The translations under genes and the position numbers were made by a program. The notes below the pieces were generated by a model that searched no databases, had not been told where the DNA came from, and saw only the letters and a list, made by a program, of their open reading frames with translations. A stretch of 48,785 nt of DNA, from the IMG/VR virus record IMGVR_UViG_3300025853_000005, positions 1 through 48,785 of that record; one strand, 5' to 3'. The stretch comes from a virus. Lineage: Duplodnaviria; Caudoviricetes. Numbering within the stretch: the first letter of the stretch is position 1; every line of letters starts with the position of its first letter. Positions 1 through 48,785 of the stretch are shown here, piece after piece.

Positions 1-127
1 CTCCTGTTGTTATTGTCCCACCATTTTACACAATTCCGCCAGTCTGTCAACACTAAGTTACGAAAAGTGAAACTAACTCGCAATATATGACAGCTCACGG
101 TACTATTAGTACGCTAGTTCGCAATAC
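1..127. repeat. 127-bp terminal direct repeat (copy 1); circular-assembly overlap
   Basis: 1-127 (ctcctgttgt...gcaatac) is identical to 48659-48785; 127 is a common assembler k-mer. Confidence 0.95.
23..50 (-). promoter_or_regulatory. sigma70-type promoter for the DUF3127/SSB gene (same site as 48681-48708)
   Basis: Minus strand TTGACA-N16-TAAAAT, followed by AGGAG RBS and ATG at 48652. Confidence 0.7.
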
Positions 128-140
128 ATTAAGACTTAAC

Positions 141-368
141 CTACACATATTCTAGCATCGCGCTCAGATAAAAGTACGTCTCCTTGCTGATTTCCCGCCA
201 ATCGGTGCAGTCGCGCACCAGAACCCGGCAAGTATCGCCAACCTTGTGAAGCGTGATGTGTCCAATCGGCGCTATAATATCTCCGCAACCCAATGTTTGT
301 ACCATAACGTGGGTCGTCGCGCTGTCAGATGTTACAATTTTGTTACTTTCTTCCGGTGCCCAACACAT
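141..368 (-). CDS. hypothetical protein (75 aa)
   Basis: GGAGA RBS upstream; last of several small minus-strand ORFs in 141-583. Confidence 0.55.
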   Translation of the reverse strand: MCWAPEESNKIVTSDSATTHVMVQTLGCGDIIAPIGHITLHKVGDTCRVLVRDCTDWREISKETYFYLSAMLEYV

Positions 369-667
369 ATTATTTCTCCCATGCCCAATCTTTATACTCG
401 AAGCTCATGCCAACGCCATTCACGAACGCATGTATCTCCCTCGAAACGCGCAACTGGTCGAGAACGCTCACCGCGAATATCCCAACCAACAGCGCAATCA
501 TCATCTTGTCTGCCTTTCTCACTTCGCCTTCCTCCGTTTTGCTTTAATCGCCTCTCGCATCGCCTTAATCTCGTCGTAGTCCATAAAGGAGTGAGTCGGG
601 CAACTATACAATTTATATCCACTACTACACATCACTAGCTTCTTTTTGCACCGGGGGCAGTTCATGA

Positions 668-1363
668 TTAAGTACCTTTATATGCAAACTCTCCGAAGTA
701 TCTCTCTTCAGCGCTTATTCTGGCTTTAACAGCCTCATCAAATGTTTTAAAGAGTCCAAGGTGCTTCTGTCTTGAGTTTATATTAATATACGCTCGATAC
801 CCCTTCCCAAATGCAGATACACCTGCTTTACCAGATGTGTTGCTTTTTTGAAGTTTCATGTTCCTAGAGTTTTCTATGGACGTACATACCCGCAGATTTG
901 ATCTGCGATTATCCAACCCATTATGGTTTAGGTGGTCAACAACCATGATATCTGAAGATCCCGTCAGGACTCTGTGGATAAATTTATTCTTGTTATCAAC
1001 TTTGATTGTCGCATATTTCGACTTTCTTCCTCTCGCAACAGTTATTCTTCCGCCATACTTCTGTTTCAATAAAAGGTAATCGTTCGTATCAATAAGCATA
1101 ACAGACTTTGGATTATTAGTTGTTGATACGTCAACTTCGAGATAATTGTCATACCACGCAACAATCTCATTACCGATCCTTCCTGCACACTTAGGGCACC
1201 CTCTGTTCTTATTAATTATATTGTCAGGGGTTCCCGTCCACTCATAACCATCTAGCAAACACTTGAACCATATTTTTGATTTAGCGCTAATATACTCTTC
1301 GGTTGCAACCAAATCCCTGCCCTCTATCTGCTTTAGAAATTCCTGATTCGTTTTCTTTTTCAT
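668..1363 (-). CDS. HNH homing endonuclease with N-terminal Zn-ribbon and C-terminal AP2 domain
   Basis: FKC...GCPKC Zn motif; VVDHLNHNGLDNRRSNLR HNH; SGKAGVS...YRAYI...HLGLF...EA AP2; AT-rich. Confidence 0.9.
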   Translation of the reverse strand: MKKKTNQEFLKQIEGRDLVATEEYISAKSKIWFKCLLDGYEWTGTPDNIINKNRGCPKCAGRIGNEIVAWYDNYLEVDVSTTNNPKSVMLIDTNDYLLLKQKYGGRITVARGRKSKYATIKVDNKNKFIHRVLTGSSDIMVVDHLNHNGLDNRRSNLRVCTSIENSRNMKLQKSNTSGKAGVSAFGKGYRAYININSRQKHLGLFKTFDEAVKARISAEERYFGEFAYKGT

Positions 1364-1909
1364 CTACAAACCCTCCAACGGCCCTTTCTCCACAACAACA
1401 ACCTCCGCCTCCTTAATCGCCCCATCAATAAGCGAATCAAGCATCGACGCGCCCAACTCCTTGTGCTTGCTCTGGTTCAAACTCTGCGTAATCTTCAGCA
1501 TCGTGTCAGCAACACGCGCCTTCTCCGTAGCGCTCGAATCCTGCAAGTCCTCGTAGGTTATCATCGAGATCGCCTCAACAGCCCGACTCTCAGCTATCCG
1601 CGTGATAAAAGCCTTCTTCGCGTCCGCTGTAACCCGAAACGTGTGGTCAGGATCAATCCGCTTGATAATCTTAGAAACGGCAGGTTGACCCAATCCAAAC
1701 ATCTTCGCGATATAGCGTTGCCCATAACCGCAAGCATACGCGCACATAATCCCCTGATCCCTCGGACTCTCACTCTTAATCTTCGGGTAGTTTACCAAAT
1801 CCTCGGCAGTCATCACATCGCTCGCAAGCATCAGATTCTCGGTTTCCCCCAAGTCCTCCTCTTCCGGTACTATATTCTTCCCAACATCATATGTCTTTCT
1901 TATCGGCAT
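1364..1909 (-). CDS. HTH DNA-binding protein; terminase small subunit candidate
   Basis: HTH-like GYGQRYIAKMFGLGQPAVSKIIKR followed by helical region; upstream of TerL on the same strand across the circular junction (TerS role is inference). Confidence 0.55.
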   Translation of the reverse strand: MPIRKTYDVGKNIVPEEEDLGETENLMLASDVMTAEDLVNYPKIKSESPRDQGIMCAYACGYGQRYIAKMFGLGQPAVSKIIKRIDPDHTFRVTADAKKAFITRIAESRAVEAISMITYEDLQDSSATEKARVADTMLKITQSLNQSKHKELGASMLDSLIDGAIKEAEVVVVEKGPLEGL

Positions 1910-2314
1910 TTATCGCTCTCCATCACTATTAACCCACGTACCGTTATCAGACAGTTCAATATATTTAGCTGTTAATAACTCACCCGCCACACCAATGTTC
2001 GGAACATCTCCGTATGCAATATTAGCATAACCTCTATCTCCAATTTCTATCAGCGAGTATTGCGGTATAACCTCGTCACCTCTCATGTGAATAATCTTAG
2101 TATCCGCCTTTATCGCTCCCTCCCGAATCCTTTCTATTGACTGAGTAATCGTGTCGCTACAATCATTGCAAAACTCATGTAAGGTCTCAATGCTACCAAA
2201 TCTATCAATCTGCATTGAGTGCATATGCTCGCCTCTATACATGCTATTTCCGTCTGCATAATCCATCTCTCGACCGCATATATCGCATAGTATTGTTGTT
2301 GTTGTTTTAATCAT
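1910..2314 (-). CDS. hypothetical protein with CxxC...CxxC Zn-finger
   Basis: CDIC...CNDC; start moved to ATG 2314, which follows an AAGGAG RBS. Confidence 0.7.
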   Translation of the reverse strand: MIKTTTTILCDICGREMDYADGNSMYRGEHMHSMQIDRFGSIETLHEFCNDCSDTITQSIERIREGAIKADTKIIHMRGDEVIPQYSLIEIGDRGYANIAYGDVPNIGVAGELLTAKYIELSDNGTWVNSDGER

Positions 2315-2340
2315 TATCGCTCTCCTTTGTTTGTCCCACC

Positions 2341-2368
2341 AATATACTCCTTTCCGAGCGCTTGTCAA
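2341..2368 (-). promoter_or_regulatory. leftward sigma70-type promoter opening the minus-strand arm
   Basis: TTGACA-N16-TATATT on the minus strand. Confidence 0.65.
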
Positions 2369-2405
2369 GCACTCAATTTAAACTTTCCTTTTACTGTGAT
2401 TTAAC

Positions 2406-2434
2406 TTGACATTACTAAGGAATAACGGTATAAA
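2406..2434 (+). promoter_or_regulatory. rightward sigma70-type promoter
   Basis: TTGACA(2406-2411)-N17-TATAAA(2429-2434). Confidence 0.75.
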
Positions 2435-2440
2435 CGAGGC

Positions 2441-2929
2441 ATGAAAGAGATAATATGTAGCACAGGTGAGAGACGTAAATCATATAAAGCCTACCTAAAA
2501 ACCGACCACTGGCTTAATAAGCGTATCCGGTTAATCGCAATTGCAAATAGAACATGTTCGGATTGCGGTAAGCAATACAAGAAGAATCAATGTCTAGCCC
2601 TGCACCACCTAACCTACGCACGAATCGGTAACGAATTAGATGAGGACATCGTTGTAATCTGCCACAAGTGCCACGGTCTGCGCCATCCAGATAAGAAAGT
2701 GAAGAAGGTTAAGAAGAAAACCACCCGCGCCAAACCAAAAGCAAAGAAGAAGCCAAAGAAGTATATAAAGAAACCCTCCGAGTTTTCGCAAAGTCAGAAA
2801 GTAAAGCGCGTTGCTGACAGAAGGCCATTATCACCCGGCATGTTAAAGAACGATAAAGGTGGAAAGATATCCAAGCAACAGCTTGAACTTCGCGCTCGGT
2901 TCAATAAGATCATGGAAACTGAGTTATGA
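2441..2929 (+). CDS. HNH endonuclease (CxxC-HH-CxxCH type) with Lys-rich C-terminus
   Basis: YKAYLKTDHW...CSDCG...LALHHLTY...ICHKCH. Confidence 0.85.
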   Translation: MKEIICSTGERRKSYKAYLKTDHWLNKRIRLIAIANRTCSDCGKQYKKNQCLALHHLTYARIGNELDEDIVVICHKCHGLRHPDKKVKKVKKKTTRAKPKAKKKPKKYIKKPSEFSQSQKVKRVADRRPLSPGMLKNDKGGKISKQQLELRARFNKIMETEL

Positions 2930-3105
2930 TTTTTTCCCTTCCACTTTCTTTTCGCTTTGCTTTGCCTTTCTATTCAAACGCCCATTTGATTTCTAAGGCA
3001 AAGTTGCGTCGTATAATTCCAGCGCTTTTGACCACCAAAACAGGCTACGATAATCAACTATAGAGCGCCCGCTGAAAAATAATTGCTAAAAACGTAATTT
3101 TTATC

Positions 3106-3133
3106 TTGACACGACCTCTTCCGCCTGTATAAT
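3106..3133 (+). promoter_or_regulatory. consensus sigma70 promoter facing the non-coding region
   Basis: TTGACA(3106-3111)-N16-TATAAT(3128-3133), AT-rich upstream. Confidence 0.75.
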
Positions 3134-4122
3134 GCGTGTTGAAGCGAAGCGAAAACACAAGAGGTGAGGCTTAAGGAGCGAACCTCCCCGCAAAGTTTAC
3201 AGCGAATCAGTTTTCCACCCGCAAGTGATTCCACTCGATACACCAACTCCGTAGCTTATAACAACGCCAAAATAACCCAAAAATAATTTTGCGATGCCTC
3301 TCCTCCCACGCCACCCGCCCCCGAGGGGGTAACGCCCCCCACGCCCGGCACACGGTTGCGATGATCGGCACAATGGCGAACGCAATGACAATGCGGTTGA
3401 TGCGTTGTCAGTGGCACCATGCAGACGGTTCGCGAGCCTGCACAGCACAGCACCGGAGCAGGCGTGATGGCATCGATGGGTTGCGGTTCATTCGTGCGGC
3501 AGTCAGCGCGCTAACACGGTGCAGGCTGACCTGGCCGGCGGATGAATCGGGGCGGATGTCGGACAATCGGTATGGGTTCGGGCGAATTAACCCTCTGAGA
3601 ATCGCACGGTTGAAGTGGACGTGCCCAATTGCCCAACGGATGCGCTCTCGATGAGTTGAGCGGCGGTTCAGTCGGCCAGTCTGGGGGCGCGGCGGATCAA
3701 TCGGGCTGTTCACGCGATCAATCGGCAGGCCAGTCGCGCGGCATCGGAGCCATCGCGCAATGAACCGGACGCAACGTGCGCACAATGTGTGTACAGCATG
3801 GGACGCATCCCTCCACCCCTACCCTGCACCCCTTCAATCGGTTTGTTGATGTGATTTTGGCAGATTGAACAGCTCGAGAGTTGTGCCTCATTTGGGGTAC
3901 AGTTGGGCTGTATTCCTGATTGGTTGGTGGTGGGTATTCCGCGCAAATTGATTTTCGGAGGGTGTCACCTAACTTTATTTCGATTTATTTTCATGCATTT
4001 GGGGCAATGATAGAAGCATATTGTGTAAACCGTGAAATTTAGTGCTTGGTTAATTATGCCTGTTTGCTACTTTCTATTTATTCCAAGGGCGGGAATTCAC
4101 TCGCGGGAATCGGAGTCAGATT

Positions 4123-4284
4123 ATGAAACCTAGTTGGATGGAGTCAGACCAGAAAGCCGCGCAAGATCGCAAGGAGCGTGTTGTGGCGCGTTTAGTTGGA
4201 ACAAAGAACACAGAGCGAGATGACGACCTTGACAGGGAAGAGTCTTATCAGGATTTAATGGAAGGCACAGGACGGTATTTCTAG
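4123..4284 (+). CDS. small early hypothetical protein (53 aa; not in ORF track)
   Basis: GGAG RBS; MKPSWMESDQ...GTGRYF*; abuts next ORF. Confidence 0.5.
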   Translation: MKPSWMESDQKAAQDRKERVVARLVGTKNTERDDDLDREESYQDLMEGTGRYF

Positions 4285-4286
4285 TC

Positions 4287-4568
4287 ATGGCAAGCGAACA
4301 ACAACCGGAGAACGGAATGAACGAGATAATCACAACGCAAGGAATAGAGTTTATTAAAAGCGAGCTAATGACGCTTGCGATGGATAATCAATATGTTGTT
4401 AAGTATAACACTGTGTATCTTGCGGTTTATACTAAAAATGCAGGTGCGCGACTTGAAAAGGTCTACAGGAGCCGTGGTGATTTACCACTCACAAAGCGCG
4501 GACGGTATCACACAATGGATTATAAGCGCGTAAATAAGTTATTAGGGTTTGAATTATTAATAGGATAA
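4287..4568 (+). CDS. early hypothetical protein
   Basis: ORF in co-oriented early cluster. Confidence 0.7.
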   Translation: MASEQQPENGMNEIITTQGIEFIKSELMTLAMDNQYVVKYNTVYLAVYTKNAGARLEKVYRSRGDLPLTKRGRYHTMDYKRVNKLLGFELLIG

Positions 4569-4634
4569 AAAAGGCAGTTTCGCAACGTACTCCAGAATTA
4601 AAATGGCATAAATAACCCCGGAAAGGAAAAACCA

Positions 4635-4931
4635 ATGAAAACGAAAACAATTGAAGTACAGGCAAAGATGCACAGAGATAGCGGAAACACTTATTTTTCA
4701 GCCCGTATCTATAAAGACGGGAAACTGTTTAAAACACTTCCCTTTCAATATGGGTATGGAGAACAATATCTCTATGAAGCAGGTCAGGCAATCGGATTAG
4801 ACTCTGATTCAATGCTTTGGAGTCATTGTAGGGATCGCGGCATCGAATTGATTCACAGCGCCGATTATAAGACTGGTAACGGGTATTCTGAGCGGTATTT
4901 AAAAGAATGGGCAAAAGTGGAGGGTGAATAG
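4635..4931 (+). CDS. early hypothetical protein
   Basis: AAAGGA RBS; GNTYFSARI...PFQYGYG motif. Confidence 0.8.
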   Translation: MKTKTIEVQAKMHRDSGNTYFSARIYKDGKLFKTLPFQYGYGEQYLYEAGQAIGLDSDSMLWSHCRDRGIELIHSADYKTGNGYSERYLKEWAKVEGE

Positions 4932-5171
4932 ATGAAAATGGAATTTAAAAAGGGTGATATTATCCACTTTCAAAACTACACAGACCGTAGGATAAAAGCC
5001 AAGGTATTGAGCGCAAATTTTAAACGCTCGTTTGGCCCGTCAAATAGCAAGCGCGTTGTTTATGGTTTAGAAGGGATTAGTAGTCCACTTGTAACGATAA
5101 CAGGCCCGAAAAGCATAGAAGAAAGCCGCTTCTTTTCCCCTGTAGCACCTGAGGACGCATTTAAGGACTAA
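4932..5171 (+). CDS. hypothetical protein
   Basis: GGAGG RBS, translationally coupled. Confidence 0.7.
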   Translation: MKMEFKKGDIIHFQNYTDRRIKAKVLSANFKRSFGPSNSKRVVYGLEGISSPLVTITGPKSIEESRFFSPVAPEDAFKD

Positions 5172-5248
5172 CCCCTAGCCCCCAAGCCCCGACCGCCTGA
5201 GCCTAAACCGCTTGGGCTTTCGTGGTGTAAACTAAAAGGAGCAAGCGA

Positions 5249-5461
5249 ATGAACGAGCTAACAGTATTACAAACAAACTACAACAGCGTTGAAAAATTAA
5301 TCAAAACCATGCCGGGAATGGATTATATAACGCTTCGGTACTGCCTTAACACTGGGAAACAATTAAGAAAGGATGCTAAAACGAGAGATGATCAGGATAA
5401 AGCTACAAAATTAATGATTGAAGCTACTGCATACCTAAATAAAAAGGAGCGCACCAAATGA
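5249..5461 (+). CDS. hypothetical protein
   Basis: AAGGAG RBS. Confidence 0.7.
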   Translation: MNELTVLQTNYNSVEKLIKTMPGMDYITLRYCLNTGKQLRKDAKTRDDQDKATKLMIEATAYLNKKERTK

Positions 5462-5629
5462 AAAGCAAACAGACAACCGGAGCGCATGAGGCTAGCATGT
5501 TAAGAGAATGGAATAAAAGAAAAGGGTTGCGCGTCACATTCAGCGCGTTCGACTTGTTCTTTCTGCTCCCAGTGCTGAGTCTGGGCGGGATCGTATTAGT
5601 TTTAATCTATGGATAAAGGAGGCGGGAAA

Positions 5630-5881
5630 ATGAGAAATTCAGTGGATGACCTACAGACTCGGAACATTGCGCTTGAGAATACTATACTTGCGCTCGGTGA
5701 AAAGTTGGAAAGAGCAGAGCAGGAAAGAGACGTTGCGGCATCAATCGCAGTTGAACGTGGAAAAACGGTAAAGCGGTTAGCTGAGAAGATCGAAGGGTTA
5801 GAGCTAGGCATTACAGATGCTTTAATCATGTTCAGCCGCGCTATGGATGAACTTAGAAGCGTATTAAAGGAGGGCGAATAG
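5630..5881 (+). CDS. coiled-coil hypothetical protein
   Basis: AGGAGG RBS before ATG 5630; heptad pattern. Confidence 0.7.
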   Translation: MRNSVDDLQTRNIALENTILALGEKLERAEQERDVAASIAVERGKTVKRLAEKIEGLELGITDALIMFSRAMDELRSVLKEGE

Positions 5882-6085
5882 ATGAAGCATAAAAAAGCGA
5901 TTGCAATTCAGTTAGGATACTGCGCAAAAGAGGCTCAGGATGAATTCGCCCGGCGTTCGCATTGTCACAAAGATATTGCGGAGTTGGTTCTACTCGACAT
6001 CCTCAAAAACATGGTTGCGGAAATTGAGCGGAAGAAAAGCGCAAAGCAGTTCTGGCGGTGGGGATTCTACCGGAAAAATAAATAA
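5882..6085 (+). CDS. hypothetical protein
   Basis: GGAGG RBS, coupled. Confidence 0.65.
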   Translation: MKHKKAIAIQLGYCAKEAQDEFARRSHCHKDIAELVLLDILKNMVAEIERKKSAKQFWRWGFYRKNK

Positions 6086-6103
6086 AACAAAGGAGCATGA
6101 AAA

Positions 6104-6361
6104 ATGAAAAATAAAATGACAGTAAGAATGAGTGTTGAGAAAAAGGGTTTAAACGGGATTGAGAAAATGACAAAAACAGAATTGCGTGATGTTTCAATGG
6201 GGCCGAATCAATTCAATGCTAACAGCTATGGAGAATGGTGCCAATTGGAAGCCAAAAGAATGGGCGGCGGGGCTGTATACCATGAAGAACTACGGGAATA
6301 TGCAGATGGTTCTCAGCGGTGGTGGTGCAGAGTGGAAAAAGTGTTAGCACCTGCAAATTAA
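6104..6361 (+). CDS. hypothetical protein
   Basis: AAGGAG RBS. Confidence 0.7.
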   Translation: MKNKMTVRMSVEKKGLNGIEKMTKTELRDVSMGPNQFNANSYGEWCQLEAKRMGGGAVYHEELREYADGSQRWWCRVEKVLAPAN

Positions 6362-6437
6362 TTCGCGCATATGTAAAAAAAAGGGTTGCGCGGTTCTATG
6401 AGCGTGTTAAGTTAAGCGAATCAAAGGAGAAAATCAA

Positions 6438-6794
6438 ATGACAAGGTACGGAAGTGAATACGATGGAAGCGATCACGGGCAATGGGACGGCACAAATGAG
6501 GCTTGTTCATTCTGCGATGATAGCGATTGCGTTGAATATAACGGTGACTGGATGTGTCTCTCATGCCTAGAGAATATGTTTTACAACGAAATCGAGGAAA
6601 TCGCGGAGGGATACCTTTCAGAAAAGAACGGCTGTGTTGAGGCAATCGAAAACGCGATGGGTTGGATGCAGGTCGAGCTGATCGAATCTCCCAAGCATTG
6701 CGATTTTATCGGGTTCAAACTCGTTTTCCAAGATGACGAGCGAGAAACACTTGTGAGAGAATTGGAAAGCTACAAAAACAAGGAGTACAAATAA
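6438..6794 (+). CDS. acidic hypothetical protein with CxxC pairs
   Basis: CSFC...CLSC; AAGGAG RBS. Confidence 0.75.
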   Translation: MTRYGSEYDGSDHGQWDGTNEACSFCDDSDCVEYNGDWMCLSCLENMFYNEIEEIAEGYLSEKNGCVEAIENAMGWMQVELIESPKHCDFIGFKLVFQDDERETLVRELESYKNKEYK

Positions 6795-7480
6795 TGGTTA
6801 AATACTATCACGACATGATTCAAGGCGGTGATGATTGGTATAAAATCCGCCTTGGGTTGGTTACAGCATCGGAAATCAATATTCTTTTGACTCCATCCGG
6901 GAAACTGGCGAAAAATCAGAAGATGCGCGACCATGCTTGCGAGATTGCAAGTCAGCGCGAACTAAACGAGGTTGAGGACTCATTCCAAAGCTATCATATG
7001 GTGCGCGGACATATTCAAGAGGCGATTGCGCGGGATATTTACAGCGACAACTTCGATGATGTGCAGGAGTGCGGGTTTATCACGGATGATAGCCTTGGTT
7101 TTAAAATCGGTTGCTCTCCTGATGGGTTGGTTGGTGAAAATGGCATGATTGAGATTAAATCACGCATAGCAAAGCATCAAGTCAGTACAATTATCAAAGG
7201 TGAGGTGCCTGAAGAGTACGTGAACCAAATTCAGGCGGCATTATTCATCTCGGATCGGTCTTGGTGTGATTTTGTCCAGTATTCAAACGGGATGCCGCTA
7301 TTTGTTCAGCGCGTTCGGATTGACGGCGAAAGACAGGAGCTAATAATCGAGGCAATTCGTGCTTTTGAGCTTGAAGTTGAGCGGATTAGAGAGGACTATC
7401 GGAAGAAATCAAGTATTCTCGTTCAATGCGAACGGGTGGATATGTCAGAAGATGACGAAATAAGCGAATCAAAGGAGTAA
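6794..7480 (+). CDS. YqaJ/lambda-exonuclease family recombination nuclease
   Basis: QGGDDWYKIRLGLVTAS, GCSPDGL, IEIK, YVNQIQ, WCDFV motifs. Confidence 0.92.
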   Translation: MVKYYHDMIQGGDDWYKIRLGLVTASEINILLTPSGKLAKNQKMRDHACEIASQRELNEVEDSFQSYHMVRGHIQEAIARDIYSDNFDDVQECGFITDDSLGFKIGCSPDGLVGENGMIEIKSRIAKHQVSTIIKGEVPEEYVNQIQAALFISDRSWCDFVQYSNGMPLFVQRVRIDGERQELIIEAIRAFELEVERIREDYRKKSSILVQCERVDMSEDDEISESKE

Positions 7481-7481
7481 T

Positions 7482-8063
7482 ATGACAGACATTAGCCAGA
7501 CAGTAGTGCCGAAGAGTGACCAGATGAACGCTGACGACCTGATTGGAGGGTCGATCACCGTCAAGGTGAGCAAAGTTACCGTGAACGCATCGGATCAGCC
7601 TGTAAGCGTCCATTATGAGGGCGGAGATGGGCGACCTTTCAAACCTTGCAAGTCAATGCGCCGTGTTTTGATTCTCGCGTGGGGTTCAGATGGCGACAAT
7701 TACGTTGGGCGGTCAATGACGCTGTTCAATGATCCAAAGGTTAAATGGGCGGGGTCGGAGATTGGAGGTATCCGAATCAGCCACATGAGCCACATTGAAA
7801 GCAAGTTACGGATGATGTTGACCGAAACGCGAGGCAAGAAAGCACCATTCACAGTTGAACCGCTTGTAATTGAGGCGGGTAACGCGATGACAGACGATCA
7901 ATTCGCGGATTTCAATACGGCAATCAGTGACGCGGCAACAATGCCAGAGCTTCAGCTAGTCGGGCAGATGATTAAAGACGGGAAGTTTGATGACGTTGGA
8001 ACCAAGCGAATCAAATCGGTGTACTCGAAAGCGATGAAGGCGATGCGAGCGGACATAGACTAA
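7482..8063 (+). CDS. conserved phage protein; putative ssDNA-annealing/binding partner of the exonuclease
   Basis: PKSDQMNADDL...KPCKSMRRVL...GGIRISHMSH; function inferred from position. Confidence 0.6.
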   Translation: MTDISQTVVPKSDQMNADDLIGGSITVKVSKVTVNASDQPVSVHYEGGDGRPFKPCKSMRRVLILAWGSDGDNYVGRSMTLFNDPKVKWAGSEIGGIRISHMSHIESKLRMMLTETRGKKAPFTVEPLVIEAGNAMTDDQFADFNTAISDAATMPELQLVGQMIKDGKFDDVGTKRIKSVYSKAMKAMRADID

Positions 8064-8104
8064 AACCAACCAAGTCCCCGTCTTCGGGCGGGGCAAGGAG
8101 AATT

Positions 8105-8455
8105 ATGAGCAAGGAATTACAAGAAGCATTAGCGGAAATTATCAACCTAACGGTTCAGGGCAAGGATTTCATCTTGGATCAAGCACCGGATGTTATTCAG
8201 CAGTTGTTAGCGTGGGAATTTACCATTGGTCTCATCGGATTTGTTAGCGGAATATTGTTAACGCTTGCGTACTATCCGTGGACAAAAATTATTCTCAAAA
8301 TGCGTAAGAAGGATGAAGCGTGGGATTTTGCTTTTATCGGTCACTCATTTATTACTCTTACCATACTTTTAATAGTATACAACACACAATGGATTCAGAT
8401 TTTGATTGCGCCGAAAGTGTTCCTGCTAGAATATGCTGTTAATTTAATTGGTTAA
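8105..8455 (+). CDS. membrane protein (2 predicted TM segments)
   Basis: Two hydrophobic stretches; QAPDVIQQLL...APKVFLLEY. Confidence 0.8.
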   Translation: MSKELQEALAEIINLTVQGKDFILDQAPDVIQQLLAWEFTIGLIGFVSGILLTLAYYPWTKIILKMRKKDEAWDFAFIGHSFITLTILLIVYNTQWIQILIAPKVFLLEYAVNLIG

Positions 8456-8609
8456 ATAGAGGAGAATTATGAGCAAGCTATTGATAGGCATGGTGCTAGG
8501 CGTTGTAATATACTTTTCTGTCACAGTCGAACGTATAACAATATCGAACGTGAAGGGCGTGACAATCGCAACCGTTAGCAGAGAGTGGAAGTTTAAATAG
8601 GAGAATCAA

Positions 8610-8993
8610 ATGAGGGAAATCAAGTTCAGAGGCAAGGAAGTCGGTACGGGGATTTGGCGGTATGGATACCCTATTCAATTAATTGGCCCAAGTGGTAAAT
8701 TCGCAATTTATCCATTACTAGGAGGTGGAGGGTGGAGCGTAGACCCCGCCACGGTCGGGCAGTTCACAGGGTTGCGAGATAAAGAAGGGACGGAGATTTA
8801 CGAGGGGGATCGGGTTCGTTATAAGCACTATCTTAAAAGAATCAAAGAACCGACAGAAAGCGTTGTCTCTTTTCAAATATGCGGATTCAATCTTAATCCG
8901 AATAATACGGCTTGGAATGATTTTTCCTGCATGATCGTATTAAAGAAAGGCGGGGAAGTAATCGGCAACATCCACGACGAGGCGAGCGAGTGA
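8610..8993 (+). CDS. YopX family protein
   Basis: MREIKFRG...VGQFTGLRDKEGTEIYEGD...EVIGNIH. Confidence 0.92.
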   Translation: MREIKFRGKEVGTGIWRYGYPIQLIGPSGKFAIYPLLGGGGWSVDPATVGQFTGLRDKEGTEIYEGDRVRYKHYLKRIKEPTESVVSFQICGFNLNPNNTAWNDFSCMIVLKKGGEVIGNIHDEASE

Positions 8994-9792
8994 CCTGCCG
9001 CATTAAGTTCAGGCGAAACGGCGGCGAGGTCGAAACTGAAGAGTTCAGCGACTACGAAGAAATGATGAAGTTCTGGCGCAAACCGGAAATAGACCCGGTG
9101 TTCACTACGCCAAGACCAGAGAAAAAAGCGAAAAGGAGACGGAAATGAACGAGGAAAAGATAATCGATGAAGAACCATGCCCGCAATGCAACGGAACAGG
9201 GCTGTATCTAACCGACGCTCAGGCGCGGTATGGGGACGAGCCTCAACCGTGTTCAATGTGTAAGGGGGAGGACGGCGATGACGGGGAGAAAGTTGGTGAG
9301 TGAGTTTGAGGTGTGGTGGTACAACGAGGGAAGCGCAGGAAAGGCAAATGGTGTCGATTGGCACGATCATGTATATGAAATGTGCCGAATCGCTTGGGAG
9401 AATGGCGCGTACTGGGATAAATTCAAGGAGGACAAGCGATGACCGACCTAGACAATAATCTGGTGGCATGTTTCAGCGCTGACCAAGACGGGAGCAACAA
9501 GACGTTTACCGGATACATCAGCCAGCAAGAGGCGCAAGAGAAGTACCTTGGTGGGGATAAATGGGATGAGTGGGCGCAATCGGGCGTTTGTTTGATTAAG
9601 GAGAAAGGCGATGAGTAAAAATGTAACAATACCAAGAGAAGAACTTGCTGATATACAGAGTAATGTGGATTACTGGAAGGGCAGATTCTACGAAGCACAA
9701 GCCGCAAAGAGGTCTTTGATTAGGATGTGTAGTGAGGCTGTCAAATTGAGAAGAAAGGAGAGCGGCGATGAGTAGAAAGTTGAAGAAAGTAC

Positions 9793-10062
9793 TTGACATG
9801 GACTTTGGAGGTGTGTATGGTCACGGGTGAGTTAAAAGAAGGAGTGCGGATGCTACCCCCAATTCAGTCAGTTTACAACAGACAAGTGGCCAAATGCCTC
9901 GGCGATATTGCCGAAGTGTATGAGCTTCCGTCTGTGGTAGTAGACCGCATCAAGAAAGCAATCGAGTTTACGTGTAAAGACGTAGACAAATTAAGAAACC
10001 GTAACCCGTATGGAGCTACAAATGGACAAGAAACAAAGCAAGACACCGCAGGAAATCGATAA
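9793..10062 (+). CDS. hypothetical protein (true start probably downstream)
   Basis: ORF upstream of replication genes; GGAG RBS before ATG 9850. Confidence 0.55.
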   Translation: MTWTLEVCMVTGELKEGVRMLPPIQSVYNRQVAKCLGDIAEVYELPSVVVDRIKKAIEFTCKDVDKLRNRNPYGATNGQETKQDTAGNR

Positions 10063-10185
10063 ATACACCGCAATTAGGGATAAATCAGTTGAGTATATGC
10101 GCAGTACTGGCGCATCAGCTAGACAATTATATATCCTTAAATCAACTTGCAACATGATTATCAACGCTATGTTGAGGGGTGAATA

Positions 10186-10917
10186 ATGTCTGGGTGGATA
10201 AAGCTCCACAGGAGCACAACAGAATGGGAGTGGTACAGCGATCACAACACTACGAGACTCTTCATTCACCTCCTAATTAAAGCCAATCACAAGGATGGTA
10301 AATGGCAGGGTGCTGAGATTCCTCGCGGGAGTTTGATAACGGGGGTTGACTCGCTTAGATTGCAAACAGGACTAACTGCGTCCCAGATTCGTACCAGTCT
10401 AAAAAAGTTGAAAAAGACCGGAGAAATCGCAATCAAAACGACAAACAAATACTCAATAATAGAAGTAAAAAAGTGGAAAGAGCATCAGGTGGATGACAAA
10501 CAAGTGACAAACAAATCGCAAACGGATGACAAACAAATCGCAACAAACAAGAATGATAAGAAAGAAAAGAATAACTATGATGGTTTTATTGAGCGGTTCA
10601 ATCATGTCACCGGAAGAAACTATCGAGTGTTGTCCGATAAGGTTGTTGGTGCCATTAACGCTAGATTGAAGGAGGGCTTTACTCTTGAGGATATATTCAA
10701 GGCGGCAGAGAACGCGGCGAACTCAGAATATCACCGCAACAACCCGAAGTATTTATCCCCTGAGTTTATAACAAGAGATACGAAGTTGCAGATGTATCTT
10801 AATGACGATAATGATAGTCACATATTCAAATCCAACGAGAGAGGCCCGTCAGGTGAAGACCTGTGTAACGGTTTAACTTGGAAGCAACACCATGATAAAT
10901 ATGGGGAGCAAAAGTGA
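10186..10917 (+). CDS. replication initiator (lambda O/DnaD-like) with conserved phage C-terminal domain
   Basis: MSGWIKLHRS...WEWY...LFIHLLIKANH; C-terminal FNHVTGRNY...ARLKEG...KYLSPE. Confidence 0.85.
   Translation: MSGWIKLHRSTTEWEWYSDHNTTRLFIHLLIKANHKDGKWQGAEIPRGSLITGVDSLRLQTGLTASQIRTSLKKLKKTGEIAIKTTNKYSIIEVKKWKEHQVDDKQVTNKSQTDDKQIATNKNDKKEKNNYDGFIERFNHVTGRNYRVLSDKVVGAINARLKEGFTLEDIFKAAENAANSEYHRNNPKYLSPEFITRDTKLQMYLNDDNDSHIFKSNERGPSGEDLCNGLTWKQHHDKYGEQK
10440..10551 (+). repeat. iteron-like (G)ACAAACAA repeats; putative replication origin
   Basis: Five ACAAACAA copies inside the initiator gene, two within a longer GACAAACAAATCGCAA repeat; A-rich tract follows. Confidence 0.7.
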
Positions 10918-11804
10918 GCGCACTATCAAAGTATCAAGAAGCGATTACCGAATGTCCCTGCCGTGGAGGTGGTCTTCATCAATACATTCTAAAGATTGCG
11001 AGTTTGGGAGTGTTATCGGAGTTAACCCCGGATCAAATCCTAGCAGACTGCTCTGGATTAGACGGTTTGCGTCCGAACGAGATGGAGCAGGCGATAAACA
11101 AAGCGTTCAAGACGGTTAGTAGTGATTACGAGCCAATTGCACCGCGCCCCATTAGTCGGTTTGCCCCTAAAATGGTGAACGCGCTAGATAGTTTCATCAG
11201 TAAGATTGATGATGGAGTGATTGAGCTGATGGATATGTCACCAATTAGTTTACACGGTGACCCAGACGCAGACGGTGATTTAACTCTACGAACCCTGTAT
11301 AAACCCACCGACTCTCTTTTCATTGGGGATGTTTTTGACCGCGATGTGAAGACGGTTGGTGAGTGGTTAAAGCAACCTTTGGGCAAGTACCCGCACATCA
11401 TTCCAAATCCAATGACTGGTGATGTTGGGATGACCACCGAGGCCAAGATGAGCTACAGATGCGAGCAAACCGTTAAAGAGTTACGGTACGCTGTGTGCGA
11501 AATGGACGAAGTGCCACTAGTCAAGCAGGTGAAATTCTGGATTAAGTGCATTTCAATTGGTGTCCCTGTATCAGCGGTGATACATTCGGGTAGTAAGAGT
11601 CTTCACGGTTGGGTTAAAGTCAACTGCGGTTCGGATGGGGAAAAATGGGAGAAGGATGTTCGAGGTTGGTTGTTTGGGGAGTTCGGGAAGGCGTATGGGT
11701 TAGACCCTGCCTGTTCAAACCGCGCAAGAGTATCAAGGCTTCCGGGACATCAGCGTGAAGGGAAGCAACAACAACGATTATTGTATTTGAATGGAGAAAT
11801 TTAA
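10914..11804 (+). CDS. AEP-superfamily primase (RepB'-like)
   Basis: AVCEMDE, IHSGSKSLHGW, RLPG motifs. Confidence 0.75.
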   Translation: MSALSKYQEAITECPCRGGGLHQYILKIASLGVLSELTPDQILADCSGLDGLRPNEMEQAINKAFKTVSSDYEPIAPRPISRFAPKMVNALDSFISKIDDGVIELMDMSPISLHGDPDADGDLTLRTLYKPTDSLFIGDVFDRDVKTVGEWLKQPLGKYPHIIPNPMTGDVGMTTEAKMSYRCEQTVKELRYAVCEMDEVPLVKQVKFWIKCISIGVPVSAVIHSGSKSLHGWVKVNCGSDGEKWEKDVRGWLFGEFGKAYGLDPACSNRARVSRLPGHQREGKQQQRLLYLNGEI

Positions 11805-12739
11805 TGGGAATTGACGATATTAAAGAGACATTAGCCGCAGAGATGGACAAGGTTAATGTTAGCGATAGTTACAAAACAACTATGGACATTGAGGATGGGT
11901 TGCTCGAGTTGTGGGAGAATCCAGAGCATGAGAAGGGAGATAATCTCAGGTGGGTTAATGTTGAGTTGGCTCTGAAACCTGAACTCTACCTCCTGACGGG
12001 GATACCTAGTAGTGGTAAATCTACATGGTTGGATAATATTATTATTAATTCAGCCCAGATGCACGACTATAAGTGGGCTGTGTTTTCACCTGAGAGCCAC
12101 CCGCTTGAAATGCACATGAAGCAATTAATTGAGATGCACACCTGCACAAACTTCTACGGTGCTTATAATTATCAACGCACAACAAAGGAGGATATTCGGA
12201 ATAGTCTTCGCACACTATCGGATAAAATATTCATGCTGACCCCTTCGGAACAAGACATGAGTATTGAAAGTATTCTCGAATTGATTGAGTATCTTGTGGT
12301 AGAGAAAGGTGTAAATGCCTTTGTGCTAGACCCTTACAACGAGTTTAGCCACACTAGACCAAACGGAATTAGCGAGACGGAATATGTATCAAGGTTCTTG
12401 GGTAGGATTCGAGCATTCATTAACGAGCATAATGTTATGGCGTGGATTGTTGCCCACCCTACCAAGTTACGGAAGGAAGATATTACCCTCCAGAATGGCT
12501 CGAAAGTGTTTGACTATCCGGTTCCAACTGCTTACGATGTTGCAGGATCAGCAAACTTCTTCAACAAACCGGACAATATTGTTGCAGTACATCGGGATAA
12601 GAATATCGAAAGGAACCCAGACAACTTGGTTAGTATTAACATCCAAAAGGTTCGGAGAAAAACAACGGGAAAATTGGGGAGTTATTGGTTGAAGTTTAAT
12701 TTTAACGATGGGACTTTTACATCATGGAGCGGGGAATGA
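11804..12739 (+). CDS. SF4 (T7 gp4/Twinkle-like) replicative helicase without a TOPRIM domain
   Basis: LTGIPSSGKST Walker A, FSPE, VLDPYN, VAHP, GSANF, IQKVR. Confidence 0.9.
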   Translation: MGIDDIKETLAAEMDKVNVSDSYKTTMDIEDGLLELWENPEHEKGDNLRWVNVELALKPELYLLTGIPSSGKSTWLDNIIINSAQMHDYKWAVFSPESHPLEMHMKQLIEMHTCTNFYGAYNYQRTTKEDIRNSLRTLSDKIFMLTPSEQDMSIESILELIEYLVVEKGVNAFVLDPYNEFSHTRPNGISETEYVSRFLGRIRAFINEHNVMAWIVAHPTKLRKEDITLQNGSKVFDYPVPTAYDVAGSANFFNKPDNIVAVHRDKNIERNPDNLVSINIQKVRRKTTGKLGSYWLKFNFNDGTFTSWSGE

Positions 12740-12946
12740 TAATCGGAACCTTCAAAGAGATCACAACAGAGGCGAACTAGAAATGGAGATTAAATATGAA
12801 ATATTCAGAGAAAGACATTCGTGAAAAAATACAAGAACTAAGAAACTCCGACTTGCGCCAAAACCAAGTTGATATACTTGATGATTTGGATTTCACAATA
12901 TCACAGGTAATCAAAGAAATAAAAGGTTAAGCACAAAGGAGCAGAC

Positions 12947-13279
12947 ATGAGAAACGAAGATCAGATTAAAGCGATGGCGGCGGCGGATGGGTATGAGTAC
13001 CGACAAGGGCGTGATTGGCTTATGAATAGTCGTTGGCATAAAAACGATATAGAAATCCCTGACTTTTTACTCCCCGACTACTTCACGGACGCAAACCAGA
13101 TCGACCGCATGGTGCGGAAGTTGGATGAAGTGCATCTCTCAAGATATGAGAACAGCCTTCATGAAATCTTAAATAGGGATGATCCTAATTATGTGCGCTA
13201 TTCGTTCTCTATCTGGAAAGCCACCACCGCCCAAAAGGTGGAGGCGTACTTGAGAGCGATTGGAAAATGGGAGGATTAA
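12947..13279 (+). CDS. hypothetical protein
   Basis: AAGGAG RBS; PDYFTD...ATTAQKVEAYLRAIGKW. Confidence 0.75.
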   Translation: MRNEDQIKAMAAADGYEYRQGRDWLMNSRWHKNDIEIPDFLLPDYFTDANQIDRMVRKLDEVHLSRYENSLHEILNRDDPNYVRYSFSIWKATTAQKVEAYLRAIGKWED

Positions 13280-13280
13280 A

Positions 13281-13619
13281 ATGCCAAGTGGCACGAACAT
13301 AAAAATATTTGCGGCTCGGATTCACAAGAGCAATGCGCGGGATGTTATCGAATCAGCGGAAGAATCAATCGCGCACCTGACGAACAAGTTGGTTGCGATG
13401 GTATGTGCGACCCCTGCGAAATCGGGTGTTGAGGTTCTGGACGAGTTGATTCGGGAGGTCGAAGAGGTTGTTGAGGAGTTGATGCAGGCGAAGTTCAATC
13501 TGGTTTGCGCGAGAAACATCATCCAATTTCCAGAGGATTGCGAGGACGAGTTGGAAGAGTGCGCGGAGTGCGGACAGAATGGCTTTCACAAGATGAGCTG
13601 TGGTAACAAAGGAGCATGA
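13281..13619 (+). CDS. hypothetical protein with C-terminal CxxC-H-C
   Basis: GGAGG RBS before ATG 13281. Confidence 0.7.
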   Translation: MPSGTNIKIFAARIHKSNARDVIESAEESIAHLTNKLVAMVCATPAKSGVEVLDELIREVEEVVEELMQAKFNLVCARNIIQFPEDCEDELEECAECGQNGFHKMSCGNKGA

Positions 13620-13620
13620 C

Positions 13621-13851
13621 ATGGAATACGAAGCTAAAATTACGGAATACACGGTTAAGCCAGTCGAAGAGCAGACGTTCAGCATAAACGCAACGATCAT
13701 TCGGATTGCGGACGAGGGAGCCGGAGAGTTCATCACGCTGAGTCAGGAAACGGATACGAGAGAGAGTATCATCGCGGTTGAGAAGGAGGATTGGGAGCTA
13801 ATCAAGGGAGTGGTTGACGCGATGATGAAGACTGTGGAGGCGGGGAAATGA
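13621..13851 (+). CDS. hypothetical protein
   Basis: AAGGAG RBS; I..DEGAGEFI motif. Confidence 0.7.
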   Translation: MEYEAKITEYTVKPVEEQTFSINATIIRIADEGAGEFITLSQETDTRESIIAVEKEDWELIKGVVDAMMKTVEAGK

Positions 13852-14022
13852 AGGATTACATCAAGATTAAAGTTGACGGTGGGCATGAGGTTGCGATAAG
13901 TTGGGAGCAAGTTGAAGACGACGGTGTGAAGTTCGACGACTTCATGGAGATGCTAGAGGTTGCGATTGTCGCGGCGGGTTGGAGTCAGGAATTGTTTGAT
14001 AAATACATGAGGAGCGAGTAAC

Positions 14023-14940
14023 ATGGCATATTCACTACGTAAGGCGCGGAAAATTCTTAAGTTGGTTAAAGATATCGGTGAGTTCGATGCGTCGATTCAG
14101 CTAAACATCAGCAAGGACTCGGTGAAGCGAGCTTGTCGGTTGGCGGAGGGCGGAACTAAGCCTTTGAAAGTTACAGCGGGTAAGGGATTGCAGGGATACG
14201 TCAACGATGTTAAGCCGAAGTTCCGGTCGGACAATCGACCGATGTGTATCCACCCGGATATTCACGCGCCTTACTCACACCCTGATACCATTGAGTTTTT
14301 GAAGTGGGTTCAGGAGTGGAGAGGTTGCCAAGAACGTGTTGTGAATGTAGGAGACCTTCTGGATTTCCACGCTCAATCGCGGTTTACATCTGAGATTGAC
14401 GCTCATAATGCTGTTGAGGAGTACAAGAAGGCACTTGCATTTGTGGCTGACTACTCGAAAGCATTTCCTCTTGGGGACATGGTGTTAGGGAACCACGACG
14501 CTATCCCGCAGAGAGCGATGAAGGAGCTTGGTTTGCTACCATCAATGCTGAAGGATAGCAACGAACTTTACGGGTTGCCTGAAGGTTGGAATATCCACCC
14601 TCTTTATTATGTCATCGACCCCGATGGGTGGAACGTGCTTGTGGAACACGGGATCGGGAGTGGGGGGCGCTACGGTTGTGCCAACACCGCGAAGGAAAAG
14701 CGTTGCTCTTATGTAATGGGTCATGTCCATTCGGCGGCGGCTGTAATCTATAGCACGAATCATAACAGCACGATCTTTGGCATGAACGTTGGGTGCTTGG
14801 TTGATAGTGGCTCACTAGCCATGAGATATGGGAAGTACGGCATCAAGAAGGGAGTAATCTCTTGCGGTGTTGTGTACGGAGGCTCTCACGCAGAGGTTAT
14901 CACGATGGACACTTGGAAGAATTACAAAAAATGGTTTTAA
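14023..14940 (+). CDS. calcineurin-like metallophosphoesterase
   Basis: PDIH, GDLLD, GNHD, EHG, GHVH motifs. Confidence 0.9.
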   Translation: MAYSLRKARKILKLVKDIGEFDASIQLNISKDSVKRACRLAEGGTKPLKVTAGKGLQGYVNDVKPKFRSDNRPMCIHPDIHAPYSHPDTIEFLKWVQEWRGCQERVVNVGDLLDFHAQSRFTSEIDAHNAVEEYKKALAFVADYSKAFPLGDMVLGNHDAIPQRAMKELGLLPSMLKDSNELYGLPEGWNIHPLYYVIDPDGWNVLVEHGIGSGGRYGCANTAKEKRCSYVMGHVHSAAAVIYSTNHNSTIFGMNVGCLVDSGSLAMRYGKYGIKKGVISCGVVYGGSHAEVITMDTWKNYKKWF

Positions 14941-14943
14941 CGG

Positions 14944-14972
14944 TTGACACTATCGATTAGTTAGTGTATAAA
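14944..14972 (+). promoter_or_regulatory. sigma70-type promoter upstream of the HNH gene and the cassette array
   Basis: TTGACA-N17-TATAAA. Confidence 0.75.
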
Positions 14973-15071
14973 GATAAGTAACGGATTACTCGGGAGTAAT
15001 TAACCGAGGACAGCATAAAGCTCCATGTTTCCGTTATCTTTTTTTAAGGGGCTAAATACGGGAGTAGTACA

Positions 15072-15614
15072 ATGCCAGCAAAAAGACCCAACGAAGTATT
15101 AGAAGACCACGGTGATTGGTTGTTAGTTGATATCTCAACGCCTAAGTTTCCAACGGCCACGATGGCGGTTGATTCCGATGTGTTTAACAAGCATAAAACG
15201 GGCAGACTAACGGCGGTTAGAAAGAATGATCGCAAATCAATGTATGTTCATTACTCAATTAACCACAAAACATACCAGTTCCATAGTGATATCTTAGATA
15301 CCCCAGATGGGATGCAGATTGACCACAAAGAGCACCACAGCAACGACTATGTTGATAATCGTAGAAGCAATCTTCGTATTGTGACCCCCCGCCAAAACAT
15401 GCTTAATCAGGGTTTGATTTCAACCAACAAGAGTGGCGTTACTGGCGTTTATCGCAACAACCGAAACTCTAAGTGGGTTGCTCAGATCAACGTAAACGGG
15501 AAAACGAAACACATTGGAGTGTTTGAAGAGTTAGAGGACGCAAAAGAAGCTAGACATCATGCGGAACAGGAATACTACGGCGAGTACGCCTACAAGGGAG
15601 GAATCCAATGCTAA
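15072..15614 (+). CDS. HNH-AP2 homing endonuclease
   Basis: IDHKEH...DNRRSNLR; SGVTGVY...WVAQI...HIGVF. Confidence 0.9.
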   Translation: MPAKRPNEVLEDHGDWLLVDISTPKFPTATMAVDSDVFNKHKTGRLTAVRKNDRKSMYVHYSINHKTYQFHSDILDTPDGMQIDHKEHHSNDYVDNRRSNLRIVTPRQNMLNQGLISTNKSGVTGVYRNNRNSKWVAQINVNGKTKHIGVFEELEDAKEARHHAEQEYYGEYAYKGGIQC

Positions 15615-15739
15615 CGATGGCTGTGATGATATGGGCGAGGAAGACGGGGGTGGTGATTGACGGAATGGCGAGCGTTTTAGTTGCCGACTGCATCCTCGCT
15701 TGGATTGTGATGAGCGGGTTGGTGAAGATATTCGGGTAA
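15608..15739 (+). CDS. small hydrophobic protein (43 aa; not in ORF track)
   Basis: GGAGG RBS; MLTMAVMIWARKTGVVIDGMASVLVADCILAWIVMSGLVKIFG*; its TAA is part of attC site A. Confidence 0.6.
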   Translation: MLTMAVMIWARKTGVVIDGMASVLVADCILAWIVMSGLVKIFG

Positions 15740-15789
15740 CGACTAAAATGAGCGGTGGCGAAGCCATACGTTCTATTGACTGGTTAGAA
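15734..15789 (-). other. attC-like site A
   Basis: + strand GGGTAAC-GACTAA-AATGAGCG-GTGGC GAA GCCAT-A-CGTTC[T]ATT-GACTG-GTTAGAA. Confidence 0.8.
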
Positions 15790-15801
15790 ATGGAGAAAAT
15801 T

Positions 15802-15987
15802 ATGGATGAACAACTGATTGAAGAATTGAACAACGCTCTGGCCGTTCTGTGGAAGGCTGGCCGGAAAACTGAAACTCTGGTTGATATTAAACAGCTTGAG
15901 AAATCGGCACTGCTTGCGCTCTCGATGGGGTTTAATGCGGAGAGTGACGACGGGATTGATTATGATGCCGCTTATTTCAATTTCTAA
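15802..15987 (+). CDS. cassette 1 hypothetical protein (61 aa)
   Basis: GGAG RBS at 15792; stop TAA inside the core of site B. Confidence 0.7.
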   Translation: MDEQLIEELNNALAVLWKAGRKTETLVDIKQLEKSALLALSMGFNAESDDGIDYDAAYFNF

Positions 15988-16038
15988 CGACTAAAATGAG
16001 CGGGCGTTTTAACGCTACGCTCTATTGACTGGTTAGGA
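15982..16038 (-). other. attC-like site B
   Basis: + strand TTCTAAC-GACTAA-AATGAGCG-GGCGTTTTAACGCTA-CGCTC[T]ATT-GACTG-GTTAGGA; arms near-identical to site A. Confidence 0.85.
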
Positions 16039-16063
16039 TGGCGAAAGAAACTAAAGGAGTATT

Positions 16064-16303
16064 ATGGCACATCACAAACTAAAGATTGCACAACCATACA
16101 TGGATGCCAAGGAGTGCGGAGACAAACCCTTTGAGGTTAGATTTGACGACCGAGGCTTTCAAAAGGGAGACACTATCACCTACACAAAGGATAGTGCTCC
16201 GTTTTTTGAATATGATGGCATTTACGAAATTACCTATGTGACTGGATTCGCTCAAAAACCTGATTGGGTTGTATTTGGTGACAAGATTAAAAAGCCATCC
16301 TAA
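16064..16303 (+). CDS. cassette 2: DUF3850 / ASCH-PUA domain protein
   Basis: HKLKI...GDKPFEVRFDDRGFQKGD...EITYVT...WVVFG. Confidence 0.85.
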   Translation: MAHHKLKIAQPYMDAKECGDKPFEVRFDDRGFQKGDTITYTKDSAPFFEYDGIYEITYVTGFAQKPDWVVFGDKIKKPS

Positions 16304-16384
16304 CGCCTAACATGACTTTCGGTGCGGTCAACCTCGACTACCGCTCCGGACGTTTTCACCGTAAAGTCGATGGACTGGTTATGT
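16298..16384 (-). other. attC-like site C
   Basis: + strand TCCTAAC-GCCTAA-CATGACTTT-CGGTG...CACCG[T]AAAGTC[G]ATG-GACTG-GTTATGT; canonical extrahelical G and T. Confidence 0.9.
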
Positions 16385-16401
16385 GAACATTGGAGAACCA
16401 A

Positions 16402-16623
16402 ATGACTAAGATTGATCTGTTAAATATGATGAAGAAATTCACCGTTGATTACCGCGAAAGCGCAAACACTTCGATTAAGCGAAACAACCACATGAACAAC
16501 GCAACGGGAGCTGAAATTGCACAGGAAGACGTTGACGCTCTTCTCGTTGATTTCATCAATTACGTTGGAGTCAAGCAAGGCGTTGATTATGCGCTATACG
16601 CTTCGGATTTAAAATCCACATAA
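16402..16623 (+). CDS. cassette 3 hypothetical protein (73 aa)
   Basis: GGAG RBS; RNNHMN...DALLVDFINYVG...GVDYALY; stop inside the core of site D. Confidence 0.8.
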   Translation: MTKIDLLNMMKKFTVDYRESANTSIKRNNHMNNATGAEIAQEDVDALLVDFINYVGVKQGVDYALYASDLKST

Positions 16624-16670
16624 CACTTAGATCACCTGCCCGAAGGGTCTGGTGCATCGCATGGTTGGAA
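16618..16670 (-). other. attC-like site D
   Basis: + strand ACATAAC-ACTTA-GATCACC-TG-CCC GAA GGG[T]CT-GGTG[C]ATC-GCATG-GTTGGAA. Confidence 0.85.
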
Positions 16671-16685
16671 AATTAAGGAGATGGT

Positions 16686-16859
16686 ATGAACTTCAACGAG
16701 TTAATGAGAGTTGTGCGCAAGACGAACCCGCAGATGGAATCCGGTCGGGTGTCGATGAGTGCGGAGAACTTCGAGAAGGCGATGCGATTCGCGTTTGAGA
16801 AGGGGGAGTCGGCGGGGCGCGGTCTTGAGATGTTCAACGGGTTGTTTGGAGGCGGGTGA
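16686..16859 (+). CDS. hypothetical protein (57 aa; not in ORF track)
   Basis: AAGGAG RBS; MNFNELMRVV...GLFGGG*. Confidence 0.6.
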   Translation: MNFNELMRVVRKTNPQMESGRVSMSAENFEKAMRFAFEKGESAGRGLEMFNGLFGGG

Positions 16860-17035
16860 TGAGCAACGAATACAAAGATTGGATGCGGGAGAATCGGCAA
16901 GACGCGCTCTTGATCATTGACAAGTTGGATGATGTGATTGATTCGCTCGATGAATTGCGGAGTTACGATTGCTCGCAACAGATAATCATGCAGTTGATGA
17001 TAGCGCGGGAAGCGTTGAGGGAGGAGTCGAAATGA
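16859..17035 (+). CDS. hypothetical protein (58 aa; not in ORF track)
   Basis: GGAGG RBS, TGATG overlap; MSNEYKDWMRE... Confidence 0.6.
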   Translation: MSNEYKDWMRENRQDALLIIDKLDDVIDSLDELRSYDCSQQIIMQLMIAREALREESK

Positions 17036-17178
17036 TTAGCGTAATTGTTAATGGTGAGTGGTTGGAAATCCGGCACATCGATGTCGAGGGCAAGACTATG
17101 GTTGTGAGGAGCGTAAAGATTTAGCGGAATGAACCGCTGATAGAAAATAAAGGAGTCCTAAAAGACTGTTTTACTGTG

Positions 17179-17216
17179 AACCCCGCCACTCTTAGCAGAA
17201 CATGGCGGGGTTTTTT
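17179..17216 (+). terminator. rho-independent terminator
   Basis: CCCCGCCA...TGGCGGGG stem followed by a T run. Confidence 0.8.
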
Positions 17217-17350
17217 ATGTACTACCCTCTAAAACGCACAGAACACACCCTTAGATGGCGAGAGCCCATTCATATGGTATATGAGTCACATCATCGAGCA
17301 ACGCGCTTAAAACGGTAAATACGCCCATTAAAAATAATTAAACTTTTTTG

Positions 17351-17379
17351 TTGACAATAACGCTCGTGTAATGTAGATT
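17351..17379 (+). promoter_or_regulatory. sigma70-type promoter of the HNH gene
   Basis: TTGACA-N17-TAGATT, AT-rich upstream. Confidence 0.65.
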
Positions 17380-17501
17380 ACGTGGAGATTCAAAAAAAAA
17401 ACGTTCGTTAGATGGACTGAATAATAAATTTTAGCACACCTTGATTCGACTAATCTAACTAGTCGGGTTGAGGTGTTGTTATTTACAGGAGTTAGATTCC
17501 T

Positions 17502-18233
17502 ATGAGTAAAAGAAAAACGCACGAAGAGTTTGTTTCAGAAATAGGTAATAGGCCAATAAGGGTTTTGAACAAATATATAAACTCAAATACAAAGTTAGAA
17601 TTCCAGTGTGAGATTTGCGGTGCGAAATGGAAGGCCGTTCCGTTCAGCGTGTCACAAGGAAGCGGGTGCCCTCCATGCGGGAGAAAGAATGGATGGGGAA
17701 AGTTAGAAAAAACAAATGATATAATTGAGGATCATGGTGATTGGTTGCTAATTGATATTTCAACAGACAAGCATAAGAACTCTTCCATGGCAGTAGATAC
17801 CGATGTGTGGGATAATTACAATAGTGGCAGAGTATATGCCATAAAATATGCAAAAGATAAATACATATACGCAAAGTATTCTGAAAAAAGAAAGCCAAAA
17901 AGTTTTCACCATGTAGTTATAGATAAGGTTGATGGGGTTTTAATTGACCATATAATCCATGGAGACTCATCTTTTATTGACAACAGGCGTAGTAATTTAA
18001 GATACGCAACAAATTCTCAGAACACAATGAATCAGAGTTTAAAAAGAACAAATAATAGCGGAAAGACGGGTGTTCACTTTAATAAAAGAAGGGATAAATG
18101 GGTGTCAACAATATATATTAATGGTAAGCTAAATCACTTGGGATATTTCGACAACATAGATATAGCCATCGGTGTCCGTCAACAGGCTGAACGCGAGCAC
18201 TTCGGTGAGTACGCTTACGATTCCCATAACTAA
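17502..18233 (+). CDS. HNH-AP2 homing endonuclease with N-terminal Zn-ribbon
   Basis: CEICG...GCPPCG; IDH...DNRRSNLR; SGKTGVH...HLGYF. Confidence 0.9.
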   Translation: MSKRKTHEEFVSEIGNRPIRVLNKYINSNTKLEFQCEICGAKWKAVPFSVSQGSGCPPCGRKNGWGKLEKTNDIIEDHGDWLLIDISTDKHKNSSMAVDTDVWDNYNSGRVYAIKYAKDKYIYAKYSEKRKPKSFHHVVIDKVDGVLIDHIIHGDSSFIDNRRSNLRYATNSQNTMNQSLKRTNNSGKTGVHFNKRRDKWVSTIYINGKLNHLGYFDNIDIAIGVRQQAEREHFGEYAYDSHN

Positions 18234-18319
18234 TCGGATGTTTTTTGTACCGAACGGACATAATGTTACCAGAAGCACCGGATGTGGATGCAATTTGTAC
18301 CGAGCGGGATAAGAAGCCA

Positions 18320-18339
18320 GTCACTTATCGATAAGTGAC
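18320..18339. repeat. perfect 20-bp palindrome where the two arms converge
   Basis: GTCACTTATC|GATAAGTGAC. Confidence 0.9.
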
Positions 18340-18371
18340 GAGGTTTTGTAAATGGAGGTCACAGATTGTGA

Positions 18372-18875
18372 CTACCCATCAAGCAGACGCGGTGACGCGA
18401 GCATGAAGTTAGGGGATTGCATAAACGGAGGCCAGTGCAACAGCACCACGCCACTCATCATCAGGCAGTGCGATGCAAGCTCGCTACAGAACCACTTATC
18501 CTCGTTGTGCTTCCGTCTCCTCGTCACGAACCCACCAATCCCCCGCCAGTCATACTTCTTCCCAAGCAAACCGATTGCAGTTTTGAGAATCCCAAGCGAT
18601 TGCTCCGGGGTCTGCTCGAAATTGAAGACGGTGCAGTTGTCACCGCCCTCAAACGAGTGGTGAATCACGCCTTTGAACTGGATGCTTTCGATTTCATGGT
18701 CAGAAGTGAGGTGTATTGCGAACTTGTCGCGGATTAAATCCCGCACTTCCTTCTCAATATCCTTGAACCGGAGCGAAACGTGCGAGTATTTCCCGCGAGT
18801 CATCCGCTTGATAACCCCTGAACCTGCTCCCTTGCCGCTCCAACCCACCACCTGAACAATCATTTCACTCTCCAT
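18372..18875 (-). CDS. permuted papain-like (YiiX/YebB, NlpC/P60) amidase
   Basis: YSHVSL...GKKYDW...WFCSEL, with His before Cys (permuted order). Confidence 0.85.
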   Translation of the reverse strand: MESEMIVQVVGWSGKGAGSGVIKRMTRGKYSHVSLRFKDIEKEVRDLIRDKFAIHLTSDHEIESIQFKGVIHHSFEGGDNCTVFNFEQTPEQSLGILKTAIGLLGKKYDWRGIGGFVTRRRKHNEDKWFCSELASHCLMMSGVVLLHWPPFMQSPNFMLASPRLLDG

Positions 18876-18963
18876 TTCCCGCTAAACATCATGCGGTCTT
18901 CCAACTTAATCGCGTGTCTCAACCGCTTGTAGTTCATGCGGAATCTATGAATCAATCTGTGCA

Positions 18964-21345
18964 TTACGGCTTCCAACTAACACCGTTCGTTGTGTTTCCA
19001 ATCCAAATCTGATTAGTGAACCCGCCCTCCTCATAGAAACCAACTGAACCAACTATAGAGTTGTTTACAAATATTGAAAACTTCTCAAGAAGAGTGATGT
19101 CACCGGATGTAGACGAGTAGAAAGACCCCACCGCGTTACTTGAAATATTATCAACGAACATATTGCAGAGTGCAGTGGAATCGACAGCTATATTTTCATT
19201 AGTTGATGAACCGCTATTCTTATAAAAGATTGAATCATAGCAATTGCTGAAAACATTATCCTTCACAAAGCAAAATGCGCTTTGATTGATTGTCCTGAAC
19301 TCTGGTTCTCCCTTGGTAGTTATAATCTGTTGAAGGGATACCCCTCTGGATAACTCAATGAACGTATTACCAACAATATCAACCTGATAACCAGACCCGT
19401 ATATCTGCACACCAGCAGATGCCGAATAGTTTTCTGGTGGTAATGCCTCTGGTCTTCCATCAAATTTATTAGAATAGAACACCTGATTATTATTCACCGT
19501 TCCATAAGAGATTGAACTACTTGTATCAGGAGTTACGCGCCAAGAGTCTGTTAGCGTCATAACAATACCAGTACCATTAGAAATAACACTATCCACAAGG
19601 AGGTGCTGACCCAGACCAGTTCCGTTGACCACATATGCAACCATAGCCTTCGCCCTATTATCCCACGCATATGAGTCGGCGGCAAAGGTGATGCTATTTG
19701 AGGATGTTGCAATCGGGATGCCAGTATAGTAAGTCTGTGGGCCTTCATATAGATATTGCTCTCCAGAGTTCTGATCCACAATATCTGCCATTACGGCAGA
19801 TACAGTGTATGTTGGAGACATTTTCGCGGCCTCAGAATACGAATCTTTTTTGATATATACCGTACATGTGTTATTAATTGCATCCATTGTCTTCACATAA
19901 CATGGCAGTGCATCTTCTCCATCTGGGCCAATTCCATCTGGGCCTACAGGAACCCACACCTTAACACCAGACCATTCAACAGACCCATCTCCACGACCGT
20001 GGAACTCATTAGGTATATTATCGAATGTAAACGTACAAGGTTTGGCTGGATCAAGGTCTGGAACATCTACCTCCGCACCCAGCGCACTGTAGGAGGTAAT
20101 CACCCCATTCGTGAAGAAGGGGGTAGGCCGCCGTGCCAGCATGTTGATGGTTTCATTCTCTCCAATGTAAACACAATTATTTTCCCCGTCATCTACAATC
20201 CAACGCCCCTTTGCCCATCCATATCCCTCAACAGCATCAGAAACATCGTAGTTTGTTGCAGTCCACCCAGTCATATCGACACCTGTACTTCTCCTAATAG
20301 TTATCATCTGGTTGTTGTCCCATAGACCATAGAAGGTGTTATTAACAAATCTACTCTGATCGGTTGGATTAACAGCGATCCCGCCCTGTAAGTAGAAGGT
20401 GCAGTTGCTTATCAGAAAACGTTCACCATTTGATAGGCGAAGTCCGTGGGAAAAGTTTCTGGTAGAGTTGCGGTCATCAATGACCACATTCTCCATGATC
20501 AGACCCACTTCACCGCCAAACTGAAGAGGAGCATTATTTATTACCGCATCTGAAAGGAGGATGGTGAAGTCCCGAAGTTTAGTATTATCATCCGTATAGA
20601 TTAGAAAATCAGATGTCCGACCTGTATCGGTTGCTGTAATAATGGTGTTGGTTCCATCTCCCACATATTGTTTATTTCTATCTAGGTACAATACGCCTTT
20701 AATCGCATAGGTTCCTGCGGGGAAGTAGCAGATTCCGCCAGAGGGGGTCGCATTCATCGCCGCCTCAATCTCGGCCTGACAATCCGACGCTCCTGTGTTA
20801 TCGGCATTATACGGGTCATCTGTGACATTTACCCTGTTCGTAACCCACGCATAAGGGCTTTCGACTGTTAGCGATAGTGACTCGCTCCATCCATACTTCT
20901 TTCCGTGGCCGTTGTGGGCATAAATAGTCTTCGTCCCATTCGCCCAATTAGTGGGCACAACAAACTCGGCTTTGTAGGGGTTCGTGTTTGTCGTGCTAGT
21001 CAACCAATCGTTCTCTTCGACGCAGTACAGATGGCTATTGGTTCCATCGCCAAGTGCAAGGTTGCGACCATAGACATAGAACGTTTCGCCCGTTGATACC
21101 GTATCAAAACCGACCCACCACGCTTCAGCCTTATTGATGGCGATTGGTTCACCATAACCGTATTGGTTTTTAGGCCAAGCGAGGTACAACTCATTAGCGG
21201 GGAGCGTGGATGGTAGCGTTATAGCACCTTGTCTCCCATCTTGTAGCGTATAGTTAGTGGATACTGCAACACCCTCTCCGAAGAACGTGAAGTCGGTTGC
21301 GAGCGCGGTCGATGCAGTCATCAGAATAGCTAAAACTAATCTCAT
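18964..21345 (-). CDS. pectate-lyase-like beta-helix protein (putative depolymerase) with signal peptide
   Basis: VNVTDDPYNADNTGASD...AIEAA-like...YFPAGTY motif, N-rich parallel beta-helix repeats; N-terminus MRLVLAILMTASTALA. Confidence 0.8.
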   Translation of the reverse strand: MRLVLAILMTASTALATDFTFFGEGVAVSTNYTLQDGRQGAITLPSTLPANELYLAWPKNQYGYGEPIAINKAEAWWVGFDTVSTGETFYVYGRNLALGDGTNSHLYCVEENDWLTSTTNTNPYKAEFVVPTNWANGTKTIYAHNGHGKKYGWSESLSLTVESPYAWVTNRVNVTDDPYNADNTGASDCQAEIEAAMNATPSGGICYFPAGTYAIKGVLYLDRNKQYVGDGTNTIITATDTGRTSDFLIYTDDNTKLRDFTILLSDAVINNAPLQFGGEVGLIMENVVIDDRNSTRNFSHGLRLSNGERFLISNCTFYLQGGIAVNPTDQSRFVNNTFYGLWDNNQMITIRRSTGVDMTGWTATNYDVSDAVEGYGWAKGRWIVDDGENNCVYIGENETINMLARRPTPFFTNGVITSYSALGAEVDVPDLDPAKPCTFTFDNIPNEFHGRGDGSVEWSGVKVWVPVGPDGIGPDGEDALPCYVKTMDAINNTCTVYIKKDSYSEAAKMSPTYTVSAVMADIVDQNSGEQYLYEGPQTYYTGIPIATSSNSITFAADSYAWDNRAKAMVAYVVNGTGLGQHLLVDSVISNGTGIVMTLTDSWRVTPDTSSSISYGTVNNNQVFYSNKFDGRPEALPPENYSASAGVQIYGSGYQVDIVGNTFIELSRGVSLQQIITTKGEPEFRTINQSAFCFVKDNVFSNCYDSIFYKNSGSSTNENIAVDSTALCNMFVDNISSNAVGSFYSSTSGDITLLEKFSIFVNNSIVGSVGFYEEGGFTNQIWIGNTTNGVSWKP

Positions 21346-22037
21346 TATAAATCCTCTCCGGTCAGTGCGATGGTGTCGCCCGCGTCTGCTTGTCGTGTGA
21401 ACTCGGCAACTTCAGGCGTTGATCGGTTTGGCGCAACTGGCGCAACGGTTGGTGCAAAGTCAGCGAACACAGCAGGGAAGTTCGTGGTTGGCACTGCCGT
21501 TACAACCATATCGGGCGGAGCGCTCGTTGGTTCCTCTCCGCCGTCATAGACGAGCGTTGGCGCGTTATCAGAACCGGACACTTTGAACCAAGAACTCTTT
21601 GATGGGAAAGTGGTACGACGACCCGAATCGTAATAAACTATTGTAGCAAATTCCGTGTATGTTATTTGCCAATTATTAAAGATATCGAAAGTTATCCAAT
21701 AATAATTACCCTTCTTATACGTTGGTCTTCCGTTCACTGTTGAGTGGTAGGAGTAGGTTCCGTTTGCTGTCGCTTGTCCTGCGCCTTCAACGAGTATGGT
21801 TAGTGGCCCACCGTTCGCGGGATATGTCGGAGAAACAGGAACGTATTTGATATCAGACGAAGCAATCCCAGAACTTGCCACCTCAAGATTCACGCCCGCC
21901 GATGTCGTGGTGTTAGTGCTTGCGGGGAACGGATTATAAGCACCTGATATATCCACACCACCTTCTGAAATCTCCATCATTACGATAGAGGCGTGGGCTG
22001 AGAATGCGAGCATTGCGCAGGTTAGGATTCTGAACAT
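21345..22037 (-). CDS. signal-peptide-bearing tail-region protein
   Basis: MFRILTCAMLAFSAHA; GAG..ANGTY...NGRPTY domain; TAATG overlap with next gene. Confidence 0.75.
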   Translation of the reverse strand: MFRILTCAMLAFSAHASIVMMEISEGGVDISGAYNPFPASTNTTTSAGVNLEVASSGIASSDIKYVPVSPTYPANGGPLTILVEGAGQATANGTYSYHSTVNGRPTYKKGNYYWITFDIFNNWQITYTEFATIVYYDSGRRTTFPSKSSWFKVSGSDNAPTLVYDGGEEPTSAPPDMVVTAVPTTNFPAVFADFAPTVAPVAPNRSTPEVAEFTRQADAGDTIALTGEDL

Positions 22038-22043
22038 GGCAAC

Positions 22044-22244
22044 CTACGGTGCTACAAAGATGACGCTCGTTGAAGTGCATGAGATTGCCCAACCGTTCGT
22101 AAAGATTAGCGATGCGATTGATGATTCACCCTCGACCACCGCGATTGCGTTCTCAACCTGCGCTGTGGTGTAGCTTAGTTGCGCGGCATATGACACGACG
22201 GCTACAATGGCGACGATGATAATGCTTGGTAAGTACTTGCTCAT
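22044..22244 (-). CDS. small signal-peptide-bearing protein
   Basis: MSKYLPSIIIVAIVAVVSYA-AQLSYTTAQV; GGAG RBS. Confidence 0.7.
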   Translation of the reverse strand: MSKYLPSIIIVAIVAVVSYAAQLSYTTAQVENAIAVVEGESSIASLIFTNGWAISCTSTSVIFVAP

Positions 22245-22263
22245 AATATCTCCACCTTATTTC

Positions 22264-22458
22264 TTATTGCAATTTTATTTTCGCGGGACACTGTTCAATG
22301 TGCCTGTCAAAATCTTCCTTGGAAACGTAATCTTTAGCAATAAGCAGTAGGGCATCCTTAACAGCATTGCCAATTACCAATTTCATCGCCCAAGCATTAA
22401 AGGCAACAATTGCCATTACCGAAGTTACACCCACACCTATCGCTGACCAGTCCATCAC
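22264..22458 (-). CDS. small single-TM membrane protein (holin-like candidate)
   Basis: N-terminal hydrophobic helix, charged C-terminus. Confidence 0.5.
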   Translation of the reverse strand: MMDWSAIGVGVTSVMAIVAFNAWAMKLVIGNAVKDALLLIAKDYVSKEDFDRHIEQCPAKIKLQ

Positions 22459-22528
22459 ACTACCTCGTTCTTGTTTGGAGTCGCGCCTACCCCTAAGCGC
22501 GATTATAGTTAATTAATCTCTGCTATTA

Positions 22529-23128
22529 TTAATCGTAAAATACCTGCTGAACCATCACCTGTATATCATAGATGGTGATGTCTGACCCGCCTGGCCCGTC
22601 AACCGTTGTATCAATCCATATGCCACACCCGTTATTAACAAAGGTCTGCATTGAGAAAAGAGGTATCCCTATCGAGTATTGTATTTCGATACCGGATGCT
22701 TTGGGAGCGCCGAGGGTTCTGGCGGCAATCACCGGCCCCGCACCATCACCGATGTCGAACTCAATATCGAAGAATGTAGCTCCGACTGCCGCTTCAGCTT
22801 TGAACTGCACCCTGACATTATACGCATTGCCCAACGCAGACGAAACAATCTCGTTGGCATTTGTATCCCATAATGATGTCACACCATTTGGTAGGTAGGT
22901 GGTTACGGTTTGTGAACCCAACCCATTACATGAGATGTTTGTTCTCGTATTATTAATCACAATACCTGTTGCGGTATTTGTATGAACACTATCAAAGTAG
23001 ACCGCCCAACCGAGGTGGTCAGCGCGGGTCAGAAATTGGTCAACCTCTGCCGTCGTATATGACAACTGCGCCGCGAAACATGAACCTGCAACTATCAATC
23101 CAATCAATCCTGCTATAATCTTCTTCAT
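22529..23128 (-). CDS. signal-peptide-bearing beta-rich protein
   Basis: MKKIIAGLIGLIVAGSCFA-AQLSYTTAEV. Confidence 0.75.
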   Translation of the reverse strand: MKKIIAGLIGLIVAGSCFAAQLSYTTAEVDQFLTRADHLGWAVYFDSVHTNTATGIVINNTRTNISCNGLGSQTVTTYLPNGVTSLWDTNANEIVSSALGNAYNVRVQFKAEAAVGATFFDIEFDIGDGAGPVIAARTLGAPKASGIEIQYSIGIPLFSMQTFVNNGCGIWIDTTVDGPGGSDITIYDIQVMVQQVFYD

Positions 23129-23136
23129 AATATCTC

Positions 23137-25572
23137 CTATGCTGTGTAAATTACATTTCCGCCCACATCAAGAATCAAGTCGCCACCAACGTCACGGAGA
23201 GCCGCGCTTGTTCCGCCAAAGTACGATTCGTTCTTTGCGTTTTCGGCGGGTGTGAACTCTCTCGTCACATCGTATTGAACCGCCTCGCTAATATTATCGC
23301 CCGACTTCTTGACCCACAGATTTAGCGAGCCATTCGTGAGATAGTGCGCTTCGTATTGCGCCTTGGTTTTCTTATCCCAAGTAGCGGCATCGGATGTGTA
23401 GAAGCATATCCCGCCGAACACGGTTTCATCCGCATCCGTCTGAATCAGCGTAACCTCCGAGCCGTTGTGGACGTAGCCGCCTTTGTTGGCGATAAGTTGC
23501 CCATACTCAGCGTCAGTCCCATTACCTCTAGTTACCGCTACAGATGTCGCGGGATACGACTTTGAGATAAAATATGCAGATAAATCATTACCAAATGAAT
23601 CAAGACCATCAGCAGTATAATGCACGTTATCCACGTTCAAATCATAACCACTCGTATCAATAGCCAGCCCACCATTAGACGCTACAAAACTATCAATGGC
23701 AGAATTTACAGCAACGGTGTACGAACCCGCGCCTACCACAACATGCCCCATTGCGTAATCGACATCGCTTGGAATGATTCCATCAGCAATGAGATCGTCT
23801 GTAAATGTATTCAGATTTGCTAAGTAAGCGTCTGCATTAACCTGAACCTGAGAATCAGCCTCGCCCTGCATCCACCAGAACTGGCGAATGGTAGGAACAT
23901 AACCGGATAACTCAAGAGCCGCAAGTGTGTCAGCAACTTGTAATTGAAGATTCTCATACAATCCCTTCGCTGAACCCTTCTGCCAGTCATCATATAGATT
24001 TGAACCCCCATCAGAAACCTTGATGAAGCATATTCGACGACCCGTGGCGGTGATTTCGATACCCGCCTCAAGCTCCGCTCCATAGCTTGTGTTGCTATAT
24101 TTAACAAGTTGTATTAAATCTTCTGAAGCAACATTGTCTGAGATGTTGTACCCAAATAAATGAGCTTGAGCGGAGTCCCACTTGGCGGGAATTGTCTCCT
24201 GCGGATAGCCCTCACAGTTAGATTGACCCGCAAAAATAACTACGTCTATATCCACCTGAGACATACCTTTTATGGACGGAGAATACTTTACTGGCAATAC
24301 GCCTGTTCCTGCATTAGAATAAACATCACCGCTTATTTTATCAAGAAATCCGCCACTTATCGGGATAACATCCAAGGCCAATCCACTTGAATTCCAAATC
24401 TTTATGTACTCCCATTGCCCTTTGGCAAAGAAAGATGAGTTGCTTGAAAACAGTTGAATGATTGGGTTAGAGTTTCCTAGTAGACCTCCGCCAGCCGCCA
24501 GAGACTGTGTTACCCCATTTATAGATATGGTTTCAGCAGTAAAATCTACGATTGATGTTACAATCTCGTCATTAGGGACTGTCCCAGTTGATTTGGAATC
24601 GCCAGCCCCAGAAAAATTAGCATGTATTGTTCTATCGGTTGCGATAAATATAGCGGCTGATCCCGGGCCAACTGTATTGGCTATTGTGCTATTACCCGTG
24701 GTATCATTAACACCGCGCCACTCCACCTTTGTTATTCCCACAGATGATAAGGTTGTATTTATAAAATCATCAACACCGTCTGTAATTAAAAGCGGGGTGC
24801 ATCCGTTAAGATGAGTCCAACTAGGAAGCCCGTCAGAGGTTGCCCAGATTGCACTATTAGAAAGTACAGGTGTATTATTAGCAGAGACATCATTAGGCAA
24901 GTCGTAGCCCTCTGACATTGAATAACCCTGAATCATGCTAGGTATGTCATAAGTTCCAGAAGTATATATAGCGATAGACTCCTCTGAGCTTAATTCCTTA
25001 TCAAAGAACATTACTTGAGACATATATCCTGTTATTTCAACAGAGGCATAGGAGCCGATAAACGATACTGTTGCGCCTGTGTTCACAACCTCAACTGGTA
25101 GTGTCCCAATAGACACCCCATCAATATATAGAGTCGATGACGTTCCCGTCTGGGTTATTACAAGATTATACCATGTATCTACAGACATAGTTGGAACTGT
25201 AAATATGGCGGGGGAACCGTTTGCGTTTGGAAACCAATCAATCCTTGTTGAACTAACAACCCTTAGCAGGGTAATACCGTAGGCTATTAGATGACTTGAA
25301 ACCCCAAGACTATCCAATCGGAACCACATAGATGCCGAAAACTCAGATGTCGCACTTAGAGAGCCCAGAGCCGTTGACTCTGCGCCAGCATAACGCAAGC
25401 AGTTCACATCCCGCACTTCCGGTTGCGGATTCACCACGTCAACCTTGTCCAGAATCGTGATGCCGTCAGAGTCTACGCCCTTCAGCCATTGCAGGATGTC
25501 ATTTCGGGCGGCAGGTGCTTTCACGCCGCCACCAAGCAACATGAGCAGGTGAGTGTAATTCATAGAAGCCAT
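23137..25572 (-). CDS. tail fibre/receptor-binding protein with LamG domain and SGNH sialate-O-acetylesterase-like (SASA/CE6) domain
   Basis: FSASMWFR...WYNLVIT...LYIDG (LamG); FAGQSN, WMQGEAD, DNVH (SASA-type esterase motifs). Confidence 0.85.
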   Translation of the reverse strand: MASMNYTHLLMLLGGGVKAPAARNDILQWLKGVDSDGITILDKVDVVNPQPEVRDVNCLRYAGAESTALGSLSATSEFSASMWFRLDSLGVSSHLIAYGITLLRVVSSTRIDWFPNANGSPAIFTVPTMSVDTWYNLVITQTGTSSTLYIDGVSIGTLPVEVVNTGATVSFIGSYASVEITGYMSQVMFFDKELSSEESIAIYTSGTYDIPSMIQGYSMSEGYDLPNDVSANNTPVLSNSAIWATSDGLPSWTHLNGCTPLLITDGVDDFINTTLSSVGITKVEWRGVNDTTGNSTIANTVGPGSAAIFIATDRTIHANFSGAGDSKSTGTVPNDEIVTSIVDFTAETISINGVTQSLAAGGGLLGNSNPIIQLFSSNSSFFAKGQWEYIKIWNSSGLALDVIPISGGFLDKISGDVYSNAGTGVLPVKYSPSIKGMSQVDIDVVIFAGQSNCEGYPQETIPAKWDSAQAHLFGYNISDNVASEDLIQLVKYSNTSYGAELEAGIEITATGRRICFIKVSDGGSNLYDDWQKGSAKGLYENLQLQVADTLAALELSGYVPTIRQFWWMQGEADSQVQVNADAYLANLNTFTDDLIADGIIPSDVDYAMGHVVVGAGSYTVAVNSAIDSFVASNGGLAIDTSGYDLNVDNVHYTADGLDSFGNDLSAYFISKSYPATSVAVTRGNGTDAEYGQLIANKGGYVHNGSEVTLIQTDADETVFGGICFYTSDAATWDKKTKAQYEAHYLTNGSLNLWVKKSGDNISEAVQYDVTREFTPAENAKNESYFGGTSAALRDVGGDLILDVGGNVIYTA

Positions 25573-25584
25573 GTTGACCCCCTA

Positions 25585-25884
25585 TTAATATGCGCCGTAG
25601 GATGCAGTCGTGGTAGCCGCCGCGCACGTAACAATCAGCTTCTTAATCGGTTGCCCCAAGAATGTGAAGTCTTCTCCGGCAGGGATCGGAACCGCGTTCG
25701 CCTGAACCTGAGAATCCTCGTTCACAGAAGCGAATATAGTCACCGCGCCCGTGTTCCAAACCTTGACGTACATCGCGGATTTGAAACCATCAGTCTGCCC
25801 GACTGCGGGAACAATCAGTGTTACGTTATTTAGTGCAGTGGTGACGGTCAGTTCGCCGCCCTTTCCATTCGTTACATCGTTCAT
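25585..25884 (-). CDS. small beta-rich structural protein (99 aa)
   Basis: GGAG RBS before ATG 25884. Confidence 0.75.
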   Translation of the reverse strand: MNDVTNGKGGELTVTTALNNVTLIVPAVGQTDGFKSAMYVKVWNTGAVTIFASVNEDSQVQANAVPIPAGEDFTFLGQPIKKLIVTCAAATTTASYGAY

Positions 25885-25897
25885 AGATTTACTCCGT

Positions 25898-26407
25898 TTA
25901 TTTATTAAGGTAAGCGAACTCACCATATTCTAATTTAGCTTGCTCGTTATAAATATTATGAGCATCTTCTGCCGTGTCAAATCTACCAAGATAATTACGG
26001 CAGTGTCGTGCCACAAACTTGCCATCCCTAGTTAAGTGTACACCCTTGAATCCACTATTATTATTTATGCGCTTACCAGAGTTTGCTATGTTTTGCTTAT
26101 TTGTGGCTTCTCTTAAATTAGAGATAGTATTGTTTAGTCCATTCCCATCTATATGATCTATAATTATATCAGTAGGCAACACAACTCTATGGAAAAACAC
26201 AACCTTATCATTAATCTTACATTTTGCGTATAGCGTTTTCCTTCCCCCAGCGGCAAAAACTCTGCCGCCAAGTAAAGAACGATACCAATTCCATGTTGAC
26301 TTATTTACTAGCATTATTGCGTCGGGGTATTTAGGTGTCGATATGTCTATCTCAAGTACATTATCAAACTCAGAAATAACGTTGTTTATATGTTTTTTAT
26401 TCCCCAT
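25898..26407 (-). CDS. HNH-AP2 homing endonuclease
   Basis: IDHIDGNGLNNTISNLREAT; SGFKGVH...YLGRF; AT-rich; RBS before ATG 26407. Confidence 0.9.
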   Translation of the reverse strand: MGNKKHINNVISEFDNVLEIDISTPKYPDAIMLVNKSTWNWYRSLLGGRVFAAGGRKTLYAKCKINDKVVFFHRVVLPTDIIIDHIDGNGLNNTISNLREATNKQNIANSGKRINNNSGFKGVHLTRDGKFVARHCRNYLGRFDTAEDAHNIYNEQAKLEYGEFAYLNK

Positions 26408-26435
26408 TTTATAACTCCTTTCCTTCATCTAATCT

Positions 26436-26475
26436 TACAAATATGTAACCTACCCGCACTGTTATACATTGTCAA
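26436..26475 (-). promoter_or_regulatory. sigma70-type promoter with TACA-N4-TGTA palindrome
   Basis: TTGACA(26470-26475)-N17-TAGGTT; TACAAATATGTA at 26436-26447. Confidence 0.65.
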
Positions 26476-26488
26476 GCTATTTCTTGAA

Positions 26489-29400
26489 TTATTTGTCGTA
26501 AACCCCGATTGATAGTCCCAATCCCTCGCCAATTGCTAGTGCCGCTGTTGTTGGAATTGTCTCACCTTCCTTGTATGCTTCAGCCGCAGATTGAATAATG
26601 AGCGGGATGAAATTCTCCACAACACTTCTAACCTCTTCTGGCAGAACAGTATCGCCCAATTCTATCGGTTGAACCTCGCGACCAACAATATCCTTACCAG
26701 TGATTAGCTCTATAGCAAGCAAAGCAGGAGGTGCTAATTTGTACTTCAGGAAACTACCGATGTCACTAAGCGGGTCAATATCAGTCTCTCCGGTCGTCGT
26801 CTTCTCGTAGATACCCTTGATTGTTTTCGCAAGAATCCGCATTGGTTGCTGAACACCACCCCAAATATCAATTCGCTTATTTCCTTGAATGATAATCTTG
26901 CCAAAATCGGAGTCGTCTGGGTCTAATCCAACCTCAGCACCTGCCGCCACCGCCATTCCCATAATCGCCATGCCAGTTCCGAGAAGCGCACCCCATTGTC
27001 TCGCCATCTCTCCGCGTAATTCAGGCTGTTGAACCGCGTTTTTGACCGCCATATACGGGGCTTGAACGCGAGATAATGCGAATCGCGGTGCAAAAAATAC
27101 TAGCGAGAGTTCTTCAGCCGCCCCGCTAAGATTACCAAGATCACCGCGACCCGTTGCAATATTTACATACTTTGCGTAAGCCTTCTTTGCTTCATCAGAT
27201 GCGTCAGGATGCTTTGTAAGGAAGTCGGACATCAATCCGGTGCGCAACATATTTAGTCCCGTAACCATATTACGCTCTGATGCCATTACAACCTTACCAA
27301 ATCCCGGTATCTTCTCGGCAAGGTTCGATGCAAAGAACTCCTCACGCTTTGAGATTGCGGAGTCAATGTTCGATAGATGCAGTCCATACTTGTCGAACTC
27401 AGCTTTTTGCGGGTGATTCTTAATGTCCAAGTCAGCCGCATCAGCTTTATTCTGCGAGAAGGTTGCTTGAAACGCCTTCCCCCATGCCTTCCCCGCAATG
27501 ACCGGATGTCCTAGTGACGGGAGCAATCCTTGACGAAGACCGTATGACATATCCATTGTGGCGAGCATTGAGCGGGGAAGTGTTATAACTTCTTTTGCCA
27601 AATCACGCATTGTTCTTGGGCGCAACTCATGGATATTATTCCGCGCCTCGCGCTGTAATTGGTGCAGTTTAATCCGCGCATCAGCCAATTCTTTACTCTT
27701 AACGGTTGCCTTTTCCTTGCTCGTAATCTTGTAGTTGCCCGTCCGAATCTGCTCCTCAAGGTCAGCGATTTTGTCCAACGTATCTCTCGTACTAATCACC
27801 TCGGACAAGTCTTTTTTGAACTCAGCAACCCTAGCACCGCGTTGTTTCACAGGAATCGGGAGGTTTCTGTACCCCTTGTCAATCTGATCCTTGACTTTCG
27901 TGATAGACTTCTGTAAATCAACGATTACCTGCGCGTCAACCTTTCCGCCACCAATCATTCCCTTGGTTCTCAGTGCAATTTCCTCTTTCAAGAATTTGAT
28001 TTGCGCTGATAAATCGTCTAATGCGGGTGATTTCGAGTTCTGAATCTTTGGTTTCGTGTAATCTCCGGTGCGAATCTGCTGTTCCAAGTCAGCGATTGTG
28101 TCTAGTCCCTTCACGCGAGCGAGTAGCTTCTTAATCTCAAGGTTAGCGGACTTAATTAACTCCGATTCCTTGCGCTTGCTCGGCTTCACATCGCGGTACA
28201 ATCCGTCAATCTGCCGTTTCAACTCACCGATTCGCTTCATCTTCTCGGCATAAACCGTTTCGTCAGTCTCGGTCACGCGGTATGCGGACTCAAGCAGACC
28301 AAGTTTGCGTTTCAATTCGGTAACCTCACCTGATGTTGGTTCGGTCTTACGCTTCGGGTCGAACACGCGATTGAATGCGTCCTCAAGCTGACCGGACAAC
28401 TTCGCTTGCTTGATGATTTCAGCCTTGCGCTTCATCGTGTCCGTCTTGGCTCGCTTCTCAAACTTCTGTACGCGCCCACCAATCGAATCCCAGATGTTCT
28501 TGTCGCTCAGGTCAGGGAGATCGCTCTTAACTAGCGCAGTGACCTCTTTAAGCGTCTGTGCGCCATCCTCAATGTAGTTCGCCGCCAATTTGGATATAAG
28601 ACGCGCTGACTCAATCGTAACGCCTGTGATGTCGTTTACGCGGTATCCGAGAGCTTGCAACTCATCCTTGATTGCTTGGCGGTCTGTCTTAATATCTTCT
28701 TTCTTGCGAGTCTTCCGAGTCTTGCGAGCCTTTTCAATCGCGGCATCAGCGAAGTCACGCGCTTGAAGGTCTGTGATTTCTTTCTCAAGTTCCGCAATCT
28801 TTTTAGTTTGCGCCTCAATCTCGTTGCCCAAGTTCGTTAAATTCTGCTGTTCTTCGGCAGTCAACTTCTTACCCTTTGATGCTTTTGCTCTACGAATCAA
28901 ACTCGTCAACTCGTAACTATCCAGTGCAATTCTCAGCTTGCGAATCTGTAGCGCACGACCCGCTTCGGTTTTCGAGAGGTCAGCCGCGTAGGTCAGATTG
29001 TCCATCGCCTTATCGAGTCCGTCGAGTTTGGCTTGGTTCGCCGATGTATCTTGCCCTGCATCAACTTGCGCGTTTATTTCATTGAGAAGTTTCTTCATCT
29101 CGTTGCTGATTTGACCCGCACGAACAACCATTCCCGCGTGTTCTTCCGGTGTCACAACTCTTGGCTTTTTAAGCACTTCAGCCGCAACCGTTTCTGCGTT
29201 TCTGTCTGCACCCGATTTCTTTGCGTTCTCAAGCGTGTCGATATTCTTCTGCGCTTCTTGAGGATTCAGACCCTCGAAATCCATGTCATCACGGATTGTT
29301 GCGATGTCATCACCGACTAGCGACATGGTTTTCTTTGGCGGAACAACCTTCTCAGCAACAGGTTTCGCTTTCTTCGGAGCCACCTTCTCCGCCCCGTCCT

Positions 29401-31567
29401 TCTGCGCGGGCTGGGCGGGTTGCTTGGCAGGGGTGGTAACTTTTCTTGCAACAACATTCCCACCGTTGTCTACCCAGACAGGATCAGCAAATCTTGCTTG
29501 ATTTTCATTAAATATAACATAATTGAGAATACCATCATTAAGTTCAATCTCTATTCCATCATGGCCTATTTCAGTAATGTAAGTTTTCCATTCCACATAA
29601 TCGGCTGTCTCAAGATCACCAATATCTTTTCCGGCATACTCTGACACAACCTCAGCAATAGCCCTAGATGGGTCTGATGAATCATACTGTAGTTTTATTG
29701 GATTCTCAACTTTTGCATTAATAGCTAATACAGAACCTAATCCACCACTAGGCCCCGCATATCTTTCGGCTTGTTCGTAATCTGTAGTTAAAAAAGCTCC
29801 CAGAATAGTATCTTTAGCATCAGTCTCGTTTCCCGCTCTTGAAAAATCAAATTCAGTCATACCTCTATTACCACCATGATAGAGGTCTTTATTGTATCCT
29901 AGCTTTCTAAGACTTTCCCTAACATCTTCTTCCGCAGTATTATACTTGTCTAAATTTTTATCAATCCAGACGTTATCGAAATATTTCCATTTTTCATATT
30001 TTCCTTTAACATCTGATAGTTCTGATTTTAGATTTTCAGAAAGATTCTCTATATTAACATTACCCCCTACTTCACCGTTCGCGCCTTCACCTGACTCTTG
30101 TACGCCATCGGCTTCTGCCGGGACACCCCTAGTATCTTCGACGGTTGCTTGCTCGCCTTCTTGCTCTGTTTCAATCTCATCTGCCCGCTGTGTGGTGTCT
30201 GCATCTTGTGCCTCCTGTTTCTCTTTAATCCGCTGACGAATCTCATGCGCGGTCAGTGCATCAACCTCGCCAAGAATCCCCTCTAACTTCTCTAAATCCG
30301 CTTCTGATAGTTTTTCTTGTTGCAAAATCTCATTCGCGGTCGCCTCCTCCATTGCCATGCCAATCGAATCGCCACCTGTCTTATTCCGGTCAAGAACTTC
30401 CTTGATGTCCTTGTCAATCTCGTTATGCTCATCATCGGTCTTTGCTTCTTGCGATCTGGCAATCAACGCATCCGCTTCCTGCTCTGTCGCTCCCGATGCC
30501 ATCAACCCTTTCTTAACCCGGTCTGTTCGTTTCGCATTGACCATCATGCCAGAAATCGACGTTCCCCCATCGAAAAATGCGCCAAGAATCATCGCCTCCG
30601 CAATACCATTACCAAGACTCGCATCCATCCCCACCATTTGGTCAAGTGCGTTCTCGCCAAGTTGCGCAGTTCCCTCAGACACCGAGCCGACGAGCATATC
30701 CTTGCCAAAATCAGCAACTCGTTTTGCCGCACCCTTCTTAATTTTTCCCGCTAAAACCTTGTCTATCACGCGACCTGTACCCATCGCCTCGGAAAGAACT
30801 TCAACGGCTCCTGTCGCAGTCGCGTTGGTTAATCGTTGCTTTTCTGACAACCCCTCGTCTGCCAAAGCGCCATACTTCGTTCCTGCCGCGCTTGTTCCCA
30901 TAAACCCAAGACTTCCGCCCTTGCTAATGAACGCCATTGCAATCTGCATTGTAAGGCGTGGAACCTCAAACATTGCCATCTCAACGATTTTCTCCACAGC
31001 ATCACCCGCTCTGCCCTCTTTGATAAGTTGGACTATCGGTTCTTTTTGCTCAGTGACGCGCTCTCGAATCCTCTCAGACTTCTTGATCCGGTCGACCGCG
31101 AACTTCTCAATAATGTCTCCGGTCTTGCCGAATCCAATTGGCTCGCCCTTCTCCGTCAACTGAACACGACCGTCTTGCATTAAACCATCGGGTGAGATTT
31201 GCTGTGGCCCTGACATTTGTAGCGACTTCATTGCCATCTCAGGTAGCAACGCCAATCCGCCAATCAAGTCAAGGGATGTCATCTCCGTGGATGCCGCGAA
31301 CTTTGTCCCCCAAGGAACGTTACCCTCAATCGGTGGCTCATCGCCCTGAATCCACTCCTGATATTTGCTTAGTGGAGCAGTTGGCTCTTGCTCTACTTGC
31401 TCCTGACTCTGAATAATCCCACCGAACTCATCAGTCTGTTGCGATTGCACAATGCCACCGAACTCATCGGTTTGCGCTTCTTGCGGTTGGACAAAAGTAT
31501 CTACAGCCCCCGCTAAATCATCAGTAGGACTTTCTTGGATTACACCGCCAAATTCATCAAGTGCCAT
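26489..31567 (-). CDS. large internal virion/DNA-ejection (polyvalent-type) protein with ART-like domain
   Basis: 1692 aa, mostly helical/coiled-coil; DEFGG x3 at N-terminus; YHG...GAFLT...NP...GHDG...YVIF ART-like motifs; position after tail genes. Confidence 0.75.
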   Translation of the reverse strand: MALDEFGGVIQESPTDDLAGAVDTFVQPQEAQTDEFGGIVQSQQTDEFGGIIQSQEQVEQEPTAPLSKYQEWIQGDEPPIEGNVPWGTKFAASTEMTSLDLIGGLALLPEMAMKSLQMSGPQQISPDGLMQDGRVQLTEKGEPIGFGKTGDIIEKFAVDRIKKSERIRERVTEQKEPIVQLIKEGRAGDAVEKIVEMAMFEVPRLTMQIAMAFISKGGSLGFMGTSAAGTKYGALADEGLSEKQRLTNATATGAVEVLSEAMGTGRVIDKVLAGKIKKGAAKRVADFGKDMLVGSVSEGTAQLGENALDQMVGMDASLGNGIAEAMILGAFFDGGTSISGMMVNAKRTDRVKKGLMASGATEQEADALIARSQEAKTDDEHNEIDKDIKEVLDRNKTGGDSIGMAMEEATANEILQQEKLSEADLEKLEGILGEVDALTAHEIRQRIKEKQEAQDADTTQRADEIETEQEGEQATVEDTRGVPAEADGVQESGEGANGEVGGNVNIENLSENLKSELSDVKGKYEKWKYFDNVWIDKNLDKYNTAEEDVRESLRKLGYNKDLYHGGNRGMTEFDFSRAGNETDAKDTILGAFLTTDYEQAERYAGPSGGLGSVLAINAKVENPIKLQYDSSDPSRAIAEVVSEYAGKDIGDLETADYVEWKTYITEIGHDGIEIELNDGILNYVIFNENQARFADPVWVDNGGNVVARKVTTPAKQPAQPAQKDGAEKVAPKKAKPVAEKVVPPKKTMSLVGDDIATIRDDMDFEGLNPQEAQKNIDTLENAKKSGADRNAETVAAEVLKKPRVVTPEEHAGMVVRAGQISNEMKKLLNEINAQVDAGQDTSANQAKLDGLDKAMDNLTYAADLSKTEAGRALQIRKLRIALDSYELTSLIRRAKASKGKKLTAEEQQNLTNLGNEIEAQTKKIAELEKEITDLQARDFADAAIEKARKTRKTRKKEDIKTDRQAIKDELQALGYRVNDITGVTIESARLISKLAANYIEDGAQTLKEVTALVKSDLPDLSDKNIWDSIGGRVQKFEKRAKTDTMKRKAEIIKQAKLSGQLEDAFNRVFDPKRKTEPTSGEVTELKRKLGLLESAYRVTETDETVYAEKMKRIGELKRQIDGLYRDVKPSKRKESELIKSANLEIKKLLARVKGLDTIADLEQQIRTGDYTKPKIQNSKSPALDDLSAQIKFLKEEIALRTKGMIGGGKVDAQVIVDLQKSITKVKDQIDKGYRNLPIPVKQRGARVAEFKKDLSEVISTRDTLDKIADLEEQIRTGNYKITSKEKATVKSKELADARIKLHQLQREARNNIHELRPRTMRDLAKEVITLPRSMLATMDMSYGLRQGLLPSLGHPVIAGKAWGKAFQATFSQNKADAADLDIKNHPQKAEFDKYGLHLSNIDSAISKREEFFASNLAEKIPGFGKVVMASERNMVTGLNMLRTGLMSDFLTKHPDASDEAKKAYAKYVNIATGRGDLGNLSGAAEELSLVFFAPRFALSRVQAPYMAVKNAVQQPELRGEMARQWGALLGTGMAIMGMAVAAGAEVGLDPDDSDFGKIIIQGNKRIDIWGGVQQPMRILAKTIKGIYEKTTTGETDIDPLSDIGSFLKYKLAPPALLAIELITGKDIVGREVQPIELGDTVLPEEVRSVVENFIPLIIQSAAEAYKEGETIPTTAALAIGEGLGLSIGVYDK

Positions 31568-31575
31568 GTTATTCC

Positions 31576-33189
31576 TTATGGTTTTGTTGCAATCTGACCG
31601 CTGTTATTCTTGTATTGTGCGCCGGATGGCAGTGCATCAAATTGTTCCTGAGTCGTTACTATTGGAGCGGAGTCAACTTCGGGCGCAGTATATCCCGCCA
31701 TTATCTCTTCGTTAAGTTTATTTTTCTGCTTAGTCAACTCAACCTTTTCCTTGCTACTAAGACCTCCGGTCTTTTTTCTCGCATCAATTGCCTTTATCTT
31801 CCTCTCACGCTCTGAATAGTATTTACTTTCCTCGGCAGTTTGCGCTGAAGCAATCCGACTTGCGATAAGTGACTTACGGCTCTCTTCCTTCTGTTGTGCT
31901 GTCTTCGCCTCAAACTCCTTCTCGCTCTTCGCCTGAACCTCTTCTTGAATCTTGTCCATCCGCGTCTGCATCCGATTCGGCACACGCGCCCCAGACGTAA
32001 CCAACTTCTGATAGCGGTCGTACTCGCGCTTCTGAGATGCGGTCATCCGGTCGTAGTTCGTGGTATCAGATTCGGGGTCGGCTCCGGTGTCATCCGCAAA
32101 CCGCTTGTGTTCGATGAATACCGCCGCGTCATTCTTCGGAGTTCCGTCCTCGTTATAACGAGCCTTGTTCCGTGTCCGCTCCATCCGACGTTGCTCGTTC
32201 TTCGATTGCGAGCGCTCTTTCATGCGGGACTTGTTCAGATTATTGAGTTTTTTGAATTGCTGATAATCCGTCATTCCTGCGCGTTGTTCGGGCGTTCCAA
32301 CAGCATCAAGGATTTGGTCTTTGGTCATCCCTTGCTCGGTTAGACCTTTAACAATCTTCCGCAACTCACTTGTCGCGCCCTGCTCCTTCATCATCTGACC
32401 GCGAACAATCTCCTTCGCCTCGCGCAATCCCGCCGCGCCACCACCGAGTTGCCTCGCCAGTCCTGCCACATCAAACTCAGTCCGCCCTGTCTTCTTGTTG
32501 CGTCCGGGTGTGAACGCATCTAATCCCTTGTCAGCGGTATTCCCCGCCTGAACATCAAGTATTGATTTCTGTTGCGCTCCCACTTCCGGTTGCGTCATCG
32601 GTCGCAAGCCACCCACCTCGGACGCAGTTCCTCCGCCATCAGGGAATTGAGTCGCCCCTTGTGGCACACCCATCGTTCCTTGCACACCGGACATCTCGCC
32701 AAGGATGTTCAGCGCCTCTTGACTTTGAGGTGCGGTCTGTGGTGTCGGGTTGAAGATATTCGGCGCGGGACTCGCTTGCTGACGAGCATCTGACGCGGCT
32801 CTCTGCTCTAATGACATATTGGGCGATAGCGGAGCCGCCTCACCAGAAATGATTCTAGCAAGTGCCTCTGAGCCTCGTAATTGATTTAGCGAGCGATCAG
32901 GCACAAATGCAGGTTGAACGGGCGGTGCTTGATTCGTAGGGCCGATTGGTGCGCCCTGAAACTGTTGCGGTACGCGCATATCGCCTTGAGGCATTGCCTG
33001 ATTGAATGGAGCGTTCGCGCTCGGAGTAAGCGATGGGTTCTGAAGACCGCTTTGAAATGGCATACCCATTTGGGTGAGAGCATCAAGAGCGCGTTGCTGA
33101 TTGTTGTTCGGAACTAGCGTTGTGCTTGGTTCAGCCTCGGTAAAGTTCCGTCCGCTTCTCTGAAAGTCCTCAAAATTCGTGATAGCCAT
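31576..33189 (-). CDS. internal virion (ejection/pilot-type) protein
   Basis: Q/P-rich N-terminus, charged helices, C-terminal QEQFDALPSGAQY...KP. Confidence 0.7.
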   Translation of the reverse strand: MAITNFEDFQRSGRNFTEAEPSTTLVPNNNQQRALDALTQMGMPFQSGLQNPSLTPSANAPFNQAMPQGDMRVPQQFQGAPIGPTNQAPPVQPAFVPDRSLNQLRGSEALARIISGEAAPLSPNMSLEQRAASDARQQASPAPNIFNPTPQTAPQSQEALNILGEMSGVQGTMGVPQGATQFPDGGGTASEVGGLRPMTQPEVGAQQKSILDVQAGNTADKGLDAFTPGRNKKTGRTEFDVAGLARQLGGGAAGLREAKEIVRGQMMKEQGATSELRKIVKGLTEQGMTKDQILDAVGTPEQRAGMTDYQQFKKLNNLNKSRMKERSQSKNEQRRMERTRNKARYNEDGTPKNDAAVFIEHKRFADDTGADPESDTTNYDRMTASQKREYDRYQKLVTSGARVPNRMQTRMDKIQEEVQAKSEKEFEAKTAQQKEESRKSLIASRIASAQTAEESKYYSERERKIKAIDARKKTGGLSSKEKVELTKQKNKLNEEIMAGYTAPEVDSAPIVTTQEQFDALPSGAQYKNNSGQIATKP

Positions 33190-33208
33190 AATTTTCTCCT
33201 GTCCAAAT

Positions 33209-33237
33209 AAGCTACATATTTGTAGTGTTCATGTCAA
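33209..33237 (-). promoter_or_regulatory. sigma70-type promoter with TACA-N4-TGTA palindrome
   Basis: TTGACA(33232-33237)-N17-TAGCTT; CTACATATTTGTAG at 33212-33225. Confidence 0.7.
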
Positions 33238-33254
33238 GTTGTTTCTTTAAAAAT

Positions 33255-33389
33255 CTAGGGGTATGCAATGCGATGCGCCTCGACCTGAGCCTCTAAAGAT
33301 GCGACCCTTGAACTTAGGTCTGAAATTTCATTTCTAAGATCATCTACCTTCGCGCCCTCAGTTTCATTTGGCATTCTATCTTGTTCCAT
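33255..33389 (-). CDS. small coiled-coil protein (44 aa; not in ORF track)
   Basis: GGAG RBS; MEQDRMPNE...HRIAYP*. Confidence 0.55.
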   Translation of the reverse strand: MEQDRMPNETEGAKVDDLRNEISDLSSRVASLEAQVEAHRIAYP

Positions 33390-33390
33390 T

Positions 33391-34626
33391 TTATATCTCC
33401 GTTGCTCTAATCGTGTAGTCGTATAATCCGAATCGATTTATATTAGCAGAAAAGGTGTTCTGTAGACCTAATTTCTGTTTATGAAGAATGTTTAAATCAA
33501 GTTGGAATTGCTCATACGTTGCGTTCTTCCCGACAATCACAGCGTTTTGGTCACGGCTCTGACCCGCAAAAACAATTGAATCTACAAGTGCTGGTATTCT
33601 TTGAGGATTTGACGTTACTGTTGTGATTGTTGTTTGAAATTTACCATTGCCAAGGGATGAATTTGATATTGTTCTGTTTTGCCCTTCTATCGGATCAGGA
33701 ACAGTTCCCCCTTCGGATACAAAACTTAACTCATTTGAGTTCGTTGAAACAGTTGTTGACTCTGATGTAGCAGGTGGATTGCGACCAATTTGGACAACTA
33801 AATCCTCTCGGTAATCAGCGGTAGAAGCAGTCTTGTTTGTATCATACCATTCGGAAGAGTTTATACCGATATAAGGATGATTCGCCTCTTTTGTTCCCCC
33901 ACTTTCTATAAACCAAACATCTGGAGTTGTGGTTGTGTCGTATTTAATCCGCCATGTGTTATCCGTCACACCAGTCCAAATAGCATCCGTCTCGCCAATA
34001 GTTCCAAATGTATGCTCATATTCCTGAGCGGCGGCGGCGTTGTTCATATTACTACCGCTGACAAAAATACTTGTTGATGGTGATGATGATTGCGTTTCAT
34101 TCTCTGCCCATTGTTTTGCGCTACCTCCACCGCCAAAATCAACCGAGATATCCTTCGACACAACCACATCGAAAGTCCCATCGCCATTATCGTTCGACGT
34201 TTTGCTGTAAGTCGTTCCGTCGGGGATGCTTCCGGCGGCAGGCAGTTCAATCGAATCAGGGTCAACAATCTTCCAATAGTACGATTTCTCCGCGAGCGTT
34301 CCCGCAGATGTCCGCTTCGTCACATCATTGAGGAGCGACGAATCAATCTTGAACCGTTGGCGAATCGTCTTCTTGTCTTCGTTGTACGTGATGTCAACGC
34401 AATACCAAGTGCCTTCATACGTCTTGAATCCGAACGACGGGTTGACCACACTCAAACGGTTCGCTTCCAAGTATTCAACGCAATCCTCTCGCGCTGTGCT
34501 ACTTACACCATTGTAGTCGAGAATCAACTCCTGCGACCCAAGGAAGTTCAGGCGCACCCGGTTCATCAGCTTCGCTTTATCGAGGCTTAGAATGTTGTCG
34601 TAGTTGAAGTCAGTGGATATTGCCAT
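33391..34626 (-). CDS. structural (tail) protein
   Basis: 411 aa, S/T-rich, in structural operon. Confidence 0.65.
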   Translation of the reverse strand: MAISTDFNYDNILSLDKAKLMNRVRLNFLGSQELILDYNGVSSTAREDCVEYLEANRLSVVNPSFGFKTYEGTWYCVDITYNEDKKTIRQRFKIDSSLLNDVTKRTSAGTLAEKSYYWKIVDPDSIELPAAGSIPDGTTYSKTSNDNGDGTFDVVVSKDISVDFGGGGSAKQWAENETQSSSPSTSIFVSGSNMNNAAAAQEYEHTFGTIGETDAIWTGVTDNTWRIKYDTTTTPDVWFIESGGTKEANHPYIGINSSEWYDTNKTASTADYREDLVVQIGRNPPATSESTTVSTNSNELSFVSEGGTVPDPIEGQNRTISNSSLGNGKFQTTITTVTSNPQRIPALVDSIVFAGQSRDQNAVIVGKNATYEQFQLDLNILHKQKLGLQNTFSANINRFGLYDYTIRATEI

Positions 34627-34925
34627 TACTCACTCGCTAGGGTTGTGGTTGGGGTCATAACGAACTTGACGGTGAACGTGTATTCAATTTCATTGTCCGC
34701 TTCGTCATACACATTGTTCGTGAAGATGTCGAATTTCGTCGGGATGTCACCACCCGTCAACGTGTCCTTGTGCGTCACTGTTTCGTTCAGAAGCGAAAGT
34801 AGGAGTTCGCGGATGTCAGTCTCGCCATCATCAACACCGTCGAGCGATGCCCATGTGACCTTGAGATTCGTTGCGTCAGAGGAGTATCCGCTCCACCAAG
34901 TCGCAGGGGTATAAACAACAGCCAT
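34626..34925 (-). CDS. structural hypothetical protein
   Basis: AAGGAG RBS; coupled to next gene. Confidence 0.7.
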   Translation of the reverse strand: MAVVYTPATWWSGYSSDATNLKVTWASLDGVDDGETDIRELLLSLLNETVTHKDTLTGGDIPTKFDIFTNNVYDEADNEIEYTFTVKFVMTPTTTLASE

Positions 34926-34934
34926 AATTTCTCC

Positions 34935-35855
34935 TTAAATGCCAAGCGGGTTAGAATAGGTCGTGGTGTTTTGGAATGTGTTCCGAGCGTTCTGAATCCC
35001 TCGCCCGTACCACTTCCGTTCGCGCTCCGGTTCAGCCTCAATCGCCCACTCGCCACCGTCCTGCAAGTGATAGTCGAGTCCCATGTCGAATGGCGAAACG
35101 TAGAGTTGGTCAAGACCGGACGACGGTTCGATGTAAACTGTTTCCCAAACTTTAGTAGCGTCAACAGTTGCCGTGTACGCGCCAACCTCGTCCGTGAGCG
35201 TAACACCCGTCCCTTCGTTAATCAGGAAGTCATAGACAACCGTTGCAGACGATAGAAAGCGCATCCGATTCAGCGTGTATCCGGTCGTTGCGCTAACCAC
35301 ATGCGCGGTAACTGTGCCAATCGCAATCGTAGTATCCGCATCGCCAGTCGTGTACGTCAATCCGTATTCGTCGCCATTAATCAGAACCTTGTTCCCGTCG
35401 CTATACGATTCAACCCGAAGCGTGAACGTGTCGAGGTCGGGGAGCGTTAGAGTTCCAACAACCAAACCAGTATGGGTAACGGTAAGAACTCCGCTTGCGA
35501 TGGAGATAACGACATTCGTACCGTCAGTGATTGTATCAGTGAAGCCATTCGTGTCAGATAGTCTCTCAAAGTCATACTCCGCGCTCCAAAATTCTCGATC
35601 ACTAATTGCGTTGAGACTCTCCGATGTCGGGGAAGTGTCGAACGTGATGGTTGAGAAACTCGCCAACCGCTTATCAATCACATCGTCGAACGAGTTAATC
35701 GGCGCAAGCGTGTTCGCCTGAAATACGAGGTTGTTCATCTCCCCGTAAGTCAGGTTCACCGCCTCAACGAATGACTCTTGGAAGCGCGTGGAATCGTTCA
35801 CGCCGAACTTCCGACGCTTCTTGTTGTACGTGTCATATAGATTTATGTTTGCCAT
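34935..35855 (-). CDS. putative head-tail adaptor/tail protein with central LamG-like beta domain
   Basis: Helical termini, T/V-rich beta middle; position after head genes (role is inference). Confidence 0.55.
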   Translation of the reverse strand: MANINLYDTYNKKRRKFGVNDSTRFQESFVEAVNLTYGEMNNLVFQANTLAPINSFDDVIDKRLASFSTITFDTSPTSESLNAISDREFWSAEYDFERLSDTNGFTDTITDGTNVVISIASGVLTVTHTGLVVGTLTLPDLDTFTLRVESYSDGNKVLINGDEYGLTYTTGDADTTIAIGTVTAHVVSATTGYTLNRMRFLSSATVVYDFLINEGTGVTLTDEVGAYTATVDATKVWETVYIEPSSGLDQLYVSPFDMGLDYHLQDGGEWAIEAEPERERKWYGRGIQNARNTFQNTTTYSNPLGI

Positions 35856-37471
35856 TAGATTGCAACCTCCACTAAATTGTAGTTTTGTAATCCGCCATTT
35901 CGCAGGTCAAGTGCATCCATCGCTGTTTTAATTGCAGTCTTGACTGTCGGGTTATTATATCCACGATCAGAGCGATTCGCGATTGAAACCGAGTTGTCGC
36001 CACTGCCAGATTGGTCAGTCCAATCCCAAGCATAATGAGTTTTAGACAACGCAGAAAACATATAGTAAAGCGTTGTATCATTATAGAAGAATGTGGGTGA
36101 TGAAGAATCTCCGATACGCGCCCAATCTTCTGATGGATTATTCCACCGACTCCACTCGAACTCTGGCTGAGATTCAATCGGGTATCGGAGTCCAACCGAA
36201 CACATCTGAGATTCTGTCTCGATAGAAAAGATCCCCTCTTTACTTGGTCCTACAGCTGTGACATCACGCGAGTCATAAGCGTTTGAATCTGTGTCAGTCA
36301 TAAAAGTAGCGTAATCCACATCAAGTGTAAGTGGTTCGTCGAAAAGAACTACGGTTATGTCGGTAGTATCAAGTCCTGTTAGATTCTCATAATCAAGTCC
36401 CTGCAATTCCTGTGCTGTGTTATTCATATCCATAAACCAGAACTTCTTATCCTGCCATGTAGATGGAAAGTCATCGCGCACATGCTCTGCAATAATTCCA
36501 TGGCGAGGAGATAGCGCAATGATATGTCCTGCATACCCATAGAACTCAGACTGAACAGTGAAACAAGTCATTGGCTTTTTATAATACCAACAGTTCGGAT
36601 TGCGTTCCATGTTTGCTATTGGGATGGCAGACCAATTAGGGAATGAAGCGTCACCAGCATCGAGGAGAATCGGATTACCAGTGTCTTTGTATTGCATGTA
36701 TGCGCGATCTGAATCAGTTGGCGTATCTGTCAGGTCAAGCGAGAGATCGGTAAACGGGGATGCGGTTACTGGCGGGATATAAAAGTTCTTTGTGTAGTCT
36801 GGAATATCTCTGAACCCAACAATCTCAGGAGTAAACGCCCCCCAAGTTCCATTCGGGTTAATTACATTTGTAGGCCATCCGCTAATTACACCATTTGCTC
36901 CTTCGACACTTTCTGTCAATGTAGCCGCGCCATCGGTTCCCGCATAACTAACGGCTGGAGTTCCATTATTCGAGATTACGAAATTAGTGAAGTAACCCTT
37001 TACTCCCCAATTGAATACCAACCCCTCGTTTCCCGAACCAATTTCAATCGGAGTGTCGTTATCCCCGACATCATGTGTGACATCAGCATTAACGCCATCA
37101 ATTGTTATCTGATGACCTGTCGGGGTGAAACTCAGCTCAAATTTACCACTAGCTGGCATTATGAACGAGCATTGAAGAACCGTTATGAAGTTCTCCTGAT
37201 AGACAAACTTTGTGCATCCATCATCTTCATCTTGCAAATAAAGGACAGTATCCCCCGCAGTCTGGAAATATCTTCCCTGAATGGATGGATAATGAACTCT
37301 ATCTCTGAATGAAAACGAAATCGACCCCGTGGTAATTCCTGCTATATACGAGTCAGCCGCAGAGCAATCCACACTCATAGTTCCTTGGTTATAAAGAACA
37401 TCGTATGTCTTGCACTTTAGCGTTCCCGTATCATTCCACAGGAGTCCTATCGTTGATGGATTATAGGCCAT
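35855..37471 (-). CDS. structural protein with C-terminal trypsin-like serine protease domain
   Basis: ALSPRHGIIAEHV (His), TDITVV (Asp), IGDSSSP (Ser). Confidence 0.7.
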   Translation of the reverse strand: MAYNPSTIGLLWNDTGTLKCKTYDVLYNQGTMSVDCSAADSYIAGITTGSISFSFRDRVHYPSIQGRYFQTAGDTVLYLQDEDDGCTKFVYQENFITVLQCSFIMPASGKFELSFTPTGHQITIDGVNADVTHDVGDNDTPIEIGSGNEGLVFNWGVKGYFTNFVISNNGTPAVSYAGTDGAATLTESVEGANGVISGWPTNVINPNGTWGAFTPEIVGFRDIPDYTKNFYIPPVTASPFTDLSLDLTDTPTDSDRAYMQYKDTGNPILLDAGDASFPNWSAIPIANMERNPNCWYYKKPMTCFTVQSEFYGYAGHIIALSPRHGIIAEHVRDDFPSTWQDKKFWFMDMNNTAQELQGLDYENLTGLDTTDITVVLFDEPLTLDVDYATFMTDTDSNAYDSRDVTAVGPSKEGIFSIETESQMCSVGLRYPIESQPEFEWSRWNNPSEDWARIGDSSSPTFFYNDTTLYYMFSALSKTHYAWDWTDQSGSGDNSVSIANRSDRGYNNPTVKTAIKTAMDALDLRNGGLQNYNLVEVAI

Positions 37472-37474
37472 ATT

Positions 37475-37891
37475 TTACGAAACGGTTGCTGTTGTAGAGA
37501 CTATGTTCCAAATAAATCCAGTTGCCCCAATCAATGTGGCAGATTCGCCAACAGTCATAGTTATAGTTTGCGCGCCAACACCTGTAGTTACATCAACATC
37601 ACAAACAAAAGATGAATCAGTGCATGTAATATACATGATTTTGCCAACATTAGACGCGCCCGGAATTGCAAGAGTCATTGCCGCTGTTGCCGCTGAACCA
37701 TCTAAGATCGCCATATCATCAGTCAATGCTATTGCGCCAGCCGCAACATAGGTCGTGATTGCCCCTGCTTTGTACCCACCCGTTATATCACCTGTAATAT
37801 CGCCAGTTACATCACCAACGAATCCGCCATCTGCTGTGCATACATCTAACGTGCTTACTGCGAATCCATCTACATTAATTTTATCTGCCAT
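37475..37891 (-). CDS. head decoration/fibre protein
   Basis: GDVTGDITGDITG repeat; paralog of 38186-38572. Confidence 0.65.
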   Translation of the reverse strand: MADKINVDGFAVSTLDVCTADGGFVGDVTGDITGDITGGYKAGAITTYVAAGAIALTDDMAILDGSAATAAMTLAIPGASNVGKIMYITCTDSSFVCDVDVTTGVGAQTITMTVGESATLIGATGFIWNIVSTTATVS

Positions 37892-37903
37892 TGTATTTCT
37901 CCG

Positions 37904-38173
37904 TTATCCTGCGGATACCTTAACGGTTCCATTACTATTCCACAACTGACCAAGCGTTGACGGGTCTGCTATCGGCAACGCATCCATTACTACATAACCA
38001 CCAAATTGAGAAGTTGTATCACTCCCCGTACTGAAAGTATTTGTGCCTGAATCAAACGCAAACTGCTCTGTTCCCGTTCCATTAGTTAGGTTCCCATCGA
38101 ATGTGTTCGCTGTCAACGTACCCTCCGAGTCAGCCCAAACGCCTGTATTCTGATCCCAAGTTCTTTGAGCCAT
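37904..38173 (-). CDS. small structural/fibre protein
   Basis: LPIADPSTLGQLWNSNGTVKVSAG C-terminal motif. Confidence 0.7.
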   Translation of the reverse strand: MAQRTWDQNTGVWADSEGTLTANTFDGNLTNGTGTEQFAFDSGTNTFSTGSDTTSQFGGYVVMDALPIADPSTLGQLWNSNGTVKVSAG

Positions 38174-38185
38174 GATGTTCTCCGA

Positions 38186-38572
38186 TTAAGTAAGTACCAC
38201 ACCGTTATTACCAGTAATATACCAGACTGAATCCTGACTAATCATCGTCATTCCATCGCCAACTGTGAATGTCGCCGTTGCCGTTGCACCACCAAAGTCA
38301 GCATCAATGTCAACTGTGTTATCAGAGTTAATGCAAATAACCGTCATCTGATGTCCGTCTGCTCCTGCCGCCAATGTCATCGAACCGCTAGTCGTTCCGT
38401 CCAAAGAGACAAACGAATCGGTCGGATCAATCGCTCCGGTCAGCGCATACTCGCTAACGGTCTGCGTAATCCCTGACGTAATAGTTGTGGTTCCTGTAAC
38501 AGTGAGGTTGCCCGTCACCGTCATATTGTCTTGGGTATCAACCGATACGCCGTCTAAATTCCATTTGTCCAT
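38186..38572 (-). CDS. head decoration/fibre protein
   Basis: Directly after the capsid gene; paralog of 37475-37891. Confidence 0.65.
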   Translation of the reverse strand: MDKWNLDGVSVDTQDNMTVTGNLTVTGTTTITSGITQTVSEYALTGAIDPTDSFVSLDGTTSGSMTLAAGADGHQMTVICINSDNTVDIDADFGGATATATFTVGDGMTMISQDSVWYITGNNGVVLT

Positions 38573-38591
38573 AAGGATACTCCATTTAAAA

Positions 38592-38627
38592 TAAAAATGC
38601 GGAGGGCGGTTGCAGTCCCAACCCTCC
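38592..38627 (-). terminator. rho-independent terminator after the major capsid gene
   Basis: GGAGGG...CCCTCC stem followed by ATTTTT on the minus strand. Confidence 0.75.
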
Positions 38628-38644
38628 TATTGTCACCAGTCTAA

Positions 38645-39595
38645 CTAGACAACCTGTTGTCCACGATATTTACCCGGACGAAGCAGACCAGTACCGAGAG
38701 CCATACGCAGACGGCTCCACAGTTTATCAGGATTCTGCCCATCTTGGAACACCATGACGCTTGGAGCGACGCGGATGTGGAACTGAAGATCGTTTTCGCA
38801 ATCACCACAGTACGCGACGGTATTAGCATTCAGCCAATCCCAAACTTCGTAGTTCACATCGCTAACGATGTTGGTGTTGTTCAGCGAAGTATCAACCTTC
38901 AGGTTAGTACCAACGATTTCCTTGATGGTATCTTCCTGATCGGGAGAAACGATAATCTTCTCCATCACCTGTGGGTCGAGATCGCCAGAACCATCGAGGT
39001 ACTTGCGGAAGTTAACGCGAGCGTTAGCAACTACATCAGCGGTCAACGCGCCAGTTTCGAGGTTGCTCCAAGTGCCTGCGGTACGCTTCGGTTGCGGGCG
39101 AGCCGCAGAGAAGAATGCAAGACCGTCTTCAGCCAGAAGCGAGAGATTGGCAGTACCAAACCCACGGTTAAAGGCATCAGCAAGGATACGCTCGATTGTC
39201 TTACGACCAGAGTGGACGAGACTGCGAGAGTGGTCGCCAATCACGCCGTAGCGGTCGGTTTCCAACAGTTCGCGAGTGATCATCATGCTCTGACGCATGG
39301 TGTAGTTAGAAATGACCTGATCGAAACCAAGAGACTTCTTATCAACCGGAAGGTTATCGCCATCGCTGTTAAGCTGTGCGAGTCCGATGTTGTTCAAGGC
39401 TTGGAACGAATAGTTGTTCTTATCAACGTTCTTAGTCTTGAAGTATTTTTCGCCCTGAATTGGCGTAGCCGCGTCCATCTTGCGAGCTTCGTCAATTCCT
39501 GCCGCTGTCAATACACCAAACTCATCAACGAGTTCTCCGCCTGATCCTGCGGCTACCGTAGTTTTGGTGACTTTATCAAAGTTAAATGCGCTCAT
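38645..39595 (-). CDS. major capsid protein (HK97 fold, Mu gpT-like)
   Basis: 316 aa; ITRELLETDRY, DGLAFFSAARP, KIIVSP motifs; downstream of portal and scaffold; followed by terminator. Confidence 0.85.
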   Translation of the reverse strand: MSAFNFDKVTKTTVAAGSGGELVDEFGVLTAAGIDEARKMDAATPIQGEKYFKTKNVDKNNYSFQALNNIGLAQLNSDGDNLPVDKKSLGFDQVISNYTMRQSMMITRELLETDRYGVIGDHSRSLVHSGRKTIERILADAFNRGFGTANLSLLAEDGLAFFSAARPQPKRTAGTWSNLETGALTADVVANARVNFRKYLDGSGDLDPQVMEKIIVSPDQEDTIKEIVGTNLKVDTSLNNTNIVSDVNYEVWDWLNANTVAYCGDCENDLQFHIRVAPSVMVFQDGQNPDKLWSRLRMALGTGLLRPGKYRGQQVV

Positions 39596-39607
39596 AATAT
39601 AATCTCC

Positions 39608-40105
39608 TTACGCTACTGAACCGTCAAGAACGGATTGAATTGGACGAACATATACATATCCGTTTACGGTGGTAGATGCGGTATCATAAGTACCAGTTGC
39701 ATCATCCCAAGGCTGACCTGTTGCGGGCTTATCCGTAACCATAACCACACCATTTGTGGTAGTATCGGTAACACCATTAAGACCTGCGGAAACTTCTAAC
39801 GTATAAACGTCTCCAATTGCCAGATCACCCGGTGTTTTCGTATCAATTGCCTCGATAGCAATAACGGTATCAGAAGCAAATAACAGTACAGGTACATTAT
39901 CCCCGTCCGTAGTTCCTGCTGAGAGTGCCATGCCGTGTACGGCTCCTGCGCTTGCGGCTTCCGCAAGTTTGATTGATCCATCTTCGGCAACGCGAATGAG
40001 ATCACCTTCGTTATAAACCTCTCCGTCTACATAAGTAAAGCGCTGTTCTATCGCTCCACCATAACGTACGACTTGAGGGCCTTTAGTACATCCTGTAACA
40101 GCCAT
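39608..40105 (-). CDS. capsid cement/minor head protein
   Basis: EGDLI...HGMAL pattern; immediately upstream of the capsid gene. Confidence 0.6.
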   Translation of the reverse strand: MAVTGCTKGPQVVRYGGAIEQRFTYVDGEVYNEGDLIRVAEDGSIKLAEAASAGAVHGMALSAGTTDGDNVPVLLFASDTVIAIEAIDTKTPGDLAIGDVYTLEVSAGLNGVTDTTTNGVVMVTDKPATGQPWDDATGTYDTASTTVNGYVYVRPIQSVLDGSVA

Positions 40106-40125
40106 AATTGACTCCTATTTAATAA

Positions 40126-40692
40126 TTATCCATCTGCCATTTTCGGAGACTTTACTTGTGCGTCAAAGTTGCCTACAATACCAGTGCCACCATCAATCCG
40201 TTGCATGGCTTCGTATGCCGCCTCATTCGTCACTTTCTGCATCTCCACGAAACTATCTTTCATTGTTCGACAAACGATATCGTTTTTCAAACTGTAGTCA
40301 GTTTTTTCGAGTCCCTTCGCTGTTAGTTCACGCTGAGTAATTGTTCCGCTTTGGAAGATATACTTGCATTCAGGGTCTTCACGCTCAAGGCGCTCGATTA
40401 ATGCTGATCTATCATCCCGTCCGATACCTGCCACATTCATCCGTGGGGGTGCTTTTCTTTTCGGTGATGGTGTCGCAACAACCTCTTTAGCAACTACTTC
40501 CGCAACTTCTTCTGTCAACGCTTCAACCTCCAACTTAGGTTCCGATGCTACAATCTCGGCTTGCTTCTTCGCAATCGCCGTTTCCAAACTGCCCTCTTTC
40601 TTGAACATATGGACTGATTTCACACCTAACTCTTTTGCAACTGCTTCCAGTGCAACCCGCTCGTCTGTCTTTTCTTCTTTTTGGCTAGTCAT
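40126..40692 (-). CDS. hypothetical head-module protein
   Basis: GAGGA RBS; between scaffold and capsid genes. Confidence 0.7.
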   Translation of the reverse strand: MTSQKEEKTDERVALEAVAKELGVKSVHMFKKEGSLETAIAKKQAEIVASEPKLEVEALTEEVAEVVAKEVVATPSPKRKAPPRMNVAGIGRDDRSALIERLEREDPECKYIFQSGTITQRELTAKGLEKTDYSLKNDIVCRTMKDSFVEMQKVTNEAAYEAMQRIDGGTGIVGNFDAQVKSPKMADG

Positions 40693-40701
40693 AATTATCC
40701 T

Positions 40702-41409
40702 CTATACAGCAAATCCCATTGCCCGTTTAATTTCGTCCGTCATTTCCTCGCCCTTTGGTTTTGGTTGTGCGGTCACCCGCTTACCACCAATCCCTCCGCG
40801 CCCCGGAACCTTCGCCGATTTGAGTGCCTTCGCAACCTTCAGAGCCGTAGCTTCATCTAGGTCAGCAAATTCAGGAGTCGCCCTTAACTGCGCGATTTCC
40901 TTCCGGTACTCCAACTTCTCTGGGTCTGTATCGCTCTTGAGTGAGTTGAAATTCTGCTCAATCTGTCCCAACTTCTGGCTAAGAAAATTCGCCAAGTTGT
41001 TCTGTAACTGAGATTGCTTCCAATCCATATACCCAATCGCCTGAGTAGGGTCATCTTCGACTCTATCCCGCCATTCTTGCTCTTCTTTAGCAAGATTATC
41101 AGCCTCAACATTAGGCTGTCCGATTCCGTCCACTTTGGCTTCGAGCGCCTCGAACTGACTTTGCAGGTTATTGTTCTCATCCTGCGTCCGATGCTGTGCC
41201 TGCTTTGCCTTCTTCAAACTCTTATTACGTTTGGCGATCTTATCTTTCTGTGCAAGTGCCAACGCTTTTAGTTCTTCGATGGTTTCAGGTAACTCTCCGC
41301 TTTCGTCTTCGTCTTCGTCGTTGTCATCATCATTCGCGCCCTCATTGACGAGTAGTGATAATGCTGTAATTTCTTCTTCTCCGAGTTCTTCCAATGCTTC
41401 TGGCATCAA
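40702..41409 (-). CDS. capsid scaffolding protein
   Basis: Acidic N-terminus, coiled-coil, position between portal and capsid. Confidence 0.7.
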   Translation of the reverse strand: MMPEALEELGEEEITALSLLVNEGANDDDNDEDEDESGELPETIEELKALALAQKDKIAKRNKSLKKAKQAQHRTQDENNNLQSQFEALEAKVDGIGQPNVEADNLAKEEQEWRDRVEDDPTQAIGYMDWKQSQLQNNLANFLSQKLGQIEQNFNSLKSDTDPEKLEYRKEIAQLRATPEFADLDEATALKVAKALKSAKVPGRGGIGGKRVTAQPKPKGEEMTDEIKRAMGFAV

Positions 41410-41493
41410 AGGCTCCTATTTACTGGTTATCTGATGAAAGAGACACTCATTTGTCTCTAGTCATTTGTTACAAATTTGTCTTTCTTGCTCCCT

Positions 41494-41534
41494 ATCTTAC
41501 ATATATGTATCATGGTGTCAAGATAAATCTTCAA
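41494..41534 (-). promoter_or_regulatory. sigma70-type promoter with TACA-N4-TGTA palindrome
   Basis: TTGACA(41516-41521)-N16-TAAGAT; TACATATATGTA at 41498-41509; 19-bp block shared with 44492-44510. Confidence 0.7.
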
Positions 41535-41538
41535 CTTT

Positions 41539-41748
41539 CTACATTTTGCGAGCTGTTTCCATGAGTTCGGCAACCTTATCATAGGCGCGAACTACCGCCG
41601 CGTTCTCTTCCGTTGGCTTTTTAATCAACGCACCAAGGGCGATTCTCCGACGCTCCGCAATCTCATCCATGAAAGCGGATGCGCAGGCATTTGTACTCCA
41701 CCTGTGCATGTCGCTCCCGTCAATGCCATTCAATTTCTTAAAGGCCAC
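41539..41748 (-). CDS. small protein after the portal gene
   Basis: 69-aa helical ORF overlapping the portal 3' end. Confidence 0.65.
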   Translation of the reverse strand: MAFKKLNGIDGSDMHRWSTNACASAFMDEIAERRRIALGALIKKPTEENAAVVRAYDKVAELMETARKM

Positions 41749-43906
41749 CCGCTACCCCCGATGCTTCCTGCCGAGCCACTTCCCCGCCTTCTGCCGGTGC
41801 CGTAGGTTGCGCCTGCTGTTGTGCGCCCTGCTGTGACTGCTGATCAATCCGCGCTTCAATCTGCGCGATAACCTGATCGAGTACGCCTTGGACGTTCGGG
41901 TTCTGGTCTTCGCTTCCAGTCCATCTACGGCGCTCATCCTTGTAGACGCTCAGATGCTTCTTGAGATTCATGTTGTCCGCCATTTGTGGGAACTGTCCCT
42001 GTGCGAGCATCAGAACTAGGTTGGATCGAGCGTTGGCTTCTGCGTCGCCCTCGTTGTTTGCGATGACGAACTTGCTCGTACCCATCATCTTCTCAGCCAG
42101 AACCTCATTAAGACCTTGCCAGTCAACGGTTTGCGCCATCGGAGTCTGCGCAACGGTCTGCGCATAGTTAATCATGCGTTGCGCTTCAACCGCGTCATCC
42201 TTAATATCGTCAATTATATCAACGACAATATCATAGTCTCCCGCAATATCAGTTGGGCGAATCAATACCGTGTTGTCATCCTCGTCCGTAATCTGAACAA
42301 CCTGCTCTGGCAAACCATACGCTTCCCAATTCACCTTATAGCGTTGCGCCACAAACGGTAACAACTGCTGAAGGATGTACTCGATGTTTACGAGGTTGGG
42401 GCGACGAGAGTTGCTTGAGATGGTTCCCGCTTCAGATGCCGATGTACGCGCCCCGAAGCTCTCGCCAATCATGTTCTTGTCGATGCTGTTCGCCGTATTA
42501 CTGTCTTCCTTGAGGTAGTCAAGCAGGAACGTGTTCTGTTGCGCAAGGCTCTGAACATTCATCTGGTCGATGCTATTCATATTGTCAACGATAAAGCGAG
42601 CATCAGGCTTGAACGTCCGGTCATTCCCCTGCACCTCGCCAGAAACCTCTTTCAGCGGTGGCTTGTTGACGAGCGTTCCATTATCAATGGTCTGCCGGAC
42701 AAGCGTGTTCTCTGCCGCCAGATTACCGCGAACCACTTCGTAGTTGGAAATGTGGTAGAGCAGATCGGAGTCATCCGGGTTAGCGTGAATCATCTCGATT
42801 GGAATTGAGTCGTCAGGCTCTTGGTTGCGTTCGATGCGAGCGACAACGGATTCGTGCGCTGTGTTGCCGAACATGGTGACGCGGTATCGCTTCGGGACGT
42901 TCTTCATAATATCCCAAGAGTCATCGTCCTCGCTAATCGGCACATTGACAAAGACCTCGCGCTTGAGATACTGACCTGTTTCCGTGTTGGTCGGCTTGTT
43001 CTCCATTGCGCGGTTGTCCTTCTTATCCTCCGCGTTCTCGAATCCGCTGAATCCGTCCCATTGCTGAGATGTGTTGATGTTTTCAAGAGTTTCTTCTAGG
43101 TAGAATCCCGATGCAATCCCGTCGATAATGTCAGACATTGATACCACGCTAGACACAATCACACACTCTTGGCTTTGGATGTCTCCAATCACGGAGTCCG
43201 CTTTGACGCTTTCGATTGGCAGGCATCTGAACACGGGGCGATTATTGATTACGGTTTCAATTTCCTCAGTCTCGTATCTGTCAACCTTGGTCGGGTCATC
43301 GTTCTTATAGATTGGCGTTCGGACTGTCTTGCGTCCGCGCTCATGCAACCACTCAACCATCACGGGAACATTGCCATACTTCTTAACCTGCGTCCAAAAC
43401 TCGATACTCTTGAGATCAAACTTGTCTCGCTTCATTGACCACTTCGCAAGGAGGTTCAGCTTCTTCGCTCTGTCCTCCGCGTTCTTCACCTCACCCTCTA
43501 ACTCGTTATCCTGCAACGCTTCATACTTGAATGGCATATCCTTGGATGTTTGAACCGCGTATCCATTTGATGCCATCTGCGTGACTTGGCGGTAGAATTG
43601 AGTCGTACCAATCTTCGCTCGCTCCCAATCATCAGGCTCATTCGCGCCATATTGCTTTTGAGTTTGAACCGATGAGTCATTCACCCAAGACCGGAATGCG
43701 GCATCCATTTGATTCCACAATCCCGAATCCTCTGATGTGTACTCTTCTCGCTGAGATGTGAACCGTGTGTCATACTCGTCTACGGTTTGCTTGATTTGTG
43801 ATACAATCTCTTCGTCGCTTGCTAGGTTCTTCACATCATCGATGTAATACGCGGGTGTTACCTCAATTTCTGCTTCTTGAGGGATGAAGTCAGTTGCGTT
43901 CGCCAT
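41738..43906 (-). CDS. portal protein (P22/podovirus-like size)
   Basis: 722 aa after TerL; KKYGN, RTSASE motifs; Q-rich C-terminus. Confidence 0.85.
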   Translation of the reverse strand: MANATDFIPQEAEIEVTPAYYIDDVKNLASDEEIVSQIKQTVDEYDTRFTSQREEYTSEDSGLWNQMDAAFRSWVNDSSVQTQKQYGANEPDDWERAKIGTTQFYRQVTQMASNGYAVQTSKDMPFKYEALQDNELEGEVKNAEDRAKKLNLLAKWSMKRDKFDLKSIEFWTQVKKYGNVPVMVEWLHERGRKTVRTPIYKNDDPTKVDRYETEEIETVINNRPVFRCLPIESVKADSVIGDIQSQECVIVSSVVSMSDIIDGIASGFYLEETLENINTSQQWDGFSGFENAEDKKDNRAMENKPTNTETGQYLKREVFVNVPISEDDDSWDIMKNVPKRYRVTMFGNTAHESVVARIERNQEPDDSIPIEMIHANPDDSDLLYHISNYEVVRGNLAAENTLVRQTIDNGTLVNKPPLKEVSGEVQGNDRTFKPDARFIVDNMNSIDQMNVQSLAQQNTFLLDYLKEDSNTANSIDKNMIGESFGARTSASEAGTISSNSRRPNLVNIEYILQQLLPFVAQRYKVNWEAYGLPEQVVQITDEDDNTVLIRPTDIAGDYDIVVDIIDDIKDDAVEAQRMINYAQTVAQTPMAQTVDWQGLNEVLAEKMMGTSKFVIANNEGDAEANARSNLVLMLAQGQFPQMADNMNLKKHLSVYKDERRRWTGSEDQNPNVQGVLDQVIAQIEARIDQQSQQGAQQQAQPTAPAEGGEVARQEASGVAGGL

Positions 43907-43908
43907 AG

Positions 43909-44466
43909 TTAATCTCCGTCAGTCACGAACTCAATCGCGCTTTCTTTTAAGCAATACTCTTTCGAGTACAAAATTCTCTGAAGATCGTCGGATGATTCCG
44001 GTGCAACGCAGAACTTCCCTATGTCTTCCTTCGTTAGATGCTCGCAGTCGTCCGCCACATCCAATATCTCCACCCAATTCGTGTTCTCTAAGAAGCCGTC
44101 CGTCATGTGAAGAACAACCTCGCCTTTTTGGTCGCATACATGGTCGTTCTGGCACTTCAAAACTTTAACGAATTTGTTGACGGGAGAGAACTGGTCATCC
44201 TTTTCTTTTGCGTAAAGGACGCTATCCTTGACAACCGCGAACTCACTCCCGCCAACATTATAATCCACCACCCCGTAATGGGGTATTAACAATCGGTCGC
44301 CCGATGTTACAAATTTGTCACTTCCTGAGCTATGAACTGCGCCCCTATAGCTCTTAACCTGAGCGCCGTCACTAATCTCAATATCATTGTGCGTCTTCTC
44401 TTGGGCATCCCTCTTAATGAACACCCAGTTTCCAACAGCTTTTAAATTGTTTCCTTCCATCGCCAT
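43909..44466 (-). CDS. tandem GroES/Cpn10-like co-chaperonin
   Basis: LKAVGNWVFIKRD...GDRLLIPHY...FAVVKDSVLYA, then a second unit FSPVNKFVKV...YCLKESAI. Confidence 0.7.
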   Translation of the reverse strand: MAMEGNNLKAVGNWVFIKRDAQEKTHNDIEISDGAQVKSYRGAVHSSGSDKFVTSGDRLLIPHYGVVDYNVGGSEFAVVKDSVLYAKEKDDQFSPVNKFVKVLKCQNDHVCDQKGEVVLHMTDGFLENTNWVEILDVADDCEHLTKEDIGKFCVAPESSDDLQRILYSKEYCLKESAIEFVTDGD

Positions 44467-44468
44467 CC

Positions 44469-44528
44469 CTTATAGTTACATTTTTGTATGATGTCAAGAT
44501 AAATCTTCAAAAAACTACAAACTTGTAG
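44469..44528 (-). promoter_or_regulatory. sigma70-type promoter with two TACA-N4-TGTA palindromes
   Basis: TTGACA(44492-44497)-N17-TATAAG; TACATTTTTGTA at 44477-44488 and TACAAACTTGTA at 44516-44527. Confidence 0.7.
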
Positions 44529-44597
44529 CAATGAAGCACACCATCATGCCCACAACGAGCGCCAGTCCAATCGATAATACTATCATTTCTCGTATCA

Positions 44598-46469
44598 TTA
44601 GTACCCCGTCAGCCGATTTAACGGCTTTCCTGTAAATAACTTCTCTTGCTCCCCCATCTCCAACTCATCATAGAACGAATTGTCGGACTGTCGTGGGTTT
44701 CCACGGAACTTGGGGTTCGCCTGAATCATTAATTTCATGCAATCGCAGAGGTCGTCGTCATTCTTCGTCGGACTCTCCTTTCGCAATCGCTCTGAACTCT
44801 TGGTTTTCCGCTCAACCCACACCCACCGCTTGATAGTTTTGATGAAATCGGTGCAAGTATCGAACACATACACGCGAGGTGCGCCCGGCTCACCCGTCAC
44901 AAAGTGCTTTTTCTGCGGATCAAGTGCAAACCACTCCTTGAGAATCGGCACATAATGGTCTGAATCGTGTCCGCTCCCTTTCTTCAACTTCAATCCCGCC
45001 ATGCCATACAGCTTTGAGAGCATAATCCCGTCGCCCGCACTGTTTGTGCTGAACGCCCGCGCATCAAATACCGTCCATTGGTACGCCTCACCGCTCTGAA
45101 CCTCCTCATACTTGCTATAAATCTGCTCATTCTTTGGATTGGCATAGTTCCCGATGAGTCTGCGCCCGTTCCCTGAAAGCTCAATTACGTCTTGGCATAT
45201 CTGAGTTGGCACACGACCCGTCCGAAGGTAGTCGCGGTACAGAAATAGGTCGCCTGCCGGACTCATAGCCCCCCAAAGACACGCGGCAGGGTGCTTATCT
45301 CCGTGGTCAAGTGCGCGAAACCGCGACCAGTGCGACGGAATCTCGAACGGTTCAATCACATGCTTGGTGGAATCCCACTCGTCAAGGACTAATCCGCTCG
45401 ATTCGTGCCACATTCCATAGAAACGGGACATCCCTTCGCGCTCAACCTTGGTGTCTTGGAGCGTCTTCGGTTCAACAACCCACTTTTGATAGGCTTTGAT
45501 CTTCGATTCTTCAGGGTAAATCCAATCCGGTACGTCCCATACGCGCCCGTGGTACGTCTTAACCTTGCGACCCTTGCTCACTGTGCCGTCTGTCAGCTTA
45601 TTAATCCACGAACCTGCACCTGTATCCGGTCTGCCCTCAATCTTATGCGGGGTCATACCGAAGTCATGGCGACCACCGCTCTGAGTTGTACGCGAGCGTT
45701 CGTCAGCACCATCGAAGCGAGCTTCCTCTCCTTGCTCATCCCATCCCCAATCCTCAACCACGTTCGACTCGAACCGCGCTTGGCCCTGAGAGATAGCATA
45801 GAATCCGATTTTGGAGCCACACGCGAGCGGAAGGTTGGGGTCAACGCGCAACGTCACCTGTTTAGCGCCCTTCCCCTTGTAGTCTTTCGCATAAACACCC
45901 AACTCGCTCTTCGGCAACCAGTCCAATAGCATCGGAAGGATGGTTGATTGATGCGACCCAAGCTCATATGAGGCGAATCCACACGGCTTTGCACCAGTCC
46001 AAGGGCGGTGCTTCACGCCATACTTGCTGAAAATCTCCCACGACGGGTCGCAAGGGATGCAGTTGACTAGCTTTTTAACGAGCATCGTCTGCGTTTTGCC
46101 AAATCGGTTAGGCGCTGTGAAGATGCAGATGTCATTCTCCTCGTCATTGAGAAAATCGAGAGCGGCTTTACCGGACGGTGCAAAGAAGCGAAGAGGATTC
46201 TTGGTCTTCTCAACTTCAAGGTTCTTCATCAGCTCGGCAGTCTGCGGATGGCTCGCCAAATACGAGATTGGATAGCTGAAAATCATGCGACCCAACACCA
46301 ATCGGTAGCGCGCACCATCATTAATCTTGGCGCGGAGGTCTAAATCGCTAAGATATTGCGCGTAATCCATCTCCTGCTTGCCCGCCTCTGTGATAAAGGT
46401 GAACAGAATACCGTCGAGATTGCTTAGATCGCGCTCTTCCTCAATGCTAGGTATTATCAGTTTCGACAT
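44598..46469 (-). CDS. terL: terminase large subunit
   Basis: APNRFGKT Walker A, WGWDE Walker B, MTP, RALDHG...PAACLW and DDLCDC RuvC-like motifs. Confidence 0.92.
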   Translation of the reverse strand: MSKLIIPSIEEERDLSNLDGILFTFITEAGKQEMDYAQYLSDLDLRAKINDGARYRLVLGRMIFSYPISYLASHPQTAELMKNLEVEKTKNPLRFFAPSGKAALDFLNDEENDICIFTAPNRFGKTQTMLVKKLVNCIPCDPSWEIFSKYGVKHRPWTGAKPCGFASYELGSHQSTILPMLLDWLPKSELGVYAKDYKGKGAKQVTLRVDPNLPLACGSKIGFYAISQGQARFESNVVEDWGWDEQGEEARFDGADERSRTTQSGGRHDFGMTPHKIEGRPDTGAGSWINKLTDGTVSKGRKVKTYHGRVWDVPDWIYPEESKIKAYQKWVVEPKTLQDTKVEREGMSRFYGMWHESSGLVLDEWDSTKHVIEPFEIPSHWSRFRALDHGDKHPAACLWGAMSPAGDLFLYRDYLRTGRVPTQICQDVIELSGNGRRLIGNYANPKNEQIYSKYEEVQSGEAYQWTVFDARAFSTNSAGDGIMLSKLYGMAGLKLKKGSGHDSDHYVPILKEWFALDPQKKHFVTGEPGAPRVYVFDTCTDFIKTIKRWVWVERKTKSSERLRKESPTKNDDDLCDCMKLMIQANPKFRGNPRQSDNSFYDELEMGEQEKLFTGKPLNRLTGY

Positions 46470-46740
46470 CGTTCTTGTTTTTCCTCTTGTGTTTCATTAC
46501 TGGCGCGTTTTTCTTCTCGCGCTTGAAGATGTTATCCCAATTCTCCGACCATTCCTCGTCGGATACTTGCATTACCTTCTGCCTCTCCTCTATTCCGCTA
46601 CGATTCTTCACCCATCTCCCCCTCAATCTGCGCTAGTTCGTGCATGCACTCATCACAAATCTGCTCTTCATTCACTATCGTTACCGAATTATCGCACGTA
46701 CTTACGTGGCAACAAATCCAACACACTAAATTATGCTCGC

Positions 46741-47070
46741 TCATATCTCCTCCTCACCGCAATACTTCATAATATTCTCCCCAACATACTCTATTAAATA
46801 CGCCCTGAGTTCAGTGTTACCCCACAGCGTTCCCTGCTCCAAACAGAGGTGCGTCCCAAGCAACCAATCAACGTAATGCACAGCCTCATGGAAGCAAACC
46901 CCTGTATCGCCATTACTATAAACATAATTATCGGACGTATATCCACGATGCTCACACAACTCAACATCCGTATCCTTTTCATATGCCTGCTTCTCGTTAC
47001 TGTTGTATATAAACAACGAGGCATTTAAGCAATCAATGGTTAGCGTTCTCATTTCGTCTCCATCATCCAA
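46741..47070 (-). CDS. hypothetical protein with HExxH motif
   Basis: CFHEAVH...ELRAYL. Confidence 0.7.
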   Translation of the reverse strand: MDDGDEMRTLTIDCLNASLFIYNSNEKQAYEKDTDVELCEHRGYTSDNYVYSNGDTGVCFHEAVHYVDWLLGTHLCLEQGTLWGNTELRAYLIEYVGENIMKYCGEEEI

Positions 47071-47209
47071 CCAAACTCAAGTCCGCAGAACGGACAAAAC
47101 GCGGGATGCCCAATGTCTGGCAACCCATCGTAGTACGGAACCCAAAAGACACCCTTGCAATCGGAGCATTCGCACTCCTCAATGTCTTCACTCAACTCAT
47201 TATACGCAT

Positions 47210-47419
47210 TCACGCCATCTCCTCTTCATACTGTTTGCGCAGATTCGTCCGCTCTAAAACCATGTCTTTCGGTCGCTTGCCCCGGAACTGTCGCAGAATC
47301 GGGCAACTCTCCTCGGTGCATTCAAAGTATCTCGCGTATAAACAGTGGCTCTTATCGCGCTCTGGGTCGCCTCGCTCTTCACACTCAGCTAATATCTCAT
47401 CATATAGTACGTCTGTCAT
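47210..47419 (-). CDS. hypothetical Cys-containing protein
   Basis: AAGGAG RBS. Confidence 0.6.
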   Translation of the reverse strand: MTDVLYDEILAECEERGDPERDKSHCLYARYFECTEESCPILRQFRGKRPKDMVLERTNLRKQYEEEMA

Positions 47420-47551
47420 CGTGTCTCCTTCTCCTTCTCATCTGCCGTTTGATTCTCGACGAAACTCCCGCCCTTGTTAGGTAACAGTACCACTTGCGAT
47501 TGAGGATTGCGTCAAACTCGTCGCCCGATTTGAACTTCTGACGGGTTCCCA

Positions 47552-48064
47552 TCATGCCTCGCCACCCTTATTTCGCAAATAATACATCGCCTGCTCTTGA
47601 ATCCAACCCGCCGCATCCTCTTTGTTCCGCAAAAAATAGTAATGACAATTGAAATCGGCTCTGAATGCCTTCAATGAACCCTTCACTGACGGTATCCGCA
47701 CCTCGGGTCGCATCGGTTTTCTCGCTTTGATGCCCCGTTTCGTCTTCGCAAGCCACTGCTTCCACTGAGTCGCGTACAATTTCTTGCACACATCGTCAAT
47801 ATCGCTCTCACTCCCACTAATCACGATGCAATAAAACTCGAAACTGTCCTTCATCCGCTGAAGCTCGCGCCTAAATCGCTCCCGATTCTTAAAATCGCAC
47901 GTTCCAATCAAGTCTTTGACCGTCTTGTGTTCGACGCAGAACAAATCCTCGTACCCCAATACAGAGTAATCGCCAGTTTTCAACCCGTGAACTTCGCTAT
48001 TCGCAAACACCAAAGGCTTCTTCTCTCGCGTATCGACTATAATTGTGGGTAATTCACCTTTCAT
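47552..48064 (-). CDS. ERCC4 (XPF/Mus81)-type nuclease
   Basis: IIVDTREK...GDYS...VEHKT motif; exact start uncertain. Confidence 0.88.
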   Translation of the reverse strand: MKGELPTIIVDTREKKPLVFANSEVHGLKTGDYSVLGYEDLFCVEHKTVKDLIGTCDFKNRERFRRELQRMKDSFEFYCIVISGSESDIDDVCKKLYATQWKQWLAKTKRGIKARKPMRPEVRIPSVKGSLKAFRADFNCHYYFLRNKEDAAGWIQEQAMYYLRNKGGEA

Positions 48065-48319
48065 ACGGCCCCACAGGCGTGAGTTATCATTATAAAAAGA
48101 AACATCATAAGTGCCCACCAAGCTAAAACTACTTCTCGCAAGTCTTCTCTCATAACTGTTTTTTCGCCTCCGTAACTGTTTTTTAAGTGGGTTACGCCCA
48201 CAACTCGGAAGATATAGCGCGGTGCCTTCTACACCCCGACGATTGACTGTAACCCTACCGGAGAATTACAAACGCCGCTAACTGGTACGCATAATCTCTC
48301 AGGATCAGAGGCGTTTAGA

Positions 48320-48652
48320 CTAGAATGGTTCTTCATCCTCTTCTTTTGGTGCAGGTGCGCTCGGTGAACCACCACCAATCTTCTTGATATACCAAGCCGT
48401 GTGCATATCCCCAAACCATTTGCCGTTATACTCCCGCGCTCTCGCCAAATTGAACTTCACTTCGACCTCATCTCCCGCCGAAATGCCGTCGAGCTTCGTA
48501 ACATTGTCTTTCAGCAGGTCAAACCCCAGATCATTCGTGTACTGACTGCCCTCCTCCTGACACTCCACAACCAACAATCGCTTTTGAAAGCCACTGCCGA
48601 ACACCTGAGTCTCACCTACAAACTTCACCTTGCCTTTGATTTCCATACTCAT
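48320..48652 (-). CDS. DUF3127 OB-fold protein (putative SSB)
   Basis: MEIKGKV...GFQKR...GDEVEVKFNL..REYNGKWF; acidic tail ending EEPF. Confidence 0.85.
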   Translation of the reverse strand: MSMEIKGKVKFVGETQVFGSGFQKRLLVVECQEEGSQYTNDLGFDLLKDNVTKLDGISAGDEVEVKFNLARAREYNGKWFGDMHTAWYIKKIGGGSPSAPAPKEEDEEPF

Positions 48653-48658
48653 TTACTT

Positions 48659-48785
48659 CTCCTGTTGTTATTGTCCCACCATTTTACACAATTCCGCCAG
48701 TCTGTCAACACTAAGTTACGAAAAGTGAAACTAACTCGCAATATATGACAGCTCACGGTACTATTAGTACGCTAGTTCGCAATAC
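48659..48785. repeat. 127-bp terminal direct repeat (copy 2)
   Basis: Identical to 1-127. Confidence 0.95.

Follow-up and report, generated by a model that had tools for sequence, protein, structure and literature searches.

Clusters of attC sites without an integrase, known as CALINs, are defined as at least two same-strand attC sites lying within 4 kb, with no intI in the vicinity (PMC4889954). Qi et al. (2023) report 17 CALINs among 10,705 phage genomes, and IntI1 recombined five of the six sites that were tested (PMC9892861). The sequence-only reading of the locus described here held such arrays to be rarely described in phages; since integrase-less attC clusters have been published and assayed with IntI1, the presence of an array is in itself already known. 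The published CALINs of virulent phages, among them those of Tetrasphaera phage TJE1, Pseudoalteromonas phage PH101 as well as Polaribacter phage P12002L, resemble our array in being short, in combining single ORFs with attC sites of similar size, in lacking intI and in carrying methyltransferase genes, which are found here in the relatives L140, L143 and L144 (PMC9892861). Both TJE1 cassettes carry their genes on the attC top strand, whereas all genes of our array lie on the bottom strand; no array was seen in the first 50 kb of the 132-kb PH101 genome. The text of Qi et al. speaks neither of phage-to-phage cassette exchange nor of antisense polarity (PMC9892861), although their Figure 2 and Dryad files may show inverted genes. 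Searches of the openly accessible literature, including the available text of PMC8876359, PMC8352920 and bioRxiv 10.1101/2024.07.02.601686, likewise turned up no account of phage cassettes that are systematically antisense, nor of cassettes being exchanged between phages.

Integron cassettes, whose attC sites IntI recombines on the folded bottom strand, share with our locus the AAC and GTT cores, the unpaired central spacer, the extrahelical bases opposite AAC, the L boxes, the variable terminal structure and the complementary ends in the circular form (PMC5027507, PMC5371416). Unlike integron cassettes, the units described here have the hairpin before the gene rather than behind it, and a T or C is frequently found as the first bulged base. 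At 56 and 53 nt, sites 1 and 4 fall at or under the reported attC range of 57–141 bp (PMC5371416). In contrast to a complete integron, the array has no intI. No attI (searched without a model) or Pc was recognised. Integrons are viewed as bacterial devices, and genes against phages make up many of the chromosomal cassettes (bioRxiv 10.1101/2024.07.02.601686). In the present case it seems to be a phage that diversifies its accessory genes through the same recombination sites. The most distinctive feature of the array is its inverted polarity, and there is good population evidence of cassette-wise exchange.

The window, by which we mean the whole analysed stretch of 48,785 nt, is the complete circular genome, with a terminal repeat, of an uncultured phage. 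Among its 66 scanned ORFs, an early and replication module runs left to right and encodes a YqaJ-type exonuclease, a replication initiator, a primase, a DnaB-like helicase and a metallophosphoesterase, and a structural module with capsid and terminase runs right to left. The attC-type array is situated where the early module ends (Table 1). Its lack of an integrase, as first reported, is borne out: a six-frame search of the complete record gave no match to the tyrosine recombinase family PF00589, for which a control was positive in 14 of 14 genomes, and none of the 66 ORFs matched an integrase or resolvase family. With four same-strand sites in 0.94 kb and no PF00589 match, the array is a real CALIN and so belongs to a known kind of locus, with a layout that departs from the canonical order of gene and then attC. 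We consider it likely that this is an integrase-less attC-type cassette array in a phage early region, with genes antisense to the canonical top strand, and that its units are moved by a host IntI acting in trans.

Table 1. Sites, cassettes and ORFs of the array (coordinates of the window; CM, covariance model)
Feature	Coordinates	Strand	Remarks
attC-type site 1	15734..15789	minus is the canonical top strand, plus the bottom strand predicted to recombine	5/6-nt spacers; bulged T and one G:T wobble on plus; CM 12.5 bits, E 0.56
attC-type site 2	15982..16038	minus	5/6-nt spacers; bulged T on plus; CM 25.8 bits
attC-type site 3	16298..16384	minus	5/6-nt spacers; bulged G and T on plus; branched terminal structure; CM 25.9 bits
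attC-type site 4	16618..16670	minus	5/5-nt spacers; bulged C on plus; CM 38.5 bits
Cassette 1	15740..15987	minus	248 bp; site 1 hairpin and ORF1; ends complementary over 9 bp
Cassette 2	15988..16303	minus	316 bp; site 2 hairpin and ORF2; ends complementary over 11 bp
Cassette 3	16304..16623	minus	320 bp; site 3 hairpin and ORF3; ends complementary over 8 bp
Upstream ORF, 43 aa	15608..15739	plus	stop codon provides the AAC where the array begins; same junction in L136
ORF1, 61 aa	15802..15987	plus	SD-like motif right behind hairpin; TAA stop overlaps next AAC; no Pfam or PHROG family
ORF2, 79 aa	16064..16303	plus	DUF3850 (PHROG 986, annotated RNA-binding); TAA stop overlaps next AAC
ORF3, 73 aa	16402..16623	plus	widespread family without a name
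ORF4, 57 aa	16686..16859	plus	behind site 4; first gene past the closed cassettes

All four sites have AAC and GTT cores as inverted repeats (AAC-to-GTT spans 15738-15785, 15986-16034, 16302-16380 and 16622-16666), L boxes paired over 3 bp plus 4–5 of 5 bp, and spacers that, read on the minus strand, have the lengths given in Table 1. An extrahelical base opposite AAC lies on the plus strand in every case; the first bulged base is T, T, G and C in sites 1 to 4, so that the usual G occurs in site 3 only. The cores, the 5–6-nt spacers and the paired L boxes with a bulge described from the letters alone are thus present at each of the four palindromes. The plus strand has a purine fraction of 0.46–0.56, an absent or slight excess, and its fold is more stable than that of the minus strand in three of the four sites. 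A first extrahelical G and a purine-rich, more stable bottom strand are typical of attC sites without being absolute; on these three points the data speak against a clean strand assignment. Folding of each strand, suggested earlier as a check, gave modest z-scores, and sites 1 (−0.75/−1.76, plus/minus) and 4 (−0.76/+0.11) are not separated from shuffled sequence.

A scan for this geometry (AAC, 5-nt spacer, 3 bp, one extra base, 4–5 bp, 5–6-nt spacer, GTT) returned eight sites in the window, four of them on the same strand within 1.5 kb. The four scattered matches elsewhere were treated as chance. In 300 block-wise dinucleotide shuffles, the mean was 1.3 sites and the largest same-strand cluster was two (6 of 300), never three or four. 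A covariance model was built independently from 14 sites of other contigs, none of which matches the window-derived pattern and three of which come from TJE1. This model ranked the four sites as the top four of 11 matches, all on the minus strand, and returned exactly the coordinates of the four palindromes as first read from the sequence; site 1 is not significant on its own by this measure. Other weak matches in the window (E > 2) were treated as chance.

The hairpins are intergenic and stand directly before ribosome-binding sites, and one terminator-like match falls inside site 1. These features would also suit RNA elements, such as terminators or sites of processing or translation control, whose likeness to attC is incidental. 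We regard this reading as scarcely credible: Rfam gave no match in the window at gathering score, terminator-like matches occur at chance level (2 vs 2.3), and both the complementary ends across each gene and the swaps at AAC described below would be left unexplained. Sigma-70-like promoters are likewise at chance level (5 vs 4.7 expected).

Bulged bases on the arm opposite AAC define the bottom strand that is recombined (PMC5027507). The canonical attC geometry fits the minus strand in all four sites and on the plus strand in none, and all ORFs are on the plus strand. Since the top strand of the sites is minus and the ORFs are plus, the unit consists of hairpin, gene and stop, in reversal of the usual gene-then-attC order. 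The canonical cassette, in which a gene on the top strand is followed by its attC, is therefore not what is found: the genes lie on the bottom strand behind their hairpin. The attC-type sites, AA^C boundaries and missing integrase of the sequence-only reading all hold, and it left the antisense polarity unstated, though its positions imply it.

The same polarity prevails in the related family, where the longest ORF is on the bottom strand in 28 of 33 cassettes and the stop falls on AAC in 16 of 33. In a stricter test of 39 distinct sites, an SD-plus-ATG gene leaves on the bottom strand at 34 and a canonical top-strand gene at one. At eight of the 39 sites (L135:487-589, L140:575-673, L141:2042-2404, L143, L148), the terminal loop of the hairpin contains both the ribosome-binding site and the start codon, and the gene runs through one arm. 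Beyond the family, in seven other viral contigs whose attC types differ, the longer of the ORFs is antisense in 18 of 21 cassettes, three of these by thin margins. The sense cassettes of TJE1 (two of two) indicate that inversion is not obligatory in phages.

Inverted polarity means that the unit is read by the left-to-right transcription of the phage and would not be expressed if placed behind the promoter that drives cassettes in a host integron, and that an ordinary host cassette entering the array would face backwards. Our preferred guess for the reason is an expression barrier between phage and host pools; the inverted layout would keep phage and host expression apart. Alternatively, inversion may help the coding strand to fold: were replication to proceed in the direction of transcription, the recombining strand would be the lagging template, a position that favours folding (PMC5371416).

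The three cassette lengths first proposed are correct. Each ORF has an SD-like motif 16–29 nt after the hairpin and ends in a TAA stop that overlaps the AAC of the next site. Complementarity between the two ends, claimed for all three cassettes, was found in each, with cassette 2 pairing over 11 bp rather than 10; the other 13 of 16 end pairings reach 3–5 bp. Site 4 has no complementary far end and site 1 no upstream partner within 12–20 kb. In the related family, 18 of 29 distinct cassettes have ends that pair over 7 bp or more; when ends were mismatched, 37 of 810 did so.

A mechanism for the movement of these units can be proposed, in which we infer the enzyme, the host and the excision step. 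The coding strand, being the recombining bottom strand, would fold when single-stranded during phage replication. A host IntI would then cut in trans at AA^C just past the TAA stop of each gene, and the unit of hairpin, ribosome-binding site, gene and stop would be excised as a circle. The circle could enter another attC or a secondary AAC site. Insertion by IntI at secondary GWT sites (attG) has been demonstrated (bioRxiv 10.1101/2022.09.11.507474); it resembles the present case in that our arrays start at an ordinary gene end with AAC, a candidate for such a site, and differs in that it concerns bacterial chromosomes and canonical cassettes. The AAC of the upstream ORF may accordingly be the anchor or the secondary insertion site of the array. 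No excision joint or cassette-skipping joint was found in eight runs, all represented by contigs, which drop rare forms.

Relatives were sought with an arm pattern, which gave 21 metagenome loci; 13 related contigs were used and, with the window, hold 47 sites. Six loci without a hairpin (L131, L132, L138, L147, L149, L150) were treated as chance, L134 was left out because it duplicates the window, and L137 was left out because its left core is decayed and leaves no site. A loose pattern returned 119 viral loci, most of them without attC geometry. The related loci were found by window-derived patterns and the sites by our own scanner, so the counts given here for the family, and those for the other viral contigs and phage records, are not those of an unbiased survey.

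Comparison of these contigs shows that the hairpin travels with the gene behind it and that the breaks fall at AAC. Across the 47 sites, four pairs share hairpin and following gene and differ in the sequence before AAC, and eight pairs, at five distinct junctions, share the preceding gene and differ in hairpin and following gene. Four further pairs are identical and two do not fit: L146 and L151 have the upstream gene and hairpin in common and differ downstream, and the second misfit pair has only a related following gene in common. L139 and L142, with flanks 97.4% and 99.0% identical, differ by one AAC-bounded cassette of 248 vs 232 bp. L139 holds cassette 1 of the window in another context (248 bp, 87.5% identical), identity falling to 40% over the 40 nt that precede AAC. 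One of the five distinct junctions, site 2 of the window against L139, joins similar hairpins, so that a crossover cannot be placed there. In several swaps, one gene end is joined to wholly unlike hairpins (24–51% identical) at 0–5 bases from AAC.

Contigs of the sequencing runs tell of the same boundaries. Matches run from AAC to GTT with foreign flanks at 15738-15787 (X9) and 16302-16380 (X16), and one X9 contig starts at the AAC of site 4. Contigs of X13, X19 and X21 break at AAC or a few bases away, and X19 joins site 4 to another upstream sequence. The site 3 hairpin type occurs with other flanks in L140, L141, G003 and run X16. Cassettes 2 and 3 were not found whole elsewhere. A short repeat at 18236-18307, present twice after the HNH gene, resembles a sequence joined to site 4 at AAC in run X19, which may be a secondary insertion site. 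A mere pair of copies is close to what chance would give (5 of 100 shuffles).

Exchange of this sort could also come about if the hairpins were relics of past insertion that now serve as shared homology for the exonuclease and annealing recombination of the phage itself, with no integrase acting today. The phage does encode a YqaJ/lambda-type exonuclease (6794-7480), an SSB-like protein and an ERCC4 nuclease, and near-identical 48-nt hairpins of the site 1 type stand before many different genes in other contigs. The L146/L151 pair and a difference between the L139 and L142 copies of one cassette, located in the spacer next to AAC, suggest that some crossovers fell inside near-identical hairpins, as such homology would allow. 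The few bases that unlike hairpins share at such junctions are too little for homologous recombination, and swaps between unlike hairpins therefore argue for site-specific over homologous exchange. Bulge, spacers and L-box pairing are moreover kept, with compensatory changes in eight of 16 pairs, a count biased by the choice of sites for pairing. No annealing protein was recognised in the phage, the product of 7482-8063 having no solved relative. Taken as a whole, we think the relic reading unlikely; exchange of cassettes would give phages a site-specific route to mosaicism.

If the exchange is site-specific, the recombinase might be one other than IntI. A different tyrosine recombinase, from the host or a helper element, could prefer the mirror layout, in which case the genes would be normally oriented for it, or the pool would be separate from ordinary integrons. 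Non-G bulges do dominate, the first bulged base being G in eight of 39 family hairpins, and a 7-nt spacer lies beside the crossover core in 14 of 39 hairpins, against the usual 5–6 nt (family sites in L133, L135, L140-L148). The breakpoints nevertheless fall at AAC opposite the bulged arm, as predicted from IntI chemistry, and no recombinase lies near any array examined. L145 speaks against such an enzyme too, since it mixes one antisense cassette with top-strand cassettes of equal site polarity. We judge this reading quite unlikely and continue to prefer a host IntI. L145 itself is 1.4 kb long without intI and carries the antisense cassette, which has a site-1-type hairpin, beside two top-strand genes, one of them CPBP-like; possibly it comes from a bacterial array. 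The end of the antisense cassette recurs in the first 54 nt of L145:1-292, so that the cassette has its own circle junction there, either a tandem copy or an excised circle. L137, when flipped, has at about 560-990 a decayed site-1-type hairpin and gene, followed by several tRNA-like genes on the opposite strand.

The cargo bears on where the cassettes come from. ORF3 belongs to a family with 416 representatives at E up to 0.001, and its homologs in the other viral contigs (four of four) stand in plain rows of phage genes without attC sites. The cargo of relatives includes methyltransferases, DUF551 and PHROGs 12958, 3472 and 14788, and PADLOC gave no match for nine cargo proteins. Inverted cassettes with DNA methyltransferase genes are present in L143:1621-2409, L140:906-1715, L144:298-1005 and G005; TJE1 has one such gene as a sense cassette. 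A blastn search of window positions 15072-17200 against 50,697 phage records gave three short matches, none spanning the sites as a unit, and a search of viral contigs with the flanking metallophosphoesterase and ORF2 recovered a near-identical contig only.

The array might instead have been captured from the chromosomal integron of a bacterium, to be passively carried, with genes that are antisense by chance. Phages with captured parts of chromosomal integrons have been published (PMC9892861), and L145 suggests that such cassettes also occur among cassettes of bacterial type. We hold this to be very improbable: the cargo belongs to phage families (DUF3850, DUF551, PHROG methyltransferases and the PHROGs named above), the homologs of ORF3 stand among ordinary phage genes, and close relatives differ cassette by cassette in order and content. 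The single-cassette swaps already weaken the idea of passive carriage.

Phages with little else in common also carry sites of this kind. Five further phage records have family-like sites and almost no protein in common with the window (five tblastn segments); none has a PF00589 match, three are at least 90% complete, and of the 17 sites flagged in them, 15 point against the strand that is coding locally. We tentatively suggest that unrelated phages of one host group maintain a mirror-polarity pool of their own on the host integrase. Cassettes of phage genes would then be silent in host integrons and expressed only in phage arrays, and the anti-phage cassettes of the host would be kept unexpressed in the phage. 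If so, phage genes with and without a hairpin would make the creation of cassettes directly traceable; families in which the same gene occurs with and without attC are in any case natural before-and-after pairs for cassette genesis. A scan of GTDB with the pattern returned one locus, with sense genes and no IntI over the cut-off in that genome; the array pattern was absent from 101 genomes of the phylum of that locus, in a scan run without a positive control. Look-ups with terminase, tail protein and cluster gave no indication of the host.

The window has five HNH genes (668, 2441, 15072, 17502 and 25898). In a 97% identical relative (L136:1108-1629, flipped), another endonuclease-like gene replaces the HNH gene upstream of the array (window 15072-15614). 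A 17-pair hairpin at 17436-17476, without attC likeness, lies directly before the HNH gene at 17502. Elsewhere in the window, a GroES-like gene (43909-44466) adjoins the terminase, and 26489-31567 encodes a protein of 1692 aa, with an ART-PolyVal domain, to which a relative in G004 is 60% identical.

Follow-up and report, generated by a model that had tools for sequence, protein, structure and literature searches.

Do the integron-type recombination sites found in the small-gene region of a phage delimit true gene cassettes and, if so, which way do these cassettes face and what moves them? The window analysed here (48,785 nt) has direct terminal repeats and is complete as a virus record: it represents a whole phage genome. 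Four attC-type hairpins (A to D) occupy 0.94 kb of it (15734-16670), each beginning at the stop codon of one of four successive genes. Six-frame searches of the complete genome detected no tyrosine recombinase or integron integrase (no PF00589 or TIGR02249 match), so that the locus is a CALIN and, with no intI found in the whole genome, not a complete integron.

Genes for recombination and replication, along with small genes, lie on the plus strand between about 4 and 18 kb (57 ORFs scanned), and the minus strand carries terminase, capsid and tail-like genes. Relatives of the terminase are remote (34 records matched, 23-25% identity in the best 12 of the 34), and a blastn search of the region against annotated phages returned a single record, through a 55-nt HNH match. 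A second viral contig (L002) carries the same array; as it possibly comes from related material, it argues against mis-assembly only. Elsewhere in the genome, large tail-like proteins (18964-25572) show pectate-lyase beta-helix, sialic acid acetylesterase and laminin G domains, a 1692-aa structural-region protein (26489-31567) contains an ART-PolyVal ADP-ribosyltransferase domain (PF18760, E 6.7e-11), a GroES-like (Cpn10) domain adjoins the terminase (43909-44466), and five HNH genes are present.

attC sites and cassettes of the array

The features of the locus are the following.

15608..15739, plus strand: 43-aa backbone gene, whose TAA stop gives the AA left of the first crossover
15734..15789, minus strand (canonical top; predicted recombining strand plus): attC A, bulges T/A, spacers 6/5, 21.3 bits
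15740..15987, plus strand: cassette A, 248 bp (attC A + RBS + 61-aa ORF), 9-nt end complementarity
15802-15987, plus strand: ORF A, no family; an in-frame ATG at 15790 would add 4 aa
15982..16038, minus strand: attC B, bulges T/A, spacers 6/5, 37.4 bits
15988..16303, plus strand: cassette B, 316 bp (attC B + RBS + 79-aa DUF3850 ORF), 11-nt end complementarity
16064-16303, plus strand: ORF B, DUF3850 (PF12961, E 2.8e-14; phrog_986, E 1.8e-14)
16298..16384, minus strand: attC C, the most canonical site, bulges G/T, spacers 6/5, 39.2 bits
16304..16623, plus strand: cassette C, 320 bp (attC C + RBS + 73-aa ORF), 8-nt end complementarity
16402-16623, plus strand: ORF C, no family match
16618..16670, minus strand: site D, degenerate attC, bulges C/T, spacers 5/5, 24.6 bits
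16686..17124, plus strand: three small backbone ORFs (57, 58 and 30 aa) 3' of site D, found in relatives' contigs
17181..17216, plus strand: terminator-like hairpin with T run, closing the gene run, read by eye

All four sites have inverted R boxes with an AAC/GTT core, L boxes and spacers of 5-6 nt, and they read on the plus strand as AAC, spacer, three pairs, stem, loop, bulged stem, 5-nt spacer and GTT. Each has two extrahelical bases on the plus-strand 3' arm, opposite the cut AAC, exactly where a first-pass annotation of this DNA had placed them. Its description of site C and of 6/5 spacers in A to C also agrees with the sequence, which reads at site C as AAC + 6 nt + CAT GAC TTT CGGTG ... 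CACCG [T] AAA GTC [G] ATG + 5 nt + GTT. Its expectation of G and T as the bulged bases holds for site C, but A and B carry T and A, and D carries C and T, so that the first extrahelical base is G in one site of the four. A site near-identical to attC A in another contig (L016) does carry G at this position.

It had further been proposed that the canonical top strand of these sites is the minus strand, and the anatomy of a canonical bottom strand indeed lies here on the coding strand. The attCaadA7 forward primer listed in the supplement of Qi 2023 (PMC9892861) has the same anatomy as the plus strand of A to D, and in a class 1 array (L014) the aadA genes run opposite to the strand with that anatomy, which is thus non-coding. 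In bacterial genomes, a pattern derived from the window matched 17 loci, of which Ideonella contributed ten, and the homologous sites sit in arrays with genes on the opposite strand; the family of attC B is common to chromosomal attC sites of Ideonella and other bacteria. The strict A/B-family pattern matched this phage only among viral contigs. A covariance model built from 20 canonical top strands and run on both strands of the 48,785 nt (E<=5) gave four matches, exactly A to D and all on the minus strand, as had been predicted. Ten of the 20 model rows had been found with the window-derived pattern, and the strand entered for each row was the one opposite the bulges; this test of polarity therefore leans on the evidence from bacterial arrays. 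A sequence-only model from 16 independent sites yielded no match better than E 0.38 and was uninformative, and folding energy is about equal for both strands and does not tell them apart. Compared with shuffled sequences, only B folds clearly better (z -3.5; A -0.65, C -2.0, D -0.8).

Polarity aside, A, B and C behave as gene cassettes, that is, discrete units bounded at the R-box crossover whose ends are complementary in the circle. The gene 3' of each of A, B and C ends in a stretch that pairs over 9, 11 and 8 nt with the GTT box of that site, against 4, 5 and 4 nt for the gene in front, and the sites re-formed in the circles fold better by 4.0, 9.7 and 4.0 kcal/mol, respectively. Among 126 consecutive viral site pairs, this complementarity averages 8.5 nt, versus 5.8 and 5.5 in the two comparison arrangements (p 4e-14), and it reaches at least 8 nt in 84 pairs, versus 23 in place and 13 reversed. 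No matching cassette end was found for site D in 16670-18400 (best 4 nt), and D is thus not a bounded cassette. The same end-matching method recovers attI1 in a class 1 control (L059) and found no attI around the array; as attI sites are poorly conserved in general, one may still be present.

The three cassette ORFs all lie on the bottom strand of their attC sites, each after its own attC, instead of in the canonical ORF-then-attC order. The first-pass unit of attC, RBS and ORF ending at TAA is therefore right in polarity and composition, but there are three bounded cassettes and not four. In-frame TAA stops do occur at all four positions that it had listed (15737-39, 15985-87, 16301-03 and 16621-23, for ORFs of 43, 61, 79 and 73 aa), but the crossover can be placed only within the 4-nt TAAC and not at an exact TAA^C. 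In addition, A to D all show a stop two codons past AAC in the AAC frame, as do 73 of 199 viral and seven of 76 control sites; such a stop would end a gene arriving in that frame. The 16-29 nt between GTT box and ORF start are too short for promoters in all three cassettes, and a promoter scan was at chance level (11 versus 10.1 expected by chance).

As for cargo, only two of 79 viral DUF3850 loci have an inverted attC ahead of the gene (L173 by scan and model, L158 by eye), and these attC sites are unrelated to B. The closest DUF3850 relative, 69% identical, is an ordinary operon gene. None of the three small backbone ORFs after site D ends in TAAC, and ORF D has a single homologue, without context. 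The hairpin at 17181..17216 is missing from the list of the automated scan, as its loop exceeds the limit of that scan.

Natural alleles and the TAAC junction

Relatives of the phage provide natural alleles of the array (contigs only, from four of the 24 listed runs; X2 is possibly the source sample). A joint 15736->16621, with four shared letters, skips 884 nt and was seen in X7 and X6, from two other studies. In X7 it lies in a 1585-nt contig, with 141 nt on the short side and three other letters per piece, and in X6 the short side measures 26 nt. X6 shows another joint, 15984->16621, which skips 636 nt, again with four shared letters and a short side of 26 nt and marked 'between: not known'. 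Both lengths are sums of cassettes: 884 = 248+316+320 (A+B+C) and 636 = 316+320 (B+C). In X8, two other sequences precede 16621/16622, abutting site D. Joints and X8 neighbours together mark as backbone the 43-aa gene and, on the right, site D with the genes that follow it, cassettes differing at D; the 43-aa gene is about 98% identical in relatives both with and without cassettes. Site D is thus a fixed right anchor for present, absent or replaced cassettes. The short alleles may be excision products or may never have received the cassettes. Homologous recombination between A and B was considered and rejected, since the observed joints end at D; as D has just TAAC in common with A and B, homologous recombination fails to explain them.

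Three variants differ right of an attC, after 15788, 16380 and 16669. An A-like arm is followed by another flank after 15788, and a C-like site by another flank after 16380; this C-like variant, with its changed loop, is probably a sister cassette. In X6, 37 other letters stand right of site D in place of ORF D (16669-16859), with no AAC joint.

Other contigs bear on the units as well. In L016, attC A and ORF A occur as a unit behind a different gene, with homology beginning at TAAC, and the matching end (10 nt) of the next cassette is not followed by a hairpin. The ORF A relative in L019 stops at TAA-C ahead of an unrelated inverted attC, the one in L017 has no attC in front, and a further protein (P0002) appears, from its translation, to read through into another attC. 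In two contig pairs (L049/L073 and L066/L115), attC and right flank are 100% identical and the sequences differ left of the core. Among 226 sites, nine pairs share the right flank only (attC identity 0.96-1.00 in three and 0.72-0.88 in six), and three pairs share the left flank only (0.61-0.84). L019 also contains two copies of one attC plus ribosome site (4487-4590 and 5189-5283) with different genes behind; in one copy the left spacer measures 7 nt, and in the other the left end is decayed.

The first-pass annotation had supposed that a cassette can insert at any TAAC stop. This finds no support in the natural joints, all of which lie at attC hairpins, above all at site D. It had also asked how often genes overlap the TAA: among 52 confidently called viral upstream genes, the TAA of TAAC serves as stop codon in 24, while 15 continue into the attC and 13 end earlier, and 13 of 33 canonical cassette genes overlap a TAA with the other R box. 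Given 24 of 52 and the RYYYAAC core, a TAA at the joint is common, not required, and partly built into the core. According to the passages of the Loot preprint (10.1101/2022.09.11.507474) considered here, a GWT triplet is sufficient as a cassette insertion target (attG). A TAA-C stop could thus have been the first landing place for site D, and insertion at such a secondary GWT site is a possible first step bringing D behind a TAA. The right-hand attG motif CRGM matches at three of four positions at the first junction, which we treat as chance.

Upstream of the 43-aa gene, three genes within 13848-15614 also end in TAA-C (14021, 14940, 15614), making seven such ends in a row here, versus three among 73 other predicted genes. 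The covariance model detected no attC in this interval, and its TAA-C ends may have arisen by chance or be remnants of cassette ends. In L016, the TAAC that ends a 34% relative of gene 13848-14021 lies immediately 5' of attC A. At 14934-14964, similarity to the right arm of attC B (74% over 31 nt) points to a possible decayed attC; the segment overlaps a promoter-like TTGACA-17-TATAAA ahead of an HNH gene. Relatives skip that HNH endonuclease gene (14937-15596) or have other sequence in its place (joints 14936->15597 and 14232->15596).

Orientation of attC sites and sources of integrase in phages

We surveyed orientation with an orientation-neutral pattern for aadA7-like sites, which gave 111 matches in 100 viral loci on 94 contigs; this viral set represents one site family and is not dereplicated by species. 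Genes were called with a home-made caller, which agreed with annotated strands in L001, L003 and L006 and missed genes in GC-rich L022. The inverted layout is found in 76 of the 94 viral contigs (five canonical, two mixed, 11 uncalled) and at 71 of 97 unique viral sites (five canonical, one mixed, 20 uncalled), as opposed to two of 80 control sites (48 canonical, two mixed, 28 uncalled), the control being bacterial-type arrays plus TJE1 from few lineages. A second pattern retrieved six loci: this phage, three inverted and two near-identical canonical ones. The survey that the first-pass annotation had called for thus shows inversion to be dominant in viral contigs and not in bacterial-type arrays. 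In several loci, among them L044, L058, L078, L109, L110 and L016 (871-885), no hairpin is present at the site where the last cassette ends, but a 5-nt spacer and a TAGA motif recur there, resembling a simple attI-like site; these loci lie in phages with no IntI detected or searched.

IntI scored above the cut-off in three of 50 viral attC records (the longer ones of 98 candidates) and in one of the ten records at least 90% complete. These three are a class 1 integron, a provirus array whose orientation was not firmly called, and G021, in which the site ending an inverted cassette is no hairpin and a same-strand intI in two pieces comes after it, downstream of the array. The Rctr41k IntI reaches 383 bits against a cut-off of 265, and several inverted sites were read by eye in that genome; used as a query, it retrieved one viral locus (L143), with no clear attC nearby. 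In Rctr41k (L008, KX853513, 4680-10100), the integrase lies inside the operon, and the inverted array downstream of it contains methyltransferase genes. For most such phages, among them the one studied here, the enzyme would have to be supplied in trans.

Proposed mechanism, alternatives and known systems

We consider it likely, with a probability of about 0.78, that the array consists of three inverted integron-type cassettes, present, absent or replaced at TAAC, with the host or another phage supplying the integron integrase that moves them. Both sequence and natural variation (in contigs, with no excised circle seen) support the cassette model well; we infer the enzyme and the strand preference of A to D. 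The plus strand would fold when single-stranded and be cut at AA^C; two attC sites would recombine and release a circle, in which the ORF end would pair with the cassette's own GTT box. The circle would re-insert at an attC, for instance D, without damage to the upstream stop codon. Facing the phage early operon, the genes could be transcribed from it, so that no integron promoter would be needed, and excision of A and B would be slowed by the T that takes the place of G as their first bulge.

Could another enzyme do the same work? Movement of these inverted cassettes in trans by a Xer-like or other phage recombinase would fit the low count of records with IntI just given and the non-G first bulges of A, B and D. 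However, no PF00589/TIGR02249 match exists in six frames of the genome, the sites belong to a family found in bacterial chromosomal arrays, inverted PH101 sites work with IntI1 according to the text of Qi 2023 (PMC9892861), and two phages with inverted sites carry IntI-family genes; we regard such a recombinase as unlikely. Far less probable is recombination of the attC sites on the minus strand at the right-hand box, the mobile unit being ORF plus following attC. A few variants change the flank right of an attC, as this would predict, and top-strand recombination does occur, 1000-10000 times more rarely (Nivina 2016, PMC5027507, in the passages considered). Yet the pairing that it predicts, of ORF ends with the next GTT box, is observed over 5, 4 and 3 nt, against 9, 11 and 8, the homology in L016 begins at TAAC, and the empty allele should keep A and lose D, whereas it keeps D and loses A; this leaves the minus-strand unit scarcely credible.

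Two further readings were considered. A piece of bacterial array with chance antisense genes, copied into the phage, is suggested by the bacterial distribution of the attC family and by the antisense genes that exist in canonical arrays (two of 80 control sites). This reading is already largely refuted, and very improbable, as all three genes are inverted with no room for promoters (16-29 nt), the relatives found are viral or metagenomic and mostly ordinary operon genes, flanking attC sites are lacking at 77 of the 79 DUF3850 loci and at all four viral loci with ORF C relatives, variation within the phage population proceeds cassette by cassette, and inversion is the rule in viral contigs. The phage-type design proposed at first pass, as opposed to a copied chromosomal array, is upheld by inverted polarity, end complementarity, natural joints and the viral survey. 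A reading of the hairpins as regulatory or terminator-like repeats, with the deletions due to illegitimate events at 4-nt micro-homology, is also hardly conceivable. The hairpins of A and D are weak and TAAC is short, but R boxes, asymmetric spacers, one-sided bulges and model scores speak against it, end complementarity is realised only in the circle, four independent joints fall at the same base of D, and no T runs follow the hairpins.

Beyond the favoured reading of integrase-moved inverted cassettes, we tentatively suggest, as a possibility that we hold rather doubtful, that phages keep a mirror-image cassette pool and turn their own operon genes into new cassettes. An attC that lands at a TAA-C stop would head the next resident gene, and a second landing at the stop of that gene would make it an excisable cassette. 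Site D, an attC ahead of backbone genes with no matching end, would then be a half-made cassette and, were this true, the array would be a direct handle on the origin of gene cassettes.

The integron field has taken orientation as fixed by bottom-strand selectivity, with genes facing the integron promoter. A phage pool of opposite layout would be expressed in phage operons and silent if captured at a bacterial attI, and this silence would separate two cassette pools despite common sites and probably common enzymes. Integrase-less phages would gain a site-specific means to swap early genes. The locus is a compact test case, with three short cassettes, full, partial and empty natural alleles, and natural G/T variants of the strand-selecting base.

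Canonical cassettes (Bouvier 2009, PMC2727003; Nivina 2016, PMC5027507; passages of both) share with this array the R and L boxes, the 5/6-nt spacers, the bulges on the arm opposite the cut AAC and the extended pairing in the circle. Here, unlike in canonical cassettes, the gene lies on the bottom strand behind its attC, no intI, attI or Pc is found nearby, the anchor is a degenerate attC, and the first bulges are T, T, G and C instead of G. In the passages considered, Bouvier 2009 reports a cut between A and C on the bottom strand, pairing over 9-11 nt in the circular form, and a strand choice set by the side of the first bulge, whose identity is not essential: a T there has a 1.8-fold effect on integration, and lowers attC x attC deletion 68-fold. 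Nivina 2016 states, in the part considered, that cassettes inserted facing the promoter were never observed in mobile or chromosomal integrons; that case is one of cassettes inserted the other way round; in this array, all attC sites share one orientation and it is the genes that are reversed inside the cassettes. The joints also differ from attG sites and SALINs in lying at attC hairpins and not at bare stops, and the passages of the Loot preprint considered here treat neither phages nor inverted genes.

Among the closest known systems are the phage CALINs of Qi 2023 (PMC9892861), described there as attC clusters without integrase, with TJE1 and PH101 called typical. They resemble our locus in being integrase-less attC arrays in phages, with small genes between bacterial-type sites; the inversion of genes relative to attC is not discussed in the passages of that paper considered here. 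In our analysis, TJE1 is canonical (three of three sites) and ctTUS972 inverted (four of four model matches). PH101 has four sites, including the two tested in that paper, in which the bottom strand is the coding strand; the end-complementarity test supports one of its three pairs. In P12002L, attC1 is inverted and attC2 lies between convergent genes; attC1 reportedly did not recombine. PH101 sites recombined with IntI1, the bottom strand above the top strand by the text of the paper (the colour marking of the bottom strand in its supplement is lost in text form). Going by that text, the strand comparison called for in the first-pass annotation would in effect already have been made, on the inverted sites of PH101. 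No description of an inverted phage cassette class was found in the literature searched, which leaves most subscription papers outside, and the passages of PMC12690207 considered hold nothing on such cassettes. Phage CALINs are thus known, and inverted gene orientation as a class, judged from sequence, appears to be new to that literature; to the CALINs of Qi 2023 this window adds natural presence/absence alleles at the crossover.
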